A stretch of 37,766 bases of DNA. Origin: a virus. The notes beneath the pieces are model-generated. The model was not told the DNA's origin, did no database searches, and saw only the letters and a program-made list of their open reading frames with translations. Below, one piece after another: positions 1 through 37,766 of this stretch. The translations under genes were made by a program, and so were the position numbers. Numbering within the stretch: the stretch's first letter is position 1; each line of letters starts with the position of its first letter. The stretch lies in IMG/VR virus record IMGVR_UViG_3300009421_000002. One strand, given 5' to 3'.

Positions 1-123
1 ATTGGTGTTGCTATAGAAATATTGGCGGTCTTGTTATTGCTAGAAGTAACGTTGTTTCTGGTGGTGCCGGCGTGGCGGCGGTTCTGTCGAGCAAGTGGAT
101 TGCTTTATGTGTTTGCCGGGACA
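1..123. repeat. Left copy of an exact 123-nt terminal redundancy (identical to 37644-37766)
   Basis: The string attggtgttgctatagaaat...tgtgtttgccgggaca occurs at both window ends in the same orientation. No mismatch seen. Confidence 0.95.
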
Positions 124-261
124 ATTCCAATGTTTTTCGCAGTGCTTCTGCCCGCGTACTTAGACGTTAGAGATCCGATATCTCATGTTTATTTTCTGGC
201 CGGGGTTTGCGTATCAGCAGCCGGCGTTCGGATTCTGTACGGGTCTCGGAATAATGAGTGA
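1..261 (+). CDS. 3' part of the same junction-spanning membrane protein
   Basis: Frame 1 is open from base 1 (IGVAIEILAVLLLLEVTLFLVV...) to TGA 259-261. About four hydrophobic helices overall. The ORF track's 22..261 is the TTG-truncated version. Confidence 0.6.
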   Translation: MGVAIEILAVLLLLEVTLFLVVPAWRRFCRASGLLYVFAGTIPMFFAVLLPAYLDVRDPISHVYFLAGVCVSAAGVRILYGSRNNE

Positions 262-637
262 AGCCACATCAGTGGTGTCGAAAGCCGGAGCGATTGCCGG
301 CGGTATAACCGCTGCCACTTCCAAGGTAAGAACTGTTGTTGCACCAGAGCTTTGGGAATTGCCTTGGGAGTCTTTGCTTTTCGCGTCTGGCATTGCGGCG
401 TTCTTCGGCGTGGTCAGCAGGTTGCGCAAAATCGAAGAAGGCTCTCTGGATTGGAGAAGCTTCTGGACGGCCGCAATCTCAGGCGGTTGCTCAGGTCTGA
501 TCGTCTCTGCTTTGATGCTGGGAAACAAAGCCGATCCGCTCTATGTGTTCGCCGCAATGGTTGTGTTCGGACTTTTAGGCGGTAAGGGTCTTGACTTGAT
601 TCTGAATCGCGGCGCTAAACAAGTAGAGGGCAAGTGA
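254..637 (+). CDS. Holin-like membrane protein, about three TM segments
   Basis: ATG 254 overlaps the upstream stop. Hydrophobic segments: LLFASGIAAFFGVV, FWTAAISGGCSGLIVSALML, LYVFAAMVVFGLLGG. Sits in the lysis cluster. The alternative start at 185 would overlap the upstream gene by 77 nt. Confidence 0.5.
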   Translation: MSEATSVVSKAGAIAGGITAATSKVRTVVAPELWELPWESLLFASGIAAFFGVVSRLRKIEEGSLDWRSFWTAAISGGCSGLIVSALMLGNKADPLYVFAAMVVFGLLGGKGLDLILNRGAKQVEGK

Positions 638-777
638 TGACACTCTTTCTATCTCTCGGCTTCGTCCTGATGTGCAGCCAGCCGATGCCAGGGGCTAAGC
701 ATGGTTTGTTGATGATCGACCACCCGATGCTGTTGCGCTATATCCCGTTGAAGGTCAAATGCAAAGGTGACGTTTGA
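637..777 (+). CDS. 46-aa ORF with a hydrophobic N-terminus and Cys13 (MTLFLSLGFVLMCSQPMPG...); possible small lipoprotein or membrane peptide
   Basis: ATGA overlap with the upstream stop (635-637) and TTGA overlap with the downstream start (774). It fills an otherwise empty 136-nt gap. It is below the ORF-track length cutoff. VLMC is not a canonical lipobox. Confidence 0.35.
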   Translation: MTLFLSLGFVLMCSQPMPGAKHGLLMIDHPMLLRYIPLKVKCKGDV

Positions 778-1196
778 TCGTTCGACTACAACGCCTGATC
801 AGCGGTTCACATGGGACGTTTGGCGTGTTGCGCGCCCCAGGCTGGACGGCGCTCAGCATTGAATGTCCGTGGATAAATAATATTCGCAATGTGTCGTGCA
901 TTCCTGATGGGCAATATCGAGTGGTGATGTCTTACTCGCCCAAATTCCGGCGGCGCATGTATGAGATTCTTGACGTACCGGGGCGGTCGGGTATTCGCTT
1001 GCACGGCGGCAACTTAGCCGGAGACCGGACCAAAGGGCTTATTACTCACTTCTCAGGTTGCATAGGGCTTGGCATCCGACAAGGTGTGTTGAGCAACCAG
1101 CGGGCAGTACTCATATCTCAAGCGACCGTCTCGACGTTTGAGAGTCTCATGCAGCACAAAGACTTTGACCTAATCATTGAGGGCGACCATGCTTGA
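774..1196 (+). CDS. DUF5675-family protein (YkuD/L,D-transpeptidase-like H..GC signature); candidate cell-wall enzyme of the lysis cassette
   Basis: Motifs GTFGVL, SCIPDGQY, SPKF, VPGRSGIRLHGGN and SGCIGLG fit my memory of the DUF5675 pattern. TTG start preceded by AAGGTGA. Confidence 0.6.
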   Translation: MIVRLQRLISGSHGTFGVLRAPGWTALSIECPWINNIRNVSCIPDGQYRVVMSYSPKFRRRMYEILDVPGRSGIRLHGGNLAGDRTKGLITHFSGCIGLGIRQGVLSNQRAVLISQATVSTFESLMQHKDFDLIIEGDHA

Positions 1197-1803
1197 ATCT
1201 CTCGCGGGAATTGCTACGGGTGGCTGGGGGCCGATTGTTGGGTCACTGGTTGGATTCGCTGGCGGCATCGTTAATAAGTTCATGGCTTACAAAGTTCGCA
1301 AGCTTGAGATTGCCGACAATGCCAATGCTCGCGCCCACGCCAAAGATATGGCCGTCATCAATTTCAATCGAGAGAAAGAGCTGACGACGCTTGAGATTGA
1401 AGGCCGCGCAAGACAGGCATCAATTGATGGTGAGATTGACATCGAGAAGATGGACTTGGGCAATCTGGGGATCTCGATTGGCGCAGACCGAGCCGCCTAC
1501 CTGTCTGAAGACGCCCAGGCAAAGAGCAAAGTGGTGATGTACGCAATGGCGGTGGTCGATTGGGTGCGCGGCATGACGCGGCCCGTGCTGACTATCTCGC
1601 TGATCTATGGCGCATGGCACATAAACATGCTGTTGATCGGATTTCTGGAGACGCTCAACAACGGCGGATTGCCGGTCAATGTCGTGATTCAACTCACGGT
1701 TATTTCAGTTGTCACTATTCTGACGCTGGCAACGACTGCTGTGGGTTACTGGTTCGGCTCTCGTCCGACTGTGCTCAAGAAGCTGTCCGAGGTGATTAAG
1801 TGA
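1189..1803 (+). CDS. Membrane protein with GTA_holin_3TM-like architecture (N-terminal TM, charged coiled region, C-terminal TM pair)
   Basis: ATG 1189 with SD GAGGG; overlaps the upstream stop. Sequence: GIATGGWGPIVGSLVGFAGGIV, then a charged stretch, then DWVRGMTRPVLTISLIYGAW and VIQLTVISVVTILTLATTAVGYWF. Confidence 0.5.
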   Translation: MLESLAGIATGGWGPIVGSLVGFAGGIVNKFMAYKVRKLEIADNANARAHAKDMAVINFNREKELTTLEIEGRARQASIDGEIDIEKMDLGNLGISIGADRAAYLSEDAQAKSKVVMYAMAVVDWVRGMTRPVLTISLIYGAWHINMLLIGFLETLNNGGLPVNVVIQLTVISVVTILTLATTAVGYWFGSRPTVLKKLSEVIK

Positions 1804-2105
1804 CAGACAAGCAGACCGAGTACCCGTGCGGTCCGTCCTGGCTATGGTGGCGCATCCGCAAATGGATATCACCTAAATGGGCGTGCCCATGCTGCCGAGC
1901 GCATGACAAAGGCTACACAGGCCAAGGGGATCGCAAGCTAGTCGATGCTGAATTCCGCAAATGCCTGATGATTTCTGCATGGCAGACGGGCGGCAGTGAG
2001 GGCCACGCCAATCGAGAGTTGCGGGCGTTCTTAGCGGGCATGTCGGTGACGGCGTTTGGCTGGCTGTTCAAGCGCCCGCGTTGGTGGAACGATCTGGGCC
2101 GCTGA
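1800..2105 (+). CDS. Small Cys-rich protein with a prokaryotic phospholipase-A2-like motif (YPCGPS ... CPCCRAHDKGY)
   Basis: GTG 1800 with SD GAGGTGA at 1789-1795; overlaps the upstream stop. The C-x-R/A-H-D-x-G-Y core resembles the His-Asp dyad motif of bacterial/fungal secreted PLA2. At 101 aa the size fits. Confidence 0.5.
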   Translation: MTDKQTEYPCGPSWLWWRIRKWISPKWACPCCRAHDKGYTGQGDRKLVDAEFRKCLMISAWQTGGSEGHANRELRAFLAGMSVTAFGWLFKRPRWWNDLGR

Positions 2106-2110
2106 CCATT

Positions 2111-2144
2111 TTCGCAAGATCTTGAACCGCAGGGCGGGTTAAAT
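2111..2144 (+). promoter_or_regulatory. Late-promoter-like element A: TTCGCAAGATCTTG, 14 nt, TTAAAT
   Basis: Motif at 2111-2124 and hexamer at 2139-2144, in the 71-nt gap before the 1193-aa gene. The same architecture occurs at 7667 and 32950. Confidence 0.55.
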
Positions 2145-2176
2145 GGCGGCATCCAACATCCACCGCGAGATTATCA

Positions 2177-5100
2177 ATGCCGATTAATGGGCAACCGTTT
2201 AAGGTCATCATGGCCACGGTATTTGACGACCCAAATCAGGCGGGCATTCAGCCCTATCGACCCCCGTTGCCAAAGTACATGCTGGCGCTTGCGCATAATG
2301 ATTTACCCAGCATCCCGGCTGCATACACCGCAGGGACTTATCCAATCCAGTTTGTAAACGGGCGCTGGGAAACAGAAAATCAGTTAGACATTACGACCCA
2401 AGACGCAATTAATGCCAAGGCCAGCTACGATGCCAAGCTGCCGCTGTGGTCGGTGCAGGGTGCGGTTACTGAGCTAATTGCCATTGATATTGAATGCTGG
2501 ATGTTTCCGCCGTTCACTTTTGGCGCGGATCTGCAATACACCATTGACAACATTGTGGACGCAGCACAAAAGCTGCAAGCCACATTGCAACAACCTCTAA
2601 CCTTCTACAACCTGGGCCCCGCGTCCGGCTTAGTTGCGACCAAGCAATACACTGCGCAAAACGACACGCTTGCGCCATTGCGGGGAGCCAATGACTTACT
2701 AATCCCGCAAATCAATCCGCACATTGCTGCATGGACGCCTAAGGCATACGCCGTTTACGACAGCGCAGATCAGACCACTAGCGACGCTGAATGGCAATGG
2801 TGGAAAGATTGGATTTCGTTTCAGGTTTCAGAAGCGCGTCGCTTGTCACCCAATACGCCGATTTATCCTTATCTTTGGTGGGAATACGACCCGGTCGGAG
2901 ATCAAGGGACAGGCACCGCAATTCCAATTAATCGGTGGCGAGAAATGCTCGACCACTGCTTATCTGTTGCTGACGGCGTAACAATCTGGGGCGGCGGTGC
3001 GGCAGAGTGGAGCGACTCAATGCCGTGGTGGGTCGAGCTACAGAGCTTTATGTCTGATAACGGTATAGACCAACCCAAGGAATCAAAAGTGCCATCATTT
3101 ACTGCCGACACCGCCACCCTCAATGCCGTCATATCGGCGGCAGACAATCCGGCCAAACGAGCGGCGGTCAATGCGGGGCTAGGCGAGGGCACACTGACCT
3201 TTGAGCTGGTCGCCCTGAACAGCATCATCACCGGCACATTCTCCGGCTCAGTTTGGGGTGATGCGGTGCTGGCTGTAGATAATGTGCAGCTTGCCAGCGT
3301 CGGCGGGCCAGGTGGGGCTGTAGCAGACGCCACGCGACTGACCGTTACCAATGCAAGCGGGCGATTTGTTCGCTTCCCCCCTGGGGCGTATTCGTTTGTT
3401 GGCGCTGGCGGCTCGGACAACGTACAACCCGGCAATGAGATCCGGGTGACATTCCGATACGAACCTGATCCCGTAACGCCACCAGCAGACGATCTATACA
3501 TCCCGGTTGCCGAGCTAATCGCTGGCATGGAAGAAGCCAGCACGTTACAGCCCGCATTCGGTCAACACACCAACAATGAGGCGGTGATGCGGTCGCCAAC
3601 CTATGATGCTGTTGTCGGCTACCTCGGGGCGGCCCCAGCAGGCCAAGATGACTTTGATGACTTCGTTGAGGAAATTTACCCGTGGCCGTGGGCGTATCCG
3701 GCAACAGGGCATAACGTGGGCATCGGTTTACGGCTCGAGATGCGGCGGCTGAAAGTGTCGGCTTGTCGAAAGAGCACGGGGCAATGGCAAGACTTGCCCG
3801 AGTCAGGCTTAGGCCCAAACCTAGGCTGGAATGGCAACACGCAGACCGGCCCAAGCACCAAACTACGCAACGAAGCAGGCACCGGCAATTTATCTTTTGG
3901 GCCAACTACCATCAATGAAGGCGTGGAAGTCTGGCCGCCCGTTGAAACCTACAAAGACAAAGCGTTATTCCGCGATACCAAAGCCTGGGGCATTGTGTTT
4001 CAGGCGCGGGTGATTGACGACAATGGCGACCCGTACAACGGCGCGGATGGTCGCTTTGCTGTGCAGCTTGGATTTGACCAGTACGGGGGCAGAGAACGCG
4101 GCGGTGACGACAAGTATGCAGCGCCAGCCCGTTATCCTCGGACTCGCGCAGACGGCGGAAACAAGCGCTGGGATCTAGTAACAGGCGGCGACTGGACGAC
4201 CATCGGCCTAATCACAATGGAATCGTTCAAGTTCAACGAGAATCCACATGCTGGCTACGTCCCGCCCTGGCCTTATGACCGCTCGCCTTATGTCCTCACC
4301 CGCCAGCAAGTGCTGGACAATCCGCCATCGTGGGCAACAGGGGGCGGCACATCAACCACTTCATCTATGTTCGGCGGTGTAGTCGATGCCGATCCAAACT
4401 ATGTAGTCAGGCCACGGCCCGCCAATGCGGTGCGCGATCTGATGGTGGCAACGGACCCGGCATGGCTTTGCGGAGAATTCGCGACGGGTTGGCACCAATG
4501 GCTTGGCGTTAAACAAGGCGGTGTGACTTCTACGCATATGCGCCTTGTCGATTGGCGCGACAACGGCAACCCGGATGACGGTGGCATGTTCGTCGGCTCA
4601 GTCGTTAAGAGTCGGCACAACTACGAAACGGCGAGGATTGCCAGATGTGCAGCGCAGAGTAATGGGTGCCCCAAGATTCTGCCAATCTGGATGTTTCCCA
4701 AGTGGATGATTTCAGCGGCCAACATTGCAGAAGTTCAAGCGCGAGGCGGACAGGAAAATCAATTTGGGCAGATATTTAATATCACCCGATACCCGTCATT
4801 CCCTTATGGTGCACACCCGCCCGAAACGTGGGAGTACATCAAGGAGTACGTGAGGGCGATCTATCGTCCCGTGTCTGAGTTGGGCCCAAATGGTGAGCCA
4901 GGACTAGGCTACACAAAAGACAATTGGCCAGTGCTTGAGCTGGGCAACGAACAGAAGTTTGCCAGTCGCACTATCGGTGCGAGTCGTGCGTGGTTTGCGT
5001 CAAGCTCTGCTGTCAATACGCGCTGCTTTAATCTCATGACTATGCGTGAGATGAACGAAGGATTGAGAGCGCTGAAAGAAGTTGCACCGGCTGGTGTGTT

Positions 5101-5758
5101 GGTTGCTGCTGGCGGCTATGAAGGGGATTTCAACGGCAGTGTAGGCAAGACACTGGCCAATCCAAACGCTGAATACTCGTATTTCCAAGCGCAGATGCTG
5201 ACCGATGACAATCACGGCGGACTTGGCATTGATCATGTCGACATTGTTTTTGCTCATCCGTATATGTACGCCTACAACCCAGAGCGCTCGCAAGTCGAGA
5301 TTGACAATTGCAGAGCGCAAATCGAGTGGCTTGCCGCGCATTTGGGAAGGCCTGAAATTGCAGCGATACCATTGCATTGCAACGAAACCGGGCACGAGTC
5401 GCCAAGCGGAGTTGATAACACTTACGGCACCATCACGTATTTGATCAATCAGCAAGGCGCAGCGTCCGCTTATGCCACCACTGCTCGCAACATGAAGCGG
5501 TCAGTTTTAATTTGGGTAGCCAATGGCTCAAAACAGAATTGCTTAGGCGGTAATCACTTTGTCGACCGTCCCTACGGAAACCCGCGTGATTCATATGGCG
5601 AGCGCCAGACTTACGGTGCCCCATCAGAAGTGCCCGAGCTGATCGCTGCAAACCAGTACGGCAATCAGGTGGTCAATAAAGTGGTGCGGCAAGCATACCA
5701 ATTATCAGACGGGCAAATTGTTTGCTACTTTGAAGATGGCACAACCTTACAGGCATAA
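2177..5758 (+). CDS. 1193-aa protein with two glycosidase-like TIM-barrel regions (GH56/hyaluronidase-like N-terminus; clan GH-A-like C-terminus); probable polysaccharide depolymerase
   Basis: N-terminal motifs: IAIDIECW, LTFYNLGP, IYPYLWWEY, DGVTIWGGG. C-terminal motifs: LELGNEQ (Glu codon 4949-4951), AHPYMY, CNETGHE (Glu codon 5384-5386). The two Glu residues are 145 residues apart. Confidence 0.6.
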   Translation: MPINGQPFKVIMATVFDDPNQAGIQPYRPPLPKYMLALAHNDLPSIPAAYTAGTYPIQFVNGRWETENQLDITTQDAINAKASYDAKLPLWSVQGAVTELIAIDIECWMFPPFTFGADLQYTIDNIVDAAQKLQATLQQPLTFYNLGPASGLVATKQYTAQNDTLAPLRGANDLLIPQINPHIAAWTPKAYAVYDSADQTTSDAEWQWWKDWISFQVSEARRLSPNTPIYPYLWWEYDPVGDQGTGTAIPINRWREMLDHCLSVADGVTIWGGGAAEWSDSMPWWVELQSFMSDNGIDQPKESKVPSFTADTATLNAVISAADNPAKRAAVNAGLGEGTLTFELVALNSIITGTFSGSVWGDAVLAVDNVQLASVGGPGGAVADATRLTVTNASGRFVRFPPGAYSFVGAGGSDNVQPGNEIRVTFRYEPDPVTPPADDLYIPVAELIAGMEEASTLQPAFGQHTNNEAVMRSPTYDAVVGYLGAAPAGQDDFDDFVEEIYPWPWAYPATGHNVGIGLRLEMRRLKVSACRKSTGQWQDLPESGLGPNLGWNGNTQTGPSTKLRNEAGTGNLSFGPTTINEGVEVWPPVETYKDKALFRDTKAWGIVFQARVIDDNGDPYNGADGRFAVQLGFDQYGGRERGGDDKYAAPARYPRTRADGGNKRWDLVTGGDWTTIGLITMESFKFNENPHAGYVPPWPYDRSPYVLTRQQVLDNPPSWATGGGTSTTSSMFGGVVDADPNYVVRPRPANAVRDLMVATDPAWLCGEFATGWHQWLGVKQGGVTSTHMRLVDWRDNGNPDDGGMFVGSVVKSRHNYETARIARCAAQSNGCPKILPIWMFPKWMISAANIAEVQARGGQENQFGQIFNITRYPSFPYGAHPPETWEYIKEYVRAIYRPVSELGPNGEPGLGYTKDNWPVLELGNEQKFASRTIGASRAWFASSSAVNTRCFNLMTMREMNEGLRALKEVAPAGVLVAAGGYEGDFNGSVGKTLANPNAEYSYFQAQMLTDDNHGGLGIDHVDIVFAHPYMYAYNPERSQVEIDNCRAQIEWLAAHLGRPEIAAIPLHCNETGHESPSGVDNTYGTITYLINQQGAASAYATTARNMKRSVLIWVANGSKQNCLGGNHFVDRPYGNPRDSYGERQTYGAPSEVPELIAANQYGNQVVNKVVRQAYQLSDGQIVCYFEDGTTLQA

Positions 5759-5760
5759 CA

Positions 5761-7392
5761 ATGGCTCAAGTAGCACTACAAGATTCGAGAGCGTCGACCT
5801 GGGATGGGGCGGCATTCAATACGACAATCACAACAGCGCCAGGGCTAGCGGGCGAACATCAGCTGATTGTCATGACACATTTTTCTGGCACTGTCGCTGC
5901 GCCTGAGTTAAGCGGCTGGCAAAAAGGTGGCACGGTCACTTTGGGCAGCAACAGCTTCACCGCTTACAAAAGAGTGTTGACGGCTGATGTCACCTCGGGC
6001 GGTGTGCAGGCGAGCTTTGCTCAGGCAGTCGAAGGTGAGGCATGGTGCGGCTCGTTCAATGGTGCTATTGGAACTATTACGCCATTCAACGTGCTTGAGT
6101 ACACCGCCACCGCCAGACCCATTGGCGCAGTGACCGCACAAGCGGCGAACGCTTTGCAGTTGTTTGCGGGTGCGACAGATGCTTACCCGAGGCAAGCCGA
6201 CCCATCGACTGGCTGGACAGAATCAAGCGACCGAGCGCAATACGCGGGCGCGGGCGGATTGGCCTTGCATGTCATGCACCGGCCTATTGGCGCAGGCGCT
6301 TCGGGTGCGTCGTCTTACGACATTCGATTGACAGATATAGACGGCGGCACTGGCGGCACTGGCGCAGGAACGCGCACGATGGCGCTCAACATTGCCATTG
6401 AAGAAATTGAGCAGACTAACGTTGCTACGTTTGATGTGCTGGCGGAATTCCCGTCTATTGCGGTGACCGTCACCCCGGATCGCAACACGGTCACCGACAA
6501 CGAAACCGCATCAATCAATGCAAACGTGGTTGGCTCAGACCAGGGCGTGACATACAGCATCGTCCAGGGCGTTGGAACAGTCACCGCGCAAGGTGTCGTC
6601 ACACCAACAGAGCCAGGAACGATTACAGTGCGGGCGGCTAGTGTCGAAGCGCCCTCGGTGTTTGCTGACGCTGTGATTGATGTGCTGCCGGTCGTTCCGA
6701 CAATCAATCCGGTGGCCGCGTCGGTGAGCCCAGCAGCGCTGAGCGGCACTGCCGAGCCTAACGCCACGGTTCAACTGCAGATCTACGGCAACACGATCAC
6801 GACAAGCGCCAACGGTTCGGGTCAGTGGGCCACCAATGTGGCATTGCCCCCTGGCGACTACGAGCTGTTAGCCACGCAAACCAAAAATGGCAAAACCAGT
6901 GGATCGGCCGGACCTGTCGCGGTGCAAGTGCTCGATGATGATGTGGGCGTAACCCTTGACCCGCCCGTCATGTATGCCATTGCAAGCGGTGAGGGCGACA
7001 TCACGATTGCCGGCACCGGGGCAGTTGGTGCGACCGTGCGTCTCAGGTTAAACGGTGCTTTGCTGCCTAGCATGGCCACTGTGGATAGCAATGGCAATTG
7101 GAGCGTGCTGCTTTCGCTGCCCGTGGGTGGTTACAGTGTTGTCGCGTATCAGGTCAAAGACTTGACGACCAGCAACGTCACCGAGCCCAAGCTGTTCAAT
7201 GTTTACATTCCTGTTGCCCCGCCTGCCCCAACAGAATGGGGAGCCCGTCACAATGAAATGACCACGGACAAGCGCGGCGATCTACCAAAACCCCCTGTTA
7301 CTGCCGATGAGTCGCTGGGGGTCGGCTCAGTCAAGACACCCTTTCGCACCCCGAAAGCATGGCCAAAAAAAGGGATTCATAACAAGGAATAG
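5761..7392 (+). CDS. 543-aa structural protein with one Big_2-like Ig domain and two further tandem Ig-like repeats
   Basis: VTVTPDRNTVTDNETASINANVVGSDQGVTYSIV...GTITVRAAS is a typical Big_2 pattern. It is followed by two repeats of the form GTAEPNATVQL...ANGSGQWAT...PGDYELLATQ and GTGAVGATVRL...SNGNWSV...VGGYSVVAYQ. Confidence 0.6.
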   Translation: MAQVALQDSRASTWDGAAFNTTITTAPGLAGEHQLIVMTHFSGTVAAPELSGWQKGGTVTLGSNSFTAYKRVLTADVTSGGVQASFAQAVEGEAWCGSFNGAIGTITPFNVLEYTATARPIGAVTAQAANALQLFAGATDAYPRQADPSTGWTESSDRAQYAGAGGLALHVMHRPIGAGASGASSYDIRLTDIDGGTGGTGAGTRTMALNIAIEEIEQTNVATFDVLAEFPSIAVTVTPDRNTVTDNETASINANVVGSDQGVTYSIVQGVGTVTAQGVVTPTEPGTITVRAASVEAPSVFADAVIDVLPVVPTINPVAASVSPAALSGTAEPNATVQLQIYGNTITTSANGSGQWATNVALPPGDYELLATQTKNGKTSGSAGPVAVQVLDDDVGVTLDPPVMYAIASGEGDITIAGTGAVGATVRLRLNGALLPSMATVDSNGNWSVLLSLPVGGYSVVAYQVKDLTTSNVTEPKLFNVYIPVAPPAPTEWGARHNEMTTDKRGDLPKPPVTADESLGVGSVKTPFRTPKAWPKKGIHNKE

Positions 7393-7395
7393 GCG

Positions 7396-7665
7396 ATGGA
7401 CGGCGAAGTAAACAGCGATGATGAAGCAGCCATTCCTACCGGGCTATCCGACGAAGCCCAGCGCATGGCGCAGCTCTATCATCAGATTTTCGAGATAGAC
7501 CAGCGCGGGGCGGCGGTGCTTGAAGATCTGATGAACCGCTTTAAAAGCCAGACGCCAGCGGTCGAGGGCGGCATTGATGCGGTGCTGACCACGTACCGGA
7601 ATGCAGGCCGGACAGAGGTCATAGACTTCGTGATTCGGCGTATCAACCAAGGGCGTGAACGCTAA
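7396..7665 (+). CDS. Bbp19-like small protein
   Basis: LYHQIFEIDQRGAAVLEDLMNRF...AGRTEVIDFVIRRI fits the Bbp19-family pattern as I remember it. It sits immediately upstream of the scaffold and capsid genes, as I recall for BPP-1. Confidence 0.5.
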   Translation: MDGEVNSDDEAAIPTGLSDEAQRMAQLYHQIFEIDQRGAAVLEDLMNRFKSQTPAVEGGIDAVLTTYRNAGRTEVIDFVIRRINQGRER

Positions 7666-7666
7666 T

Positions 7667-7700
7667 TTCGCAAGATCTTGCACAGGACACGCCCTATTAT
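7667..7700 (+). promoter_or_regulatory. Late-promoter-like element B: TTCGCAAGATCTTG, 14 nt, TATTAT
   Basis: Motif at 7667-7680 and hexamer at 7695-7700, in the gap before the scaffold gene. Confidence 0.6.
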
Positions 7701-7729
7701 CTGGCCCATATTGATAACCGGATAAGCCC

Positions 7730-8620
7730 ATGTTCATGCAAAACCTTCGCGCATACCTGTTCCAAGATGAAGCTGGCGACGGCACTGGCGCGGGCGAAGG
7801 TGGTGGCGGTGGTGATTCTGGGGATAGCGGCGAAAGCGCTGCACTCGACAAAGGGTCGGCGGGCAGTGAAGGCGAAGGGGGTACGCCCGCCGACCAGGCA
7901 GCATCAAAGACAGAAACCGCGCTAAGCAAGAACGCATCGACCGAAGATCCCTTTCACGGCACCCCGGAGAAGTACCGGGTGATGCGTGAGGATGGCTCCC
8001 TGGACGAGCAGGCGACGCTGGCAAAGACCGCGACCGCTTACAACGATCTATCGAAAAAGATGGGTCAGGCCGATGGGGTTGCCCCAGCTGCACCAGGTGA
8101 CTATGAGATCAACATGCCCGGCGAAATGGGCAAAGAGTTTGACCAAGAAGATCCCGGCTTCAAAGAATTTCTGACCAATGCGCACGCAGCTGGATTCACT
8201 CAGAAGCAGCTCGATACCACGATGGAAGCGTTCGGTAAGACCATCGGCAAGCTCACGGGTGACATTGCGATCCTCAATGAACAAGAGTGCAACGCACAGC
8301 TTGAGGAAGTCTGGAAAACGCCAGACGAGCGGGCTGCAAATTATCAGGCAGCATTCCGAGCGTTTGAGTCATTCTCGGGTGAGCGCTTCGACCAGATGCA
8401 CGCTAAGTATGGCAACGATCCAGACATGATTTGGATGATGGCCGAAGTGGGTAAGCAGATGAAAGAGGGCTCGCCGCCACCGAATGGAGATGATCCGGTC
8501 AATACCGGGGGCGTCTCGATGACCGAGCTGGTCCGCGATCTGGGCAGCAAAGACAAGGCAGTACGTGAAAAGGCGCAGGCCGCATGGTCAAACCTATACG
8601 GACAGCCAGAAAAGCAGTAG
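7730..8620 (+). CDS. Scaffolding (capsid assembly) protein
   Basis: Acidic, Gly/Ser-rich N-terminus with a helical remainder. Lies directly upstream of the major capsid gene. About 296 aa. Confidence 0.6.
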   Translation: MFMQNLRAYLFQDEAGDGTGAGEGGGGGDSGDSGESAALDKGSAGSEGEGGTPADQAASKTETALSKNASTEDPFHGTPEKYRVMREDGSLDEQATLAKTATAYNDLSKKMGQADGVAPAAPGDYEINMPGEMGKEFDQEDPGFKEFLTNAHAAGFTQKQLDTTMEAFGKTIGKLTGDIAILNEQECNAQLEEVWKTPDERAANYQAAFRAFESFSGERFDQMHAKYGNDPDMIWMMAEVGKQMKEGSPPPNGDDPVNTGGVSMTELVRDLGSKDKAVREKAQAAWSNLYGQPEKQ

Positions 8621-8761
8621 CAATACACACTGGCCCGCGTGGCGGCGGACACCCAGTCAAAGCCCGACAGGCGCTGTCAGCAGTCGCAACAGCGTCGGAG
8701 TTTCCAGGCCCGGTATCGGACACCCTGTAAGCGGCTCCGTTAATACTTTGGAGTTACCACA

Positions 8762-9637
8762 ATGGCAGCATCACACGATTCAATCGACCAAGCATTCGTT
8801 ACCGCCTGGGACAATGCAATCCGAGAAACCGCGCAACAGTCCGAGTCGCGCCTATTGGCGTGCGTGCTCAATGAAGGCACGGTCGAGGGCGAAGCCTTCA
8901 CCCATAACTTCATGGGCTCAACCGAGATGGACGAAGTAAACGACCGTCTTGGAGACACCATCTGGGGCGCAGTCGAGCACAAGACTCCCATCGCACCGAT
9001 GCAGGACTTCTACAAAGCTCTGCCACTGGATCGCAAAGACATCCCGCGCATGAAGGTCAACCCGGTAGCGGGTGGCAATTACATGGGCACCCTGATCAAA
9101 GCTAAGAACCGCAAAGTAGACGACATCATCTACAAGGCAGCGATTGGCACGCAGGGCTTGAAGGATGGCTCCACCATCGTATTGCCTAACACGCAAAAGA
9201 TTCTGGCCGGTGGCACTGGTCTTACCAAGGGCAAACTGATCACGGTTCGCAAGATCTTCCGAGTCAATGAGAACGACCAGCACGCGGGCGAGGAATTGGT
9301 CATGCTCTATGACGATGCCATGCTTGAAGATGTGTTGGCCGACACCACGTTGACCAGCGCTGACTTTATGGCGGTCAAGATGTTGCAGGCTGGCGATGTG
9401 TCAGGCAAGTGGATGGGCTTCGAGTGGATTCCCTACAACAAGTTCAATCTAAACGGCACGGTGCGCACTGGTTTGGCCATGACTAAAACGGCGGTTAAGT
9501 TTGGCATGGGTTACGAGCGCGGCAATGTCTCAGAGCGCAACGACAAGCAGGACGCTTACCAAGTGTCTTATGCCTTCTCTGGTGCGGCACTACGCACTGA
9601 GGAAAAAGGTGTTGTCGCGGTCGAGATCGAGCAGTAA
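8762..9637 (+). CDS. Major capsid protein
   Basis: 291 aa, positioned between the scaffold and cement genes. Strong SD context TTTGGAGTTAccACAATG. Overall pattern is reminiscent of podoviral HK97-fold capsid families. Confidence 0.8.
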   Translation: MAASHDSIDQAFVTAWDNAIRETAQQSESRLLACVLNEGTVEGEAFTHNFMGSTEMDEVNDRLGDTIWGAVEHKTPIAPMQDFYKALPLDRKDIPRMKVNPVAGGNYMGTLIKAKNRKVDDIIYKAAIGTQGLKDGSTIVLPNTQKILAGGTGLTKGKLITVRKIFRVNENDQHAGEELVMLYDDAMLEDVLADTTLTSADFMAVKMLQAGDVSGKWMGFEWIPYNKFNLNGTVRTGLAMTKTAVKFGMGYERGNVSERNDKQDAYQVSYAFSGAALRTEEKGVVAVEIEQ

Positions 9638-9702
9638 TCACAGCACTTTAGCGGCCCGGTTCAGTCCTGGTCACTGACGCCAAACCTTTTGGAGTTAAGA
9701 CA

Positions 9703-10152
9703 ATGGCAGAAGTAAACAGCAAACAGGCAGCTAACAAAGCAGCCAACAAGCGCAACAGATCGGCAGATTACAACCCGGTTCGTTGTTTGGTCATTACCAC
9801 GCCTGACGCATGGACTGCCGCCGATGGCGACACGATGGCAACAGGTCAAAAATTGCCGCCAGAAGCGCGACCGATTGGAGTTAAAGTAGGCTGTGCGGCA
9901 GGCGCAGCAAGCTCTACCGTATCAGTCGGCCATCGTAAGCTGTCTGACGGTTCGGGCGCGGTTGCTGCATCGTTGGGCTCTCAAGCCATCAATGCGGCTG
10001 GTACGTTCGATGTGGACAACGGCACGCTGATGGCTAACGGCGCGGATGCGGTCACGCCTGATTATGAGGTCGAGGTATTTCTGACCTTTGGCGGTGCCAA
10101 TCCAACCGCTAACCAAGATCTGCGCATCGAAGTGTTGTTCGTCGCGCCGTAA
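9703..10152 (+). CDS. Capsid decoration/cement protein candidate
   Basis: 149 aa directly after the capsid gene. Shares a near-identical translation-initiation region with it. Followed by an intrinsic terminator. Confidence 0.5.
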   Translation: MAEVNSKQAANKAANKRNRSADYNPVRCLVITTPDAWTAADGDTMATGQKLPPEARPIGVKVGCAAGAASSTVSVGHRKLSDGSGAVAASLGSQAINAAGTFDVDNGTLMANGADAVTPDYEVEVFLTFGGANPTANQDLRIEVLFVAP

Positions 10153-10190
10153 GATATTTTGAGTCCTCCCTCCCGCTAATGCGGAGTTAT

Positions 10191-10215
10191 GCCCGGCTTC
10201 GCGCTGGGCATTTTT
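10191..10215 (+). terminator. Intrinsic terminator after the capsid/cement genes
   Basis: Hairpin GCCCGGC-ttcgc-GCTGGGC (one G-U pair) followed by ATTTTTAT. Confidence 0.7.
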
Positions 10216-10230
10216 ATATCAGGTGAGAGC

Positions 10231-10794
10231 ATGACACCGGAACAAATATGTAGCGCTGCCCTGATCGATCTAGGTGGGCAACCCATTACAACGTTTACTC
10301 AATCAACGATTGCCATCACCGCCGGGACGCTTTACCCGTTGGAACGCGCCAAGGTGATGCGGGCGAAACCGTGGACGTTTCTGCGGTTGGTTGCCAAGAG
10401 CAACAAAACCGGAACAGAGACGGAAGGGTTCACGCTGCCCAACAGATTCTTTTTCCCAGCCAACTTTATTCGGTTGTGGGAAGTTACAGACATGAGCAAT
10501 TGCCGCATTGAGTATGAATTAGGAAGCGCCGGGATTTTATATGCCCGACCGGAAAGCATCATGCTGACCTACTCCCACGACCTGGCCGAAGAATTTTGGC
10601 CGGACTGGTTTAATGAATTGATGGTCGCTGCCATGAAAGGTCGGCTTGCCTACGCCCAGACCAATAGCCGCACAATGACCGCGCAGTGCAAAGAGGAATA
10701 CGAATACGCGCTGAGGACTTACGCGGGCATTGAAGCTACCGAGCATGAAGCCGAAGAATTTGGGCGTTCGTCTGACTGGCTGGGAGTTCGCTAA
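10231..10794 (+). CDS. Tail tubular protein A / adaptor (T7 gp11-like)
   Basis: ATG 10231 with SD GGTGAGAG. The N-terminus MTPEQICSAALIDLGGQPITTF fits the adaptor-family opening. It precedes the nozzle gene. The ORF-track start at 10189 lies inside the terminator. Confidence 0.6.
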   Translation: MTPEQICSAALIDLGGQPITTFTQSTIAITAGTLYPLERAKVMRAKPWTFLRLVAKSNKTGTETEGFTLPNRFFFPANFIRLWEVTDMSNCRIEYELGSAGILYARPESIMLTYSHDLAEEFWPDWFNELMVAAMKGRLAYAQTNSRTMTAQCKEEYEYALRTYAGIEATEHEAEEFGRSSDWLGVR

Positions 10795-10796
10795 TA

Positions 10797-13004
10797 ATGG
10801 CGCAATCACGCTATCAGCCTATCGTCTCTTTTGTCTCGGGTGAGCTAACGCCACTACTGCGCGGTCGGTTTGATATGGCTCAGTATCGCCAGGGCTGCGA
10901 AGTGCTGCGCAACATGATGCCGTTGCCATTTGGCGGGGCAAAGCGCCGTGCAGGCACAGAGTTTTTGAATCGCGCCGACTCTGACGCAACCGGCAGTCGC
11001 TCTCGCCTGATCCCGTTTCATGTGTCAGTGACCGAATCGTATGTGATTGCAATTGGTCCAATCAACATAGTGGTTTACAACGGTACCGATGGCACTGTGG
11101 CGGCCACCATCCCGACGCCTTTTGGCAACGCTTACGAATCTTTGGACTATGAGCAGGCTGGTTTAACGCTGATTTTCACCGGGCCAAACACTAAGCCGAC
11201 ACGACTGGTCAAAACATCAAGCGGCTGGGGTATTGGGGCCATTCGGTTCTCTCCTGAGCCAACGGCGGTGCTTCCCGATAGCTACCCCGCGTCATCGTTT
11301 TCGCCCGCTAGCAGCAATCAAAACGGGTCGACAGTTGTTTTTACTGGCACGCCTCCTAGTGGCTCACTTAATCGGACAATCACACAAGGCAACAGCCTGG
11401 GGGTTGTTCAGTTTGTTTTTGCCGGTAGTTTCAACGTCATTGTTGAGACTGGTTTTGATCCGGCATCAACCTTGCCGTTTGAATTTTCCGGGCCATTGCA
11501 ATGGTCAATCACGCCAACAGGGTCAAACAGAGTCGGCGGCATTATGAACGTGTCGACAAACGGCGAATGGGATGCGTCTCGGATTGGCTCGGTGATCAAC
11601 ATCAACGGCGGCAAGATCCTAATTACCGGACTGGTCGACGCCTCGAACGTTACAGGCGAAGTATTGCAAGAGCTGGTGGATACCACTGGCGCGACAGGTG
11701 CATCATGGTCGCTTGAGTCGAAGATCTGGGGCGGTGGCACGAAAGGTTATCCGAGGGCGGTTGCATTCCATGAGCAGCGCCTACTGTTTGCTGGCTGGAA
11801 CGGCAACCCTACCGGCATCGTCGCCAGCGCTATCGGAATCCCGTTTGATTTTCGCGTAACCGAGTTGGCAGAGGATGGCTATGCGTACGCGCTGCAAACC
11901 AGCAAGCAAACGAGCATTCAATATCTCGTCAGCGATCAAGAGCTAATTGTTCACACCGATGAAGGCGAGTACGCGCTACTGCCCAGCAACAACGAAGCGC
12001 TATCGAGCGTCAATATCCCGAGAGCAAGACCGCAGTCGAAGCATGGTTGCCGAAGAATCAAACCGATCTCGGTCAATGAAGAACCTGTTTTTGTTCGCTT
12101 TGACGGTCGCAGAACTATTTCAATGGGCTATGACGGCGGCGCATCTGCTTACGTGCCCGCAGATATTGCCATTCTGGCAGAGCATTTGTTCAAGACACCC
12201 ATTATTGATATGACCTTTGCCAGGACGCCAGTCCCAACGATTTATTGTGTATTGGCCGATGGCACGATGGCTTGCTGCACTTATGATCGCAGTCAGAGCG
12301 TTGTCGCGTGGTGGCCGTGGGACACCAATGGAAAAATCGAATCTGTCACTGCGGTCTCGAGCGGTGAGCGCGATGAGGTCTATATGTGCTGCACTCGCAT
12401 TGGTGATACGCATCGAGTCATTGAACGGGTGCGGGATGATTGGTATCCCCGCAATGATGAAGCAGCAGCGGGTGACATAAACAAACGCATTGGCGTGATG
12501 CTTGACTGCGCAACGCTTGAGATTAGCCCGGCGTTTTTAGTCGAAGTTGATATGAACCCAATCTTTCGCAGCGTGGTCATGACCGCTGTTGCTGATGGGT
12601 ACGACGCTGGAGAGCGAGCAGTGCCGCTAGACAACACCTATCAAATATCAAACTTCGCGGATCGGATTGCAGTGGGGTTCAACTACACCAGCGAGCTTGC
12701 CCCCATGCCCAACGAAGCGGCCACACAATCAGGGACAGGCCAGGGGCGACCAGTACGCACCGGCCCTGCCATGCTGAAAGTACACAACAGCATCGGCGGC
12801 ACAGTGAACGATCTAAACCAGATTGGCCCGTCACCAGTACACTCGGACGATTCACGCGCGACGCCAATTGAATTACTAACCGGCGAATCAGATATGACGC
12901 TGCAAGGGTGGAAGCGCGACGAGCCCAGCATGAGGATTAAGCAGGTCAGGCCGTACCCGCTTCACGTCCTATTCATTTCGGAACGGCTGAGTAACGCGCC
13001 ATGA
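10797..13004 (+). CDS. Tail tubular protein B / nozzle (T7 gp12-like)
   Basis: 735 aa. The N-terminus SFVSGELTPLLRGRFDMAQYRQGCEVLRNMMPLPFGGAKRRAGTEF matches the conserved opening of podoviral nozzle proteins. Confidence 0.7.
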   Translation: MAQSRYQPIVSFVSGELTPLLRGRFDMAQYRQGCEVLRNMMPLPFGGAKRRAGTEFLNRADSDATGSRSRLIPFHVSVTESYVIAIGPINIVVYNGTDGTVAATIPTPFGNAYESLDYEQAGLTLIFTGPNTKPTRLVKTSSGWGIGAIRFSPEPTAVLPDSYPASSFSPASSNQNGSTVVFTGTPPSGSLNRTITQGNSLGVVQFVFAGSFNVIVETGFDPASTLPFEFSGPLQWSITPTGSNRVGGIMNVSTNGEWDASRIGSVININGGKILITGLVDASNVTGEVLQELVDTTGATGASWSLESKIWGGGTKGYPRAVAFHEQRLLFAGWNGNPTGIVASAIGIPFDFRVTELAEDGYAYALQTSKQTSIQYLVSDQELIVHTDEGEYALLPSNNEALSSVNIPRARPQSKHGCRRIKPISVNEEPVFVRFDGRRTISMGYDGGASAYVPADIAILAEHLFKTPIIDMTFARTPVPTIYCVLADGTMACCTYDRSQSVVAWWPWDTNGKIESVTAVSSGERDEVYMCCTRIGDTHRVIERVRDDWYPRNDEAAAGDINKRIGVMLDCATLEISPAFLVEVDMNPIFRSVVMTAVADGYDAGERAVPLDNTYQISNFADRIAVGFNYTSELAPMPNEAATQSGTGQGRPVRTGPAMLKVHNSIGGTVNDLNQIGPSPVHSDDSRATPIELLTGESDMTLQGWKRDEPSMRIKQVRPYPLHVLFISERLSNAP

Positions 13005-13456
13005 TCAGAACCGCCAACCACGCAGACGCCACGATGATTGCCGCGATGGCTTACGACATGCACAAGCAAAGCCGGTTTGCCACTGACTATCCTTTCGATC
13101 ATGACAAGTTTGCGCAGATGCTTGCCGTGGCGATTGACTCGGACACTTATTGCGTTCGTGTGTCGATTGAGCAGGACGGCACGATTAACGGCGGGCTGAT
13201 TGGTTTTGTGTCGCCGCAATTCTTTAGCGCTGCGATGGTCGCTCAGGATGTCGGCATGTTTGTTGTGCCATCGGCGCGGCAGGCTGGCATCGGCAAAGAT
13301 CTGGCCACCGCGTTTTATGAGTGGGCGTGCGATGTGGGCGCGGTCGATTGTGAGATGGGCTGCAATACCGGCGTGGCTCGATCTGGGTTTGGTCAGTTGA
13401 TGGATCACATGGGGTTTGAGAATGTTGGCGATCTGTTTTCTAAGAGGTGTCGATAA
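13001..13456 (+). CDS. GNAT-family N-acetyltransferase
   Basis: Motif A R-x-x-G-x-G (ARQAGIGKDL) follows a beta strand VGMFVV. C-terminal GFENVG. ATGA overlap with the nozzle gene. Confidence 0.8.
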   Translation: MIRTANHADATMIAAMAYDMHKQSRFATDYPFDHDKFAQMLAVAIDSDTYCVRVSIEQDGTINGGLIGFVSPQFFSAAMVAQDVGMFVVPSARQAGIGKDLATAFYEWACDVGAVDCEMGCNTGVARSGFGQLMDHMGFENVGDLFSKRCR

Positions 13457-13953
13457 TGTGTGTGTCGCTATTAGTCTTTTCGACGGTCGTTGCTGCGGGC
13501 TCAGCCATTCAGCAGGGCAAGAATGCCGAAGCGTATGGTGAGTACCAAGCGAAGCAAGCGAACGAGCAAGCCAAAGCCAAAGAAGGTGAGGGGCGCATCC
13601 TGGCAGAGAAGTCGCGCCGCGCTGGTCGTATTGCTCGCTCAGAGATTGCCACGCAAGCCGGGGCTTCGGGGCTGGACATCAACAGCCAGGTATTCCAAAA
13701 CGCTGAAATGCAAACCAGTGAAGCCTATGAGGCTGACGCACTGGCGGCGATCTATTCCGGGCAGAACGCGGGGCGCTCGATCCGGGCGGGCGGTGCTTAT
13801 GCTGAAAGCCAGGGCAATGATGCAAGGCGCTCGGCAATGATGAGCGGGGCAGCAGCGGCATTGAATGGTTGGTCTGGCTACCGGGCAAACTCAGCAGCAT
13901 CTAGTCAGGCATCGCAACGTCGCGAGCTGGCAATCAATGAGTCAAGAGGCTAA
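13456..13953 (+). CDS. Internal virion protein, small, with N-terminal TM segment
   Basis: TAATG overlap; SD AAGAGG at 13442-13447. CVSLLVFSTVVAAGSAI hydrophobic start, then an A/Q/G-rich region. Occupies the T7 gp13/14 position. Confidence 0.55.
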   Translation: MCVSLLVFSTVVAAGSAIQQGKNAEAYGEYQAKQANEQAKAKEGEGRILAEKSRRAGRIARSEIATQAGASGLDINSQVFQNAEMQTSEAYEADALAAIYSGQNAGRSIRAGGAYAESQGNDARRSAMMSGAAAALNGWSGYRANSAASSQASQRRELAINESRG

Positions 13954-13955
13954 GC

Positions 13956-16118
13956 ATGGCGCGACTACAGATCCCACGGCCTACTGGCGCGGTTGTTCGT
14001 TCAGGTGGTGCGCCACGAGTTGGCCCGCCCGTAGACACGACGCAGGGAATGCGGGACTTAGGGCGCACGCTCGGCGCAGCGGGGCAGCGTGAATTCCGCG
14101 CAGCCGAGGGGCAAAAGAACATTGACGCCGCCGAGGAAATTGCCAGCAATCGAGACACCAAACGGCGCGTGGATGAATACGAGCGCGAAGCCATCGCCAC
14201 CGAGAAGGCAGAGTTAAAGCGGCAGCAGGAAGCGGACAAACTGGCGGCGAATAAACAAGAAGCCGACGACAAACTGTCCGCTGGTAATGCCCTGATCCAG
14301 TATCAACTTGATTCTGATGCAGTGCTTCGCGAGTTTGACGGGGCGCTCAAGTCTGGCGAGTTGTCGCCGCAGGAATATCAAGACAAGATCGCGGGTCGGT
14401 TCAAAGCGTTGGGCCAGGATGTGGCGGGCCAGCTATCAGAAACCGCTAAGCCGATGTTCAATGCTGGCGTGCAAAAGTCGGCTATGAAAAACGTGCTCGC
14501 TGTTCGTGATCGGGTCAGCGCTCATCAAGACGAGCAGTTGATGGGCAAACTGACGAAAAGCACCGAACAATTGGAGAGGCTTGCGACCGGAGATTTGAAT
14601 CAAGCGCTGTCAGCAGGCAAAGGTTTGTTCAGTGAGTGGGGGCCATATGCTCAGGTGCATGGGGCAGACAAAGCGGCAGAGGCCGGGGCGAAGTTCAAAG
14701 AACGCGCCACGCAATCGCACTACCGCGCCAAGCTGGCCGATGCGTCACAGTCCCCCGTCGATCTGAAAGAGCTTCGACAGTCGGTGGCGGGCAATGGCGA
14801 CATGGACCCCATGCAGCAATCGGCCATGCTGAGCAGCATCGACAGTCGCATGAGTGTGCTGGACAACCGGCGACAGGCTGCAATTGCTAAGCGCGATCGA
14901 CAAGCAGCGAGTGCGGTCAAAAGCCTGCAATCGTTGGCTGACGGTGGCTTTCCCATATCCGATGCTTACGCCAGCCAGGTCGCCGCGCAGGCCAAGGGCA
15001 CCTCAATGGCGGGCACGGTCAAGGAGATCATGAAAGGGGCGGCAGAGTCGGCGGGGTTTGGCTCGATGTCGGTTGACCAACAAACGGCGGCCGTGCAGAA
15101 GATGACCAGTGAGGCTGCGGCTAAGGGTGTGACCCCGGCAACGTCGAAGCGCTTGCAAAAGTTGATGAAGATCCGCGACGCTACTGCGCGAGACTATGTC
15201 GCCGATCCGTGGCAAGCCGCCGCTGACCGAGGCCAGATTGACGGGATACCCCCCATTGATCACACCAGCGTCGAAGGATTGGCCGCGTCGATGCAATCGC
15301 GCATGGAGCAGATCGACACCATCGAGCAGGCAGCAGGACGACCCGTGTCGCCGCTGCAACCCAAAGAAGCTGAGGCCGTCGCGCGGATGCTTGATTCAAT
15401 GGCGGCCAATGAGAAGGCGGCAATGCTCGGGGAATTGTCTGAGTCTGTTGGCCCGGACCGCATGATGGCCCTGGCTGGTCAGTTGAGCGGTGGCGATGAG
15501 ACGCTGGGTGTGGTTGCCGCGGCTCAGGCGCAGGGACTTAAAACCCCGGACGGCCAAAACCTGGCCAGCCTGATCATCAAGGGCGACGAAGCCATCAAAG
15601 GCACGCGCGTGCAGGTAGACGACGCGGCAGGCGATGGCATTCAGGCAGAGATGCGCGAATACCTCGGAGATGCGATTGCCTCACCCGTGGCCCGCGATGC
15701 GGCGGTCAATGCAGCGATCAAGGTCTGGGCGGCCAAAGAAGCAGAAGGCAACTCGATTGACTATGACGAAGCCCTGGAAGCGGTATCGGGCGCGGTGGTC
15801 GATCACGGTGGCCGCAAAACCCTGGCCCCTATCGGTTGGACGGCAGACGATTTTGAGCGGTCGCTGTCAGATCTGAGTGCTGAGGCCATCACCGCCAAGA
15901 CGGGCGGCGCGTCAATGTACGTTGACGGTGCTCAGATCCAGCCTGATCAACTGGCTGAACAATTGGAGTCGATGCAGTTGCAGCAGGGCCGGGGCAACAA
16001 GTACATGATGCTCTCGGGTGGGGTGCCGGTGACGGACGAGCAGCGCCGACCGATCTACATCGAGCTAGACAAGCCCGCACCTCAGCCGGGGATGTGGGAA
16101 AGGATCTTCGGGAAATAG
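13956..16118 (+). CDS. Internal virion/ejection protein, 720 aa, coiled-coil and Ala/Gln-rich
   Basis: Position after the nozzle and small core protein, plus composition. No enzymatic motif seen. Confidence 0.5.
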   Translation: MARLQIPRPTGAVVRSGGAPRVGPPVDTTQGMRDLGRTLGAAGQREFRAAEGQKNIDAAEEIASNRDTKRRVDEYEREAIATEKAELKRQQEADKLAANKQEADDKLSAGNALIQYQLDSDAVLREFDGALKSGELSPQEYQDKIAGRFKALGQDVAGQLSETAKPMFNAGVQKSAMKNVLAVRDRVSAHQDEQLMGKLTKSTEQLERLATGDLNQALSAGKGLFSEWGPYAQVHGADKAAEAGAKFKERATQSHYRAKLADASQSPVDLKELRQSVAGNGDMDPMQQSAMLSSIDSRMSVLDNRRQAAIAKRDRQAASAVKSLQSLADGGFPISDAYASQVAAQAKGTSMAGTVKEIMKGAAESAGFGSMSVDQQTAAVQKMTSEAAAKGVTPATSKRLQKLMKIRDATARDYVADPWQAAADRGQIDGIPPIDHTSVEGLAASMQSRMEQIDTIEQAAGRPVSPLQPKEAEAVARMLDSMAANEKAAMLGELSESVGPDRMMALAGQLSGGDETLGVVAAAQAQGLKTPDGQNLASLIIKGDEAIKGTRVQVDDAAGDGIQAEMREYLGDAIASPVARDAAVNAAIKVWAAKEAEGNSIDYDEALEAVSGAVVDHGGRKTLAPIGWTADDFERSLSDLSAEAITAKTGGASMYVDGAQIQPDQLAEQLESMQLQQGRGNKYMMLSGGVPVTDEQRRPIYIELDKPAPQPGMWERIFGK

Positions 16119-16119
16119 C

Positions 16120-18021
16120 ATGTTCAATTCGCTTTATGGCGAGCAGACAGACCAGGCGCTAAACGCCAAAGCGCAATATGGCATCAAGCCTGACGAGCCA
16201 GATCCCGGCATTCTGGCGGGCGTAGGGTCGGCTTTGATTCAGGGCCCTGTCTCGGGCGCACTGGAAACCGGGCGGGCAGCGGCTTACCTCGGGTCTATCT
16301 CGACGCCTGGGCTGGTCTACAAAGGATTGTCGTCGGGTGACTGGTCGCTGGATAACCTGCTTAAAGAGACTGAGGCGGGCAAGGCGCTGGGCGAGAAGTC
16401 CAAAAGCTTCGAGCCGGACGCCGACACCGCATCGCAGGCGGCGCATATCGTTCACGGGCTGACCAAGTTTGGCACTAAGGCGCTGGGCTATGCCATGACG
16501 ATGGGGCCAATGGGAGCGGTGGCGTTTGGTACTGACGAAGCGGTTAGTGAGGGGCTGAGGCTGACAGATCAAGGGGTGGACGGGGCAACGGCGGCTCAGG
16601 CTGGTCTGGTGCACGGGATTATGTCGGGTGTAGGGGTCGCCCTACCTGCCGCTGGGCAAACGCTGAAAGGCACGGCGGCGCTGGTTGGTGTGGGTGGCCC
16701 TGGATTCTTTGCCGGTGAGCAGCATGTGATGGGCCAGATCCTTGACGAAGCAGGCTATGCCGACATCGCCAAGCAGTACGATCCATTCGATATGACCGGA
16801 CTGATCGTGTCGGCGGCTGCGCCTGGGGTGTTTGGGGCTGCGGCTCATGCCATGCGAGCCAAGGCGAAAGGCAAAGCAGCGGCGCAAGCACAGACGGACC
16901 CAGATGTCAGTAACCCAGCGGCAGCCCGGACTGAGGCAAAGCCCGAAGCCGAGCCCGATCTATTGGCCCAAGCCAGCGAGGTCGATCTACCCCCGCGTGA
17001 GATTGTCGATGCCGTTCGCGTGCACAACCTCAAGTCTCACGAGTCATTCCACCCGCCCGAGCCCGGTAACGCTAAGGCTGCGGCGGACTTTGCAGCCCGT
17101 GTAAAGGCGGCCAGTGACCAGATGAGCGCGGGTGAAAAGCCGGTGAAGCTGGATCCGCCACGGGTCAAACCCTTGCCAAAGGTCATCAAGTCCGATGATT
17201 CGCCCAAGGCGGTCGACTTGCCCGGGCGGGATTCGGCTGGCGTACCCGTGGCCCAGACCGAGCAGGCCGCGCGCGAGCTTTACAAATGGCTGGGCGAATC
17301 GACATTCAAGACTGAGGACGGTGCCCCGCAAGTGCTGTATCAGGTGGCGCAGGCGGATGGCACGCCCGTATTTCGCACAGAAGCACCCGCCCGCAGGCCA
17401 GATCAGGCCACACAAAGCGATCAGGCGGCGACCGACCCAACACACCCACCGGCCACAAAAGCCGCTGAGGGAGCCGATTCTGGCGTCCTGGCTGCTGGTG
17501 ATGCGATGGAGCAGCCGGTTTACATCCGCGCAAACAGGGTTAATGGCACGCCCAGAACGCCGACGCCAGACACGCCGGCAGTCAGAAAGTCTCTTGCTGA
17601 TCGACAAATCGACGCGGCTTGGGTGCGTGGGCCAGACGGTCCTGAGCTTCGGGTAGCCAGATCCGACCAAGTTCGCGCAGCCGGGAACGATGCCGAGGGG
17701 CCGGACCTGGCCAGCCGCGCCAATGAGCCAGCGCCGCGAGCAGGCCCACAAGAGCGGCCCGATGCCAATGCCGAAGTGCAGCAGAGTGCAGCACCCCGAC
17801 AAGCCCCAGACACCCCAGATCAGGCGGACGAGTTTGCCGCGCAGACTGAGCTCATGGCAAACGATCTGATCGCGAGCTCACCCGAGCTCATGGTGGAGCT
17901 CGACGACGGCACCCGAATCACCGCAGCCCAAGCTCTGGCCGACGCAGGCGAAGCCATTGCCACGGCCAAAACCGAAAGCAAAGCCTTTGATGCTGCGGTG
18001 CAGTGTCTACTGAGGACGTAA
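16120..18021 (+). CDS. Internal virion/ejection protein, 633 aa, with glycine-zipper hydrophobic N-terminal third and a Pro/Ala/Asp/Gln-rich remainder
   Basis: GILAGVGSALIQGPVSGAL, GIMSGVGVALPAAG, ALVGVGGPGFFAG, LIVSAAAPGVFGAAA, followed by low-complexity sequence. Confidence 0.5.
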   Translation: MFNSLYGEQTDQALNAKAQYGIKPDEPDPGILAGVGSALIQGPVSGALETGRAAAYLGSISTPGLVYKGLSSGDWSLDNLLKETEAGKALGEKSKSFEPDADTASQAAHIVHGLTKFGTKALGYAMTMGPMGAVAFGTDEAVSEGLRLTDQGVDGATAAQAGLVHGIMSGVGVALPAAGQTLKGTAALVGVGGPGFFAGEQHVMGQILDEAGYADIAKQYDPFDMTGLIVSAAAPGVFGAAAHAMRAKAKGKAAAQAQTDPDVSNPAAARTEAKPEAEPDLLAQASEVDLPPREIVDAVRVHNLKSHESFHPPEPGNAKAAADFAARVKAASDQMSAGEKPVKLDPPRVKPLPKVIKSDDSPKAVDLPGRDSAGVPVAQTEQAARELYKWLGESTFKTEDGAPQVLYQVAQADGTPVFRTEAPARRPDQATQSDQAATDPTHPPATKAAEGADSGVLAAGDAMEQPVYIRANRVNGTPRTPTPDTPAVRKSLADRQIDAAWVRGPDGPELRVARSDQVRAAGNDAEGPDLASRANEPAPRAGPQERPDANAEVQQSAAPRQAPDTPDQADEFAAQTELMANDLIASSPELMVELDDGTRITAAQALADAGEAIATAKTESKAFDAAVQCLLRT

Positions 18022-20429
18022 TGAAAGCCCAATGCATTGATGAAGTCCAAAAGGCCATTGGCCGCAGCCTGAACCAAGCGGAGCGCACCGGGATCGAAGA
18101 TCGAATCTCCGGCCACATGAGACGCAATGCCTACAAGAATCGACAGCAATGGCAGCAGATGAGCCGCGACCAGCGATTGCATCAAGCCGCTAGTGATGCC
18201 GCTGCCGAGATCGAAGCAGAGGCAGCTAAGAAAAAGCAGAGGATAGCGTTACAGATTGTGGCTACAGGTCGGATTGTGACCGGGCTTCAAACTGCCAAAG
18301 CCACTGGTAAGCGGCAGGCCCTGGAATTGTTTGAGCATGTTGAGCGAATAGATTTAGATCGCAAAGGTATTGCACATCAATATTTTGGTGATTTGATTGA
18401 GGCGATGGAAGCTATTAATAGCCGATTGTTGGGCTTGATTGAAGATCCGCGCACAGCCCGCGCTGTTATCCAAGAAATATTTGGTGTAGACAGTGGCAGT
18501 TCGATAGCCAAACAAGCAGCCAAAAGCTGGCTTGATACAGTTGAAGCGATGCGGCAAAGATTTAACCAAGCGGGCGGTGAAATTGGAAAGCTAGGTTATG
18601 GGTATATTCCGCAGCCTCACAATGCCGTGACAATCATGAAAGCGGGCAAACAACAATGGTCTGACGAAACGCTGCCGTTATTAAATCGAAATCGTTACGT
18701 CCACGCCAATGGGAAAAAACTAAACGATGATGAGATTAAAGAATTTTTGGGGGCGGCGTGGGAAACGCTGGCAACCGATGGTGCTAATCAAATCCAGCCT
18801 GGACAAATTGGTAGATCAATGCTGGCCAAAGCCGACAGCGAACACCGCGAAATTCATTTCAACGGCCCGGATGAGTATCTTGCTTATATGCGTGCATATG
18901 GTCGATCAGGCGTACTAGGAACAATGCAAGCTCACGTAGGCGGGCTGGCCAAAAACATTAGCGCGGTAGAAAACTTTGGCCCCAATCCAGAAGCGGCATT
19001 TCGGGTGGCCTATGACACGATCAGAAAGCAAGCGCTGTCTACTCGGGTGGGGTTGAATGCAGTCGATGTGAAATCATCGTTTAACACTGTCATGAGCGCT
19101 TACGATCACCCGGCAAACGCCACCATCGCCAATGCAGTGCAAGGCGCACGTAACCTGCAAGTCGCCAGCAAACTCGGTGCCGCCGTCCTGTCATCAGTGA
19201 CGGACATCGGGACGATTGCGGTCACAGCCCGCTTTCACAAACTGCCCACGCTGCAACTGGTCAGCAATACCATCCGAGCCTTTGGTAAGGGCGATGCCGA
19301 GTTCGCCAACCGAGCGGGCTTGATTGCCGATAGCCTGATCAGTGATATGAATCGCTGGGCAGAAGGCAACATCGGGCCAGGGTGGACCAGCAAAGCAGCA
19401 CAGGCCACGATGAGACTGTCTCTGATGAACGCCTGGACGGACAGTCTGCGGCGCGGCTTTGGTATGACGATGATGGGCGCAATGGGCAAGATCACCCGCG
19501 AGGGATGGGATACCTTGGACGCTCAAACGCTCAAACGCATGAAGCGGGCCGGGATCAATGAGGACACCTGGCAGATCTTCCAGCAGGCCACACCCGAGCA
19601 GCACAACGGGTCGCAGATGTTGACCAAGCAGAGTATTGAAGCGCTGGACATTGACGACCGCGCAAAGAATCAAGCCATCACCCGGCTGCTCGCGTTCATC
19701 ACCGACGAGTCAGAATACGCGGTAGTCAATCCTGATCTTATGACACGCACGATTCAGCAGGGCGGCACGCAAAAGGGCACCGCAGCCGGTGAGATCTGGC
19801 GCAGTGCGATGCTGTTCAAATCGTTTCCAATTGCCATGATGTCGCGTCACTGGAATCGAATGCTCAACGATGAGACATTGGCCAGAGGCGGGCGCATGGA
19901 ATACGGCGCAATGATGCTGACGAGCTTGATGGTGCTGGGCTACGTGGCCATGAGCGCCAAAGACATCAGCAAAGGCAAAGACCCCAAAGACACCAGCGAT
20001 CCAGCAACCTGGGGCGCGGCGTTTATGCAGGGCGGCGGGCTGGGCATCCTCGGTGATTTTTTCCTGACCGACACCACGCGCTATGGCAATAGCATGCTAG
20101 CAACCCTGGCAGGCCCACTGGCCAGCACCGCCGAAGATGCGTTTCAACTGACCATCGGTAATGCGCATCAAGTGGCGCGGGGCAATGACCCGAAAGCCGG
20201 GGCCGAGGCGATCCGATTTCTCAAGTCGAATACGCCGCTGGCCAATCTTTGGTACTCACGCGCGGCGATGGATCGCCTGATGCTGCACAACCTTCAAGAA
20301 ATGGCCAGCCCCGGCTATTTGAGGCGCATGGAGCGACGCGCTAAGAAGGATGGCCAGGACTATTGGTGGCGTCCTGGGGAGTCGTCACCAGCCCGAGCGC
20401 CCGATTTTGCGGGGGTTGTGGGACAATAG
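18021..20429 (+). CDS. Internal virion/ejection protein, about 802 aa, with C-terminal hydrophobic segments
   Basis: TAATG overlap at 18019-18023. Largest protein of the core block (T7 gp16 position). AMMLTSLMVLGYVAMSA and GGGLGILGDFFL near the C-terminus. Confidence 0.5.
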   Translation: MKAQCIDEVQKAIGRSLNQAERTGIEDRISGHMRRNAYKNRQQWQQMSRDQRLHQAASDAAAEIEAEAAKKKQRIALQIVATGRIVTGLQTAKATGKRQALELFEHVERIDLDRKGIAHQYFGDLIEAMEAINSRLLGLIEDPRTARAVIQEIFGVDSGSSIAKQAAKSWLDTVEAMRQRFNQAGGEIGKLGYGYIPQPHNAVTIMKAGKQQWSDETLPLLNRNRYVHANGKKLNDDEIKEFLGAAWETLATDGANQIQPGQIGRSMLAKADSEHREIHFNGPDEYLAYMRAYGRSGVLGTMQAHVGGLAKNISAVENFGPNPEAAFRVAYDTIRKQALSTRVGLNAVDVKSSFNTVMSAYDHPANATIANAVQGARNLQVASKLGAAVLSSVTDIGTIAVTARFHKLPTLQLVSNTIRAFGKGDAEFANRAGLIADSLISDMNRWAEGNIGPGWTSKAAQATMRLSLMNAWTDSLRRGFGMTMMGAMGKITREGWDTLDAQTLKRMKRAGINEDTWQIFQQATPEQHNGSQMLTKQSIEALDIDDRAKNQAITRLLAFITDESEYAVVNPDLMTRTIQQGGTQKGTAAGEIWRSAMLFKSFPIAMMSRHWNRMLNDETLARGGRMEYGAMMLTSLMVLGYVAMSAKDISKGKDPKDTSDPATWGAAFMQGGGLGILGDFFLTDTTRYGNSMLATLAGPLASTAEDAFQLTIGNAHQVARGNDPKAGAEAIRFLKSNTPLANLWYSRAAMDRLMLHNLQEMASPGYLRRMERRAKKDGQDYWWRPGESSPARAPDFAGVVGQ

Positions 20430-20434
20430 CGCCC

Positions 20435-20800
20435 ATGCGGGCAGATCAATTTGAAAAATTAGTTGAGCTACAAGAGACCCTGATGGACGTTTTTCTGGCT
20501 GAGGTCAAGCCGGATGAATGGCCAGGGGCGGGGATTCACATTCGCGAAATGTCCGCGCCCCAGCGTGGTGATCGCCTCTGGTGTAAGAAGAACGCCAGCC
20601 ACACGCTGTCCCTTGTCACAAAACTCAGTCAGATCATCGTCACTGAACGTCGCGTAGTGGCGGGTGATCCAACGTTGCCGGACGACGATAGCATTCAATC
20701 AGAGGCCGACATTCAATCGACTGAGGACCGCATGATTGATGACTACGAGGCGTTAGCGACTGACACGATCAGACACCTTGTCAAGCGAAGCCGGGAGTAA
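20435..20800 (+). CDS. Candidate small terminase subunit
   Basis: 121 aa directly upstream of, and overlapping, the large terminase gene. Acidic C-terminal half. Called by position only. Confidence 0.35.
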   Translation: MRADQFEKLVELQETLMDVFLAEVKPDEWPGAGIHIREMSAPQRGDRLWCKKNASHTLSLVTKLSQIIVTERRVVAGDPTLPDDDSIQSEADIQSTEDRMIDDYEALATDTIRHLVKRSRE

Positions 20801-22439
20801 TCGCAGGCCGGTTTCGTTTCTGGCTTTCTATTTGCAGTGGGCCAAAATCCAGGGCTGGAAAGTTCCGGCTGTACACGTTGAGCTGTGCGTGTGGCTGGAA
20901 GAAAACCGACACGAACCGCTGCTACTGATTCAGATGTTTCGCGGATCTTCAAAGTCCACGACCGTCTCAATCTTTGAAGCCTGGGAGTTACGCGCAAACC
21001 ACCGCGAGGTAATGCAGATCTGGGGCGCTGACAAAACCGTTGCCGCCAAGATGAGTCGATACACGCGGCATGTGCTGGCGCGGCATCCGATGTGCGATGG
21101 CATGATTGATCCACGAGCGCCAAAGAATGCGTTCTTTGTAAATGGCCACACCGATGCGCGTAACCCGTCAATGGAAGCCATCGGGATTGATCAGAACGCC
21201 ACGGGCTCACGGTCAACCTGCACGATCTTTGATGACATCGAAGTACCAAAGAACATTCGCACCGAGGCCAAACGCGAAGGGCTGCGGGACAAGACGGCAG
21301 AGGCCATTCACATCCTTGTGCCCAAAGGACGGCGGCGCTACATCGGCACCCCGCACACGCACGACACCATCTATCAAGAGGTGGCCGACGAAGGCGCAAA
21401 GCAATTCATCCGCCCTTTGTTCAGCCATCACAAGCGATGCCGCGAATCGACGCACCTCAAGCGCTTCGCGTTTCCGTTCAAGCCGAATGCTGATGGCCTG
21501 TACGTGTTCATTGGCCACGGCAAGAAAGCGCGATTACTGATTGAGGGGCGCGACTACAAGCGCGTGGGTCAGGCGATTGAATTCGCTAAGCCGCCGATGG
21601 CAGAGATTGACATCTACGCGGGCAACATCTGGCCGGAGCGCTTCGACCGGGCTGACTTGTTGATTCGGCGCAAAGCCTGCCGCACGATCAACACGTGGGA
21701 CAGCCAATACCAGCTCAAGGCCAAAGCGATCACGGCCACCAGGCTCGACCCTGACCGCATGACTGTCTACGATGTTGAGCCCAACGTGGTCATTCGCAAC
21801 CGCACCCCCGTCATGATGCTGGGCAAGGCTCGCATTGCTGGATTCATGGCGTGGTGGGATGTGTCGCTGGGCAAGGTCAAGTCCGACGCTAGCGCTTTGT
21901 CAATTGTCTTAGCTGACTACGAAGGGCGGCTGTACTGGCATCGAGCCGTTGCATTGACGGGTGATCTGGAAGTGATCGACGAGCGCAACAAAAAGCTAGT
22001 TGACGGCCAGGTGTATCAACTGATCGAAACGCTGCGGCAATGCCATATCCATCATGTGCATATCGAAGTGAATGGGCCAGGTGGATTCGTCCCCGCTATT
22101 GCTCGCAAGCACTGCAAGCCGGTAGGCATTACGGTCGGGGAAAAGTTCAGCAGCACGAACAAGCAGGCGCGGATACTTGATGCTTTCGAGCCACCGCTAA
22201 AGTCTCGGTTCATCTGGTGCCATGAGTCGGTGAAAGAGTCGCCCGCCTACGAGCAGATGCGGGGGTTTGATCCTAAGCAACGGGATCAGCCTGATGATTA
22301 CCTTGACTCGGGGGCGGGGGCGATACTTGAAACGCCGATCAGGTTAGAGCGCATTGTTCAGACCGAAGTCGCGGCGGCGCAGATGGTGGTTAAGACGCAG
22401 AGAGGAAATCAGAATGCTAGTGTTCAGATGGACGATTAG
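20778..22439 (+). CDS. terL: Terminase large subunit
   Basis: Walker A-like FRGSSKST, Walker B-like CTIFDDIE, then a nuclease-type C-terminal half. 553 aa. The only canonical start upstream of the conserved N-terminal region is TTG 20778, with no obvious SD. Confidence 0.85.
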   Translation: MSSEAGSNRRPVSFLAFYLQWAKIQGWKVPAVHVELCVWLEENRHEPLLLIQMFRGSSKSTTVSIFEAWELRANHREVMQIWGADKTVAAKMSRYTRHVLARHPMCDGMIDPRAPKNAFFVNGHTDARNPSMEAIGIDQNATGSRSTCTIFDDIEVPKNIRTEAKREGLRDKTAEAIHILVPKGRRRYIGTPHTHDTIYQEVADEGAKQFIRPLFSHHKRCRESTHLKRFAFPFKPNADGLYVFIGHGKKARLLIEGRDYKRVGQAIEFAKPPMAEIDIYAGNIWPERFDRADLLIRRKACRTINTWDSQYQLKAKAITATRLDPDRMTVYDVEPNVVIRNRTPVMMLGKARIAGFMAWWDVSLGKVKSDASALSIVLADYEGRLYWHRAVALTGDLEVIDERNKKLVDGQVYQLIETLRQCHIHHVHIEVNGPGGFVPAIARKHCKPVGITVGEKFSSTNKQARILDAFEPPLKSRFIWCHESVKESPAYEQMRGFDPKQRDQPDDYLDSGAGAILETPIRLERIVQTEVAAAQMVVKTQRGNQNASVQMDD

Positions 22440-22698
22440 CGGGAATTAAAGCGCGGATAGATTTGGCGGCTGTATCAAGCCCTGAGTTGTGGCCTGCCGC
22501 CAAATTAATGCAATGAAGCGAATCGGGAATAATTTTTGATTCACATTCTTCTGCTGCTCGCTCAAACGCAAGACGAATCAACTCGGTTGAGAATGCCCAT
22601 CCCTCCGGAGTCGTGTCGTCAACGTCAATATCACCATAAGGTGAAATCGCTCCAACAGCTCGCGCGACAATGTCGTGAATTTCTTGTTCATCCATCAC
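22417..22698 (-). CDS. Hypothetical acidic protein, last gene of the leftward early operon
   Basis: ATGA overlap with the upstream lipoprotein gene. Its 3' end overlaps the terL 3' end by 23 bp. Confidence 0.5.
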   Translation of the reverse strand: MMDEQEIHDIVARAVGAISPYGDIDVDDTTPEGWAFSTELIRLAFERAAEECESKIIPDSLHCINLAAGHNSGLDTAAKSIRALIPANRPSEH

Positions 22699-23279
22699 CG
22701 ATTCCTTATCCCTTCAACATCATTAGCCGCAACACCACAGGCCACAAACAGATCGCGCTCGGAGCCATGAATAGCCCAGCCCACAATCTCGCCGTTCCTG
22801 TCGAGCGTCGTCCATGTTTGTTCGCTGCCTGACTCGTTCAACCACCACGAGTAGGTGACGCCAGACCCATGCAGTTCAATGATGGCAGTGGCCGGGTTAG
22901 TGTCATAGGTGAAGTCTGAGCCACCGATACCCAAGTCAAAGTTTGTCGTCTGCTGCTCGGCATAGACAATCAGAAAACGCGGCAATGAGCCGTTGTTTCC
23001 GCGAACGCAATCGAGCGTGGCCGACATATTGTCTACTAGCTGCGGGTACGTTGGCTCAGGCTCGGCAGGCGCGACGATCACGGGCTCAGGCGAACCAACC
23101 ACAGGGGCCGGTGCTGGCTGCTGGCGCTGCTCTGGTGCTGGCTGTGACGGCTGCGCCGGTTCTACTGCGGGTTGCTCGTCGCGCTGCGCTGAGTCGGTGG
23201 ATGTCGGGGCGACTGATTCGCCACCGCCACCGCAGGCGGCTAAGAGTAAGGCGAGAAGTAAAGGGGTAATGGTTTTCAT
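22695..23279 (-). CDS. Lipoprotein with a Pro/Gln/Ala-rich linker and a C-terminal globular domain
   Basis: Signal peptide MKTITPLLLALLLAAC with lipobox LAAC, followed by GGGG. SD and ATGA coupling present. Confidence 0.8.
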   Translation of the reverse strand: MKTITPLLLALLLAACGGGGESVAPTSTDSAQRDEQPAVEPAQPSQPAPEQRQQPAPAPVVGSPEPVIVAPAEPEPTYPQLVDNMSATLDCVRGNNGSLPRFLIVYAEQQTTNFDLGIGGSDFTYDTNPATAIIELHGSGVTYSWWLNESGSEQTWTTLDRNGEIVGWAIHGSERDLFVACGVAANDVEGIRNR

Positions 23280-23467
23280 GGTGACTCCGGCAAATCAATA
23301 GAAACAAGATCCTGAAGCTCGGCATTCATTGAAACGAATACGCGACCGTCTTTTGTGGTGAAGTTTGCGGCGGGCAAAAAATCAGCCAATAGCGCTTCAA
23401 TCTCCGCGCTGTTCAGGTGTGGCAATTGCTCTTGCGCGGTTCGCAATTCTTGGGGGGTTAGTCTCAT
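23276..23467 (-). CDS. Hypothetical protein, 63 aa
   Basis: ATGA overlaps at both ends within the operon. Confidence 0.5.
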   Translation of the reverse strand: MRLTPQELRTAQEQLPHLNSAEIEALLADFLPAANFTTKDGRVFVSMNAELQDLVSIDLPESP

Positions 23468-23613
23468 GATTGTTTGCCGTCTAACAATTCTTGCAAAATC
23501 ATGATTGCTTCATCAACTGCCTGCCGACTAACTTTGCAATAGGTGCCGTCCATGTCGGTTTGCTCTTGGTTTTTCAGGGCGTTTATCAAGTCTTGTGTGA
23601 CGTCAGGAATCAT
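23464..23613 (-). CDS. Hypothetical protein, 49 aa (shortened from the 70-aa ORF-track model)
   Basis: ATG 23613 preceded by GGAGattaaa. The upstream extension has no SD. Confidence 0.45.
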   Translation of the reverse strand: MIPDVTQDLINALKNQEQTDMDGTYCKVSRQAVDEAIMILQELLDGKQS

Positions 23614-23709
23614 TTTAATCTCCGGGTAAGTGCTAGCGATCACAACTAGCAACACGGTTTTCTGCACCCAACACATATTGGGTTTGTACCCTCCGCTCAG
23701 GCCGGAAAC

Positions 23710-24357
23710 TTATTGAAGCGGCGGCGTTGCGTCTTTAGCCGATGTTTTTTTGCCAAAGAATGGCACTACTTTTTTGTCGCTTGCTTTGGCGTCATCGTTC
23801 ACGCCATCCTCGTCAAACATATCTTTCTGCGCGGCTTCGACGGTGATGGTTGTTTCGCCACCACTCCAAATGCCGAGCAACTTTTGCGCGTCTTTCTTTT
23901 CAAACACTGACTGCACTCTAAACGTGATCACGCAATAGCCCGCGTCCTTTGGCTCGACTCTAAACTTGTTGACCTTCGCCGTAGAAAACTCTAACTGGCT
24001 TTCACGGCCCCACGGGAAAGTGACCAGCGCACCCTCAAGTTTTTTGGTCAACTCGATAGGCTTGGCAATCTCCCGATACCGCAGGCGGTCGAGTTTTTCC
24101 ATGCCCGCAAACTCTTTGACATCCTGATCCGCGTCGGGTTCCTGATCGGTGTACAGCATCGGGATCAACTCGGGATCGAATTTGCCAAGCAGCGCATTGC
24201 TGCCTTGAATCTCAATCGTAAGGTCACACGCGGGCTTTAATTCTTTTCCGTGCTTCTCGAAACGCAGATTACAATGCGTCACCTTGCAATTCTGTTGATC
24301 GTAGCCAAACGGTACGGGTTCGGCGGTCTTTTTCTTTGCGGGTTTCTTGCTGGCCAT
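23710..24357 (-). CDS. Hypothetical 215-aa protein with a basic N-terminal tail, two similar beta-rich halves and a mixed acidic/basic C-terminal tail
   Basis: Clean ORF directly downstream of the recombination genes. No family recognised. Confidence 0.55.
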   Translation of the reverse strand: MASKKPAKKKTAEPVPFGYDQQNCKVTHCNLRFEKHGKELKPACDLTIEIQGSNALLGKFDPELIPMLYTDQEPDADQDVKEFAGMEKLDRLRYREIAKPIELTKKLEGALVTFPWGRESQLEFSTAKVNKFRVEPKDAGYCVITFRVQSVFEKKDAQKLLGIWSGGETTITVEAAQKDMFDEDGVNDDAKASDKKVVPFFGKKTSAKDATPPLQ

Positions 24358-24363
24358 TTTGGG

Positions 24364-25467
24364 TTAGTCCTTTTGATGGGTTACGGTATCAATGATCGCT
24401 TGCGCGGCTGCTTTGATGGCATCGGCTGGCTTGCCGTCGATCACCATCACTGCCAGATCATAACCAGCCTCACCGACAGATGCTAACTTTTGCGCTCGTG
24501 CAAGTTCGGCCAGTCGTTTCTGTTCGGCCTTCATTCTGGCCTTCTCAGCCGCTGCTTCTGCTTTGGCCTGCTTGTCCCGTTCAGCTTGTGCTTCTGCTTC
24601 GTGCTTGGCAGCTTCGGCCCGATCAATTTCGGCTTGCCGTTCATCTTCCTGGCGCTGCTTCTCGGCTTCAATGGCTGCGCGTTCTTGCTCAAGTTTGGCG
24701 GCTTCGGCATCTTGCTTTGCTTGAACCTCGGCAGCAGCTTGCTCTGCGGCTTCCTTTTCGGCCTGGGCTTTGGCTTCCATCGCTTCAAACTTTGCCAGCA
24801 GCGCCTGTTTTTCTTCGGCATCTTTGGCGCGTTGGGCGTTCAGTGCTTCGCGTTCAAGCCTGACGGCTTCGGCGGCTTGCTCAGATTCGAGCGTACTGGC
24901 GTGCATTGTCTTTAGGCGATCAATAACAGAGTCCTGTACAGCTTTGGCCTTGTCTGCAAACTCATCGTAGCTATCACCCACGACCACGCCCGCGAGCTTG
25001 TCAATGGTTGACTGAATAGCATTAGAAGGTGCTCCGACCATTTGCTCTGCCAGTCCCCGCATAGACTCGATACGCCCTTCAATTTCTTTGACGCGCTCAA
25101 GTTCAGCGACGCGGGCGGCCTCACGTTCGCGGGCTTTGCGTTCTTCAACTGCTTTGATGTCAGCATCAACCGGCTTTTCAATGGCTTTGATAGCGTCGAT
25201 AAGTTTGGTGTAGTCCGCGTTGAGTGCATCAAGCGCTTGCTGGTGAGGGGCTTTCAGATCTTTGGAAGCTTTGCCTAGCGTTGTGCGCAGTGTCACGCAT
25301 TGCTTACGAAAAGCGCGAGCCTCTTTGTCGCCCTCGGTTGTATCGAGATCCCAATTAGCTGTCTTGACAATTTCGCGCAATGTAGACAGGCCCGCTTCGA
25401 TTGGGTTATAGCCTGCAATTTCGGTGATGCGTTCAACCTTTTCGACTTTGGTTTGTTCGACGCTCAT
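24364..25467 (-). CDS. DUF1351-like RecT-associated protein with a long charged A/E/K/Q coiled coil
   Basis: The N-terminal region (KEARAFRKQCVTLRTTLGKASKDLKAPHQQALDALNADY...) resembles DUF1351. Lies immediately downstream of recT. Confidence 0.45.
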   Translation of the reverse strand: MSVEQTKVEKVERITEIAGYNPIEAGLSTLREIVKTANWDLDTTEGDKEARAFRKQCVTLRTTLGKASKDLKAPHQQALDALNADYTKLIDAIKAIEKPVDADIKAVEERKAREREAARVAELERVKEIEGRIESMRGLAEQMVGAPSNAIQSTIDKLAGVVVGDSYDEFADKAKAVQDSVIDRLKTMHASTLESEQAAEAVRLEREALNAQRAKDAEEKQALLAKFEAMEAKAQAEKEAAEQAAAEVQAKQDAEAAKLEQERAAIEAEKQRQEDERQAEIDRAEAAKHEAEAQAERDKQAKAEAAAEKARMKAEQKRLAELARAQKLASVGEAGYDLAVMVIDGKPADAIKAAAQAIIDTVTHQKD

Positions 25468-25555
25468 TTGATCCTCTGTGGTTATAAGTTAATGGCCGGA
25501 TCGCACGGCCCTCTGGTTTCAGTCGTCGGAGTAGTCCTGCCAGATCAGGGGGTGG

Positions 25556-26428
25556 TCAATCTTCGCCGCGTTCCATAGCCCGCTCACGCTCGTTATACCG
25601 CGCTGTGAGCTTCGCCTGCTCGTCCGGATCAACGACTAGCCGAATCATTTCGCCCGCAACTTCCAGAACATCGAGCGCGTCCGAGTTGTTGATCTTTTTT
25701 AGTACTTGCGCGTAAGACATGGCGTTGCCGTCATCGTCGGCGGGGGTTTGCTGGTCTGCTTCGGATTGAATCTCGTCGGCTGGCGTCTCGTCGGTTAACT
25801 GCTTGCCGTTGATTTTCATGTTGAGCTGGTCAATCTCTTCGACGCCAGTAGCAGAGCCAGTCACCTCAGCGTCAATGATCCGCTCTGCTTCGTCTTGATC
25901 GTAGATGCCAACCAATGAATAAGCGACGCGCGCGCATTGAATCATGGCTTTGTGTCGCAACATGCGGCGCGGCATTTGCGTCCAGGGCTCAGTGCCGCGT
26001 TTGCATTCTTCGTAAAACTCTTTGACGACAGTGGGTCGCGTGCGATCTTTGCGGTAGATCGTGCATGTGATCCAGCGCGGCACCGGAACTTTTTCGGACA
26101 TATCCGGGCCGTATTCAAACTCAATGCCATCATGCTCGGGCTGACTGTTGATGATACGAGCCCAGCCGTCAACACCGACCATCGGCACAATGTCATTGCC
26201 CTTGCCAGGAAAGGCGTAAATCTCTTTGGTAAAGGGGTTAAGCCCGTACTGATCTGCAACGATCAACAGCGCTACCATCTGCTCATCTGATACTTCGCTG
26301 CCGCCCTTGCCTTTGAATACAGTGTTTTTGAGCGTATTGACCAGATTGCTCTGAGAGACTTTGAATCGCGTGGCCATCTGTGCCAGGGCGCTGGCGGGTT
26401 TGGTTGTAGTCGTGACTTCGTTACTCAT
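25556..26428 (-). CDS. recT: RecT-family single-strand annealing protein
   Basis: ALLIVADQYGLNPFTKEIYAFP...VGVDGWARI...TQMPRRMLRHKAMIQCARVAY is a classic RecT core. ATG 26428 preceded by GGAGAG. Confidence 0.85.
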   Translation of the reverse strand: MSNEVTTTTKPASALAQMATRFKVSQSNLVNTLKNTVFKGKGGSEVSDEQMVALLIVADQYGLNPFTKEIYAFPGKGNDIVPMVGVDGWARIINSQPEHDGIEFEYGPDMSEKVPVPRWITCTIYRKDRTRPTVVKEFYEECKRGTEPWTQMPRRMLRHKAMIQCARVAYSLVGIYDQDEAERIIDAEVTGSATGVEEIDQLNMKINGKQLTDETPADEIQSEADQQTPADDDGNAMSYAQVLKKINNSDALDVLEVAGEMIRLVVDPDEQAKLTARYNERERAMERGED

Positions 26429-26442
26429 TTGTGACTCTCCAA

Positions 26443-27315
26443 TTATTGAGCAATTTGCATGTAATAGCGCGGCATTTCCATTCGCTGAATTGTTTCGGGA
26501 TAGCTGGGCCAAAACCCTGATTCTTTGGCCAGGGCGTATTGCGCAAGCGCATCATTAGCTCGATACAATCCAATAGCCATCAACGGGGCAGGACATAAAA
26601 ACACTTGCACCCCATAAGGCGCCTGATACTCCGCTGCAATCCAAAGCCAATAGCGCAACGACTCATTGAATACGTGCTCGCTGCCACTGTTATAAAAGCC
26701 TGCCTGAACGTCATAGCGAAAGTTTTGGATGGTCCGCATGAAGCCACGTTGGCTGGCATCGTTAGTGGTTTTCAGATCGACCGCTATCAGGTCATCAGTC
26801 AGACGGTCAAAACGCATTTTGCAGTTCGTGCGCGTTTCGTTGTCCTGCCAAAATCCAGACAGCTCAGAGCGCCCTGGCATTTCAAGGTAGTGCATTGCGC
26901 CCTTATGATTTTGGATTGCCCTGGCGCAGCACTCTGCCCGGTGTATTTCGTCTGGCTTGAGCAAAACTTGTCCCGGCTCAAGCCCGCTAATGATGGCTTC
27001 CTTGCGCTCACGGTCGGCAGGTTTACGCAAGTTCAGGTCTGGCATTTCCACAACCGTGACATCGATCAGATCAGGCGTCAGCACCATGCAATGGACTGCT
27101 GTGCCAATATCCATTTCGGTTGATGCTTTGCGCGTCTGCTGTTCCTCTGCTTTCAAATGCAAGGGCGACTTATCAATGATGGTTTTGAGTTTGGATGAGC
27201 TAGCCGCATCAATGGCAAGGTAATCAGAAAAATCCATATCTTCAACAAGCCCGGATTTATACGAGTCAGCACCCATTACCTCGACGCCGTGATCAAGTTC
27301 TAATTCTTCGCTCAT
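26443..27315 (-). CDS. PD-(D/E)xK exonuclease (RecE C-terminal / DUF3799-like)
   Basis: GTAVHCMVL, CKMRFDRL, IAVDLKTTNDAS and FRYDVQAGFY match the exodeoxyribonuclease VIII-type PDDEXK pattern. ATG 27315 with SD GGTGA. Confidence 0.7.
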   Translation of the reverse strand: MSEELELDHGVEVMGADSYKSGLVEDMDFSDYLAIDAASSSKLKTIIDKSPLHLKAEEQQTRKASTEMDIGTAVHCMVLTPDLIDVTVVEMPDLNLRKPADRERKEAIISGLEPGQVLLKPDEIHRAECCARAIQNHKGAMHYLEMPGRSELSGFWQDNETRTNCKMRFDRLTDDLIAVDLKTTNDASQRGFMRTIQNFRYDVQAGFYNSGSEHVFNESLRYWLWIAAEYQAPYGVQVFLCPAPLMAIGLYRANDALAQYALAKESGFWPSYPETIQRMEMPRYYMQIAQ

Positions 27316-27467
27316 ATCATCACCACAATCGCAAGCGCCCAAACCAAGCAGAAGGCAACCGCACCCACCGCCAACTCAGCCAAAAACTTAGGCCAGCTAC
27401 GATCCTCGGAATCGTCAAACAGTGACCAGTCGGACAGGTGGCGCATGAAGTCGTCAAAGTTGTTCAT
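27312..27467 (-). CDS. 51-aa single-TM peptide (MNNFDDFMRHLSDWSLFDDSEDRSWPKFLAELAVGAVAFCLVWALAIVVMI)
   Basis: Hand-translated. ATGA-type overlaps at both ends. Below the ORF-track cutoff. Confidence 0.5.
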   Translation of the reverse strand: MNNFDDFMRHLSDWSLFDDSEDRSWPKFLAELAVGAVAFCLVWALAIVVMI

Positions 27468-27565
27468 GATGCAATCCCCCACAAAAGGCCAGCAGCAATC
27501 AAGGCAAGCACGATGCAGCGCAGATAGTCGGGCGCGGCGGTTAGTAAATAGATGGTCCAGTTCAT
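27464..27565 (-). CDS. 33-aa hydrophobic peptide (MNWTIYLLTAAPDYLRCIVLALIAAGLLWGIAS)
   Basis: Hand-translated. ATGA overlaps at both ends. Confidence 0.45.
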   Translation of the reverse strand: MNWTIYLLTAAPDYLRCIVLALIAAGLLWGIAS

Positions 27566-27705
27566 GACGTCACCAATGCAACGGCAAGAGCACCGGAAGT
27601 AGCCGCAACCATTTGAGCGGCAAAGTCATAGACAAAGAACGTGTCGTTAATTGCAGCGGCGACCGTGCCAATAACAAAAGCTGCAAACAGTTTTAGTAAG
27701 ATCAT
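27562..27705 (-). CDS. 47-aa hydrophobic peptide (MILLKLFAAFVIGTVAAAINDTFFVYDFAAQMVAATSGALAVALVTS)
   Basis: Hand-translated. ATGA overlaps at both ends. Confidence 0.5.
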   Translation of the reverse strand: MILLKLFAAFVIGTVAAAINDTFFVYDFAAQMVAATSGALAVALVTS

Positions 27706-27995
27706 GATTCCCCCCGAATCTCATCAGCAATAAACCCGATAACTTTCTCTTTCCCCACAACACCCAACATCGTCGCGTCATAAGACTCACCGCGAATGGC
27801 TTTGGAAATAACGCGCTGCACTTCGTTAAGGTCGAGCAGATTGGGTAGGCATTCAAGGATGTACGCGCACTGCTCTGTCTCGGTCATCTGTGACCAGCGC
27901 TCGGCGGCTTGATCTTCAATGGTGTTTAGTGGTTCGTGAACCAGACCGGGCAGCGATGTGTCTAGGCTGATTTGGGACTGTTGAAAGGTGTTCAT
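27702..27995 (-). CDS. Hypothetical 97-aa protein, first gene of the leftward early operon
   Basis: ATG 27995 preceded by GGAG (complement of 28001-28004). Confidence 0.6.
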   Translation of the reverse strand: MNTFQQSQISLDTSLPGLVHEPLNTIEDQAAERWSQMTETEQCAYILECLPNLLDLNEVQRVISKAIRGESYDATMLGVVGKEKVIGFIADEIRGES

Positions 27996-28025
27996 TGTGA
28001 CTCCGTTTGTGTTGACTGAGCCTTA

Positions 28026-28054
28026 ATCCTATTTCAACACTGAAACGATAGCAA
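28026..28054 (-). promoter_or_regulatory. Leftward early promoter candidate (-35 TTGCTA, 17-nt spacer, -10 TAGGAT)
   Basis: -35 is the complement of 28049-28054 and -10 the complement of 28026-28031. The spacer contains the palindrome TTTCA-acac-TGAAA. Confidence 0.5.
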
Positions 28055-28094
28055 GCTATTTCAGAAAAGAATTTGTCAAATCTGAAACGCTAGC
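28032..28094. promoter_or_regulatory. Operator set: CTGAAACGATAGC (28040-28052), CTGAAACGCTAGC (28082-28094), inverted partial copy GCTATTTCAG (28055-28064), palindrome TTTCAacacTGAAA (28032-28045)
   Basis: Two 13-mers differ at one base and lie 42 bp apart, each in a promoter spacer. The TTTCA/TGAAA half-sites recur. Confidence 0.6.
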
Positions 28095-28101
28095 CGATAA
28101 T
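28073..28101 (+). promoter_or_regulatory. Rightward early promoter (-35 TTGTCA, 17-nt spacer, -10 GATAAT)
   Basis: -35 at 28073-28078 and -10 at 28096-28101. The ATG at 28109 lies only 7 nt after the -10, which implies a leaderless or near-leaderless mRNA. Confidence 0.65.
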
Positions 28102-28108
28102 CGGTCGC

Positions 28109-28300
28109 ATGAAATTACGTGAACACTTACAAAGAACACGAGCCACGCTCATGGCGATGGACAAACAGCAGACCGGCAAGATCTGCGGCATCACTGGCAT
28201 GAGCGCCACCACGTTCTGGCGGATTCAGACGGGCAAGAAAATCCCTGATCTGTGGGAGTACGAAGATTTATTGAAGGCTATTGGGAGGGTTAGCAAATGA
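28109..28300 (+). CDS. Cro/CI-type HTH transcriptional regulator, 63 aa
   Basis: QTGKICGITGMSATTFWRIQTGKKIP is a typical HTH. Adjacent to the repeated operators. No SD, consistent with leaderless translation. Confidence 0.7.
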   Translation: MKLREHLQRTRATLMAMDKQQTGKICGITGMSATTFWRIQTGKKIPDLWEYEDLLKAIGRVSK

Positions 28301-28530
28301 AAGTAAGTCTTGCAAAAGCATTTATGTCATGGGCCAGCAAGGCGCTGAGAACAAATAACGGCGCTGTGAGCGAAAGCAAGCTGCCCTGGTATGTGGGCGT
28401 GGGCTCGGGCTACATTGCCCCTCTGCCGCCATATCGAAGCAAGTACAACCCTCATGTTGGTAAGAAGGAAGCCGCCAGGGCGCTCAGATTCAAAGACAAG
28501 CATGGGCACTGGCCTGGGAATACGTTTTAA
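28297..28530 (+). CDS. Hypothetical 77-aa protein
   Basis: ATGA overlap with the HTH gene. Confidence 0.5.
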   Translation: MKVSLAKAFMSWASKALRTNNGAVSESKLPWYVGVGSGYIAPLPPYRSKYNPHVGKKEAARALRFKDKHGHWPGNTF

Positions 28531-28574
28531 TCAGATAAGGGTCAGCCGGTAGTGCCCGTCAACAACCACCCAAC

Positions 28575-28600
28575 ACCGGCAGCCGGGGCAGCGGTTTTTT
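28575..28600 (+). terminator. Possible weak intrinsic terminator
   Basis: ACCGGC-agccggg-GCagCGGT followed by TTTTTT, 45 nt after the stop at 28530. Confidence 0.35.
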
Positions 28601-28864
28601 CATTCAATTTTTCCCGCTGTGACCCGGCACCTATCCCCAGCCTGACACCCACAACCACACGATAAAACCAACAACGAACCACCGGATCGTCCGAATAATT
28701 CTGTCTGTCAATTCCAGCAACGGCCAGAAGCGCCAACTGCGGCGGTACTTATCGAGCAGATTGATAATGGTCTCCCGCGAGTATCAATTCAAATGATTAT
28801 GTCTTGAGTGGTATGGCTGTGATACCTTTCACTCCGTTGACCTGTCAGTCGATGCAAACCTAAG

Positions 28865-28948
28865 CCCGTTTAAGCCTGGGGCGGTCCCGAAAGGGGGCAA
28901 CGCATAGCGCGTTGACTGACAGCCGCTTCAGCCTTAAACGGGTTTTTT
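28865..28948 (+). terminator. Long branched hairpin ending in U6: a structured RNA element and/or strong intrinsic terminator
   Basis: 28865-28884 pairs with 28923-28942 (20 positions, one C-C mismatch, two G-U). Two inner hairpins: CCC-GAAA-GGG at 28886-28895 and CAACGC-ataGC-GCGTTG at 28898-28914. TTTTTT at 28943-28948. Confidence 0.65.
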
Positions 28949-29242
28949 GCGTCTAAGCCAACCGTCAGTGCCACGAAGTTATGGGGTCCAAGAGTGCCCG
29001 CAGCACACAAAAGCTCAGCGGTAAGGGGTCGAAGTTAGATCGCCCGGTGCAAATCCGAAAGAATCCGCCGGCTGCCTGTACTCACAATGCCGAGGGGCGA
29101 ACGGTATCAATCCGTTGCTGAGTGAGACCCGAGCAATTCGGGGTTGGACATCTAAGGCTAAATGCTCTGTTGTGGGGTAGGGGGCCTTATGGAAGGAACG
29201 GACAGAAGCAGCAAAGCATTAGGGGCTTGTGGTGAGCAACAA

Positions 29243-29251
29243 TTATCCACA
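29243..29251 (+). promoter_or_regulatory. Perfect consensus DnaA box TTATCCACA, inside the inverted repeat GCTTGTGG-N14-CCACAAGC (29225-29254)
   Basis: Exact 9-mer match, 20 nt upstream of ATG 29272. It is a single copy, so a chance match cannot be excluded. Confidence 0.4.
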
Positions 29252-29271
29252 AGCAATACAGGGAAGATTCT

Positions 29272-29733
29272 ATGAAAGAAAAAATCCGGCAAATGATCGT
29301 GACAAAAGGGGCATTCAAAGGCCGATATTTTGTCGAATTGTCCACATACGCATTGATTGACATTGCTCAACAAGCGGCGGCGAAAGAGTCTCAAGCGGCA
29401 TTTAAGATTTTGCGCGACCGATACAAAGGGTCAGAAGCAAAAGCAACGCTTGCTCGCAAGAAAACGAATCGAGCAAATAGCGGCGAGTACAGCAACGCAC
29501 ATCAAGAGCAAATGATTGAATCGTGCAGCATCAGCGCGATGCGCGGCACTGAGGACGCCACAGGCTGGGCAACTATCGTTAGCCCTTACTTGCTGATTCC
29601 ATCGCTGGACAAACGGTGCTGCGACCTAAGCACAGACGAGAAGATGGAGTATTTAGCGCACACTTTTTACGGCCCGTCAGTCAAGGCGGCAATCGAAAAC
29701 CAAATGGGGTTTATCCATGCAACAGTCACTTGA
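29272..29733 (+). CDS. Hypothetical 153-aa protein
   Basis: ATG preceded by CAGGGAAG. First ORF after the long non-coding tract. Confidence 0.6.
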   Translation: MKEKIRQMIVTKGAFKGRYFVELSTYALIDIAQQAAAKESQAAFKILRDRYKGSEAKATLARKKTNRANSGEYSNAHQEQMIESCSISAMRGTEDATGWATIVSPYLLIPSLDKRCCDLSTDEKMEYLAHTFYGPSVKAAIENQMGFIHATVT

Positions 29734-30136
29734 AGCAGTAGAAACAGCCGAGCCCATGACCTTCGATCAATTTTGGTCGATCTATCCGAAAAAGGTCGCC
29801 AAAACCGAAGCGCGAGTAGTCTACGACAAGCTGAGCGAATACGACTTGATCGAGCTTGGCAAGATGGCTCCGGCTTTGATTCATTCCTGGCGATTCCGCG
29901 AGCGTCGCCACATCATGGCCCCCGACAAATTCTTGCGCCGCAAGCGATGGCATGACACACCCGACGCGGAACCGGGCACGACTGGCGGCCAGCGGCAGGC
30001 AAGTCACCAGATGATGATGATGGCCAGAGATGACGATAAGCCAATTGTCCCAACACCCGCAGAGCAAGCGCGGATCAATTTACAAAACGCTCGGGCGATG
30101 ATTCGCGGGGCGGTTAAAAGGATGCCAGGATCATGA
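29717..30136 (+). CDS. Conserved phage protein with N-terminal F-x-x-FW-x-x-YPKK-x-x-K and a later RRKRWHD motif
   Basis: FDQFWSIYPKKVAKTEARVVYDKL ... APDKFLRRKRWHD. I remember this pattern from small proteins in phage replication regions. Function unknown. Confidence 0.55.
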   Translation: MQQSLEAVETAEPMTFDQFWSIYPKKVAKTEARVVYDKLSEYDLIELGKMAPALIHSWRFRERRHIMAPDKFLRRKRWHDTPDAEPGTTGGQRQASHQMMMMARDDDKPIVPTPAEQARINLQNARAMIRGAVKRMPGS

Positions 30137-30477
30137 ACAACGACATCAACTCAATCGACCACATCGCCGGTTGCATGGCCACACAGATTGAGAACATTGC
30201 GATTGCGGTGGTTGGCTATCACGAGGCGCAGAAACATGGGCTGACGGCGTGGCAAACCACTGATCACGTGAGACACGTTCAAAGGCAGAAAGGCTATCTG
30301 GTCGATCTGATTAAGCGGTTGCCTCAGTTGCAAGCGCAGCCGGAAAAGTCAGAGCGGGCTTGCGACTTGCTTGTTCAGTTTCGTGACGAAGCGCTTGCGA
30401 TTAAAGATTCGGCAAGGATTCATCCGCAAAGGGTTGTAGAACGGTTAGACGTAATTCTTACGGCGCTAAATCGATGA
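30133..30477 (+). CDS. Hypothetical 114-aa protein
   Basis: ATGA overlap with the upstream gene. Confidence 0.55.
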   Translation: MNNDINSIDHIAGCMATQIENIAIAVVGYHEAQKHGLTAWQTTDHVRHVQRQKGYLVDLIKRLPQLQAQPEKSERACDLLVQFRDEALAIKDSARIHPQRVVERLDVILTALNR

Positions 30478-30662
30478 GCGATCGCCGAGATTGCCGCAGT
30501 TGCAAGTTTGGGTTTCCCCCAGAAGTTATGGACTTGAGTTGGAAAATTCCATTCAGACATTTCGCACCAATTGCCCGTTATTGCATTCAGTTGGATGGCT
30601 TGATAGATCCAATCAAAATCAGCGAGTGCCCGGTAGTCAATGAGCCTTTGGAGGTGGAGTGA
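30474..30662 (+). CDS. Hypothetical 62-aa Cys-containing protein
   Basis: ATGA overlap with the upstream gene. Confidence 0.5.
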   Translation: MSDRRDCRSCKFGFPPEVMDLSWKIPFRHFAPIARYCIQLDGLIDPIKISECPVVNEPLEVE

Positions 30663-31033
30663 TGAAGTTTAGGAAAAAGCCGGTAGTGATTGAGGCGACT
30701 CAGTGGAAAAAGAACGGCGATCATCCTGATGATTATGCAGATCCCGTGCAGGGCTTTGAGAATGGGGAGCTAGTCGAGTTTGATCCTGAACATTGCAAGC
30801 TAGCAGATTGGGAAGGTCAAGTTGTCCGGCGTTTTAACCATCCTCAAATAAGCGGGCTTGTTGATTGCCATATTTGCCAAACTCCGATGTGTGGTCACGG
30901 CTGGATTGATACGCTAGAAGGTGGTCACAATGTTTGCCCTGGCGACTGGATCATCACCGGCATCAAAGGCGAACGCTACCCGTGCGAGCCGGATATTTTT
31001 GAAGCGACTTATGAACCTTTGGGGATCGAATAA
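30662..31033 (+). CDS. Conserved phage protein (KKPVVIEATQW ... GDWIITG..GERYPCEPDIFEATYEP pattern)
   Basis: TGATG overlap; SD GAGG at 30651-30654. I recall this motif pattern as widespread in phage hypothetical proteins. Confidence 0.6.
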   Translation: MKFRKKPVVIEATQWKKNGDHPDDYADPVQGFENGELVEFDPEHCKLADWEGQVVRRFNHPQISGLVDCHICQTPMCGHGWIDTLEGGHNVCPGDWIITGIKGERYPCEPDIFEATYEPLGIE

Positions 31034-31557
31034 TGGAATCAGATGCAGGCGAAAAACACATGGACCGATTGATGGCGGCGCTCAGCGAGCCGTTGAATCT
31101 GCCGCTAACCGGACAAAGCAACAAAATCCAGTCAATGGACGACGAGCCTCTGACGCTTGAGCAAGTCGCGCAGGCGATGAAAGAAGTGCAGGCGGCTAAG
31201 GAGCAGGCTTGGAAGGATCGGCATCCGTTGGTCCAAATTCCATCGGAGCCTGTGACTAACAGCGAGCAAGGCGTGGAGTACTTTCCGGGCGATGTTTTGT
31301 TGCACTCGTATCCGTATCACCATCTATACGAGCCGCAAGTGAAAGAATCCGCAATAGCCGAAGAGAAAAAATACAAAGAGCAAGTTCAATGGCTTGAAAA
31401 TTATTGGATGGATGTTTACAAAAACTCAAAAAACACTTCGCCGCCCGATCTAATCCGCACGCCAGCAGCCCAAGCGGTCAGCGCTGCTATGAACATCGGC
31501 CAGGACGTTAAGTCGATGCCACGGATGGGGTGGGAGTTTGAGGGGAGGCTGCGGTGA
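31033..31557 (+). CDS. Hypothetical 174-aa protein
   Basis: TAATG overlap with the upstream gene. Confidence 0.55.
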   Translation: MESDAGEKHMDRLMAALSEPLNLPLTGQSNKIQSMDDEPLTLEQVAQAMKEVQAAKEQAWKDRHPLVQIPSEPVTNSEQGVEYFPGDVLLHSYPYHHLYEPQVKESAIAEEKKYKEQVQWLENYWMDVYKNSKNTSPPDLIRTPAAQAVSAAMNIGQDVKSMPRMGWEFEGRLR

Positions 31558-31775
31558 GTGATGACGACATCGACGCAAGGCAAATGGAATTAGTGGGCGA
31601 TATTCAAAAGCTCAGAGCAGAGTGTGAAGAAACTGTTGCCCCACTGGTAAAAGAGTACGTCAGATTGGAAGGTTTTCGAGTAAGAAGAGTTGTCGTTTTT
31701 GGCAGCGAAGTGGAATTTTTGAAGAATCCCCACGCCGCAGGGCGATCCGCGAATTTTACACAGGGGCAGAAATGA
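31554..31775 (+). CDS. Hypothetical 73-aa protein
   Basis: GTG start in a GTGA overlap; SD GGAGG at 31543-31547. Confidence 0.5.
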   Translation: MSDDDIDARQMELVGDIQKLRAECEETVAPLVKEYVRLEGFRVRRVVVFGSEVEFLKNPHAAGRSANFTQGQK

Positions 31776-32221
31776 GCCAGCCAGGATGGGAGGGCGAGAA
31801 GGTTTTGGAGCCGAAGTGCAGTGATTGCGTTCATAGCGGAGTCCAAACGCTAATTGGCGGGGTTGTCCGCATTATGCCGCCGCCATTGATGTGCGATTGG
31901 ATGAAGAATAGAAACTACGGGGAGCCATGGGATCGCCGCTATGCGTGGGAAATGAGAGATGCTGACAACGATTTTTGTGGGCCGGATGGCAAGTGGTTCG
32001 AGCCCAAAACCAAACCTGCCCTTGAATGCGTGTCTCTGCGCCTGGTGATCACTCAAACGGTTCGGGGCGATTACATGGTTAAGATGAGCAACGACGCAGC
32101 TGGTACGTCATCGAACACGGTCGAGCAGCGCTACACAAAAGCCATTGTGTCTGCCCTTGGATTTGCCGAGGAAGAATTGGCGCAGTGGACTCACATGATG
32201 CAGATCAAGGGGAAGCTATGA
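31772..32221 (+). CDS. Hypothetical 149-aa Cys-rich protein
   Basis: ATGA overlap with the upstream gene. Confidence 0.55.
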   Translation: MSQPGWEGEKVLEPKCSDCVHSGVQTLIGGVVRIMPPPLMCDWMKNRNYGEPWDRRYAWEMRDADNDFCGPDGKWFEPKTKPALECVSLRLVITQTVRGDYMVKMSNDAAGTSSNTVEQRYTKAIVSALGFAEEELAQWTHMMQIKGKL

Positions 32222-32703
32222 CGATCCTAATGATCGGCTGCGATCCTGGCATGACTGGCTACCTGGCGCTACTCGACAAAGACGCTCGACTGCTCGACAC
32301 CGCCAAGATGCCGCTAAAGCCCAAAGATCCCAAGCGCAAATCGAACCGGGTGGACCCGCACGGCCTGGGGATGATCGTGCAAAACTGGCGCAAGGCTTAC
32401 GCAGGCGCACCCTGCTACGCCTGCATCGAGGATTTGCAGTTCATGCAGGGCGACAAGATGGGCGCGTTCAGTCTGATGAACATGGGCAGCGCGGCAGGCA
32501 TTGCCGAGGGCGTGCTGACGATCATGTGTCGCGGCGTGATGATGGTTCCCCCGGCAAAGTGGAAGCGGGATCTTCGATTGAGCAAAGACAAGGCCGCATC
32601 GGTCGAGTTGGCGCACCGGCTGTTTAACAAAAATATGGGTCATGACCGTGCAGAGGCCGCGCTGATTGGGTATTACGGGCTCAGTCAGGGGATGGGACGG
32701 TAG
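32218..32703 (+). CDS. RuvC-like Holliday junction resolvase
   Basis: MIGCDPGMTGY, ACIEDLQF and HDRAEAALIGYY correspond to the RuvC catalytic acidic motifs. ATGA overlap at 32218. Confidence 0.8.
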   Translation: MTILMIGCDPGMTGYLALLDKDARLLDTAKMPLKPKDPKRKSNRVDPHGLGMIVQNWRKAYAGAPCYACIEDLQFMQGDKMGAFSLMNMGSAAGIAEGVLTIMCRGVMMVPPAKWKRDLRLSKDKAASVELAHRLFNKNMGHDRAEAALIGYYGLSQGMGR

Positions 32704-32995
32704 CCAATCTGGCACAATTGGCCCACGGCAACCACCGCAGGCCCATCCCCTGATCCGCAAGCCCCTAACACCGATTGACTGGTTTCGAGTCATCATCCAG
32801 CTAAACCGGGCTGGCAAATCGGTGTCGCTCATCGCCAGAGATACGGGCTTTCCAAACAGCACAGTGCGCTCATGGTGGGTCGGAATTGCCAACCCGCCAC
32901 ACGACAAAGGCGAAATCCTGCTGGCCTACTGGTCAGAGCACACGGGAAAATCGCAAGATCTTGCGCCACGGCTTCGCTATCCTGCGACTCGATAA
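32666..32995 (+). CDS. Ner/Nlp-like HTH DNA-binding protein
   Basis: IDWFRVIIQLNRAGKSVSLIARDTGFPNSTVRSWW...PPHDKGEILLAYW parallels the Ner pattern (DW..I...L...G.SL..LA...G........P.P.GE..IA). TTG 32666 with SD AGAGG 9 nt upstream is the only canonical start. Overlaps the resolvase gene by 38 nt. Confidence 0.6.
   Translation: MGITGSVRGWDGSQSGTIGPRQPPQAHPLIRKPLTPIDWFRVIIQLNRAGKSVSLIARDTGFPNSTVRSWWVGIANPPHDKGEILLAYWSEHTGKSQDLAPRLRYPATR
32950..32983 (+). promoter_or_regulatory. Late-promoter-like element C: ATCGCAAGATCTTG (full palindrome CGCAAGATCTTGCG), 14 nt, TATCCT
   Basis: Motif at 32950-32963 and hexamer at 32978-32983. It lies within the last 46 nt of the Ner-like gene, upstream of the portal operon. 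Confidence 0.55.
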
Positions 32996-33033
32996 CCTCA
33001 GATTCCCCGTTAACGAGACCAGGAGCCACCCAC

Positions 33034-33399
33034 ATGGCCAAACGCAACGCTGTACCAGGCGAAACCATTGACGCGACCAACGAAAACGCACCAGACGCCG
33101 CTGATGCGGTCGAGATGACTGCGGCTGTCGAGCACGATACCGCGTCAGAGGTCGAAGCCAATGACGACTTGAACACCGATCAGCTGGTGCAGATCCTATC
33201 CGAGCGCCTGGAAATGCAAGCCGACGAGATTGGCGAGCTTCGCGCAGAACTGCAACAGCTCAAGCTGGTGGTGATGAAGGTCAGCGCAGGCGTTCAGCGA
33301 GAACCAGAAGCGCCGCAGATGTCACGAGCAGAGGCCACCGAAAAGGCCAAGATGACCGGCAAAGCTCAACTATCCGTTGACGGCTACATCCAGCCCTAA
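33034..33399 (+). CDS. Acidic coiled-coil protein, 121 aa, first gene of the late operon
   Basis: ATG 33034 with SD AGGAG at 33021-33025. The ORF-track start at 32872 overlaps the Ner-like gene. Confidence 0.55.
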   Translation: MAKRNAVPGETIDATNENAPDAADAVEMTAAVEHDTASEVEANDDLNTDQLVQILSERLEMQADEIGELRAELQQLKLVVMKVSAGVQREPEAPQMSRAEATEKAKMTGKAQLSVDGYIQP

Positions 33400-33413
33400 A
33401 CCGGGAGCTAGTT

Positions 33414-33620
33414 ATGTGCGGTAAGAAGCCGAGCCTTCCTGAAGTCGAGAAAGTCGATGTTGAGGCGCAGCAGCGCGATGCCGAGGTCAAGGCCAGTCAG
33501 CGAGCGCAGCAAGAGAACAGCCAGCGCCAGCAACGTCGGCGGCGCTCGTCTTTGGATCGGGGCCGGGGCTCAGCGTTAAGCCTTTATGGTGGTGGTAGCA
33601 GTTCATTGGGCGGACGTTGA
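33414..33620 (+). CDS. Small basic Gln/Arg/Ser/Gly-rich protein, 68 aa
   Basis: SD GGGAG. Lies directly upstream of the portal gene with a TGATG overlap. Confidence 0.5.
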   Translation: MCGKKPSLPEVEKVDVEAQQRDAEVKASQRAQQENSQRQQRRRRSSLDRGRGSALSLYGGGSSSLGGR

Positions 33621-35245
33621 TGTATGACTCAAAATTAGCGGAGCGGATTTGCAAGCGCCAAGTGCGGCTTTCGGGTCTGCGCGGCCCGCACGAGAACCGC
33701 TGGCGCGATGGGTTCAACTACTCATTCACCGAGCGAGCCGATGCGTTTTACGGCTCAAGCAACATGGTCAACAACGACCAGCACAAAAAACCCAAGATCG
33801 TTGACTCGACTGGCCTTGATGCGTGCAAGACGCTATCGGCTGGCATCGTTGGGGCGATTGTCCCCAGCAATATGCAATGGTTTGATCTAACCTCGGGCGA
33901 TGATGACCAGATTGAGCACAACGATTGGTTGAGCGAATCGGGCCGGTTCATCTGGGAGAACATCCACGCGAGCAACTTTGACTCGACCGTGAACGACAAC
34001 TTCCATGATGCCGTGGTCGCTGGTTGGTTCGTGCTGTACTGCGAAGAAGCCGAGGGCGGTGGGTTTAACTTTGAGTGGTGGCCGATAGGCGAATGTTTTG
34101 TCAGCGCTTCAAAGTCTGGCGGCATGATCGATACGATTTACCGCGAGATGACCAAGAGCGTCGAGCAGTGCGTCAACGAATACGGCCTTGAGAATGTCAG
34201 CAAGCAAACCCGCGAGCTGTACATGAAGGGGCCGGATCAGTGGGACAAAACGGTCGAGCTGCTTTACTGCATTGAGCCCCGCCAGCAGAACAATCCAGAT
34301 TCACCCTTCGCCAAAGATTTGCCATTTGCCGCGTACCACGTTGAGAAGGCCAACAAGCACATCTGTCGCGAGTCTGGCTATCACGAGTTCCCTTGCGCAG
34401 TGCCCCGCGTTCGTATCATTCCCAAAAGCCACTACGCCATCGGCCCGTATGACGATGCACTAGCCAACGTCAAGACGCTGCAAAGCCTGGGCAAAGATGA
34501 GATTCAGGCGAGCGAGCTGGCGGTAGGCGGGATCTGGAAAGCCAAAGACGATGGCGTGTTGAATCCGTCCACGGTTCGCATTGGCCCGCGTCGCGTCGTG
34601 ATCGTTGCGGACATGGCGAATTTCGAGCGCATGGATACGTCCAACGGTCGGGGAGCGCAGCAAGGCTGGTCAACTAAGCAGGACTTGCAACAGCAGATCC
34701 GCAAGCAGATGCGCACTGATCAGCTTGAGCCGCAGGACAAGCCGCAAATGACCGCCTATGAGGTCAGCGTGCGCGTGGCAATGATTCGGACGCTGATCGG
34801 CCCGGAGTTCAATCGCTTTGAGAATGAATTCCTGGGCGTGATCGTTAAACGCTGCTTTGCTATTTCGATGCGGGCTGGCGTGCTGGGTGATCCACCCGAA
34901 GGATTGGAAGCCTACTCGGTTGATTACACCTCACCATTGGCCAGGGCTCAAAAGCAAGAGGATGCCGAGGCTACCAAGATGTTTGTCGGTTACGTCAATG
35001 AGCAGGCGCAAGTCACGGGCGATACCTCAGTGCTCGACATTATCAACAAAGACAAAGCGAATCGGCATGTGGCGGACGGCACCAACGTTCCGACCGACAT
35101 CCTCAACAGCCCAGATGAGATAGCCGAGATCCGCAAAACCCGAGAGCGCCAAGCGCAAGAGCAGGCCAAGCAAGAGGAACAGCAGCAGATGCAGGTAATG
35201 GCGGCTGAGGGTGCAGCGAAACGCGCAGGAGCAATGGCACTATGA
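33620..35245 (+). CDS. Portal (podovirus head-to-tail connector type)
   Basis: About 541 aa. IVDSTGLDACKTLSAGIVGAIVPSNMQWFDL fits the conserved connector N-terminal motif. Acidic Gln/Glu-rich C-terminus. Confidence 0.7.
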   Translation: MYDSKLAERICKRQVRLSGLRGPHENRWRDGFNYSFTERADAFYGSSNMVNNDQHKKPKIVDSTGLDACKTLSAGIVGAIVPSNMQWFDLTSGDDDQIEHNDWLSESGRFIWENIHASNFDSTVNDNFHDAVVAGWFVLYCEEAEGGGFNFEWWPIGECFVSASKSGGMIDTIYREMTKSVEQCVNEYGLENVSKQTRELYMKGPDQWDKTVELLYCIEPRQQNNPDSPFAKDLPFAAYHVEKANKHICRESGYHEFPCAVPRVRIIPKSHYAIGPYDDALANVKTLQSLGKDEIQASELAVGGIWKAKDDGVLNPSTVRIGPRRVVIVADMANFERMDTSNGRGAQQGWSTKQDLQQQIRKQMRTDQLEPQDKPQMTAYEVSVRVAMIRTLIGPEFNRFENEFLGVIVKRCFAISMRAGVLGDPPEGLEAYSVDYTSPLARAQKQEDAEATKMFVGYVNEQAQVTGDTSVLDIINKDKANRHVADGTNVPTDILNSPDEIAEIRKTRERQAQEQAKQEEQQQMQVMAAEGAAKRAGAMAL

Positions 35246-35766
35246 GTGGCGAAGTCGATGACGTGTTGCAAGCCGATGGATGGTTAGTCAGTGGGCTGGC
35301 GACTTCGGGATCTGCCAGCCTGCTAACTACCTCTGGCGAAATGAACGAGACGTTGACGGTTGATGGCTGGGATGTTGGCGATACGGGGAGCGGGACGATT
35401 GGCAAAGCCCGAATCCTCACCGCCAACCTGCTACCCGTCACCGCGCTATCAGAGTCAGGCGATGCGGTTGCAACGCACAGTGTTCCGAATCTGCCTTCTG
35501 GCGTGACAGTGACGGGGTGGTCGTTGACGGCAGGTGACACGCAATTCAATCTGATTGACAACGGCGCTACTGCTGATGTAACGGTTGACGATCTGACCGG
35601 CGTTAGCGCTGACACGAGCTACACGGTGCAAGCGACATTGAGCGCGGGTGATCCGTTGGTGCGAGTTGTGACCGTCACGTTTGCCGAGCCTGTTGGCTAC
35701 GCATTGGAAGTTGAACCGGGCTTTGCGCTCGAAATTGAACCGGGCTTTGCCCTTGAGGTGGCGTAA
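35242..35766 (+). CDS. 174-aa Thr/Gly/Ser-rich structural protein with a C-terminal octapeptide repeat; possible tailspike adaptor
   Basis: ATGA overlap with the portal gene and TAATG overlap with the tailspike gene. Ends GYALEVEP GFALEIEP GFALEVA. Confidence 0.5.
   Translation: MSGEVDDVLQADGWLVSGLATSGSASLLTTSGEMNETLTVDGWDVGDTGSGTIGKARILTANLLPVTALSESGDAVATHSVPNLPSGVTVTGWSLTAGDTQFNLIDNGATADVTVDDLTGVSADTSYTVQATLSAGDPLVRVVTVTFAEPVGYALEVEPGFALEIEPGFALEVA
35695..35763 (+). repeat. Three tandem 24-nt units encoding G(Y/F)ALE(V/I)EP
   Basis: ggctacgcattggaagttgaaccg / ggctttgcgctcgaaattgaaccg / ggctttgcccttgaggtggcg. Confidence 0.85.
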
Positions 35767-37382
35767 TGGCTATTACTGATGGAAATGGGGATTTAGTCCC
35801 GTCAAAGAATCCGGCTTCAATATCGGCGGCAAATTGGGGCGCAGTTCGTGCTGCTATGAATCTGTTTCGAGACGCTTCGGAATGGGGCGTCACCTACGAT
35901 TCATCAGTCGATTCATCAACTGAAGCGCAGGCAGCTATTGATGCCAACAAGGGCGGCTTTTTAGTCTTTTCAAAAGACTTCATGGCCAAAGACCTGAAGA
36001 TGGACGACAGCACCTACAACGGCACGACCATTATCATGGAAGGCCGGATGTACTTAGCCGGTAACGGTAGCGCCAACACGCCGGGGCTTGCTGTACCAGC
36101 AGGACTATACATCGGGCCGGTTGCAGACGTGACGTTACACTTCAGAGGGCACGGCAACCGCTTAAACATGACAGTTCGGGAACAGATCAGCTTGCTTGTG
36201 CTGGCGGGTTGTACGAACCTAAATATTCCTGAGTTTGATGCTGTTGAATGTCGAGGCGATGGCGTCTACATGACGCACACGGGTTCAGGATCATTAGGCG
36301 ACTATTGTGATGGCGTTCACTTTGGAAGATTTAGGGCGGTCAACAGCGCAACAGATGGCCGCAACGGACTGACAATCATCACAGGCAAAAATATTGTTGT
36401 TGATGATTACTATTCAAATCGGTTCGGACACTTGGTCGGCGGTGGTTCTATGCCTGGTGGTATTGACATTGAGCCAAACAATTTATATGAACTTGTCGAA
36501 AATGTTCAGATTGGAAAGGCGTTTATTCGCACTGTTGGAACGGCTGGCTTTGCGGTTCATGGCCAGAGCAGCAAACTGACCGTCAATGTCACTTGTGCAA
36601 ATTTGGTGATTGAGAACTATGTAGACCCCTTTATTGACGATCAAAACAGCAATACCACGCAAGCATCCACAACGCGGTTAATCAGAGTCGCCAATGCTCG
36701 ACAGGTAAAGATTAGTGCCGTGGGGCGGTTCATAAACGCCTACGGAGTGGGATTAGAAATTCAGGGGTCAGATGACTGCAATATTGCGTTGCAAGCCACC
36801 AAAGTTCACTACGGCCTCTATGCTGGTGGGGTTGCCGTTTACGGAGGGGCCAAGGACTGCGATCGTTGCCGACTTGATGTAGTCGCAACCGATGTATCCC
36901 GATATGGCGCATACGTTGCCAATCTCTTTGACTGCGTTGTTGCGGGCACGGTTAGTGATCCCAAGACAGCCTTTTACACCAATCGGTTTGGGGTTTACTG
37001 CGCTGAAACTTTAACTAGAACTCGGTTTGAAATGGGCGTTGAGTATTCTGCTGATTGGACTCGCGCCTATAGAAACGCTGCTGCAACCTACACCAGCGTT
37101 GTCTTGAATGGTGTGGACCTATCAGCGTTCACGACTGTTAACAACCGGGTTGACGATACGGTAATGAAGCGAACGAACAGCCCTGGCGCTTCAGATGGAA
37201 CAGCGCAGCCTAATGATGGTTCGTGGGTTCAGGGGCAGTTCTACCAAGACACTGCATCGTCAAAAACTGCGAATGGGAACATCAGAACAGGATGGCTGAG
37301 ACTGACGACCGGTGCTGCCAATGTCGCGGGTACAGATTGGGAGCCGGTCTACCAGCCGACCACTGATGTCTCCCACGCTTGA
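35766..37382 (+). CDS. Tailspike with pectate-lyase-superfamily (right-handed beta-helix) signature; probable depolymerase
   Basis: EWGVTYDSSVDSSTEAQAAIDANKGGFLVF matches the opening of the Pectate_lyase_3-type domain. The rest is repetitive and G/N/V-rich. 538 aa. Confidence 0.65.
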   Translation: MAITDGNGDLVPSKNPASISAANWGAVRAAMNLFRDASEWGVTYDSSVDSSTEAQAAIDANKGGFLVFSKDFMAKDLKMDDSTYNGTTIIMEGRMYLAGNGSANTPGLAVPAGLYIGPVADVTLHFRGHGNRLNMTVREQISLLVLAGCTNLNIPEFDAVECRGDGVYMTHTGSGSLGDYCDGVHFGRFRAVNSATDGRNGLTIITGKNIVVDDYYSNRFGHLVGGGSMPGGIDIEPNNLYELVENVQIGKAFIRTVGTAGFAVHGQSSKLTVNVTCANLVIENYVDPFIDDQNSNTTQASTTRLIRVANARQVKISAVGRFINAYGVGLEIQGSDDCNIALQATKVHYGLYAGGVAVYGGAKDCDRCRLDVVATDVSRYGAYVANLFDCVVAGTVSDPKTAFYTNRFGVYCAETLTRTRFEMGVEYSADWTRAYRNAAATYTSVVLNGVDLSAFTTVNNRVDDTVMKRTNSPGASDGTAQPNDGSWVQGQFYQDTASSKTANGNIRTGWLRLTTGAANVAGTDWEPVYQPTTDVSHA

Positions 37383-37532
37383 TTATGACCCCCACACACC
37401 GGCACCCGGATGTTCAACGGCCATGACCCATTCCCCGGTTATTTGCGCGTCAGGCTTTCTATTGTTAAAAGCAAATTGCAAAAAACTATGAAAAACACCA
37501 ACGGCTTGTCAGGGCGACAAGGTGATCGGCTA

Positions 37533-37766
37533 ATGATCCGATTCCTCTGTTTGCTGTGGCCTGGGGCGCTGGGTTACCTTGGCGCTTACAGTGCGGCTTC
37601 CAGCACTTCTCGCGTGTTCGCGTCGATTCCAAACGGTCAAGTGATTGGTGTTGCTATAGAAATATTGGCGGTCTTGTTATTGCTAGAAGTAACGTTGTTT
37701 CTGGTGGTGCCGGCGTGGCGGCGGTTCTGTCGAGCAAGTGGATTGCTTTATGTGTTTGCCGGGACA
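37533..37766 (+). CDS. 5' part of a junction-spanning multi-TM membrane protein (123 aa once the overlap is collapsed); first gene of the lysis cluster
   Basis: ATG 37533 with SD AAGGTGA at 37519-37525. The frame stays open to the window end and continues in frame 1 at base 1. An in-frame ATG at 37488 has no SD. Confidence 0.6.
   Translation, partial: MIRFLCLLWPGALGYLGAYSAASSTSRVFASIPNGQVIGVAIEILAVLLLLEVTLFLVVPAWRRFCRASGLLYVFAGT
37644..37766. repeat. Right copy of the 123-nt terminal redundancy
   Basis: Identical to bases 1-123. It lies inside an open reading frame. Confidence 0.95.

Follow-up and report, generated by a model that had tools for sequence, protein, structure and literature searches.

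A group of six translationally coupled genes (g1 to g6) in the DNA analysed here, a stretch of 37,766 nucleotides that we call the window, is very probably a lysis cassette. Its wall-cutting enzyme seems to be an uncharacterised DUF5675 cysteine peptidase, and a small phospholipase-A2-like (PLA2-like) protein takes the place where outer-membrane spanins are usually found. Our best explanation, which we rate slightly above even, is a T7-like podophage lysis cassette built from non-standard parts, with g4 as endolysin, g5 as holin and g6 as a PLA2-like protein.

Results

Organization of the six-gene cluster

The window represents a circular 37.6-kb T7-like podophage genome (37,643 bp). Bases 1–123 are identical to 37644–37766, and g1 therefore reads across the junction of the circle (Table 1). 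The first-pass annotation described six genes that begin at 37533, cross the junction, end at 2105 and are coupled by overlapping stop and start codons; the reading frames are as it described and all gene boundaries overlap. The ATG of g2 is at 254 and the stop of g1 at 259–261 (ATGAGTGA). The g2 stop at 635–637 overlaps the g3 start, which is either GTG 634 or ATG 637 (GTGATGA). g4 starts at TTG 774 with the g3 stop at 775–777, g5 at ATG 1189 with the g4 stop at 1194–1196, and g6 at GTG 1800 with the g5 stop at 1801–1803. Direct reading of the sequence located a Shine-Dalgarno-like motif 5′ of all six starts, including AGGTGA before 37533 (g1), AGAGGG before 634/637 (g3), AAGGTGA before 774 (g4), GAGGG before 1189 (g5) and GAGGTGA before 1800 (g6). 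g1 has an ambiguous start. The best ribosome-binding site belongs to 37533, but ATG 37488 and ATG 37410 are alternatives, and the extension from ATG 37410 (MFNGHDP...) is conserved in the relative L005.

By hydropathy, g1 has four hydrophobic segments and g2 and g5 have three each. The earlier counts for g1 and g2 were reproduced; g3, listed as a hydrophobic peptide, is hydrophobic only in its N-terminal stretch. In the window the cassette lies between a tailspike-like gene and further structural genes; in relatives the same cassette closes the late operon or directly precedes the portal/terminase genes. To judge from the T7-like tail genes, the host would be of the Gram-negative type.

Table 1. 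Positions of the cassette genes and of two other features in the window
Feature	Position	Strand	Description
g1, 5′ part	37533..37766	+	123-aa membrane protein, four hydrophobic segments; continues at window position 124
g1, 3′ part	1..261	+	stop TGA 259–261; bases 1–123 duplicate the window end
g2	254..637	+	127 aa, three hydrophobic segments; candidate LydA-type (holin superfamily III) holin
g3	637..777	+	46-aa peptide
g4	774..1196	+	140-aa DUF5675 protein; predicted endolysin
g5	1189..1803	+	204 aa; predicted holin or release factor
g6	1800..2105	+	101 aa, all-helical, Cys-containing; predicted secreted-PLA2-like lipid hydrolase
Neighbour ORF	2177–5758		1193 aa; weakly GH56-like domain
Unrelated lipoprotein	22695–23279	-	found by lipobox scan; no C-terminal TM segment

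Search for a standard endolysin and spanins

About 45 ORFs were searched against Pfam and/or PHROGs, ten proteins (the six of the cluster and four large structural proteins) against NCBIfam and three large proteins against PDB sequences. The whole genome was also scanned for lipoboxes in six frames. Among the ~45 ORFs, Pfam/PHROGs identified no lysozyme, amidase, transglycosylase, CHAP, M15/M23 or spanin family. The lipobox scan revealed no spanin-like lipoprotein; it returned only g3, with the non-canonical VLMC, and one unrelated lipoprotein. The earlier statement that the genome has no standard endolysin or spanin family thus holds across the Pfam, PHROGs, NCBIfam, PDB and lipobox searches, and profile searches found no standard endolysin and spanins elsewhere in the genome. 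That statement was coupled to the view that the cluster has no recognisable canonical endolysin. No standard family was detected, but g4, with its Csd6-like predicted fold and conserved His and Cys, is an endolysin candidate.

The DUF5675 protein g4

The earlier DUF5675 label for g4 was confirmed. g4 matches DUF5675 (PF18925) with an E of 1e-22 and 80.6 bits (cut-off 26.7) over profile positions 2–113 of 114, and its homologues carry the precomputed PF18925 annotation. It has neither a signal nor a SAR sequence. H77, N80, G95 and C96 are invariant in alignments of very diverse members, with H77 and G95-C96 invariant in two alignments that include podophages, Microviridae and Bacteroidota. His77 and Cys96 are the predicted catalytic candidates.

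An AF2 model of g4 (pLDDT 78) gave one good Foldseek match, the L,D-carboxypeptidase Csd6 (4xzz_A; probability 0.96, E only 0.037, TM 0.48). g4 also matched Tlde1_dom (PF10908) weakly (13.2 bits compared to a cut-off of 30.1, E 0.13). There was no match to Pfam YkuD (PF03734) at E≤1 and no relevant match in the PDB sequence-profile search. On positional and comparative evidence g4 is the likely endolysin, a putative Cys/His peptidoglycan peptidase with a predicted L,D-transpeptidase (YkuD/C82-like) fold. A DUF5675 lysin has already been proposed and classified as “C82-like” in a preprint (bioRxiv 10.64898/2026.04.11.717860), and the YkuD class is a catalogued, rare endolysin domain (PhaLP). 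Our literature search found no activity measurement for any DUF5675 protein.

DUF5675 is found in 133 phage records, including Microviridae of 5–7 kb with 7–8 genes. An ORF for a TM protein adjoins 86–92% of DUF5675 genes, compared with 37–44% of control genes at the same loci. Two cultured lytic Vibrio phages have DUF5675 and a TM protein, and their papers name no phage endolysin or holin. In crAss-like phages DUF5675 is annotated as a “transpeptidase catalytic domain”. In Bacteroidota genomes it is located in small islands that are not obvious prophages.

The three-TM partner g5

g5 consists of an N-terminal Gly-rich TM segment, a charged coiled coil of ~100 aa, two C-terminal TM segments and a basic C-terminus, and it matches phrog_6637 (2.4e-8). 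Vibrio and Alteromonas phages, prophages and 27 of the 47 metagenome loci all have a g5 gene directly 3′ of DUF5675. In the Vibrio and Alteromonas phages it encodes the sole membrane protein beside DUF5675. An independent profile of 41 g5 sequences detected a membrane protein beside a GH24 lysozyme (Phage_lysozyme) in L009 with 28 bits. Thus one membrane family accompanies two unrelated wall enzymes, and the L009 pairing fits a holin role for the family. Most likely g5 is a holin that would give g4 access to the wall.

The first-pass annotation named g5 “GTA_holin_3TM-like”, a label that the searches did not confirm. g5 and six homologues showed no match to GTA_holin_3TM (PF11351) at E≤1, whereas two true members (L007 and L008) scored 1e-19. 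The hhalign probability was 1.9%, and the 41-sequence g5 profile gave only ~2 bits on the true members. Homology was thus undetectable by Pfam profile, by hhalign and by reverse profile.

The small membrane proteins g1 and g2 and the peptide g3

g1 had no match in Pfam, PHROG or NCBIfam, and none among phages by tblastn. g2 matched Pfam Phage_holin_3_3 (LydA holin, PF16083) over profile positions 5–77 of 78 with an E of 4.8e-5 and 23.8 bits, below the cut-off of 28.4, and phrog_785 “holin” with 4.9e-5. Support for its earlier “holin-like” label is thus present but sub-threshold. tblastn gave no phage match for g2, and the gene is not conserved in the close relative L005. g3 starts with a 13-residue hydrophobic stretch that ends in the lipobox-like VLMC and has a second Cys near the C-terminus. 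It had no family match in Pfam, PHROG or NCBIfam; its sole homologue is in L005 (E 1.2e-10), where it is split by a frameshift.

Both g2 and g5 have the features of holins: small size, at least one TM segment, a charged C-terminus and a gene beside the endolysin candidate. Three membrane proteins, g1, g2 and g5, contest the holin role.

The PLA2-like protein g6

g6 contains the motifs CGP...C..HD..Y...R...D..F...GW.FK.PR.W and a Trp/Arg/Lys-rich C-terminal tail. It belongs to a tiny family, phrog_6098, with ~9 members among 1.8 billion representatives. Overall identity to g6 is 30–48%, and the nine members share invariant C10, G11, C32, H35, D36, Y39, R45, D49 and F52 as well as a strongly cationic, Trp-rich C-terminus.

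g6 scored 14.1 bits against PLA2G12 (cut-off 34, E 0.047) and was below the Pfam curated cut-offs for every PLA2 family. Within the family of nine, three members matched PLA2G12 (best E 0.0036) and one matched DUF1353 (0.0062). The PDB profile match was TbSP1. By hhalign g6 reached 86% to TbSP1 and 72% to the DUF1353 protein of FNU1, and the HD..Y and D..F motifs aligned with theirs. A model built from only 9 sequences (pLDDT 76) had the bacterial PLA2 8k1w as its top Foldseek match in the PDB (probability 0.72, TM 0.49, E 2.8). The top matches in BFVD were parvo/densovirus VP1 proteins (probability 0.63–0.66), which carry a PLA2 domain. Each link is statistically weak, with database E above 0.4 and a TM-score of 0.49; PLA2s were the top matches in four independent libraries. 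The earlier “PLA2-like” label is thus borne out insofar as weak searches converge on such a protein in the cassette, but the scores are below curated cut-offs. With His35, Asp36, Tyr39 and Asp49 invariant and the weak searches converging, g6 is probably a real but distant relative of the secreted PLA2/DUF1353 proteins. For TtaP, a DUF1353-family protein with H70, D71 and D85, PLA2 activity has been demonstrated by experiment (PMC11525133), and the His-to-Asp spacing of g6 (H35 to D49, 14 residues) resembles that of TtaP. TtaP is also the sole characterised DUF1353 PLA2, and it gave no envelope phenotype (PMC11525133).

Relatives of g6 are located in or near lysis cassettes with three endolysin types: DUF5675 (window, L005 and L006), GH24 lysozyme (L009) and M15_4 (L007 and L008). 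In L007 and L008 the g6 homologue is 3 kb away from the holin/endolysin pair. In Fusobacterium phage FNU1, a DUF1353 gene is two genes from the amidase endolysin. No export signal or signal peptide was found in g6. g6 is rare. In the majority of DUF5675+g5 cassettes neither g6 nor a recognisable spanin occurs, so g6 is not a generally required third step. We infer a role at the outer membrane for g6. The earlier suggestion of an alternative three-step lysis is plausible as an interpretation, but most of these cassettes do without g6.

Discussion

Of the explanation we favour, our analysis shows how the genes are arranged and coupled, which families and folds they match, that candidate catalytic residues and gene order are conserved, and that no standard endolysin or spanin family was detected; the biochemical activities and the order of events are inferred. 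In it, the small cytoplasmic Cys/His peptidase g4 would cleave an L,D bond of the stem peptides, most likely the mDAP-D-Ala bond, and a cut in the donor stem would sever 4-3 cross-links. The g5 holin would let g4 reach the wall. g1, with four TM segments, and the LydA-like g2 are a divergent, exchangeable membrane pair, probably a second holin or an antiholin timing module, and g3 is a small conserved peptide. g6, with its putative His-Asp...Asp catalytic set intact, would enter the periplasm after holin triggering. There it would hydrolyse phospholipids, presumably of the inner leaflet of the outer membrane, and so stand in for spanins by weakening the final barrier.

Canonical holin-endolysin-spanin cassettes (lambda S-R-Rz/Rz1; P1 LydA/Lyz) likewise have tightly coupled late genes and small multi-TM proteins beside a small soluble, signal-less wall enzyme, and g2 weakly resembles the P1 LydA holin. 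Unlike those cassettes, the one in the window has a wall enzyme outside the glycosidase, amidase and M15/M23 peptidase classes, lacks any detectable Rz/Rz1 or u-spanin, offers three membrane proteins as candidates and includes a PLA2-like gene as an addition. In common with H. pylori Csd6, Tlde1 (a T6SS effector) and the YkuD lysin domains (PhaLP), g4 has a His...Gly-Cys motif and the mDAP-D-Ala L,D bond as its presumed target, and its predicted fold matched that of Csd6 (Foldseek probability 0.96). However, it is a much smaller single domain (140 aa) in a separate Pfam family with no YkuD match. Csd6 and Tlde1 are carboxypeptidases, and cell lysis is not expected from a pure carboxypeptidase; lytic endopeptidase activity is assumed for g4.

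Like TtaP/DUF1353 and the group XIV sPLA2s (Streptomyces SvPLA2, Tuber TbSP1), g6 is small and helical, its His-Asp is followed by a Tyr three residues past the Asp and by another Asp ~14 residues on, and its C-terminal helix ends in G-W. It differs in its N-terminal C-G-P motif, its invariant Cys pair (C10, C32), its cationic Trp-rich tail and its own family. TtaP shares a genetic islet with TtsA, a muramidase resembling prophage muramidases, and DUF1353 genes are found in prophages and near the FNU1 amidase. Precedents or proposals for a non-spanin breach of the outer lipid barrier are mycobacteriophage LysB (esterase), the phiKT gp28 “disruptin” (cationic peptide) and the phage WO patatin cassette (phospholipase). 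Unlike g6, LysB is an alpha/beta-hydrolase acting on mycolyl-arabinogalactan, gp28 is non-enzymatic, and the patatin has a different fold and a role that is only proposed. In the literature that we searched, no sPLA2-fold protein was described as taking part in the lysis of a Gram-negative host.

The cassette may lyse the cell with g6 as a membrane-active or regulatory accessory rather than a lipid hydrolase that replaces spanins, which we consider unlikely but the most serious competitor. Its tail could act as a cationic “disruptin”-type peptide, it could sharpen holin triggering at the inner membrane, or it could serve entry rather than exit, and the outer membrane would break passively or via another factor. 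The cationic, Trp-rich C-terminus of the family would suit such a role, and the cationic peptide phiKT gp28 can perform the outer-membrane step (bioRxiv 10.1101/515445). The sub-threshold PLA2 links, the lack of an envelope phenotype for TtaP and the absence of g6 from most DUF5675+g5 cassettes, themselves without spanins, point the same way. On the other hand, the His-Asp, Tyr and Asp are invariant despite 30–48% identity, which argues for catalysis, and PLA2s top four independent libraries. We give considerably less credence to DUF5675+g5 being a peptidoglycan-remodelling or exclusion module, for example a stem-trimming L,D-carboxypeptidase with an anchor or immunity partner, and the true endolysin being an ORFan or a domain of a structural protein. 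Csd6 and Tlde1 are indeed carboxypeptidases or exchange enzymes and not lytic endopeptidases, DUF5675 does occur in the Bacteroidota islands, and several window ORFs have no assigned function, including the 1193-aa protein. Yet within a coupled cassette that includes holin-like genes g4 sits in the endolysin position, and g5-family proteins are elsewhere paired with GH24 lysozyme. Moreover, Microviridae of 5–7 kb have no room for accessory functions, and the papers on the lytic Vibrio phages that carry DUF5675 name no other lysin.

It is also conceivable, and in our estimate very improbable, that the cassette has spanins which went unrecognised, with g3 as a non-canonical o-spanin-like outer-membrane lipoprotein and g5 as its inner-membrane partner; g2 would then be the holin, g4 the endolysin and g6 an extra. 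Nested spanins of LambdaSo were found experimentally (bioRxiv 10.1101/2024.01.23.576932), the short hydrophobic leader of g3 ends in Cys with a second conserved Cys in the peptide, and g5 has an N-terminal TM segment followed by ~100 aa of charged helix. Against this, g3 is absent from all DUF5675+g5 loci other than L005, and no PHROG spanin matched. Lipoprotein signal peptides follow the [AGS]-C rule at the lipobox, whereas position -1 in g3 is Met (Ile in L005), and g3 has no basic n-region. g5 has two further TM segments, and its charge distribution would put the coiled coil in the cytoplasm. As the sole membrane protein beside DUF5675 in the Vibrio and Alteromonas phages, g5 must be the holin there.

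Returning to g6 as a lipid hydrolase, we raise a broader proposal tentatively and regard it as possible rather than probable. sPLA2-fold proteins (the g6 family and phage DUF1353) may be an unrecognised third-step lysis class, lipolytic outer-membrane disruptors that replace or accompany spanins, here together with a DUF5675 L,D-peptidase endolysin and a dedicated g5 holin family. Spanins cannot be recognised in about 15% of the phages that infect Gram-negative hosts (bioRxiv 10.1101/515445), which leaves their passage through the outer membrane in large part to be explained. A PLA2-like enzyme that recurs with three endolysin types offers a concrete hypothesis, testable by knockout, for the outer-membrane step without spanins. 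A lysis role of such enzymes might also make sense of the otherwise puzzling association of TtaP with TtsA in the typhoid toxin islet. If our reading is true, more than 100 sequenced phages, among them crAss-like phages, some Microviridae and Vibrio phages relevant to aquaculture, would have their “missing” endolysin and holin in DUF5675 and its g5-type partner, and the enzybiotic repertoire would gain a cysteine L,D-peptidase class.

Genome and gene content

Bases 1-123 of the window are an exact direct repeat of bases 37644-37766 (123 bp). The genome is therefore circular or terminally redundant, and its actual length is 37,643 bp. Family scans recognised a T7-type capsid (Phage_capsid_2), a head-tail connector, a T7-like terminase, internal virion proteins, and the tail proteins phrog_394 and phrog_376, which are of the T7 tail-tubular A/B type. 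The genome further encodes RecT, a PDDEXK nuclease, a Holliday-junction resolvase and a GNAT acetyltransferase. The genome is that of a podophage, and its host is almost certainly Gram-negative. Among GenBank phages we found no close relative and no nucleotide match to the lysis cluster or to 19 kb of the genome. Promoter and terminator scans gave signals at or under shuffle expectation.

The GNAT gene (13001-13456; Pfam Acetyltransf_1; phrog_1249) lies between the tail-tubular-B-like and internal virion protein genes, an odd position for an enzyme. Directly after the cluster lies a 1193-aa ORF (2177-5758), which over its first ~270 residues shows homology (E 9e-25) to a 374-aa protein of L005, a close relative. 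The gene of this homologue (L005 139-1263) directly precedes the L005 cluster. The 1193-aa ORF had no match in Pfam, PHROG, NCBIfam or PDB, and a profile of the two sequences gave weak matches to GH56 hyaluronidase (E 0.2-0.3). The 1193-aa protein is probably a tail-spike glycanase.

Organization of the probable lysis cluster

The first-pass annotation described six coupled genes, g1 to g6, and this description holds. The ORFs are real, overlaps of 1-8 nt are present at all junctions, and a Shine-Dalgarno-like motif precedes each start. Two further ATG codons, at 37488 and 37410, are alternative starts of g1. The stretch 37410-37532, in frame upstream of the start favoured by the RBS, encodes MFNGHDPFPGYLRVRLSIVKSKLQK, which shares 41% identity with the N-terminus of the g1 equivalent in L005. 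This extension could represent a dual start or a longer isoform.

Genes of the predicted lysis cluster
Gene	Position	Strand	Feature
g1	37533 through junction to 261	+	4 hydrophobic segments (hydropathy)
g2	254-637	+	3 hydrophobic segments (hydropathy)
g3	634/637-777	+	two possible starts
g4	774-1196	+	DUF5675
g5	1189-1803	+	3 hydrophobic segments (hydropathy)
g6	1800-2105	+	predicted PLA2-like

Search for canonical endolysins and spanins

Pfam and/or PHROGs scans covered about 45 ORFs of the genome, and NCBIfam scans covered ten proteins (the six of the cluster and four large structural ones). No lysozyme, amidase, transglycosylase, CHAP, M15/M23 or spanin family was found among the roughly 45 ORFs, and NCBIfam added no assignment for the ten proteins. 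The 1193-, 633- and 720-aa proteins showed no lysozyme-like domain in PDB sequence searches. When the circular genome was scanned for lipoboxes in all six frames, only two candidates emerged, g3 and a minus-strand lipoprotein. Together, these results bear out the earlier remark that no canonical endolysin or spanin pair is recognisable, with the caveat that the neighbouring 1193-aa protein has a weakly GH56-like domain.

An 808-aa protein matches phrog_342 ("internal virion protein with endolysin domain"), but only in the C-terminal part of the phrog_342 profile (positions 820-1219 of 1235). Since T7 gp16-type proteins have their lytic domain at the N-terminus, this protein was discounted as an endolysin.

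The minus-strand lipoprotein (194 aa, 22695-23279) is canonical (MKTITPLLLALLLAAC...); it contains a Pro-rich linker and lacks a C-terminal TM segment. It lies in the early/recombination region and has no family match. We rejected it as an o-spanin on its strand, its region, its length of 194 aa and its lack of a partner; it could be a moron or act in exclusion. We also rejected g3 and g5 as spanins, on lipobox and topology. The g3 leader ends in Met-Cys in the window and in Ile-Cys in L005, and the lipobox, VLMC, is non-canonical. Because the leader breaks the lipobox rule, g3 was not called an o-spanin.

Earlier "no spanin" verdicts have been reversed by nested ORFs (bioRxiv 10.1101/2024.01.23.576932). 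In L005, a 59-aa ORF (1428-1607), whose lipobox is canonical (LSGC) and whose n-region is basic, lies out of frame within the g1 equivalent. The window lacks an equivalent of this ORF, which may be a chance occurrence.

g4 as the candidate endolysin

The g4 protein, a member of DUF5675 (Pfam, E 1e-22), is likely an endolysin, judged from its family, its model and its neighbours. It has neither a signal sequence nor a SAR sequence. His77, Asn80 and Gly95-Cys96 are invariant in DUF5675 alignments covering the window phage, Vibrio siphophages, an Alteromonas podophage, two Microviridae, a flavobacterial island and an alphaproteobacterial prophage. The AlphaFold model of g4 (pLDDT 78) had one meaningful PDB match, Csd6 (probability 0.96, E 0.037), an L,D-carboxypeptidase of H. 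pylori with an L,D-transpeptidase fold. Pfam also gave a weak match to Tlde1, and a PDB sequence-profile search with DUF5675 returned noise only. The model agrees with a 2026 preprint in which one DUF5675 lysin is classed as "C82-like" on structural grounds (bioRxiv 10.64898/2026.04.11.717860), and with the annotation of DUF5675 as "transpeptidase catalytic domain" in crAss-like phages. YkuD-type domains are a catalogued but rare class of endolysin.

DUF5675 is carried by 133 phage records, including Microviridae of 5-7 kb with 7-8 genes. An ORF for a TM protein adjoins 86-92% of DUF5675 genes, compared with 37-44% of control genes from the same loci (151 loci). In two cultured lytic Vibrio phages DUF5675 lies beside a "TM-helix protein", and the papers on these phages name neither an endolysin nor a holin among the phage genes. 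The literature searched contained no measured activity for DUF5675. The closest structural relatives of g4 are carboxypeptidases, so its lytic endopeptidase activity is putative, and g4 could be a carboxypeptidase instead.

In two Microviridae with ssDNA genomes of 5-7 kb (L010 3955-4380; L011 7-384), the DUF5675 protein has the conserved His/Cys pair. Three Bacteroidota genomes (L016, L019 and L057, ~2700-4850) have a small conserved island in the order excisionase-like gene, ~190-250-aa protein, DUF5675, and one or two tiny TM proteins. These islands have no partner of the g5 family, and their context is unlike that of the phage cassettes.

g5 as the partner of DUF5675

Gene neighbourhoods indicate that g5 is a conserved partner of DUF5675 and probably a holin. 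The protein has a Gly-rich N-terminal TM segment, a charged helix of ~100 residues, a D..RG..RP motif, two TM segments and a basic tail. Homologues lie directly 3' of DUF5675 in Vibrio phages, Alteromonas phage PT11-V19, the relatives L003, L005 and L006, and prophages of Thalassobaculaceae and Maridesulfovibrio. The same arrangement was found in 27 of the 47 metagenome loci whose flanks were long enough. No other membrane protein lies near the g5 homologue in the Vibrio and Alteromonas phages. A 41-member family profile that excluded the relative L009 recognised the membrane protein preceding the Phage_lysozyme gene of L009 at 28 bits. This membrane family thus pairs with two unrelated wall enzymes, which is holin-like behaviour. 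Scans of genomes and of viral collections with g5 were unsuccessful, close relatives being lacking.

The label "GTA_holin_3TM-like", given to g5 in the first-pass annotation, failed in three tests. The Pfam model matched two true members, from loci L007 and L008, at 1e-19 and none of seven g5-family proteins; hhalign gave 1.9%; and the g5 profile scored the true members at ~2 bits.

g6 as a PLA2-like protein

Individually weak searches converge on g6 as a predicted, distant member of the PLA2 superfamily. A word-indexed protein search matched g6 only to itself, and tblastn against phages gave no match. Relatives emerged through exhaustive HMMER searching of 1.8 billion representatives, which added seven proteins with E values of at most 0.001; five of these are full-length relatives (~100 aa). 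C10, G11, C32, H35, D36, Y39, R45, D49, F52, G87 and W88 are invariant across nine family members. Pfam PLA2G12 matched g6 at E 0.047 and three of the nine members, at best 0.0036; DUF1353 matched one member at E 0.0062.

In the PDB sequence-profile search with g6, the second match was TbSP1, a fungal group XIII/XIV PLA2, and the two align exactly at the motifs C..HD..Y and R..D..F and at the terminal GWL. With hhalign, g6 gave 86% against a TbSP1 fragment and 72% against the DUF1353 protein of Fusobacterium phage FNU1. The best Foldseek match of the g6 model in PDB was the bacterial PLA2 8k1w (probability 0.72, TM 0.49). In BFVD the best matches were parvovirus and densovirus VP1 proteins, which carry a PLA2 domain. 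TtaP, the founding DUF1353 member, is an experimentally shown PLA2 with H70, D71 and D85 (PMC11525133), and their spacing matches H35, D36 and D49 of g6. The earlier "PLA2-like" description of g6 is supported by these weak searches and the invariant residues together, although no link to PLA2 passed a curated threshold.

Gene context supports a tie of g6 to lysis. Genes of the g6 family follow DUF5675 and g5 in the window, L005 and L006, and follow a g5-like gene and a GH24 lysozyme gene in L009. In L007 and L008 they close an operon containing GTA_holin_3TM and Peptidase_M15_4. The amidase gene of FNU1 comes two genes after its DUF1353 gene, and FNU1 is a second case of a PLA2-superfamily gene within a lysis cluster. 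The gene order in FNU1 (L092 2198-3859) is DUF1353, a 157-aa membrane protein, N-acetylmuramoyl-L-alanine amidase and a 101-aa protein with an N-terminal TM segment and a coiled coil. Since g6 is rare, and most cassettes with DUF5675 and g5 lack both g6 and any detectable spanin, g6 would be at best one of several solutions.

g1, g2 and g3

The match of g2 to LydA-type holin profiles was slightly under threshold. No relatives of g1 were found beyond its N-terminal 32 residues, and tblastn of g1 and of g2 against phages gave no match. L005 keeps these 32 residues of g1 and lacks the remainder and g2, while identity to the window is 84% for its g4 and 79% for its g5. Such divergence beside conserved genes fits a putative exchangeable holin/antiholin module. 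The g3 homologue, found only in L005 (2057-2276), is split into two frames at a C run, either by assembly error or by a genuine frameshift.

In L003 (5168-7444), L006 (4918-5633) and L009 (3358-5011), another pair occupies the place of g1 and g2, with a 160-190-aa protein that has an N-terminal TM segment and a C..VWH.IFGP motif. In L003 and L009 a very basic peptide of 51-55 aa follows the enzyme/holin pair. Both kinds of protein are candidate lysis accessories.

Proposed mechanism

We infer a mechanism in the order g5, g4, g6. Triggering of the g5 holin, perhaps timed by g1 and g2, would free g4 and g6 from the cytoplasm. g4 would then cut L,D bonds in the peptidoglycan stems. In the periplasm g6, possibly stabilised by a C10-C32 disulfide, would be brought to membranes by its Trp/Arg/Lys tail and would hydrolyse phospholipids, so that the outer membrane is weakened.

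The cluster has the layout of a canonical cassette, but its parts are non-canonical. As functional precedents for a third step without spanins, the closest are LysB of mycobacteriophages, the phiKT disruptin (bioRxiv 10.1101/515445) and the patatin of phage WO, which is a proposal only. Our literature search turned up no sPLA2-fold protein with a reported role in lysis by Gram-negative phages. DUF5675 has already been proposed as a lysin, and g4 is a member of this poorly characterised kind. What is new here is the combination of components and the PLA2-like part.

What the first reader, a model, noticed from the sequence alone, without database searches (positions are those of the whole stretch)
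1800..2105. Phospholipase-A2-like His-Asp motif protein at the spanin position
The 101-aa protein contains YPCGPS, then CPCCRAHDKGY. The C-x-(R/A)-H-D-x-G-Y core is the catalytic signature I recall for bacterial/fungal secreted PLA2 (C-x-R-H-D-F-G-Y). The upstream Y-x-C-G could be a Ca-loop analogue, and the protein size fits that family. It is the last gene of the lysis cluster, where spanins or disruptins normally sit. There is no signal peptide, so it would depend on holin lesions to reach its target. A lipolytic route to outer-membrane disruption would be unusual.
Basis: partly seen in the sequence, partly recalled or inferred. Interest (0 to 1): 0.7.

Follow-up and report, generated by a model that had tools for sequence, protein, structure and literature searches.

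The report
Mini phospholipase-A2-like gene ending phage lysis cassette
The last, translationally coupled gene of this phage's lysis cassette encodes a 101-residue protein that is a real but very divergent relative of microbial phospholipases A2, so it may attack host membrane lipids at lysis; this is untested, and its closest relative sits next to ordinary spanin genes rather than replacing them.

Summary
The ORF and both motifs are exactly as described. The PLA2 reading holds, but only at profile level. Pfam gives a single sub-threshold hit (PLA2G12, E 0.047).

The protein belongs to a rare family of 7 sequence clusters. Its profile matches two known groups:
- DUF1353, whose member TtaP was shown to be a PLA2 in 2024: hhalign probability 94.7%, E 6e-8.
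- Solved group XIII/XIV microbial secreted PLA2s: probability 93.8%, E 1.6e-7.

Reversed and shuffled profiles reach at most 6.3%. The catalytic His35, Asp36 and Asp49 are invariant and align to His64, Asp65 and Asp85 of Streptomyces PLA2. The better AlphaFold model has Tuber borchii PLA2 (4AUP) as top PDB hit (prob 0.96, E 0.45).

The protein has no signal peptide or TM segment, is basic and has 9% Trp. Its GTG start overlaps the stop of the upstream gene.

In 3 of 5 informative contexts the homologue is the last gene of a lysis cassette, each with a different endolysin type. In the other two it lies about 2.5-2.7 kb downstream of one.

No spanin was found in this window. The closest homologue, however, directly follows an Rz/Rz1-like spanin pair.

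Best reading: a lipolytic lysis accessory, a new variant of the DUF1353/group XIV PLA2 kind. A spanin replacement remains possible but less likely.

The parts
1800..2105 (+). PLA2-fold protein, 101 aa. Member of a rare 7-cluster phage family related to DUF1353/TtaP and to group XIII/XIV microbial secreted PLA2.
   Evidence: ORF. Family. hhalign vs DUF1353: Prob 94.7, E 6e-8. hhalign vs PDB group XIII/XIV PLA2: Prob 93.8, E 1.6e-7. Null controls reach at most 6.3%. Foldseek top hit 4aup_B, prob 0.96, E 0.45. phrog_6098 E 2.8e-8.
1789..1803 (+). Translational coupling: GAGGTG Shine-Dalgarno (1789-1794), GTG start (1800-1802), overlapping the TGA stop (1801-1803) of the upstream gene.
   Evidence: Read directly from the sequence. 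The same GTGA overlap joins the P0002 gene to the o-spanin candidate in L024.
1821..1838 (+). Y8-P-C10-G11-P12-S13. C10, G11 and P12 are invariant in the family. Possible counterpart of the DUF1353 'SDGASIP' and group XIV 'D-x-C-S-x-x-P' loop (Ca2+ loop / first disulfide Cys).
   Evidence: MAFFT alignment A5 puts P12 on the invariant Pro of DUF1353. hhalign does not extend to this segment against the PDB PLA2s, so the equivalence is inferred.
1893..1916 (+). C32-R-A-H35-D36-K-G-Y39: catalytic His, Ca2+-ligand Asp and conserved Tyr on the first core helix.
   Evidence: Invariant in all 7 family members. Aligned to C61, H64, D65 and Y68 of Streptomyces violaceoruber PLA2 and to the HD-x-x-Y motif of DUF1353. 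TtaP equivalents are H70 and D71 (PMC11525133).
1932..1955 (+). R45-K-L-V-D49-A-E-F52: second-helix motif carrying the dyad Asp.
   Evidence: R45, D49 and F52 are invariant. D49 aligns to D85 of SvPLA2 and F52 to F88. D85A abolishes activity in TtaP. The His-to-Asp spacing is 14 residues here, 15 in DUF1353/TtaP and 21 in SvPLA2.
2046..2102 (+). V83-T-A-F-G87-W88 third-helix end motif, followed by a cationic, Trp-rich tail (L-F-K91-R-P93-R94-W95-W-N-D-L-G-R).
   Evidence: V83, G87, W88, K91, P93, R94 and W95 are invariant. The motif aligns to the C-terminal 'AV(R/K)xFG(WL)' of the solved PLA2s. Tails of the homologues carry net charge +1 to +7 and are rich in W and F.
1189..1803 (+). 204-aa membrane protein (phrog_6637). 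It has an N-terminal Gly-rich hydrophobic segment, a charged middle and C-terminal TM segments. Putative holin-like lysis-cassette partner.
   Evidence: phrog_6637 E 2.6e-8. The same PHROG hits the protein upstream of the lysozyme in L005 (E 5.9e-11). TM segment at residues 159-189. No significant match to GTA_holin_3TM or to the Rz-like protein.
774..1196 (+). DUF5675 protein, 140 aa, with an H-G-G...S-G-C-I-G motif. Candidate endolysin with an L,D-transpeptidase / C82-like peptidase fold. Soluble, no signal.
   Evidence: PF18925 E 1e-22. DUF5675 is described as C82-like among candidate phage lysins in bioRxiv 10.64898/2026.04.11.717860. No TM segment.
185..637 (+). Holin-like membrane protein (LydA / holin superfamily III type). 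The start may be the ATG at 254.
   Evidence: PF16083 E 6.4e-5, below Pfam's cut-off. phrog_785 'holin' E 7.4e-5.
634..777 (+). 47-aa ORF filling the gap between the holin and DUF5675. Hydrophobic N-terminus ending in V-L-M-C, which is not a canonical lipobox. Status uncertain.
   Evidence: Called as a 46-aa gene in the public contig. No family hit.

Best explanation
The ORF encodes a minimal (about 90-100 aa) enzyme with the phospholipase A2 fold. It is a divergent relative of the DUF1353/TtaP class and of the group XIII/XIV secreted PLA2s of bacteria and fungi.

It is made late, as the last and translationally coupled gene of the lysis cassette. That cassette comprises a holin-like protein, a DUF5675 C82-like endolysin, a phrog_6637 membrane protein and then this gene.

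It has no export signal, so it accumulates in the cytoplasm like the equally signal-less endolysin. It would reach the envelope only when the holin permeabilises the inner membrane. There its basic, Trp-rich surface and K-x-P-R-W tail would dock it on anionic membrane. The His35/Asp49 dyad, with Asp36 as the Ca2+ ligand, would hydrolyse phospholipid acyl esters. The resulting lysophospholipids and free fatty acids would destabilise the outer membrane and membrane remnants, helping the final step of lysis and virion release.

Shown here:
- Homology to the PLA2 families.
- Invariance of the catalytic residues.
- Absence of a signal peptide.
- Operon position, and recurrence of that position in homologues.

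Inferred:
- Catalytic activity, substrate, timing and route to the envelope.
- Latency in the cytoplasm through low Ca2+ and an unformed C10-C32 disulfide.
- Whether the gene is an accessory to spanins or replaces them.
For: Homology:
- hhalign of the 7-member family vs 14 DUF1353 proteins: Prob 94.7%, E 6e-8.
- hhalign vs four solved group XIII/XIV PLA2s: Prob 93.8%, E 1.6e-7.
- Positive control, DUF1353 vs the PDB PLA2s: 93.6%.
- Reversed and shuffled nulls: at most 6.3%.
- 4AUP is the top PDB hit of the family HMM and aligns all three motifs.
- 4AUP is also the only high-probability Foldseek hit for the second model.
- Sub-threshold Pfam hits are all PLA2-type: PLA2G12 in 2 members, DUF1353 in 1.

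Catalytic residues H35, D36, Y39 and D49 are invariant. They are equivalent to H70, D71 and D85 of TtaP. TtaP's PLA2 activity, and its loss in D85A, were shown experimentally (PMC11525133).

Context of the homologues:
- Terminal gene of a lysis cassette in the window, in L024 and in L005. These three have three different endolysin types.
- About 2.5-2.7 kb downstream of holin + M15 endolysin, in the same gene block, in L001-L004.
- DUF1353 genes abut endolysin or holin genes in phages Fnu1, FNU4, Cygsa01, Bjorn and MW202627.

Other points:
- No signal peptide or TM segment, pI 9.7, 9 Trp in 101 aa.
- No spanin recognised in the window.
Against: - No enzymatic or genetic data exist for any member of this family.
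- The plain Pfam HMM search is negative at curated thresholds.
- The first AlphaFold model found no PLA2. The Foldseek E-value of the second is 0.45, and that model's alignment included DUF1353 sequences.
- The Ca2+-ligand Asp of the N-terminal loop (D43 in SvPLA2, the invariant D of DUF1353 'SDGAS') is not conserved.
- Only 5 informative genomic contexts exist. One further context places the gene next to an exonuclease gene.
- In L001-L004, ribonucleotide reductase genes separate the gene from the lysis genes.
- The closest homologue coexists with an Rz/Rz1-like pair, so the gene is not needed in place of spanins there.
- The biological role of TtaP itself is still unknown, and no envelope phenotype was found for it.
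- DUF1353 also occurs beside tail-fibre genes.
Confidence: 0.5

Rival explanations
1. It is a spanin substitute. In this phage, which lacks recognisable spanins, the PLA2-like enzyme is the sole outer-membrane disruptor. That would make it an enzymatic third route beside spanins and the cationic-peptide disruptin.
For: - No Rz-like PHROG or Pfam hit in the cluster.
- No embedded or adjacent canonical lipobox ORF. The only canonical lipoprotein ORF in the genome is a 194-aa protein on the other strand, 20 kb away, without a C-terminal TM segment.
- The gene occupies the last slot of the cassette.
- About 15% of phages are reported to lack spanins, so alternatives must exist (bioRxiv 10.1101/515445).
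- L005 likewise shows lysozyme, a 51-aa Cys-free ORF and then the homologue, with no spanin seen.
Against: - The closest homologue follows a complete-looking Rz/Rz1 pair.
- Absence of spanins here rests on simple pattern and PHROG scans. Spanins are notoriously diverse.
- The 47-aa ORF (634-777) and the 204-aa membrane protein are unexplained and could be unconventional outer-membrane factors.
- The host is unknown.
Confidence: 0.2
2. It is virion- or tail-associated. It would be either a lipid-cleaving entry factor delivered with the particle (as the parvovirus VP1u PLA2 domain is), or a tail-fibre assembly helper, as the PHROG label of DUF1353 ('tail assembly chaperone', phrog_1158) suggests.
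For: - The gene lies 71 nt upstream of a 1193-aa ORF, inside the structural half of the genome between the portal and scaffold/capsid genes.
- DUF1353 lies beside tail-fibre or fibre-assembly genes in Sulfurimonas phage SNW-1, Francisella phage KIRK and Ralstonia phage RsoM3USA.
- P0006 weakly hits phrog_1158 (E 1.7e-4).
- Parvovirus VP1 entries rank 2-3 in the BFVD fold search, though not significantly (E about 2).
Against: - The gene is coupled by a 4-nt overlap to the upstream lysis-cassette gene, not to the downstream ORF.
- The large neighbouring ORFs of the window and of L001 are unrelated, so no association with a fibre gene is conserved.
- The 'chaperone' label has no experimental basis that I could find. 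It conflicts with the measured PLA2 activity of the DUF1353 protein TtaP.
- In L024 the gene follows spanins.
Confidence: 0.15
3. It is a PLA2-fold enzyme with a role unrelated to envelope rupture. Possibilities are remodelling host membranes during infection, superinfection exclusion, destroying membrane vesicles and debris that would trap progeny, or acting on a non-phospholipid ester. Its place near lysis genes would then reflect only late co-expression.
For: - In L001-L004 and L025 the gene sits among nucleotide-metabolism and replication genes rather than directly in a lysis cassette.
- TtaP showed no lysis or envelope phenotype despite robust PLA2 activity.
Against: - Three independent cassettes with different endolysins end in this gene.
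- It overlaps the stop codons of lysis genes.
- Lacking an export signal, it has no access to the periplasm or the exterior before holin action.
Confidence: 0.12
4. The PLA2 resemblance is spurious, or the fold is retained without catalysis. The protein would act, if at all, as a cationic Trp-rich membrane-active peptide (disruptin-like) or as a Cys/His metal-binding protein.
For: - Curated HMM libraries do not recognise it.
- The window protein has five Cys, including C-P-C-C-x-x-H.
- The C-terminal tail resembles Trp/Arg-rich antimicrobial peptides (inference).
Against: - Only C10 and C32 are conserved among the cysteines. The other three are specific to the window protein.
- H35, D36, Y39, D49 and F52 are invariant and in register with the catalytic residues of two PLA2 families, at scores far above the nulls.
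- A purely peptide-like role would not conserve a buried His-Asp dyad.
Confidence: 0.05

Closest known systems
TtaP / DUF1353 (Pfam PF07087; PHROG 1158 and 6098). TtaP is the founding member of a new bacterial PLA2 class, from the Salmonella Typhi typhoid-toxin islet (PMC11525133).
   Same: - Profile-profile homology (Prob 94.7%).
- Same motif order: HD-x-x-Y, R-x3-D-x2-F, V-x-x-F-G, then a basic tail.
- Same His-to-Asp spacing (14 vs 15 residues).
- Small size and basic character.
- No signal peptide.
- Phage/prophage origin, with frequent adjacency to muramidase, endolysin or holin genes.
- Six of the 7 family members and the Fnu1 DUF1353 protein hit the same phrog_6098.
   Different: - The PF07087 model does not detect the window protein, and only 1 of 6 members scanned hits it, at E 0.006.
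- The family lacks the N-terminal 35-45 residues of DUF1353, including 'GF-x-SDGAS' and its invariant Asp.
- It has an invariant Cys pair (C10, C32), whereas TtaP has none of the four disulfide cysteines of SvPLA2/TbSP1.
- It is far richer in Trp: 5.5-8.9% against 0.9-5.8%.
Group XIII/XIV secreted PLA2 of bacteria and fungi (Pfam PF09056): Streptomyces violaceoruber PLA2 (1FAZ/1LWB), Tuber borchii TbSP1 (4AUP), and 7YGK, 8K1W.
   Same: - C-x-x-H-D-x-G-Y with the Cys three residues before the His.
- Dyad Asp in an (R/K)-x3-D-x2-F motif.
- C-terminal V-x-x-F-G(-W-L).
- hhalign Prob 93.8%.
- 4AUP is the best PDB match both by sequence profile and by fold.
- Similar size to the mature enzymes.
   Different: - No signal peptide or propeptide.
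- The second disulfide (C96-C107 region) is absent.
- The helix-helix connection is 7 residues shorter.
- 'RHDFGYRNY' is reduced to 'x-H-D-x-x-Y'.
- The Ca2+-loop Asp43 is not conserved.
- The PF09056 model does not detect it.
- It is a phage lysis-cassette gene rather than a secreted enzyme of a cellular organism.
Mycobacteriophage LysB (mycolyl-arabinogalactan esterase).
   Same: Functional analogy only. It is a lipolytic enzyme encoded in the lysis cassette that attacks the outer (myco)membrane linkage after the holin and endolysin have acted (PMC5707550 and PMC8309991, listed).
   Different: By general knowledge, LysB is a serine esterase of the alpha/beta-hydrolase (cutinase-like) type, an unrelated fold. 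Its substrate is different and its hosts are mycolata. The role of LysB is proven experimentally; the role proposed here is not.
Spanins (Rz/Rz1, or the unimolecular T1 gp11 type) and the phiKT gp28 disruptin.
   Same: - Position at the distal end of a Gram-negative phage lysis cassette.
- Like gp28, the protein is small, cationic and without a signal sequence (bioRxiv 10.1101/515445).
   Different: - No N-terminal TM segment and no lipobox, so it is not a spanin.
- It is longer than the 56-aa disruptin and carries a conserved catalytic dyad.
- It coexists with an Rz/Rz1-like pair in L024.
Patatin-like PLA2 in the putative lytic cassette of Wolbachia phage WO (PMC9203015).
   Same: It is a proposed, untested lipolytic lysis component encoded next to a holin-like gene and upstream of the tail module.
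   Different: By general knowledge, patatin enzymes are an unrelated fold that uses a Ser-Asp dyad. In WO the enzyme is proposed to replace an endolysin in a host without detectable peptidoglycan.

Membership tests
PLA2 superfamily, microbial group XIII/XIV (PF09056) | Catalytic His with adjacent Ca2+-ligand Asp in C-x-x-H-D-x-G-Y, plus a dyad Asp on the following helix. | tested here: met
   C32, H35, D36, G38, Y39 and D49 align to C61, H64, D65, G67, Y68 and D85 of SvPLA2. C32, H35, D36, Y39 and D49 are invariant in all 7 members; G38 is not.
PLA2 superfamily, microbial group XIII/XIV (PF09056) | Statistically supported sequence or profile similarity to family members. | tested here: met
   hhalign Prob 93.8%, E 1.6e-7, against nulls of at most 6.3%. 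However, no hmmscan hit to PF09056 even at E 10, and the family HMM vs PDB gives only E 0.35.
PLA2 superfamily, microbial group XIII/XIV (PF09056) | Three-helix catalytic core superposable on 1LWB/4AUP. | tested here: inconclusive
   Model 2 (pLDDT 79.7): 4aup_B ranks first, prob 0.96, TM 0.49, rmsd 2.7 A over 70 columns, but E 0.45. Model 1 (pLDDT 75): no PLA2 hit.
PLA2 superfamily, microbial group XIII/XIV (PF09056) | Two conserved disulfides (four Cys). | tested here: not met
   Only C10 and C32 are invariant. C32 aligns to C61. C10 may correspond to C45 (inferred). The C96/C107 pair has no counterpart.
PLA2 superfamily, microbial group XIII/XIV (PF09056) | Secretion signal or propeptide. 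| tested here: not met
   No hydrophobic N-terminus in any of the 7 members.
PLA2 superfamily, microbial group XIII/XIV (PF09056) | Ca2+-dependent sn-2 phospholipid hydrolysis. | not testable with these tools
   Requires an enzyme assay.
DUF1353 / TtaP-type PLA2 (PF07087) | Match to the Pfam model above its gathering score (22.5 bits). | tested here: not met
   No hit for the window protein. One of 6 members scanned reaches E 0.0062. Genuine DUF1353 proteins score 79-90 bits.
DUF1353 / TtaP-type PLA2 (PF07087) | Profile-level homology over the catalytic core (HD-x-x-Y, R-x3-D-x2-F, V-R-V-F-G). | tested here: met
   hhalign Prob 94.7%, E 6e-8, 65 columns. In the joint alignment P12, H35, D36, D49, V83 and G87 are invariant across both families. 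phrog_6098 is shared.
DUF1353 / TtaP-type PLA2 (PF07087) | N-terminal extension ending in G-F-x-(S/T)-D-x-x-S-x-P-R with an invariant Asp. | tested here: not met
   The family starts 4-9 residues before the C-G-P motif. The aligned Asp column is E/P/V/N/H/I or a gap.
Spanins (two-component or unimolecular) | N-terminal TM anchor (i-spanin), or lipoprotein signal with lipobox Cys (o-spanin and u-spanin). | tested here: not met
   Maximum KD19 of 0.85, no lipobox. No Rz-like PHROG hit.
Disruptin (phiKT gp28-like cationic peptide) | Short (about 56 aa) cationic amphipathic helix peptide that complements spanin defects. | not tested
   No gp28 sequence was compared. Only the general properties are shared: net charge +8, no signal sequence.

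The most novel reading that the evidence does not exclude
In this apparently spanin-less phage, the mini-PLA2 is the outer-membrane disruptor. It would be a soluble enzyme, harmless in the cytoplasm because of sub-micromolar Ca2+ and an unformed C10-C32 disulfide. Once the holin opens the inner membrane it would switch on in the oxidising, Ca2+-rich periplasm and dissolve the outer membrane by lipolysis. This would be an enzymatic third solution to the last step of Gram-negative phage lysis. It would also be the missing physiological role for the widespread prophage DUF1353/TtaP proteins.
Probability: 0.2. Interest if true: 0.8.

Novelty: new variant of a known kind. Interest (0 to 1): 0.55.

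Why it matters
How phages that lack spanins breach the outer membrane is only partly answered. One cationic-peptide disruptin is known. About 15% of phages are reported to lack spanins.

DUF1353 proteins are common: more than 6000 sequences according to PMC11525133, and 253 GenBank phage records here. Many are labelled 'tail assembly chaperone'. Only one, TtaP, has a known biochemistry (PLA2), and none has a known biological role.

A compact, cysteine-bearing, Trp-rich relative that repeatedly ends lysis cassettes points to a testable role, namely lipolysis of the envelope at lysis. It links TtaP, which sits in the typhoid-toxin islet with the muramidase-type factor TtsA, back to a phage lysis module. 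A roughly 100-aa PLA2 that expresses without secretion could also be useful as an enzyme or as a helper for endolysin-based antibacterials against Gram-negative bacteria.

If it proves inactive or irrelevant to lysis, the finding shrinks to a remote-homology annotation.

Tried and rejected
- Direct HMM scans (Pfam, NCBIfam, PDB phmmer) gave nothing significant for the single sequence.
- The word-indexed protein search found only the protein itself.
- tblastn of three family members against 50,697 GenBank phages gave no real hit.
- The search for related loci in IMG/VR found nothing with the single protein. The alignment could not be used.
- A degenerate C-G-P-Q-W-W-P DNA scan returned five chance matches with no HD motif.
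- P0004 and P0007 from the exhaustive search are long repeat / RING-like proteins matching through W- and C-rich stretches. I excluded them.
- The first AlphaFold model (6-sequence alignment) had no PLA2 hit in PDB or BFVD.
- I tested whether the 204-aa upstream protein is a GTA_holin_3TM or an Rz-like i-spanin. Neither was supported. It shares only phrog_6637 with the L005 protein.
- I tested whether a large downstream 'fibre' gene is a conserved partner. It is not.
- I considered a zinc-knuckle reading of C-P-C-C-x-x-H and rejected it, because only one of those three cysteines (C32) is conserved.
- I considered the 194-aa lipoprotein (22695-23279, minus strand) as a unimolecular spanin and rejected it: no C-terminal TM segment, remote location, opposite strand.
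- Correction to my notebook entry 2: R45 aligns to K81 of SvPLA2 (the first Arg of 'RKRID' in TbSP1), not to R83.
Full report
**1. Observation**

ORF 1800-2105 (+) starts with GTG and encodes 101 aa.

- A GAGGTG Shine-Dalgarno sequence lies 5 nt upstream. The start codon overlaps the TGA stop of the preceding gene (GTGA, 1800-1803), so the gene is translationally coupled to that gene.
- The protein has no hydrophobic segment; its maximum 19-residue Kyte-Doolittle mean is 0.85. Net charge is +8, pI 9.7. It has 9 Trp and 5 Cys.
- The recalled signature of bacterial/fungal secreted PLA2 is correct. The four solved group XIII/XIV enzymes read C-[AHK]-R-H-D-F-G-Y-R-N-Y.

**2. The family**

- The word-indexed search found only the protein itself.
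- An exhaustive phmmer search of 1.84 billion representatives found five real relatives of 91-104 aa: P0002, P0003, P0005, P0006 and P0008. It also returned two spurious long repeat proteins (checked).
- A profile search added P0009.
- No member is present in 50,697 GenBank phage records, and none was found in IMG/VR by motif scan.
- The seven sequences share the invariant residues C10 G11 P12, C32, H35 D36, Y39, R45, D49, F52, A60, V83, G87 W88, K91, P93 R94 W95.
- Six of the seven are basic (pI 8.9-9.8). Trp makes up 5.5-8.9% of residues. Only two cysteines are conserved.

**3. Is it a PLA2?**

Curated single-sequence HMM searches say almost nothing:
- Pfam gives PLA2G12 at E 0.047 over residues 30-57.
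- NCBIfam gives nothing.
- PHROGs gives phrog_6098, function unknown, at E 2.8e-8.
- Scanning the then six members (alignment A1) individually against Pfam, the only recurring hits are PLA2G12 (2 members) and DUF1353 (1 member, E 0.006).

The family HMM searched against all PDB sequences puts Tuber borchii PLA2 (4AUP) first. The E-value is only 0.35, but the alignment runs through three motifs in order: C-x-x-H-D-x-G-Y, R-x3-D-x2-F and the C-terminal V-x-x-F-G-W-L.

I then assembled two comparison alignments:
- 14 DUF1353 (PF07087) proteins, seeded from the phage Fnu1 protein.
- The four solved group XIII/XIV PLA2s.

Profile-profile comparison (hhalign) gave:

| Comparison | Probability | E-value |
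|---|---|---|
| Family vs DUF1353 | 94.7% | 6e-8 |
| Family vs solved PLA2s | 93.8% | 1.6e-7 |
| DUF1353 vs solved PLA2s (positive control) | 93.6% | 2.1e-7 |
| Four reversed and 30 column-shuffled versions of the family profile (60 comparisons) | at most 6.3% (score 21 vs 44-47 for the real profiles) | - |

Residue equivalences to S. violaceoruber PLA2 are C32=C61, H35=H64, D36=D65, Y39=Y68, D49=D85, F52=F88, V83=V118 and G87=G122. H64/D85 is the catalytic dyad and D65 a Ca2+ ligand; that is established knowledge of the family, and the dyad is restated for TtaP.

In a joint MAFFT alignment with DUF1353, the residues P12, H35, D36, D49, V83 and G87 are invariant across both families. 'YPCGPSWLWW' falls on DUF1353 'SDGASIPRFLW'.

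**4. Structure**

- AlphaFold with the 6-sequence alignment gave pLDDT 75 and an all-helical model. It had no significant PDB or BFVD match. Parvovirus VP1 entries, which carry a PLA2 domain, ranked 2-3 in BFVD at E about 2.
- With the 20-sequence joint alignment, pLDDT rose to 79.7 and pTM to 0.73, with helices at 13-22, 25-40, 45-62 and 69-89.
- For this second model the top PDB hit became 4aup_B: Foldseek probability 0.96, TM 0.49, rmsd 2.7 A over 70 columns, 26% identity, E 0.45. Every other hit has probability 0.35 or lower.
- I count this as consistent but not independently significant.

**5. What is known about the relatives**

DUF1353 was a domain of unknown function until 2024. TtaP of the S. 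Typhi typhoid-toxin islet was then shown to be a PLA2:
- It gave a fluorogenic PLA2 signal comparable to the bee-venom PLA2 control.
- It depleted PE/PG and released free fatty acids.
- The D85A mutant was inactive.
- The dyad is H70/D85, with D71 adjacent.
- It has no signal peptide and no disulfides, and it was not secreted.
- HHpred linked it to 1LWB and 4AUP (PMC11525133).

Its biological role is unknown. The authors favour a contribution to toxin export across the outer membrane, together with the muramidase-type secretion factor TtsA. They note that TtaP resembles prophage DUF1353 proteins and that TtsA resembles prophage muramidases.

The family studied here differs from DUF1353 in four ways:
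- It lacks the N-terminal 35-45 residues, including the invariant Asp of 'SDGAS'.
- It keeps a Cys three residues before the His, as the secreted enzymes do, plus a second invariant Cys in the N-terminal loop.
- It is much richer in Trp.
- The PF07087 model misses it.

**6. Genomic context**

*The window.* It has a 123-nt terminal direct overlap, so it is a circular or terminally redundant assembly of 37,643 bp. It is a podovirus with a T7/epsilon15-type portal, capsid and ejection proteins. The best portal identity is 39%, to phages of Yersinia, Acinetobacter, Alcaligenes and E. coli. The host is therefore probably a Gram-negative proteobacterium; this is inferred.

Genes upstream of the ORF, all on the + strand with overlapping or abutting ends:
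- A LydA-type holin-like protein at 185-637 (PF16083 E 6.4e-5; phrog_785 'holin' E 7.4e-5).
- A 47-aa ORF at 634-777.
- A DUF5675 protein at 774-1196 (E 1e-22). It carries an H-G-G...S-G-C-I-G motif. A 2026 preprint on candidate phage lysins describes DUF5675 as C82-like, i.e. with an L,D-transpeptidase-type fold.
- A 204-aa membrane protein at 1189-1803 (phrog_6637).

*The homologues.*

| Locus (homologue) | Gene order |
|---|---|
| L024 (P0002, 54% identity) | M15_4 endolysin (phrog_465, E 4e-22) > Rz-like i-spanin (phrog_739, E 2.5e-5) > overlapped ORF encoding MKCAVLLSVLSAC... (canonical lipobox, Pro-rich: an o-spanin candidate) > homologue, again with a GTGA overlap |
| L005 (P0006) | phrog_6637 protein (E 5.9e-11) > Phage_lysozyme > 51-aa ORF > homologue |
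| L001-L003 (P0008) and L004 (P0009) | Holin (GTA_holin_3TM / phrog_3427) > M15_4 endolysin > small ORF > ribonucleotide reductase genes > homologue, at or near the end of the gene block (in L004 two small ORFs follow) |
| L025 (P0005) | Only 1.4 kb of context; the homologue lies next to a 5'-3' exonuclease gene |

In three of the five informative contexts the gene is the terminal gene of a lysis cassette, and those three cassettes have three unrelated endolysin types. In the other two it lies about 2.5-2.7 kb downstream of the cassette. The large neighbouring ORFs are not homologous between loci.

*DUF1353 genes in GenBank phages* (253 records). Of 12 contexts examined:
- Five abut endolysin or holin genes: Fnu1, FNU4, Cygsa01, Bjorn and MW202627.
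- Three abut tail-fibre genes: KIRK, SNW-1 and RsoM3USA.
- Four are uninformative.

**7. Spanins**

In the window I found no Rz-like PHROG hit. There is also no embedded or adjacent lipobox ORF. The only canonical lipoprotein ORF is a 194-aa protein at 22695-23279 on the other strand, with no C-terminal TM segment. This phage therefore has no recognisable spanin.

The method is crude, and two nearby ORFs remain unexplained: the 47-aa ORF with its V-L-M-C motif, and the 204-aa membrane protein. L024 shows that the PLA2-like gene can sit directly behind a spanin pair. It is therefore not simply an alternative to spanins.

**8. Mechanism proposed**

Shown:
- The protein is a homologue of the PLA2 fold with an intact, invariant catalytic set.
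- It lacks an export signal.
- It is co-transcribed with, and translationally coupled to, lysis genes.

Inferred:
- It waits in the cytoplasm with the signal-less DUF5675 endolysin. It would be harmless there because free Ca2+ is low and the C10-C32 pair is reduced.
- It escapes through holin lesions and binds anionic membrane through its basic, Trp-rich surface and K-x-P-R-W tail.
- It hydrolyses phospholipid acyl esters. The products weaken the outer membrane and membrane debris.

I put the full scenario at about 0.5. Within it, the strong version (sole outer-membrane disruptor in this phage) is about 0.2. PLA2-fold homology alone I put at about 0.9, and catalytic competence at about 0.65.

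**9. Rivals**

- A virion or tail role, which is the basis of the 'tail assembly chaperone' label of phrog_1158.
- A membrane-remodelling role unrelated to lysis.
- A non-catalytic, cationic membrane-active protein.

Each has some support, detailed in the rival entries. None explains the recurrent terminal position in lysis cassettes together with an invariant dyad as well as the lysis reading does.

**10. Novelty and verdict**

The kind is known: the DUF1353/TtaP PLA2 class, with its distant link to group XIV. This is a previously unrecognised, truncated, Cys- and Trp-bearing variant that current family models miss. Its context gives the clearest pointer so far to a lysis-linked role for this class.

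It is interesting and cheaply testable, but the function is unproven and the 'spanin replacement' reading is weakened. Interest 0.55.

Noticed in passing
window 1-123 and 37644-37766: The first 123 nt are identical to the last 123 nt. The window is a circular (or terminally redundant) assembly of a complete genome of about 37,643 bp. In the public contig the 538-aa gene (35766-37382) directly precedes the lysis cassette.
   Followed up: yes
window 774-1196 (+): The only candidate endolysin is a DUF5675 protein with a YkuD / L,D-transpeptidase-like H-G-G...S-G-C-I-G motif and a faint Tlde1 hit (E 0.13). It has no signal or SAR segment. A 2026 preprint on candidate phage lysins describes DUF5675 as C82-like. 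As the cassette's peptidoglycan enzyme, this is itself an unusual endolysin type.
   Followed up: partly
window 22-261 (+), possibly starting before the junction at 37641: A small ORF with about three hydrophobic segments lies just upstream of the holin-like gene and overlaps its long-start version. It was not called in the public contig. It could be a second holin, an antiholin, or nothing.
   Followed up: no
window 634-777 (+): A 47-aa ORF with a hydrophobic N-terminus ending in V-L-M-C and a Pro-containing remainder. This is not a canonical lipobox and there is no positive n-region. It might be an unconventional small lysis factor or non-coding filler.
   Followed up: partly
window 22695-23279 (-): A 194-aa lipoprotein with a textbook signal (MKTITPLLLALLLAAC) and a long Pro/Gln/Glu-rich linker, in the leftward gene block. 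It has no PHROG hit. It is possibly a superinfection-exclusion or surface-modifying lipoprotein. It is not a spanin.
   Followed up: partly
window 2177-5758 (+) and 5761-7392 (+): Proteins of 1193 aa and 543 aa lie directly downstream of the lysis cassette. The 1193-aa protein has no Pfam, PHROG or PDB sequence match at all. The 543-aa protein has only a sub-threshold bacterial Ig domain hit. They are presumably tail spike or fibre proteins of a novel type.
   Followed up: partly
L024 364-1024: The contig carrying the closest homologue has an Rz-like i-spanin and an overlapped +1-frame ORF with the lipobox L-S-A-C (start 695, 707 or 719). This o-spanin candidate was not called in the public gene set. 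Its stop overlaps the PLA2-like start.
   Followed up: yes
GenBank phage records, e.g. L010 2860-3348 (Bjorn gp2) and many jumbo phages: DUF1353 proteins are widely annotated 'tail assembly chaperone' (phrog_1158). That label sits uneasily with the measured PLA2 activity of the DUF1353 protein TtaP, and with their frequent position next to lysozyme or endolysin genes. It is probably a propagated misannotation.
   Followed up: partly
L001-L003 5552-8011: In the phages carrying P0008, the ribonucleotide reductase large-subunit gene is split in two by a LAGLIDADG homing-endonuclease gene. In L004 it is intact (556 aa).
   Followed up: no
L007 858-2162 (Pseudomonas phage Cygsa01): A GDSL-like lipase/acylhydrolase gene lies two genes upstream of the DUF1353-endolysin pair. 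A second lipolytic gene therefore sits in the same neighbourhood.
   Followed up: no

Follow-up and report, generated by a model that had tools for sequence, protein, structure and literature searches.

The window, by which we mean the whole 37,766-nucleotide stretch of viral DNA analyzed here (IMG/VR record IMGVR_UViG_3300009421_000002), contains exactly three occurrences of the palindromic repeat TCGCAAGATCTTG, all on the + strand. They precede the portal operon, a cassette that most likely encodes tail fibres, and the scaffold/capsid genes, and a −10-like hexamer lies 14 nt downstream of each. The earlier note on this DNA had described these copies and their spacing; all were located as described, at a frequency far above chance. 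Copy 1 (TTCGCAAGATCTTG, positions 2111 to 2124, + strand) has a degenerate right arm (TTGAA) and lies 5 nt past the stop of a 101-aa gene and 66 nt ahead of the ATG (2177) of a 1193-aa gene. Its hexamer, TTAAAT (2139 to 2144, + strand), has the T at position 6 and lacks the A at position 2, which makes copy 1 the weakest of the three. Copy 2 (TTCGCAAGATCTTG, 7667 to 7680, + strand; right arm TTGCA) lies 1 nt past the stop of a Bbp19-like gene and 63 nt ahead of a scaffold-like gene (ATG at 7730), and its hexamer, TATTAT (7695 to 7700, + strand), matches TATAAT at five of six positions. Copy 3 (ATCGCAAGATCTTG, 32950 to 32963, + strand), with an A-rich stretch on its 5' side, extends to the perfect 14-bp palindrome CGCAAGATCTTGCG (CGCAA-GATC-TTGCG; 32952 to 32965, + strand). 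Its hexamer, TATCCT (32978 to 32983, + strand), has A at position 2 and T at position 6, begins 12 nt past the right arm, and is followed by AGGAG and then an ATG at 33034. Copy 3 falls within the final codons of a gene for a small helix-turn-helix (HTH) protein (32666 to 32995), where it codes for G-K-S-Q-D-L-A-P.

The repeat and its spacing were compared with chance. Seven matches with two or fewer mismatches were present in the window versus 1.28 expected, and none of 100 shuffles reached this number; no 13-mer other than this repeat occurs at least three times in the window. TATAAT-like hexamers (at least four of six matches) make up 2.1% of positions, and the probability that all three copies carry one at a common offset is ∼9e-6 per offset, or 6e-5 over seven offsets. 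The sequences flanking the motif shared no homology beyond the motif itself. A simple scan detected no sigma-70-type promoter at the three sites, and over positions 1 to 12000 it returned 1 site versus 7.3 expected. Rfam and tRNA scans found nothing.

Searches against PHROG and Pfam confirmed the late-gene assignments on which the earlier note had relied. The T7-type portal is encoded at 33617 to 35245 (PF12236, 2.7e-95), the capsid at 8762 to 9637, and the scaffold-like protein at 7730 to 8620; TerS (20435 to 20800) is a separate gene adjoining TerL. The 1193-aa gene (2177 to 5758) and a 543-aa gene with a Big_6 domain (5761 to 7392) make up the variable, unannotated cassette assigned above to tail fibres, and unrelated genes stand in its place in relatives L003 and L005. 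No PDB match by sequence was obtained for the 1193-aa, 538-aa, and 121-aa proteins. Three late transcription units, as the note had proposed, are plausible. Putative unit 1 would begin with the 121-aa gene (33034 to 33399, + strand) and continue through a 68-aa gene, the portal gene, and genes for proteins of 174 and 538 aa before crossing the circular junction into the lysis genes; relatives have the same gene order. Putative unit 2 (2177 to 7665, + strand) would comprise the 1193-aa, 543-aa, and 89-aa Bbp19-like genes, and putative unit 3 (7730 to 22439, + strand) the scaffold-like, capsid, tail tube A and B, acetyltransferase, internal virion protein, TerS, and TerL genes.

Related phages carry an element of the same type. 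Thirty-four related prophages, as well as Yersinia phage YeP5, have the palindrome GTCGG-GAWW-CCGAC in late-gene orientation throughout, with two to four copies per genome (at least two in 27 of the 34 loci). The 1.26 Mb of DNA from relatives contained the exact string TCGGGAWWCCGA 45 times on the + strand and not once on the − strand, versus 0.3 expected. In the relatives, the element precedes the portal operon, the capsid gene, and terS; the annotated genome of YeP5 has four copies, one before each of these three and one before the lysis genes. This canonical element is nearly identical from Acinetobacter to Burkholderia hosts.

A profile of 56 nonredundant instances revealed A at +28 (50/56) and T at +32 (49/56), that is, an nAnnnT hexamer, behind a 14-nt spacer without sequence conservation; over the family the spacer measures 13 to 14 nt, and distances of both 12 and 13 nt between right arm and hexamer occur among relatives. 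The nAnnnT pattern fits two of the three window hexamers (TTAAAT has the T alone), which lie 1 nt nearer the palindrome center than the family mode. Upstream of the palindrome, no conserved columns extend beyond ∼6 nt, and the profile shows neither a TG just 5' of the hexamer nor a TTGACA-like hexamer, so that the lack of a sigma-70 −35 element noted earlier holds for the family as well as for the window. The note had also entertained an alternative sigma factor. That suggestion found no support: the conserved A(−11) and T(−7) are of the sigma-70 type, and no sigma or RNA polymerase domain was detected in any scanned ORF. The note, too, had seen no phage RNA polymerase. Sigma-54, ECF sigma, and short-spacer −35 readings gave no fit by eye. 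Promoters of T7-type single-subunit polymerases are ∼20 bp long and extend to the start site; these were rejected both for want of an RNA polymerase domain in the scanned ORFs and because conservation ends 13 to 14 nt before the hexamer. Taken together, the comparison supports the proposal of a dedicated class of late promoters, with a −10 and without a −35, that would be read with the help of a phage factor.

Positional conservation in relatives had been set beforehand as a test of that proposal. The sequence of the window repeat proved not to be conserved, but the type of element and its position were. The relatives' own palindromes occupy the place homologous to window copy 3, and in L128 the palindrome falls at the homologous codons (G-K-G-R-D-S-V-P). 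The arms are the same at every copy within one phage and vary among phages (L138, L139, L182/L185, L129, L165, L148, and the window), which points to a phage-specific factor acting in trans. The two closest capsid relatives (L003 and L005; 62 to 63% identity) had no recognizable element at the two positions covered, and phage Piluca has a nonpalindromic repeat, CACCCAACAAA, at the equivalent positions instead. A megablast of positions 1 to 12000 against the phage collection gave no match. An exact scan of viral contigs with the 14-mer returned more than 120 unrelated single-copy matches, among which only L010 has a (distant) portal, with the match in coding sequence; searches of viral contigs with the HTH protein or the portal as a single-protein query found nothing. 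L007 is 100% identical to the window and thus gives no independent information.

Two HTH proteins had been named as candidate readers of the palindrome. The product of 28109 to 28300 was set aside, as it is Cro-like and adjoins the CTGAAACGNTAGC repeats of the immunity region, which are unlike the late element. The product of 32666 to 32995 (+ strand) was retained as the best candidate, with gene linkage, the covariation described below, and an Xre-like fold as three indirect pointers to it. Its gene is the last of the rightward early operon and overlaps copy 3, and homologues were found in 35 relatives, always ∼0.85 kb upstream of the portal and directly 5' of the first copy of the element. 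With the HTH protein alone as the query, a word-indexed protein search returned nothing, and it succeeded only with an alignment. The protein matches phrog_16553 (1e-10), and matches to Pfam HTH_3, HTH_31, and HTH_23 are below the cut-offs. Its AlphaFold2 model (pLDDT 90.8) has four helices, with NSTVRSWW as the predicted recognition helix, and its Foldseek matches were to Xre/Cro/cI-like folds, a type that binds palindromes as dimers, with probabilities of up to 0.99 and TM values of ∼0.6 at weak E values of just 0.15 to 0.7. Weak matches to terminase small-subunit families were also seen; a role as small terminase was rejected in view of the separate TerS gene adjoining TerL, both in the window and in the annotation of Piluca.

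One residue of this protein covaries with the arms of the element. It stands just before a conserved W/Y with which helix 3 closes, and it is G in every one of the 21 loci whose arms are canonical. The window and L138, L139, and L148 have S instead, and all four have A in place of G as the innermost arm base. The remaining loci, with noncanonical or unrecognized elements, have another amino acid at this position. The covariation represents ∼3 to 5 independent variant lineages and is uncorrected for shared ancestry.

We regard it as reasonably probable, from these comparisons of sequence, that the three copies form the upstream half of activator-dependent late promoters and that the HTH protein (32666 to 32995) is the activator. 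Each promoter would consist of a 14-bp palindrome with 5-bp arms around a GANN center, spanning approximately −39 to −26 and centered near −32; a nonconserved spacer of 12 to 13 nt from the right arm, equivalent to 14 nt from the 14-mer of the earlier note; and a sigma-70-type −10 hexamer, without a −35 hexamer or an extended −10. Transcription would start at these sites, which host RNA polymerase alone would be unable to use. A dimer of the Xre-like HTH protein would bind the palindrome and recruit or stabilize the polymerase. As the last product of the early operon, the protein would turn on three late units, namely, the genes from portal to lysis, the fibre cassette, and the genes from scaffold to terminase. 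The design would be common to temperate T7-like podophages that lack an RNA polymerase of their own, mostly with GTCGG/CCGAC arms, and the window phage would be a variant whose arms differ and whose recognition helix has changed to match.

The part of this reading that concerns activation was weighed against repression. The palindrome could instead be an operator, comparable to a stoperator or a late-gene operator. A phage repressor, the same HTH protein or another, would then cover the −35 region of late promoters that are active without it and so keep the late genes silent during lysogeny or the early phase of infection. The site does overlap the −35 position, a classic location for repressors, from which it could serve repression equally well; PHROGs label phrog_16553 "transcriptional repressor"; and the structural matches of the HTH model are mostly repressors (SinR, cI, c2, and ImmR). 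However, promoters without a −35 and an extended −10 are expected to be weak unaided, which leaves little to repress. Moreover, the element is kept across phages with differing immunity regions, the immunity repeats of the window differ from it, the regulator gene ends the early lytic operon and lies outside the lysogeny module, and each genome has just two to four sites, each heading a late unit. We consider repression unlikely and infer that the HTH protein activates. Stoperator-type immunity sites such as those of mycobacteriophage cluster A were rejected separately: stoperators are numerous asymmetric sites, bound by the immunity repressor and identical in sequence to the immunity operators, but the window has three sites only, and these differ from CTGAAACGNTAGC.

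The identity of the reader is a separate question. The sites could be late promoters at which the palindrome is read by a host protein or by another phage product (the 121-aa or 68-aa protein), with the HTH protein employed otherwise, for example, in packaging or early regulation. The near identity of the canonical element from Acinetobacter to Burkholderia would fit a conserved host factor, and the weak matches to terminase small subunits would fit another job for the HTH protein. Arms that vary among phages and match within each would be left unexplained by a host factor, however, and the arm changes follow the recognition-helix residue of the 32666-to-32995 protein. The packaging role is opposed by the separate TerS (20435 to 20800 in the window, and in Piluca). 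Another reader is, in our judgment, decidedly unlikely, and the HTH protein is the putative binder of the palindrome.

It is very improbable that the element is not a promoter at all and that it works instead as a hairpin of RNA or of a single strand, with a 5-bp stem and a GANN loop, or as a recombination or packaging site in the DNA at module boundaries. Arm changes that preserve complementarity resemble compensatory changes in a stem, and the center is often GAAA, as in a GNRA loop; but the stems of window copies 1 and 2 would be merely 3 to 4 bp, A-C mismatches are present as well as G-U pairs, and the arm sequence is conserved over very distant phages with no free drift. Neither form of this alternative explains the conserved −10 signature at a fixed distance downstream. 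The note's view that the copies bracket exchangeable modules was half right: the variable fibre cassette does follow copy 1, but copy 2 comes after the conserved Bbp19-like gene, away from the cassette edge. The cassette behind copy 1 counts for this alternative; the place of copy 2 counts against it, as do flanks that lack homology beyond the motif. The least probable alternative is the possibility the note had raised from the central GATC, in which Dam-sensitive promoters couple late transcription to replication; GATC is at the center of all three window copies and is not avoided in the genome (232 versus 159 expected), but nearly all relatives have GAAA, GATT, or GAAT there. GATC is sporadic among them (L165 and L173) and thus does not characterize the family, the scanned ORFs contained no methyltransferase domain, and the likely hosts are Burkholderiales, which usually lack Dam.

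Activator-dependent promoters of the kind favored here have several known counterparts. Lambda CII, a small HTH activator, binds TTGC-N6-TTGC, 14 bp lying across the −35 position of promoters with a −10 and no usable −35; in PRE, PI, and PaQ the site is centered near −32 and spans approximately −39 to −26, as in the window. The CII site, however, is a direct repeat and the window element an inverted one, CII promoters serve lysogeny rather than late structural genes, and the window HTH protein has no Pfam match to the CII family. Mu C is a dimeric HTH activator, made at the end of the preceding stage, whose dyad site replaces the −35 with the −10 kept. The Mu late promoters (Plys, PI, PP, and Pmom) resemble those proposed for the window in being few and in having a dyad for a −35, but the Mu site is centered at approximately −43, and neither the HTH protein, with its modeled Xre-like fold, nor its homologues had a Pfam match to the unrelated Mor/C family.

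Controller proteins of restriction-modification (R-M) systems (C.AhdI, C.BclI, and C.EcoT38IS) rank with the nearest structures to the HTH model (TM ∼0.55 to 0.6), with no family match at the sequence level. These small dimers of the Xre type recognize palindromic C-boxes that overlap the −35, and they activate through contact with sigma-70. They differ in acting in R-M operons rather than on phage late genes and in having two adjacent dyads that serve both activation and repression. The late promoters of P1 (Lpa) and of P2 and P4 (Ogr/Delta), few in number, combine a −10, no −35, a conserved inverted repeat, and a phage activator, but the P1 repeat is centered near −22 and the P2 repeat (TGT-N12-ACA) near −55; Ogr and Delta are zinc-finger proteins, unlike the window HTH protein. 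The P1/P2 motif was absent, and no Ogr/Delta-type zinc-finger domain was found in the scanned window ORFs. At T4 middle promoters, a phage-specific MotA box near −30 replaces the −35 and the −10 is retained; this box, however, is nonpalindromic, the mechanism requires remodeling of sigma region 4 by AsiA, and no homologue of MotA or AsiA was detected.

T7-like podophages without an RNA polymerase of their own must borrow the host enzyme for their late genes. The mode of late transcription in these temperate podophages was not found in the searchable literature, and papers on YeP4 and the APSE phages contain nothing on these promoters. Replacement of a −35 by a phage activator is already well known. 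What would be new is the family and its specificity code; the mechanism would not be. The comparison yields a compact, directly testable promoter grammar and a named candidate activator, and the natural series of arm and helix variants is a ready-made experiment on how specificity is determined. The grammar may be of use for predicting late units in poorly annotated prophages from sequence, and activator-promoter pairs could become orthogonal switches.

We offer more tentatively, as a possibility still rather doubtful, the broader proposal that the HTH protein belongs to an undescribed family of late activators, widespread in temperate T7-type podophages without RNA polymerase in beta- and gamma-proteobacteria, in which the G/S residue largely resets specificity. 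The protein would sit at the usual place of sigma region 4 and stand in for recognition of a −35; at the innermost arm base, a G residue would read G and an S residue would read A. If this is true, the window phage would be a natural specificity swap that insulates its late genes from related coresident prophages.

Several strings resembling the motif were also recorded. A near-copy with 13 of 14 matches, TTCGCAAGATCTTC (9246 to 9259, + strand), falls within the capsid gene and is not followed by a −10-like hexamer; this near-copy and the weak TTAAAT of copy 1 had both been overlooked in the earlier note. Conserved capsid residues (V-R-K-I-F-R) are encoded there with common codons, and the near-copy is thus probably a coding coincidence. 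Many relatives have a match to CGCAAGATCCTG ∼1.9 kb ahead of their capsid gene; these were rejected as portal codons (I-R-K-I-L) unrelated to the motif. A degenerate palindrome with three mismatches (CGCCC-GATT-TTGCG; 20398 to 20411, + strand) lies 24 nt ahead of the start codon of TerS. The matching place upstream of terS is occupied by a full copy in relatives, and the window string could be a relic or a chance match.

An exact 13-mer, TCGCAAGATCTTG, was found at 2112, 7668, and 32951 of the window, on the + strand every time, and is the only 13-mer with three or more occurrences in the genome. Copy 1 (TTCGCAAGATCTTG, 2111 to 2124) is followed after 14 nt by TTAAAT (2139 to 2144) and a start codon at 2177; copy 2 (TTCGCAAGATCTTG, 7667 to 7680) is followed after 14 nt by TATTAT (7695 to 7700) and a start codon at 7730; and copy 3 (ATCGCAAGATCTTG, 32950 to 32963) is followed after 14 nt by TATCCT (32978 to 32983), AGGAG, and a start codon at 33034. 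A perfect palindrome, CGCAAGATCTTGCG (32952 to 32965), is an extension of copy 3. Reading of the window sequence bore out this layout as the earlier note had described it. With up to two mismatches, seven matches were present versus 1.28 expected, a count reached by no shuffle, and a chance origin of the three-copy repeat is excluded. TATAAT-like hexamers (at least 4 of 6 matches) occupy 2.1% of positions, and three at one common offset have a P value of about 9e-6 (6e-5 allowing seven offsets). The sequences flanking the three copies share no homology except for a short A/T-rich stretch to their left. A fourth copy that the earlier note had missed (13/14 matches, 9246 to 9259) lies within the capsid gene with no hexamer behind it; since its sequence reads as common codons for the conserved capsid residues V-R-K-I-F-R, it is probably a coding coincidence.

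The repeat was then compared with related loci. The nearest capsid has only 62 to 63% identity to that of the window. The capsid relatives are Burkholderiales prophages and, more distantly, prophages of Pseudomonas, Acinetobacter, and Enterobacterales; isolates among the relatives include Yersinia phages YeP4 to YeP6, Alcaligenes phage Piluca, and Acinetobacter phage TPWB-05. In none of the relatives was TCGCAAGATCTTG found at the equivalent place. Matches of the CGCAAGATCCTG type approximately 1.9 kb upstream of the capsid gene were rejected, as they encode I-R-K-I-L within portals. Homologues of the 109-aa helix-turn-helix (HTH) protein encoded at 32666 to 32995 were present in 35 of the prophages compared, always approximately 0.85 kb upstream of the portal gene. 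In most of these loci a palindrome of the GTCGG-GAWW-CCGAC type overlaps the HTH stop codon or lies just 3' of it, the same position as copy 3, with a GATACT-like hexamer on its 3' side; in one locus (L128), the palindrome lies within homologous codons of the HTH gene. In 1.26 Mb of relatives, the 12-mer TCGGGAWWCCGA had 45 exact matches on the + strand and none on the − strand, versus 0.3 expected. It was carried by 34 loci, 27 of them with at least two copies, at fixed sites: upstream of the portal operon, 150 to 200 nt 5' of the capsid start codon, and upstream of terS. The annotated phage YeP5 has four copies, located before the lysis genes, the portal operon, the capsid gene, and terS, and none in its early region. 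These comparisons indicate that the element type, not the sequence of the window repeat, is common among the relatives. In the enterobacterial relatives (at ∼9942 in L156, L158 to L162, L166, and L173 and at 21491 in L193 [YeP5]), a second tandem variant, CCGGGAAACCGA, lies ∼110 nt 3' of the capsid-proximal copy, which leaves ∼55 nt to the capsid start codon.

A profile of 56 nonredundant element instances showed conservation of the palindrome and of a T two bases to its left, then 13 to 14 nt without any conservation, and then A (50/56) and T (49/56) four bases apart. This pattern matches nAnnnT, the signature of the sigma-70 −10 hexamer, in which positions 2 and 6 are the most important bases. 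Neither a TG before the hexamer nor anything resembling TTGACA was found in the profile. With the hexamer placed at −12 to −7, the family palindrome occupies −39 to −26 (center, −32.5). The family element looks like a promoter. In many relatives the capsid-proximal copy directly follows a hairpin with a T-run, which reads as a terminator-then-promoter arrangement. The window copies are built in the same way, with the hexamer 1 nt closer (center, about −31.5); among family members, the spacer that follows the right arm can be 12 or 13 nt. The nAnnnT pattern is matched by copies 2 and 3. Copy 1 shows the T alone and has the most degenerate right arm, and it is thus probably the weakest. None of the three sites was called as a sigma-70-type promoter in a simple promoter scan, which detected only one such site in positions 1 to 12000 versus 7.3 expected.

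The family is not uniform. Piluca (L192, MZ326864) lacks the family palindrome and has instead a nonpalindromic repeat, CACCCAACAAA, in four + strand copies (7, 19459, 22691, and 24200) upstream of terS, the portal operon, the capsid gene, and the tail-knob gene, positions equivalent to those of the family element. At three of these copies, a hairpin with a T-run lies immediately before the start codon. The Piluca repeat looks like a separate late-control element that occupies the same sites. In L003 and L005, the two closest relatives, no recognizable element was present at the two positions covered.

Several relatives have altered arms that are alike at every copy within one genome: GGCGA-GATT-TCGCC (L138, two copies), GCCGA-GATT-TCGGC (L139, two), GGCGG-GATT-CCGCC (L182 and L185, two each), CTCAG-GAAC-CTGAG plus a near-copy (L129, two), GTCAG or GTCGG with CTGAC (L165, three), xxCAA-GATT-CCGAC (L148, two), and, in the window, CGCAA-GATC-TTGCG (three). 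The GANN center was kept across all variants. Because the arms vary between phages and agree within each, they would be read by a phage-specific factor.

The HTH protein is the candidate for this factor. Source annotations name its homologues hypothetical protein or transcriptional regulator, and it had no Pfam or NCBIfam assignment, only subthreshold matches to HTH_23, HTH_3, and HTH_31. An AlphaFold2 model from 47 sequences was confident (pLDDT, 90.8), with four helices and helix 3 (NSTVRSWW) in the predicted recognition position. Foldseek placed the model among Xre/Cro/cI-type domains (probability, ≤0.99; TM, ∼0.6; E values, only 0.15 to 0.7), including SinR on DNA, the restriction-modification controllers C.EcoT38IS, C.AhdI, and C.BclI, and P22 c2. 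Domains of this type bind 14- to 18-bp palindromes as dimers. In the homologue alignment, a single residue, the one immediately preceding the conserved W/Y with which helix 3 ends, varies with the arms. Every one of the 21 loci with canonical arms (GTCGG or GTCAG) has G there. The window, L138, L139, and L148 have S and share A in place of G as the innermost arm base; L182 has D, L174 has E, and loci that yielded no canonical element have Y, S, H, M, or L. This covariation, in raw counts that ignore shared ancestry and represent few independent lineages, points at the HTH protein over any other protein as the reader of the arms. Assignment of the HTH protein as the small terminase was rejected, since a separate TerS adjoins TerL in the window (20435 to 20800) and in the Piluca annotation. 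The most useful outcome is a promoter grammar open to direct test, with a possible one-residue specificity code.

Most likely, the HTH protein would be made as the last product of the early operon, and its dimer would bind the palindrome where a −35 element would lie, at promoters that unaided host RNA polymerase could not use, switching on the late units. Activation is preferred over repression because the promoters have neither a −35 element nor an extended −10, because the regulator gene lies within a lytic early operon, and because the immunity-region repeats (CTGAAACGNTAGC) differ in sequence from the late element. A host factor could not easily account for arms that differ from phage to phage and yet are alike within each genome. 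The alternative sigma factor proposed in the earlier note was not supported: the scanned ORFs of the window yielded neither an RNA polymerase nor a sigma domain, and the −10 signature is of the sigma-70 type. Dam coupling through the central GATC, also proposed there, fails on the relatives, whose center is GAAA, GATT, or GAAT with GATC sporadic, and no methyltransferase was found among the scanned window ORFs. GATC is commoner than expected in the whole window (232 versus 159, a count that no shuffle reached). Activation by the HTH protein would match a known kind of design, in which a phage activator stands in for −35 recognition at late promoters. Lambda CII, with a 14-bp site straddling −35, is closest in geometry, Mu C in logic, and restriction-modification controllers in predicted fold; at the sequence level, the HTH protein could be placed in none of these families. 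A full-text search, with incomplete literature coverage, found no phage paper on the element, which also goes unmentioned in papers on YeP4.

Because bases 1 to 123 are identical to 37644 to 37766, the window represents a genome of about 37.6 kb (37,643 bp), either assembled as a circle or terminally redundant; the putative late units cross the junction. The window encodes a T7-like virion module (portal [PF12236, 2.7e-95], scaffold-like protein, capsid, tail tubes A and B, internal virion proteins, and T7-type TerL), an 89-aa Bbp19-like protein, and a minus-strand block with RecT and a PDDEXK exonuclease. A 367-aa minus-strand gene (24364 to 25467) matched solely PHROGs of unknown function. 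No integrase domain was found in the window, though related phages are integrated prophages. The lysis and fiber genes lie between the portal and Bbp19-like genes, as in L003 and L005. One copy of the repeat precedes the scaffold-like gene instead of the capsid gene, and another precedes the fiber cassette; no full copy precedes the capsid gene or terS, where a degenerate CGCCC-GATT-TTGCG (20398) may be a relic or chance. The suggestion that the copies bracket exchangeable modules held for copy 1, which lies before the variable cassette, and not for copy 2, which lies past the conserved Bbp19-like gene. The genes that separate the lysis block from the Bbp19-like gene (window, 2177 to 7392; L003, 3201 to 8600; L005, 1146 to 4380) are unrelated in these three closest phages, except for a C-terminal stretch of ∼145 aa encoded by the last cassette gene, and have the look of an exchangeable receptor-binding cassette. 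No Pfam, PHROG, or PDB relative was found for the 1193-aa protein.

The rightward early operon begins at a good sigma-70-type promoter (TTGTCA-17-GATAAT, 28073 to 28101; 10/12 matches) beside a Cro-like HTH gene and ends with a Holliday junction resolvase and the 109-aa HTH gene. The promoter lies in a divergent immunity-type region (27996 to 28108) with two CTGAAACGNTAGC copies (28039 and 28081), the first within a longer palindrome, which are probably operators for a Cro-like/repressor pair. Between the 77-aa and 153-aa early genes, a 740-nt ORF-free stretch (28531 to 29271) had no match in Rfam and tRNA scans; it holds a long hairpin with a T-run (about 28868 to 28950) and could be a noncoding RNA, a terminator, or an origin. 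A capsid 5' leader hairpin (GGCCCGC-GTGGCG-GCGGACACCC, 8631 to 8655), with no match in Rfam, is conserved in relatives (e.g., L141, 9846 to 9900; L161, 9872 to 9926), where it begins a few bases 3' of the start predicted for the capsid-proximal promoter. Six of its eight predicted pairs have compensatory changes among 21 sequences, the TGGC loop and the following A-A-CC are conserved, and the window retains the hairpin despite having no promoter copy there.

What the first reader, a model, noticed from the sequence alone, without database searches (positions are those of the whole stretch)
28531..29271. 740-nt non-coding tract in an otherwise gap-free genome
Elsewhere the intergenic gaps are 0-150 nt. 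This tract separates the two immediate-early rightward genes from the rest of the rightward operon. I see no convincing sigma70 promoter between 28949 and 29271. If so, expression of 29272-32995 needs read-through of at least two terminator-like elements (28575-28600 and 28865-28948) and a Rho-type tract. That implies antitermination control or a cis-acting RNA (put-like), although I recognise no N- or Q-like protein. The tract could instead hold an origin or a pac site.
Basis: partly seen in the sequence, partly recalled or inferred. Interest (0 to 1): 0.65.

Follow-up and report, generated by a model that had tools for sequence, protein, structure and literature searches.

The report
Phage early-operon RNA control region
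The long "empty" stretch between a marine phage's first two rightward genes and its replication genes is a packed control region: two conserved folded RNA elements (one built on the genome's strongest terminator), a small hidden leftward gene and a DnaA box. It probably decides whether transcription carries on into the replication genes.

Summary
The gap is real. 28531-29271 has no called gene and is the largest gap in the window, but it is not empty.

- **Pseudoknot (28539-28584).** It carries the two invariant strings of the Rfam motif Proteo-phage-1. It falls below Rfam's threshold, but a family-only profile gives E 9e-7. The pseudoknot covaries in a related phage contig, L188.
- **First "terminator" (28575-28600).** This is not a terminator. 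Its T-run lies in the loop of a larger hairpin.
- **Leftward gene (28631-28765, minus strand).** A conserved 44-codon ORF with a conserved leftward promoter-like site. It partly explains the C-rich "Rho tract".
- **Long hairpin plus T6 (28862-28948).** This is the strongest terminator-like element in the window. An upstream arm (28842-28855) pairs with its junction strand (28909-22). The same design, with many different arm sequences, sits in front of Betaproteobacteria-1 RNAs in many phage contigs (19 of 35 loci; 0.5 expected by chance).
- **Promoters.** No sigma-70-like rightward promoter follows the terminator, here or in L188. A perfect DnaA box is conserved just before the next gene.

Best reading: a regulated terminator gates entry into the replication genes. 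The mechanism is inferred, not shown.

The parts
28073..28101 (+). PR-like promoter (TTGTCA-17-GATAAT) that drives the cro-like gene (28109-28300) and the 77-aa gene (28297-28530). Context for the tract.
   Evidence: Best sigma-70-like site in 22000-37766, 10 of 12 matches. The 63-aa product has a weak HTH_31 hit.
28539..28584 (+). Proteo-phage-1-like pseudoknot. P2 stem is 28539-41:28555-57. Loop GCCGGU (28545-50) pairs with tail ACCGGC (28575-80), extended by GU 28552-53 with AC 28573-74. The Rfam alignment spans 28507-28584, but P1 is degenerate and overlaps the stop codon of the 77-aa gene.
   Evidence: Rfam RF03044: 23.1 bits, below the gathering score of 42. A family-only nhmmer profile gives E 9.1e-7, next best hit 0.42. 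The strings AGCCGGTAGTGCC and AACACCGGCAGCC match exactly and are shared with 86 IMG/VR contigs. In L188 the pseudoknot becomes GCC(A)UAG:CUAGGC, three pairs changed on both sides, and P2 becomes GGGG/CCCC.
28582..28628 (+). P3-like hairpin directly after the pseudoknot tail.
   Evidence: -24.2 kcal/mol, z -3.36. The small hairpin before the T-run gives only -5.5 kcal/mol, z +1.06. Family members also have a hairpin right after CACCGGCAGCC.
28604..28683 (+). C-rich, G-poor stretch (34 C, 9 G). It looks like a rut site, but it overlaps the antisense coding of the small leftward ORF.
   Evidence: Joint-highest C-minus-G excess of any 80-nt stretch on the + strand. ORF overlap shown.
28631..28765 (-). 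Small leftward ORF of 44 codons: INLLDKYRRSWRFWPLLELTDRIIRTIRWFVVGFIVWLWVSGWG. The C-terminus is hydrophobic. The start would be ATC (a GGGAG Shine-Dalgarno lies 6 nt upstream) or the internal TTG at 28720.
   Evidence: The L188 homologue (407-544 minus strand, 45 aa, ATG start) was called by its source's gene caller. 16 of the first 22 residues are identical, 9 codons differ synonymously, and the length is the same. The overlapping 64-aa ORF is broken by stops in L188. No relatives were found in the representative library.
28796..28823 (-). Leftward promoter-like site (ATCACA-16-CATAAT). The -10 lies in a 20-mer, TATCAATTCAAATGATTATG (28782-28801), that is identical in L188.
   Evidence: for the window. 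One search finds ATAACA-18-CATAAT at the homologous place in L188, the only promoter-like site in that contig.
28842..28855 (+). 5' arm of the ALT helix (CUGUCAGUCGAUGC). It pairs with 28909-28922.
   Evidence: Inverted repeat I8. Four pairs are changed on both sides in L188 and two in the X3/X4 metagenome variant. The same positional complementarity holds in 19 of 35 related phage loci, against 0.5 expected.
28862..28948 (+). Long three-way-junction hairpin followed by T6, an intrinsic-terminator design. Main stem: 28862-28884 with 28923-28945. Hairpin 1: 28886-28895. Hairpin 2: 28898-28914. Junction and ALT 3' arm: 28909-28922. T-run: 28943-28948.
   Evidence: -47.5 kcal/mol, z -5.7; -57.6 kcal/mol, z -5.84 with flanks. 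Strongest such element in the window. It is the only part of the tract shared with seawater metagenome contigs X2-X4. Three main-stem pairs are changed on both sides in L188, and 98% of cells are paired. The same architecture is seen in L213 and L196.
28951..29242 (+). Spacer with no detectable special fold. In L188 the homologous position holds a true Betaproteobacteria-1 RNA. Here only short blocks such as GTCGAAGTTAG remain.
   Evidence: z +0.45. No Rfam hit at E up to 10. No hit with an extended family profile. L188 744-861 scores 80.7 bits for RF02932.
29243..29251 (+). Perfect DnaA box (TTATCCACA), about 20 nt before the ribosome-binding site and ATG of the 29272 gene. It lies inside a window-specific palindrome, GCTTGTGG-N14-CCACAAGC (29225-29254).
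   Evidence: It is the only exact match in the window. A one-mismatch box lies at 29338-46. The same box sits at L188 961-969, before a different first gene. The palindrome folds at -13.4 kcal/mol, z -3.44, but is not conserved in L188.

Best explanation
The tract is the transcription-control spacer of the rightward early operon. Transcripts from the PR-like promoter pass the cro-like and 77-aa genes and then make a Proteo-phage-1-type pseudoknot plus hairpin. Next they meet a conserved long-hairpin intrinsic terminator at 28862-28948.

A segment just upstream of that hairpin (28842-28855) pairs with the hairpin's junction strand (28909-28922). This helix forms first in the nascent RNA. The linker to the base of the 23-bp stem is only about 6 nt, so the helix probably cannot coexist with the completed stem. 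It therefore acts as a built-in antiterminator. The balance between the two folds would set how many polymerases read on into the 29272-32995 replication module, which has no recognisable promoter of its own.

A convergent leftward unit lies between the two RNA elements: a promoter-like site at 28796-28823 and a 44-codon membrane-peptide ORF. A DnaA box lies at the entrance of the downstream genes.

Shown: the elements exist, they are conserved, they covary, and no consensus promoter is present. Inferred: that the hairpin terminates, that the ALT helix prevents termination, what tips the balance, and what the pseudoknot does. The pseudoknot may load a factor onto the polymerase or modify it, but that is untested.
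For: Gap and promoters.

Terminator strength and uniqueness. It is the conserved island in other seawater metagenomes. Three main-stem pairs are changed on both sides in L188.

ALT helix:
- It is the minimum-energy fold of the nascent RNA up to 28922-28935 (-39 to -42 kcal/mol). The terminator fold wins only once 28942 has been made (-48.6 against -42.5 kcal/mol).
- L188 behaves the same way.
- Four pairs are changed on both sides in L188 and two in X3/X4.
- The same position-defined pairing occurs in 19 of 35 distinct phage loci with at least 12 different arm sequences, against 0.5 expected from shuffled flanks.

Pseudoknot: with covariation. In clade B of the family, as in the window, the RNA starts a few nucleotides after the stop codon of an upstream gene inside an early operon. 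In clade A it lies between terminators at the head of the late genes.
Against: There are no transcript data for this phage. The public runs that hold it are DNA contigs.

The 3' arm of the ALT helix shares almost no nucleotides with the terminator stem, so mutual exclusion rests on a geometric argument. The helix could instead be a tertiary contact in a stable RNA.

The final terminator fold is about 6 kcal/mol more stable than the ALT fold.

In many phages the same hairpin domain is followed by a structured RNA (Betaproteobacteria-1) and then by unrelated genes. That fits an RNA gene as well as it fits a gate.

Promoter scans cover only sigma-70 consensus, and their hit counts are at chance level. 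A conserved DnaA box right before the next gene could mark an unrecognised regulated promoter.

Clade B of Proteo-phage-1 has no terminator within 400 nt.
Confidence: 0.5

Rival explanations
1. The folded elements are stable non-coding RNAs (RNA genes or processed leaders) that act in trans or as structural RNAs. On this view the long hairpin plus U-run is the 5' domain, or the 3' end, of such an RNA, and the loop-junction helix is a tertiary pseudoknot. The downstream genes would then be expressed from an unrecognised promoter near the DnaA box, for example one that depends on an activator or on DnaA.
For: Rfam files both related families as sRNA genes. Clade A Proteo-phage-1 RNAs are discrete units of about 215 nt, flanked by terminators or tRNAs. 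The hairpin domain precedes Betaproteobacteria-1 RNAs in front of many unrelated genes. In many loci the 5' arm lies in the loop of a small GUUG..CAAC hairpin, as expected for a loop-junction tertiary contact. The DnaA box plus ribosome-binding-site block is conserved in L188 although the first gene differs.
Against: No promoter-like site lies before either RNA element or before 29272, in the window or in L188. In the window, and in clade B of the family, the RNA begins right after an upstream stop codon. The window has lost the Betaproteobacteria-1 core but kept the hairpin domain. That argues the hairpin has a role of its own.
Confidence: 0.25
2. Processive antitermination of the put or nut type. 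The Proteo-phage-1-like pseudoknot binds the transcribing polymerase, alone like HK022 put or with an unidentified factor like lambda N at nut. The modified polymerase then ignores the Rho-type tract and the strong terminator.
For: The element lies right after the first early genes and before the terminator. The core sequence is nearly invariant across distant phages, as expected for contact with a conserved host machine. The pseudoknot covaries. Family members lie inside operons, co-directional with the genes, and in clade A a terminator follows them.
Against: There is no sequence or structure similarity to the HK022 put region. No N-like arginine-rich protein is evident: the first leftward product is acidic and the flanking proteins are orphans. 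In clade A a terminator lies upstream of the RNA as well, and clade B has no terminator nearby. L188 has lost the 'invariant' strings. The terminator has its own antiterminator-like partner, which processive antitermination would make unnecessary.
Confidence: 0.12
3. The tract holds the phage replication origin. DnaA boxes and repeated CTGTCAGTCAA-like sites would bind DnaA and the phage initiator next to the replication genes.
For: A perfect DnaA box at 29243-29251 is conserved in L188, and a one-mismatch box lies 95 nt downstream. Five 14-nt sites related to CTGTCAGTCAAnGC cluster in 28698-29690 and occur nowhere else in the window. The tract abuts a gene similar to replication initiators. 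No helicase, primase or polymerase matches were seen in the proteins scanned, so host machinery is probably needed.
Against: There is no regular iteron array and no conserved AT-rich unwinding element. Of the five sites, two form the covarying RNA helix, which changes to a different sequence in L188. One lies in conserved coding sequence of the small ORF. Two lie in a gene that L188 lacks. The GC-skew minimum coincides with the switch in gene direction, so it says nothing either way.
Confidence: 0.1

Closest known systems
Proteo-phage-1 RNA motif (Rfam RF03044; Weinberg et al. 2017, PMC5737381)
   Same: The P2-loop string AGCCGGUAGUGCC and the tail string AACACCGGCAGCC match exactly. The P2 stem, the loop-tail pseudoknot and a hairpin right after the tail are all present. 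The element is co-directional with phage genes and lies at a boundary between gene modules.
   Different: The score is below Rfam's gathering threshold (23.1 against 42 bits). P1 is degenerate. The clade A downstream domains P4 and P5 are absent. The host setting is a marine phage of about 51% GC, whereas clear genome-borne members are nearly all Pseudomonas or Stutzerimonas. The relative L188 keeps the fold but not the 'invariant' letters. The family's function is unknown.
Betaproteobacteria-1 RNA (Rfam RF02932) together with the long hairpin domain that precedes it in phages
   Same: The window's 28836-28948 has the same design as the domain found about 95 nt before the RF02932 core in at least 35 distinct IMG/VR loci and in L188. 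That design is a small upstream arm, a long stem, an apical GNRA-type hairpin, a junction strand complementary to the arm, and a U-run followed by GCGTCTA..CAACCG.
   Different: The window lacks a recognisable RF02932 core downstream. The Rfam model does not include the hairpin domain. About half of the loci show no T5+ run before the RNA.
Lambda nutR - tR1 (N-dependent antitermination)
   Same: The order is the same: promoter, cro-like gene, RNA element, C-rich tract, terminator, replication genes. No promoter lies before the replication genes.
   Different: No boxA or boxB sequences were recognised on reading the tract, and no N-like protein was found. The terminator is intrinsic and very strong, and it has its own partner helix.
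HK022 put RNA (factor-independent processive antitermination)
   Same: A compact, folded, cis-encoded RNA lies downstream of an early promoter and upstream of terminators.
   Different: There is no detectable similarity. The window element is a single hairpin with a pseudoknot, about 400 nt from the promoter. No functional data exist.
Classical terminator/antiterminator attenuators and riboswitch expression platforms
   Same: An upstream segment forms a helix in the nascent RNA before the terminator is complete. The two folds appear mutually exclusive, and both are kept by compensatory changes.
   Different: The antiterminator arm does not sequester terminator-stem nucleotides, so exclusion would be topological. 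No leader peptide, aptamer or known binding protein was identified.
P4 CI RNA / P1 c4 RNA immunity (leader-derived RNA that pairs with repeated boxes to cause termination)
   Same: A stable hairpin RNA ending at a terminator carries a box (GACUGACAG) that is complementary to several nearby boxes on the same transcript.
   Different: There is no Rfam C4 hit. The extra boxes are not conserved as a set in L188.

Membership tests
Proteo-phage-1 RNA (RF03044) | Score at or above Rfam's gathering threshold (42 bits) | tested here: not met
   23.1 bits, E 0.12, at 28507-28584. Chance hits of similar score occur in unrelated phage DNA.
Proteo-phage-1 RNA (RF03044) | Invariant P2-loop and 3'-tail sequences (AGCCGG..AGUGCC and AAAACACCGGCAGCC) | tested here: met
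   The loop matches exactly and the tail matches 13 of 15. A profile built from 42 family members without the window hits 28534-28596 at E 9.1e-7.
Proteo-phage-1 RNA (RF03044) | P1 hairpin 5' of P2 | tested here: not met
   The Rfam alignment shows several non-canonical pairs and deletions in P1. The region overlaps the 3' end and stop codon of the 77-aa gene.
Proteo-phage-1 RNA (RF03044) | P2 hairpin whose loop pairs with the 3' tail (pseudoknot) | tested here: met
   GCCGGU (28545-50) pairs with ACCGGC (28575-80). In L188 the pairing becomes GCC(A)UAG with CUAGGC, three pairs changed on both sides. The pseudoknot is invariant within the Pseudomonas-type family.
Betaproteobacteria-1 RNA (RF02932) | Three-hairpin core with GGGUGGCGAAG.UAGCGCC | tested here: not met
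   No hit in 28940-29280 at E up to 10, nor with an extended nhmmer profile. L188 744-861 meets it at 80.7 bits.
Hairpin domain preceding Betaproteobacteria-1 in phages (not in Rfam) | Long stem plus U-run, with the junction strand complementary to a segment just upstream of the stem | tested here: met
   Window 28842-55 pairs with 28909-22, and the stem is 28862-28945. The same design occurs in L188, L213 and L196, and in 19 of 35 loci by a positional rule.
HK022 put RNA | Sequence or structure similarity to putL/putR | tested here: not met
   The HK022 immunity region gives no Proteo-phage-1 hit at E up to 10. No put model exists in Rfam for a direct test.
HK022 put RNA | Acts in cis on RNA polymerase without protein factors | not testable with these tools
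   This needs in vitro transcription.
Lambda N/nut antitermination | boxA plus boxB RNA and an arginine-rich N-like protein | tested here: inconclusive
   The 97-aa first leftward product is acidic. The 63-aa product is an HTH, cro-like protein. Reading the tract by eye, I recognised no boxA or boxB motif, but no dedicated motif search was run.
Intrinsic (Rho-independent) terminator | GC-rich hairpin directly followed by a U-run on the transcribed strand | tested here: met
   The stem runs to 28942 and T6 lies at 28943-28948. Fold energy is -47.5 kcal/mol, the strongest in the window. Actual termination was not tested.
Replication origin | Iteron array, AT-rich unwinding element and DnaA boxes | tested here: inconclusive
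   One perfect, conserved DnaA box and one near-box are present. No regular iterons were found. The clustered 14-nt sites are explained otherwise or are not conserved.

The most novel reading that the evidence does not exclude
Two orphan phage RNA motifs may be cis-acting modules that control terminator read-through inside phage operons without a dedicated protein. One is the Proteo-phage-1 pseudoknot. The other is the hairpin domain that precedes Betaproteobacteria-1 RNAs. The pseudoknot would act on the transcribing polymerase, as put does. The hairpin domain would be a new kind of terminator that is switched off by a loop-junction helix through a topological clash rather than by strand competition.
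Probability: 0.18. Interest if true: 0.8.

Novelty: new variant of a known kind. Interest (0 to 1): 0.55.

Why it matters
Proteo-phage-1 and Betaproteobacteria-1 have been in Rfam since 2017 with no assigned function. This window and its relatives place both at a defined regulatory position: inside phage operons, right after stop codons or terminators, and before the next gene module. The Rfam models also cover only part of larger conserved RNAs.

The terminator-like hairpin has a covarying upstream partner helix in many unrelated phages. That is a concrete, mutable design. It could be tested in vitro with a handful of compensatory mutants.

If it gates transcription, it would add a widespread RNA-only checkpoint to the known phage antitermination systems (N/nut, Q/qut, put).

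The case also shows that 'empty' phage spacers can hide small conserved genes with non-canonical starts.

Tried and rejected
- **Phage DNA search.** blastn of 28000-29800 against 50,697 phage records found no match.
- **Rfam and tRNA scans.** Rfam at gathering thresholds on the whole window and a tRNA scan both found nothing.
- **Flanking proteins as handles.** The 153-aa and 77-aa products are orphans among 5.8 billion proteins and in IMG/VR. Only the 139-aa replication-like protein gave two short related contigs.
- **Exact-pattern searches for the terminator hairpin.** Nothing in IMG/VR, GTDB genomes or JGI metagenomes.
- **Genome-wide scan with the Proteo-phage-1 pattern.** Most hits were chance or coding matches in high-GC actinomycetes. 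Only Pseudomonas, Stutzerimonas and a few other proteobacterial records look real.
- **RNA evidence for the family.** 'RNA' runs kept as contigs gave no usable transcript ends. Two raw RNA-seq runs of the same species label had no reads on the locus.
- **Literature.** No text was found for Proteo-phage-1, or for Betaproteobacteria-1 as an RNA, beyond the discovery paper. That paper's supplement is not held.
- **64-aa minus-strand ORF (28542-28736).** Rejected as a gene because stops break it in L188.
- **28951-29271 as a structured RNA.** Rejected: z +0.45 and no family hit.
- **Palindrome at 29225-29254 as an operator.** Not conserved in L188.
- **Generic longest-complement test for the ALT helix.** It was uninformative. 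A position-defined test was decisive.
- **attP idea.** No integrase was found among the proteins scanned.
- **Small-ORF relatives.** Only one weak hit, to a 608-aa protein with 10 matched stretches.
Full report
**Setting**

The window is a phage contig of about 37.7 kb from a marine metagenome (ENA ERZ511480).
- Structural genes, including a T7-type portal, a tail protein and the large terminase, run rightward.
- A leftward early block carries RecT and an exonuclease.
- A rightward early block starts at a PR-like promoter, 28073-28101, the best sigma-70-like site in the region. It then encodes an HTH cro-like 63-aa product and a 77-aa product.
- After the tract come a 153-aa orphan gene, a 139-aa product similar to the C-terminal part of replication initiators, and further small genes up to a Holliday-junction resolvase.
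- Both genes that flank the tract are orphans among 5.8 billion proteins.

Yes, with corrections.
- The source's gene caller left 28531-29271 empty, and no tract ORF matches Pfam or PHROGs.
- In a crude coding-potential map this is the largest gap in the window, although gaps of 141-399 nt exist elsewhere.
- The 28865-28948 hairpin plus T6 is the most stable hairpin-before-T-run in the window on either strand. It folds at -47.5 to -57.6 kcal/mol, z about -5.8.
- The 28575-28600 'terminator' is not credible: -5.5 kcal/mol, z +1.06. Its T-run sits in the loop of a -24.2 kcal/mol hairpin at 28582-28628.
- The 80-nt stretch at 28604-28683 has the joint-highest C excess on the + strand.
- No + strand promoter-like site scoring at least 9 of 12 lies between 28101 and 31699. 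These scans find sites at chance frequency, so the absence is weak evidence on its own.

**Element 1: a Proteo-phage-1-type pseudoknot**

A permissive Rfam scan gave one hit, Proteo-phage-1 (RF03044), at 28507-28584. It scored 23.1 bits against a gathering threshold of 42. Unrelated phage DNA gives chance hits of that size, so the score alone proves nothing.

Other evidence is stronger.
- The window carries the family's two near-invariant strings exactly.
- A pattern built on those strings finds 86 IMG/VR contigs. All eight that I tested reach Rfam's threshold, at 48.9-94 bits.
- An nhmmer profile built from 42 non-redundant members, without the window, hits 28534-28596 at E 9.1e-7. The next best hit in the window is E 0.42.

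In the window the P2 stem is GGG/CCC, and the loop GCCGGU pairs with the tail ACCGGC. P1 is degenerate and overlaps the upstream stop codon.

**What the family looks like**

The Rfam model covers only the 5' part of larger RNAs.
- Clade A has 23 sequences from lambdoid-like Pseudomonas phages. It folds into about 215 nt (P1 to P5), with 17 of 45 pairs showing compensatory changes.
- Clade A RNAs lie between a gene in the Q position (phrog_3373 or phrog_3412, function unknown) and the lysis and packaging genes. A terminator lies about 60 nt upstream, and a terminator or tRNAs follow directly.
- Clade B comes from P. aeruginosa-type prophages and phage PS-1. It lies inside an early operon ahead of recombination genes.
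- Clade B RNAs start a few nucleotides after the stop codon of the upstream gene, with no terminator within 400 nt. The window follows this intercistronic arrangement.

A scan of 185,579 genomes shows clear members mostly in Pseudomonas and Stutzerimonas, with a few in other proteobacterial records. The other hits are chance or coding matches in high-GC actinomycetes.

**A homologous tract: L188**

The 139-aa protein has a 79%-identical relative on a 1,436-nt Logan contig, L188. That contig carries three features:
- the end of a homologue of the 77-aa gene;
- a 702-nt tract;
- the replication gene, directly after the tract.

The 153-aa gene is absent, so it is an insertion or deletion between the two phages. 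Aligning the tracts gives the comparative evidence that the window alone could not.

- **Pseudoknot.** The loop-tail pairing changes from GCCGGU:ACCGGC to GCC(A)UAG:CUAGGC. Three pairs change on both sides, P2 becomes GGGG/CCCC, and the linker CGUC.ACAACCACCCAA is conserved. The fold is therefore selected even where the 'invariant' letters are lost.
- **Terminator main stem.** Three pairs change on both sides and 98% of cells stay paired.
- **ALT helix.** See Element 2.
- **Conserved 20-mer.** TATCAATTCAAATGATTATG (28782-28801) is identical in both.
- **DnaA box.** A perfect TTATCCACA lies about 20-25 nt before the ribosome-binding site of the first gene after the tract in both phages, although that gene differs.

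**Element 2: a terminator with a partner helix**

The segment 28842-28855 is complementary to 28909-28922, the junction strand of the three-way hairpin and part of its second inner hairpin.

- **Folding order.** The nascent RNA up to 28922-28935 folds into this ALT helix as its minimum-energy structure, at -39 to -42 kcal/mol. The terminator fold wins only when the 3' strand is complete (-48.6 against -42.5 kcal/mol). L188 behaves the same way.
- **Covariation in L188.** The arms become UUGGAAGC:GCUUCCAA, with four pairs changed on both sides. 89% of cells are paired, against 26-41% in slid controls.
- **Covariation in metagenomes.** In seawater metagenomes X2-X4, this hairpin region (28844/28850 to 28947/28952) is the only part of the tract that is shared. 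The X3/X4 variant carries two further double-compensated ALT pairs and a compensated extension of inner hairpin 2.

**The wider family**

L188 744-861 is a true Betaproteobacteria-1 RNA (RF02932, 80.7 bits). An extended profile matches L188 751-952. The core of that family occurs in 110 IMG/VR contigs.

In 35 distinct loci a long hairpin (about -45 kcal/mol) plus a T5+ run sits directly in front of the RNA. It has the same architecture as the window's element.

I tested the ALT pairing with a rule fixed in advance: does the junction strand immediately 5' of the main stem's 3' strand find a perfect 7-nt complement in the 21 nt just upstream of the hairpin?
- 19 of 35 loci pass, against 0.5 expected from shuffled flanks.
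- At least 12 different arm sequences are involved.
- Several failures come from the way the minimum-energy fold was parsed.

This is strong covariation for the ALT pairing.

The window has this hairpin domain but no recognisable RF02932 core after it. 28951-29271 also shows no unusual fold.

**How it may work**

The 3' ALT arm lies next to the terminator stem but hardly overlaps it, so the two do not compete for the same strand. My inference is topological. The 5' arm is tied to the base of a stem of about 23 bp by only 6-11 nt. While it is held at the top of that stem, the base of the stem next to the U-run cannot close.

I cannot exclude the alternative, that the helix is a tertiary contact in a compact, stable RNA. 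What would tip the balance is unknown. It could be polymerase speed, a factor, or the upstream pseudoknot.

**A hidden leftward unit**

L188's gene caller found a 45-aa minus-strand ORF.
- The window has the homologue at 28631-28765. 16 of the first 22 residues are identical, 9 codons differ synonymously, the tail is hydrophobic, and the length is the same.
- ATG is replaced by ATC, with a GGGAG 6 nt upstream.
- The independent scanner finds a leftward promoter-like site at homologous positions in both phages. Its -10 lies in the conserved 20-mer.
- This unit converges on PR transcription. It also explains part of the C-rich composition of the + strand.
- The other minus-strand ORF (64 aa) is broken in L188.

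**Origin and other ideas**

The DnaA box is the only origin-like feature that is conserved.

Five sites related to CTGTCAGTCAAnGC cluster in 28698-29690 and occur nowhere else in the window. Their explanations differ:
- two of them form the ALT helix, which changes sequence in L188;
- one is coding sequence of the small ORF;
- two lie in the gene that L188 lacks.

There is no iteron array, no integrase among the proteins scanned, and no evidence for a pac site.

**Verdict**

The tract is a compound control region. The best-supported statement is that a conserved, probably regulated, intrinsic terminator separates the two first rightward genes from the replication module. A conserved pseudoknot of the Proteo-phage-1 kind lies ahead of it, in the nut/put position.

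Termination, antitermination and any role of the pseudoknot are inferred, not shown. The main rival is that these are RNA genes or domains with another role, and that the downstream genes have an unrecognised promoter near the DnaA box.

Noticed in passing
window 29272-29733: The 153-aa orphan gene is missing from the homologous locus L188. There the replication gene follows the tract directly, so the gene is an insertion or deletion between close relatives. It contains two of the CTGTCAGTCAA-like sites and a near-consensus DnaA box (29338-46).
   Followed up: partly
window 28698-28717, 28839-28858, 28906-28925, 29347-29366, 29671-29690: Five 14-20-nt sites related to CTGTCAGTCAAnGC, in both orientations, cluster within 1 kb and occur nowhere else in the window. 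Two of them form the covarying RNA helix. Why the other three resemble them is unexplained.
   Followed up: partly
window 30676-30688: A 12-nt exact copy of the pseudoknot loop sequence (AGCCGGTAGTG plus one flanking base) lies inside the 30659-31033 gene. By profile score it may be chance (E 2.2).
   Followed up: no
window 32704-33033: This is a second stretch, about 330 nt, left uncalled by the source's gene caller. It lies just before the genes that lead into the portal gene. It includes a C-rich stretch at 32722-32801 (34 C, 15 G) and could be the late-operon control region.
   Followed up: no
L006, L014, L026, L063 and other clade A loci (e.g. L006 1174-1474): The Rfam Proteo-phage-1 model (82 nt) covers only the 5' third of a covarying RNA of about 215 nt. 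That RNA is flanked by a terminator about 60 nt upstream and by a terminator or tRNA genes downstream.
   Followed up: yes
L089 3738-4268 (Pseudomonas phage phiAH14a gp55): The annotated minus-strand 'hypothetical protein' overlaps the Proteo-phage-1 RNA between the Q-position gene and the lysis genes. It is probably a spurious call.
   Followed up: no
L190-L299 (IMG/VR loci with the RF02932 core): Betaproteobacteria-1 RNAs are common in phage contigs and extend about 100 nt beyond the Rfam model (conserved GGCTCCG...GTGAAGGC...GGCTAGGTC.G.CCACC). The genes downstream are heterogeneous, including NinB-like and methyltransferase-like products.
   Followed up: partly
L008 3577-3885 versus runs X7 and X13: The clade B Proteo-phage-1 module of about 310 nt behaves as a mosaic unit. 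Contigs from other strains share it exactly, but their flanks differ on both sides.
   Followed up: no
window 28794-28808 and L188 572-781: A conserved ATGATTATG opens a 4-codon mini-ORF in the window (MIMS, then stop) and a 69-codon ORF in L188. It has no Shine-Dalgarno sequence and is probably not a leader peptide. Its conservation is more likely due to the overlapping leftward -10 element.
   Followed up: partly
window 28034-28052 and 28076-28094: Two 19-nt direct repeats (TCAA..CTGAAACG.TAGC) flank or overlap the PR-like promoter. They are likely operators of the immunity region.
   Followed up: no

Follow-up and report, generated by a model that had tools for sequence, protein, structure and literature searches.

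What kind of RNA signal lies in the untranslated stretch ahead of the replication-type genes of this phage, and is it anything other than a strong terminator? The window (the whole stretch of viral DNA that was analysed, 37,766 nucleotides) is a phage contig of about 37.8 kb with genes that include a T7-type portal and a large terminase. It carries a leftward operon with RecT and an exonuclease, and a rightward early operon, with genes for an HTH protein and a 77-aa protein, that starts at the best sigma-70-like site of the window (28073-28101). The locus lies in a 740-nt stretch without called genes (28531-29271), on the 3' side of which are a 153-aa orphan ORF and then a 139-aa protein similar to replication-initiator families. 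Within this stretch, the original prediction had placed a branched RNA fold that ends in six T residues and follows a 16-codon mini-ORF, and had offered an attenuator, a riboswitch-like element or a stable phage sRNA as its possible roles. RNA signals abound in the early and replication control regions of phages and, to our knowledge, few of these have been characterised beyond those of lambda, P22, HK022, P1 and P4. We find that the fold is a genuine RNA structure, kept in three different phages, and that it is an undescribed element composed of a small hairpin (P0) followed by a Y-shaped putative terminator.

Direct inspection of the sequence located every predicted feature of the fold: a basal helix (core 28865-28884 with 28923-28942; one of its positions is a C.C mismatch and two are G.U pairs), two hairpins, a junction strand complementary to an upstream segment, and a terminal T6 (Table 1). 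The same Y shape was returned by RNAfold (-47.9 kcal/mol, z = -5.26), and none of 200 shuffled sequences folded as stably as the basal helix, two hairpins and T6 together. The basal helix (P1) is longer than originally described, extending over 28862-28945 and pairing three U residues of the tail. In a sliding scan of 28400-29375, the element was the sole unusually structured 100-nt segment, with z = -5.2 on the plus strand versus z = -3.4 on the minus strand, and the sequence that follows it (28949-29271) was unstructured (z = +0.7). A large non-coding RNA across the gap, built on nested long-range repeats, was considered and dropped, since nearly all of the excess stability came from the Y-shaped element.

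The 9-nt complementarity between the junction strand and the upstream segment (GACTGACAG, 28914-28922, versus CTGTCAGTC, 28842-28850) amounts in the RNA to 14 contiguous pairs (28842-28855 with 28909-28922; 12 Watson-Crick and 2 G.U). The probability of at least 14 pairs was 0.002 when the upstream 100 nt were shuffled 20,000 times; a first shuffle test with RNAduplex was uninformative, as long internal loops were allowed. Upstream, the complementarity covers the loop and the 3' strand of P0, and a linker of 7-10 nt joins P0 to the foot of P1.

Table 1. Features of the RNA element and its upstream region, in coordinates of the window
Feature	Positions	Strand	Details
Invariant A/T-rich 20-nt box	28782-28801		TATCAATTCAAATGATTATG; 100% identical in L092, surroundings 66%
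Predicted extended -10	28820-28828	+	TGaTACCTT; position shared with L092 and L140
P0 hairpin	28835-28854	+	Stem 28835-28841 with 28848-28854 (7 bp); loop 28842-28847 (6 nt, CUGUCA)
PK 5' strand (P0 loop)	28842-28847	+	Pairs with 28917-28922
P1 5' arm	28862-28884	+	P1a 28862-28874; C.C mismatch at 28875; P1b 28876-28884
P2 hairpin	28885-28896	+	(U)CCC-GAAA-GGG(G); CCC-GAAA-GGG at 28886-28895
P3 hairpin	28898-28914	+	CAACGC-AUAGC-GCGUUG
Junction strand J3/1	28915-28922	+	28917-28922 (UGACAG) is the PK 3' strand, directly 5' of the P1 3' arm
P1 3' arm	28923-28945	+	From RNAfold and the three-sequence alignment
U6 tract, predicted intrinsic-terminator tail	28943-28948	+	From the sequence; U6 in L092 and U7 in L140 at the same place

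To place the element among known families, the window was compared with Rfam, which gave no match at the gathering score; nothing relevant was found over the element at E ≤ 10, and no riboswitch class was among the results. Homologues were sought with both DNA and protein queries. The 746-nt gap had no blastn match in phage or E. coli collections, searches with the flanking proteins (77 aa, 153 aa, exonuclease, 139 aa and portal) against viral contigs and with the portal against metagenome contigs gave nothing close, and exact-pattern scans (P2-P3 core; P3 plus junction; 3' arm plus T tract) gave no matches. The DNA searches and most of those anchored on proteins were fruitless, the flanking genes being orphans; neither the 77-aa nor the 153-aa protein had a relative among 5.8 billion proteins searched. 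The 139-aa protein has one relative (79% identical) on a 1.4-kb Logan contig, L092, of which positions 153-741 align with 28391-28962 of the window at 66% identity, and this contig folds to the same Y shape with U6 (z = -4.4). A covariance model (R1) built from the window sequence alone, with the long-range pairing left out, scored L092 at 81 bits (E = 6e-16).

The third copy lies in an unrelated 57-kb phage (MW202545.1, hereafter L140), which was recovered by probing with the stretch of L092 that matches the Betaproteobacteria-1 RNA family (RF02932). In L140, the R1 match (2299-2425; 36.3 bits, E = 8e-7 with filters off) is directly 5' of RF02932, the element folds at -58.1 kcal/mol (z = -5.6), and the locus follows a tRNA array and does not precede an obvious operon. 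RF02932 itself scores 80.7 bits in L092 (744-861) and 100.1 bits in L140 (2440-2557), starting 14-15 nt past the U tract in both. Rfam gives no RF02932 match in the window, where only a remnant is seen at 29027-29045 (GTCGAAGTTAGATCGCCC), its matches never lie over the element itself, and Burkholderia copies of the family come without the Y-shaped element. The adjacency suggests that the host is a betaproteobacterium and that the two RNAs are functionally linked. Scanning 0.9 Mb of fetched loci with two covariance models (R1 and R2) turned up no additional copy, and the comparisons below are of three homologous sequences, two of which are related.

Across these three sequences the architecture is kept while its letters change. 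P0 has 7 bp and a 6-nt loop (UUGGAA) in L092, and 5 bp and an 11-nt loop in L140. P3 is kept with altered sequence (CACC-GACAA-GGUG in L092, CACCGU...GCGGUG in L140), and the stem of P2 is invariant except for U.G versus C-G. The GNRA loop of P2 is not conserved, being GAAA in the window and L092 and GUAU in L140.

Covariation was assessed in two steps. In an alignment of the window and L092 made by the covariance model, 97.8% of cells pair and 8 pairs are changed on both sides, and three of the eight fall in the helix between the P0 loop and J3/1 (three of its six pairs), which was absent from the model. In the alignment of all three sequences, in which P0 and its loop were registered by hand and which is hence biased towards the structure, 95.6% of the 135 cells are paired, and compensatory double changes are seen at 17 of the 45 pairs. 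These are distributed over P1 (10 of 22), the long-range helix (4 of 6), P3 (2) and P0 (1, together with four one-sided changes), with 97% of cells paired in P1 and 100% in the long-range helix. Seventeen double changes were reached in 0 of 500 shuffles, and slid controls gave at most 5. In the window the long-range helix is CUGUCA/UGACAG, in L092 UUGGAA/UUCCAA and in L140 GUGGAAAAC/GUUUUCCAC, the letters of the contact varying and its pairing being kept; a shuffled P0 loop matches J3/1 equally well at frequencies of 0.006 (window), 0.012 (L092) and 0.0005 (L140). The A...B...A'...B' arrangement described originally is real and evolutionarily maintained, with compensatory changes in the basal helix and in the crossing helix (a pseudoknot or loop-strand kissing contact) across three phages. 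Both of the interpretations given to it, a pseudoknot or structures that influence each other, remain live and have covariation in their favour.

One position takes part in two of these pairings: the partner of 28849 is 28840 in P0 and 28915 in the extended long-range helix, and 28840, 28849 and 28915 are A, U and A in the window and G, C and G in L092. This three-way covariation suggests that P0 can be invaded by the contact, as a switch would need. The structure belongs to the plus-strand RNA, because 15 cells of the three-sequence alignment are G.U and models of the reverse strand score 18-24 bits versus 97-120 bits for the forward strand; the U tract is likewise on the plus strand only. 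As a separate observation, GUUUUCCAC, the complement of the P0 loop in L140, recurs there at 2424-2432 directly 3' of the U7 tract, and a read-through RNA would therefore carry another partner for the P0 loop.

Where would such an RNA begin? All three phages have a -10-like element 5-6 nt 5' of P0: the predicted extended -10 of the window, TGtTATGGT in L092, and TATAAT at 2292-2297 in L140 with TTGACA upstream, with T-12, A-11 and T-7 common to the three. The L140 sequence is a consensus sigma-70 promoter, and the predicted promoters of the window and L092 are weak, with no -35 element. From these positions we infer a transcription start at about 28835, the first base of P0, which would place the element, a cis-encoded RNA of about 115 nt, at the start of a rightward transcript or close to it. 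The open frame of the 16-codon mini-ORF (ATG 28813 to TAA 28861-28863, encoding MAVIPFTPLTCQSMQT) exists, with a ribosome-binding site that is weak (-3.5 kcal/mol, spacing 3-4 nt), also relative to the real genes of this phage. With a start near 28835, its ATG is probably upstream of the transcription start and outside the RNA. L092 has ATC for the ATG and CAA for the TAA and has no equivalent ORF ending at the helix foot, which speaks against the mini-ORF as a functional part of the element.

Further upstream, the invariant box TATCAATTCAAATGATTATG has only one copy in the window, in the divergent region that separates a minus-strand small ORF from P0, where it overlaps an inverted repeat, ATTGATA-N15-TATCAAT (28760-28788), and a minus-strand CATAAT. 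It could be a promoter-upstream or regulator site. A search with an 18-mer of the box gave 46 genome matches, none with a Y-shaped element downstream. We also considered a promoter of a phage-specific RNA polymerase, repeated genome-wide, and rejected it, as the box occurs only once and no domain of an RNA polymerase was found.

The minus-strand small ORF is conserved (window 28631-28765, L092 407-544, both on the minus strand; 44-45 codons, hydrophobic C-terminus) and accounts for the conservation of 28699-28766. Between the two phages, 11 of its first 22 codons are changed, five of the 11 synonymously, and no PHROG family was matched. It was not called as a gene in the window because the copy there has no ATG, GTG or TTG start; an ATC or ATT follows GGGAG.

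Other features of the surroundings are recorded here in their own right. Just 5' of the region, both phages encode a small basic protein (window 28297-28530, plus strand, 77 aa; L092 29-292, 87 aa) that is conserved in its C-terminal part (...SKYxPHVGKxEAxRALRFKxxHGHWPGNT), matches neither a Pfam nor a PHROG family, and is a candidate regulator of the region. Two 19-nt direct repeats, 28034-28052 (TCAACACTGAAACGATAGC) and 28076-28094 (TCAAATCTGAAACGCTAGC), flank and overlap the best sigma-70-like promoter (28073-28101) and are likely operators of the early switch. The 153-aa ORF (29272-29733, plus strand) is missing from L092, where the upstream context TTATCCACAA...TACAGGGGAG directly abuts the rep-like gene without this ORF between them, and it looks like an inserted gene.

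Our best explanation, a tentative one, is that the element serves as an attenuator: an intrinsic terminator under the control of a pseudoknot, placed where a phage transcript begins. During transcription, J3/1 would be made before the P1 3' arm and would pair with the P0 loop over 6-9 bp (in the window up to 14 bp, by opening P0 and P3), trapping the P1 5' arm in a closed loop. This contact would be incompatible with a complete, two-turn P1 and would act as a built-in anti-terminator, because J3/1 is contiguous with the 3' arm and a linker of 7-10 nt leads to the foot of the 23-bp helix, too short for the contact and the full P1 to coexist; the predicted exclusion rests on geometry, not on computation. 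If the contact is absent or displaced, P1 would close at the U tract and RNA polymerase would terminate. Through the balance of the two folds, the element would probably set read-through into the Betaproteobacteria-1-type RNA and the genes of the replication module, replication-type genes lying downstream on the same strand in the window and L092.

The order of folding was examined in prefix folds. In all three phages, the long-range helix is part of the minimum-energy fold while the P1 3' arm is incomplete, and the terminator takes over once the full 3' arm is present. To refold from the alternative structure into the terminator, the RNA would have to cross a barrier estimated at 33 kcal/mol for the window and at 16 kcal/mol for L092. 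The 6-bp contact between loop and junction could also be a static tertiary contact and not a switch; in L140, the whole contact lies within the 11-nt P0 loop and P0 stays closed.

That last point bears on the main rival, serious above all for L140 and judged somewhat unlikely: the element may be a stand-alone stable sRNA of about 115-120 nt, with its own promoter and its own terminator, in which the contact forms part of a compact, static pseudoknotted fold and the RNA acts in trans. The fold would then provide stability or a binding surface for protein or RNA, and the molecule might work with the neighbouring Betaproteobacteria-1 RNA. L140 fits such an RNA, with the consensus sigma-70 promoter 5-6 nt before P0, the U7 terminator about 120 nt later, a position after a tRNA array with no obvious operon behind it, and a contact that fits inside the P0 loop; a very stable terminal helix with a U tail is, moreover, typical of bacterial sRNAs. 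However, no single-stranded seed is conserved, since the exposed loops and the junction all vary, and the geometry disfavours the contact alongside a 23-bp P1. In both the window and L092, the element is directly 5' of same-strand replication-type genes, and the best trans target of J3/1 (29670-29688) is in a gene absent from L092. Of the roles first proposed, the attenuator and the stable phage sRNA are the two that stay live.

Attenuation might also be exerted in trans, in the manner of P4 CI or P1 c4. Terminated copies of the RNA would pair through their P0 loop and J3/1 with nascent leaders, block the anti-terminator and enforce termination. The architecture demanded is the same as for the pseudoknot-gated terminator, both partners are unpaired in the terminated fold of all three phages, and the element lies in an untranslated leader before replication genes, as in P4. 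We regard such autogenous control as doubtful: it is wholly inferential, the c4/CI family (RF01695) had no match even at E ≤ 10 in 28400-29400 or 28790-28960, and the extra complementary copies (28701-28712 and 29670-29688) are not conserved. Should this improbable self-sensing attenuator be true, the leader would count its own abundance (the phage genome dosage) and gate the Betaproteobacteria-1 RNA and the replication module, as a sense-encoded equivalent of plasmid countertranscript control.

No other segment of the window, on either strand, complements 28908-28925 (the P3 3' strand and J3/1) as well as 29670-29688 (plus strand; 16 bp, about -28 kcal/mol). This segment sits 29-47 nt before the ATG of the rep-like gene, inside the 153-aa ORF; it is not conserved. 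A multi-target, c4/CI-like model built on 12-mers at 28701, 28842 and 29674 was considered and is weakened, because 28701-28712 is coding sequence of the minus-strand small ORF and 29670-29688 lies in an ORF absent from L092, the copies thus not being conserved as targets.

Could the element be no more than an ordinary strong terminator, or an inverted repeat that acts at the DNA level (an origin or a protein site), with the additional features present by chance? The stem and T6 alone would terminate, the element is upstream of replication genes, and related 12-mers cluster at 28.7-29.7 kb. Against this very unlikely reading, P0, P3 and the long-range pairing also carry compensatory changes, the G.U pairs tie the fold to the plus strand, the 12-mer at 28701 is explained by minus-strand coding, and the architecture recurs in an unrelated phage without these genes; covariation thus largely refutes it. 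The description of the fold as more elaborate than an ordinary terminator is borne out by a comparison within the same DNA: the sole clean conventional intrinsic terminator that we found in the window (10189-10211, plus strand) has a 9-bp stem, a 5-nt loop and T5. Across the window, terminator-like matches are not commoner than in shuffles, and a consensus terminator scan (loop 3-8) does not list the element.

A three-way junction with a long-range contact beside a terminator resembles riboswitch architectures, and the element might be a ligand sensor built on the junction. We nevertheless find a riboswitch-like role very improbable: Rfam gives no match, the downstream genes are of phage replication type and not metabolic, and J3/1, J2/3 and the loops of P2 and P3 differ in the three sequences, the junction strand and the P3 loop varying freely. 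Since the unpaired nucleotides vary while pairing is kept, no conserved ligand pocket is apparent. Least credible of all is ribosome-mediated attenuation through the mini-ORF as a leader peptide, for although that ORF spans P0, ends at the P1 foot and accompanies three competing helices as in the trp leader, its start and stop are lost in L092, its ribosome-binding site is weak, the predicted transcription start is 3' of its ATG, and its peptide has no run of regulatory codons.

The element is absent from Rfam, and three sequences already support every helix of it by covariation, the long-range contact included. If the contact gates the terminator, the element would be an attenuator whose anti-terminator competes for no strand of the terminator, the junction tied to an upstream hairpin serving as a steric or topological block of hairpin closure. 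It is also the first genomic partner for the orphan Betaproteobacteria-1 RNA class, and it gives that RNA a likely transcriptional context, with a promoter of the element's own and then the element's terminator directly in front.

How does the element compare with known systems? With intrinsic terminators it shares a stable G+C-rich helix followed by U6-7 on one strand only, in the window, L092 and L140 alike, and A residues 5' of the stem that pair with part of the U tract. It differs in that its stem has 23 bp with a mismatch and in that a three-way junction with two hairpins (about 84 nt) replaces the 3-8-nt loop, a branched structure of 84 nt and not a simple stem-loop (stem about 5-14 bp, loop 3-8 nt). 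It further differs in that its junction strand pairs, with covariation, with the loop of an upstream hairpin.

Proteo-phage-1 (RF03044) differs from the element in structure and sequence. A sub-threshold match to this motif (23.1 bits versus a gathering score of 42) lies at 28507-28584 on the plus strand of the window, overlapping the end of the 77-aa gene, 280 nt 5' of the element in the same intergenic region; in L092, the second hairpin is kept and the conserved letters are not. The canonical motif is present in 86 IMG/VR loci (L002-L087), in none of which a Y-shaped element was found beside it, and a terminator search after the motifs in 76 loci was uninformative, the scan being too lenient. 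Pseudomonas-like prophages carry the motif between NinG/Q-like and holin/lysis genes, and in other loci it stands at the start of early operons; this placement recalls that of cis-acting antitermination sites. The Betaproteobacteria-1 RNA, in turn, is a separate structure and a physical neighbour; both it and the element are RNAs associated with phages or betaproteobacteria.

The c4 RNAs of P1 and P7 and the CI RNA of P4 are branched phage sRNAs that lie in the leader of the operon that they control and have complementary sequences in the same transcript; in P4, the CI-type RNA controls premature termination before the replication genes. The element differs from them in having a single, adjacent contact between loop and junction, with no conserved distant targets, no conserved complementary target boxes in the same operon, and no match to the covariance model of the family (c4, RF01695, listed in PMC2864571).

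Transcription attenuators such as trp-type leaders and the antisense-controlled leaders of rep genes (pT181 repC) form alternative anti-terminator and terminator folds. As in these, the upstream segment of the element forms a helix ahead of the terminator 3' arm, three helices compete with one another (P0, the long-range helix and the terminator), and the element is in a leader before replication genes. Unlike them, it has no conserved leader peptide, with no conserved translatable ORF over the first competing helix as in trp-type leaders, and an antisense promoter was not found. The element also departs from these attenuators in that its putative anti-terminator shares no strand of the terminator stem and pairs with the adjacent junction strand, so that exclusion of the terminator would be steric or topological.
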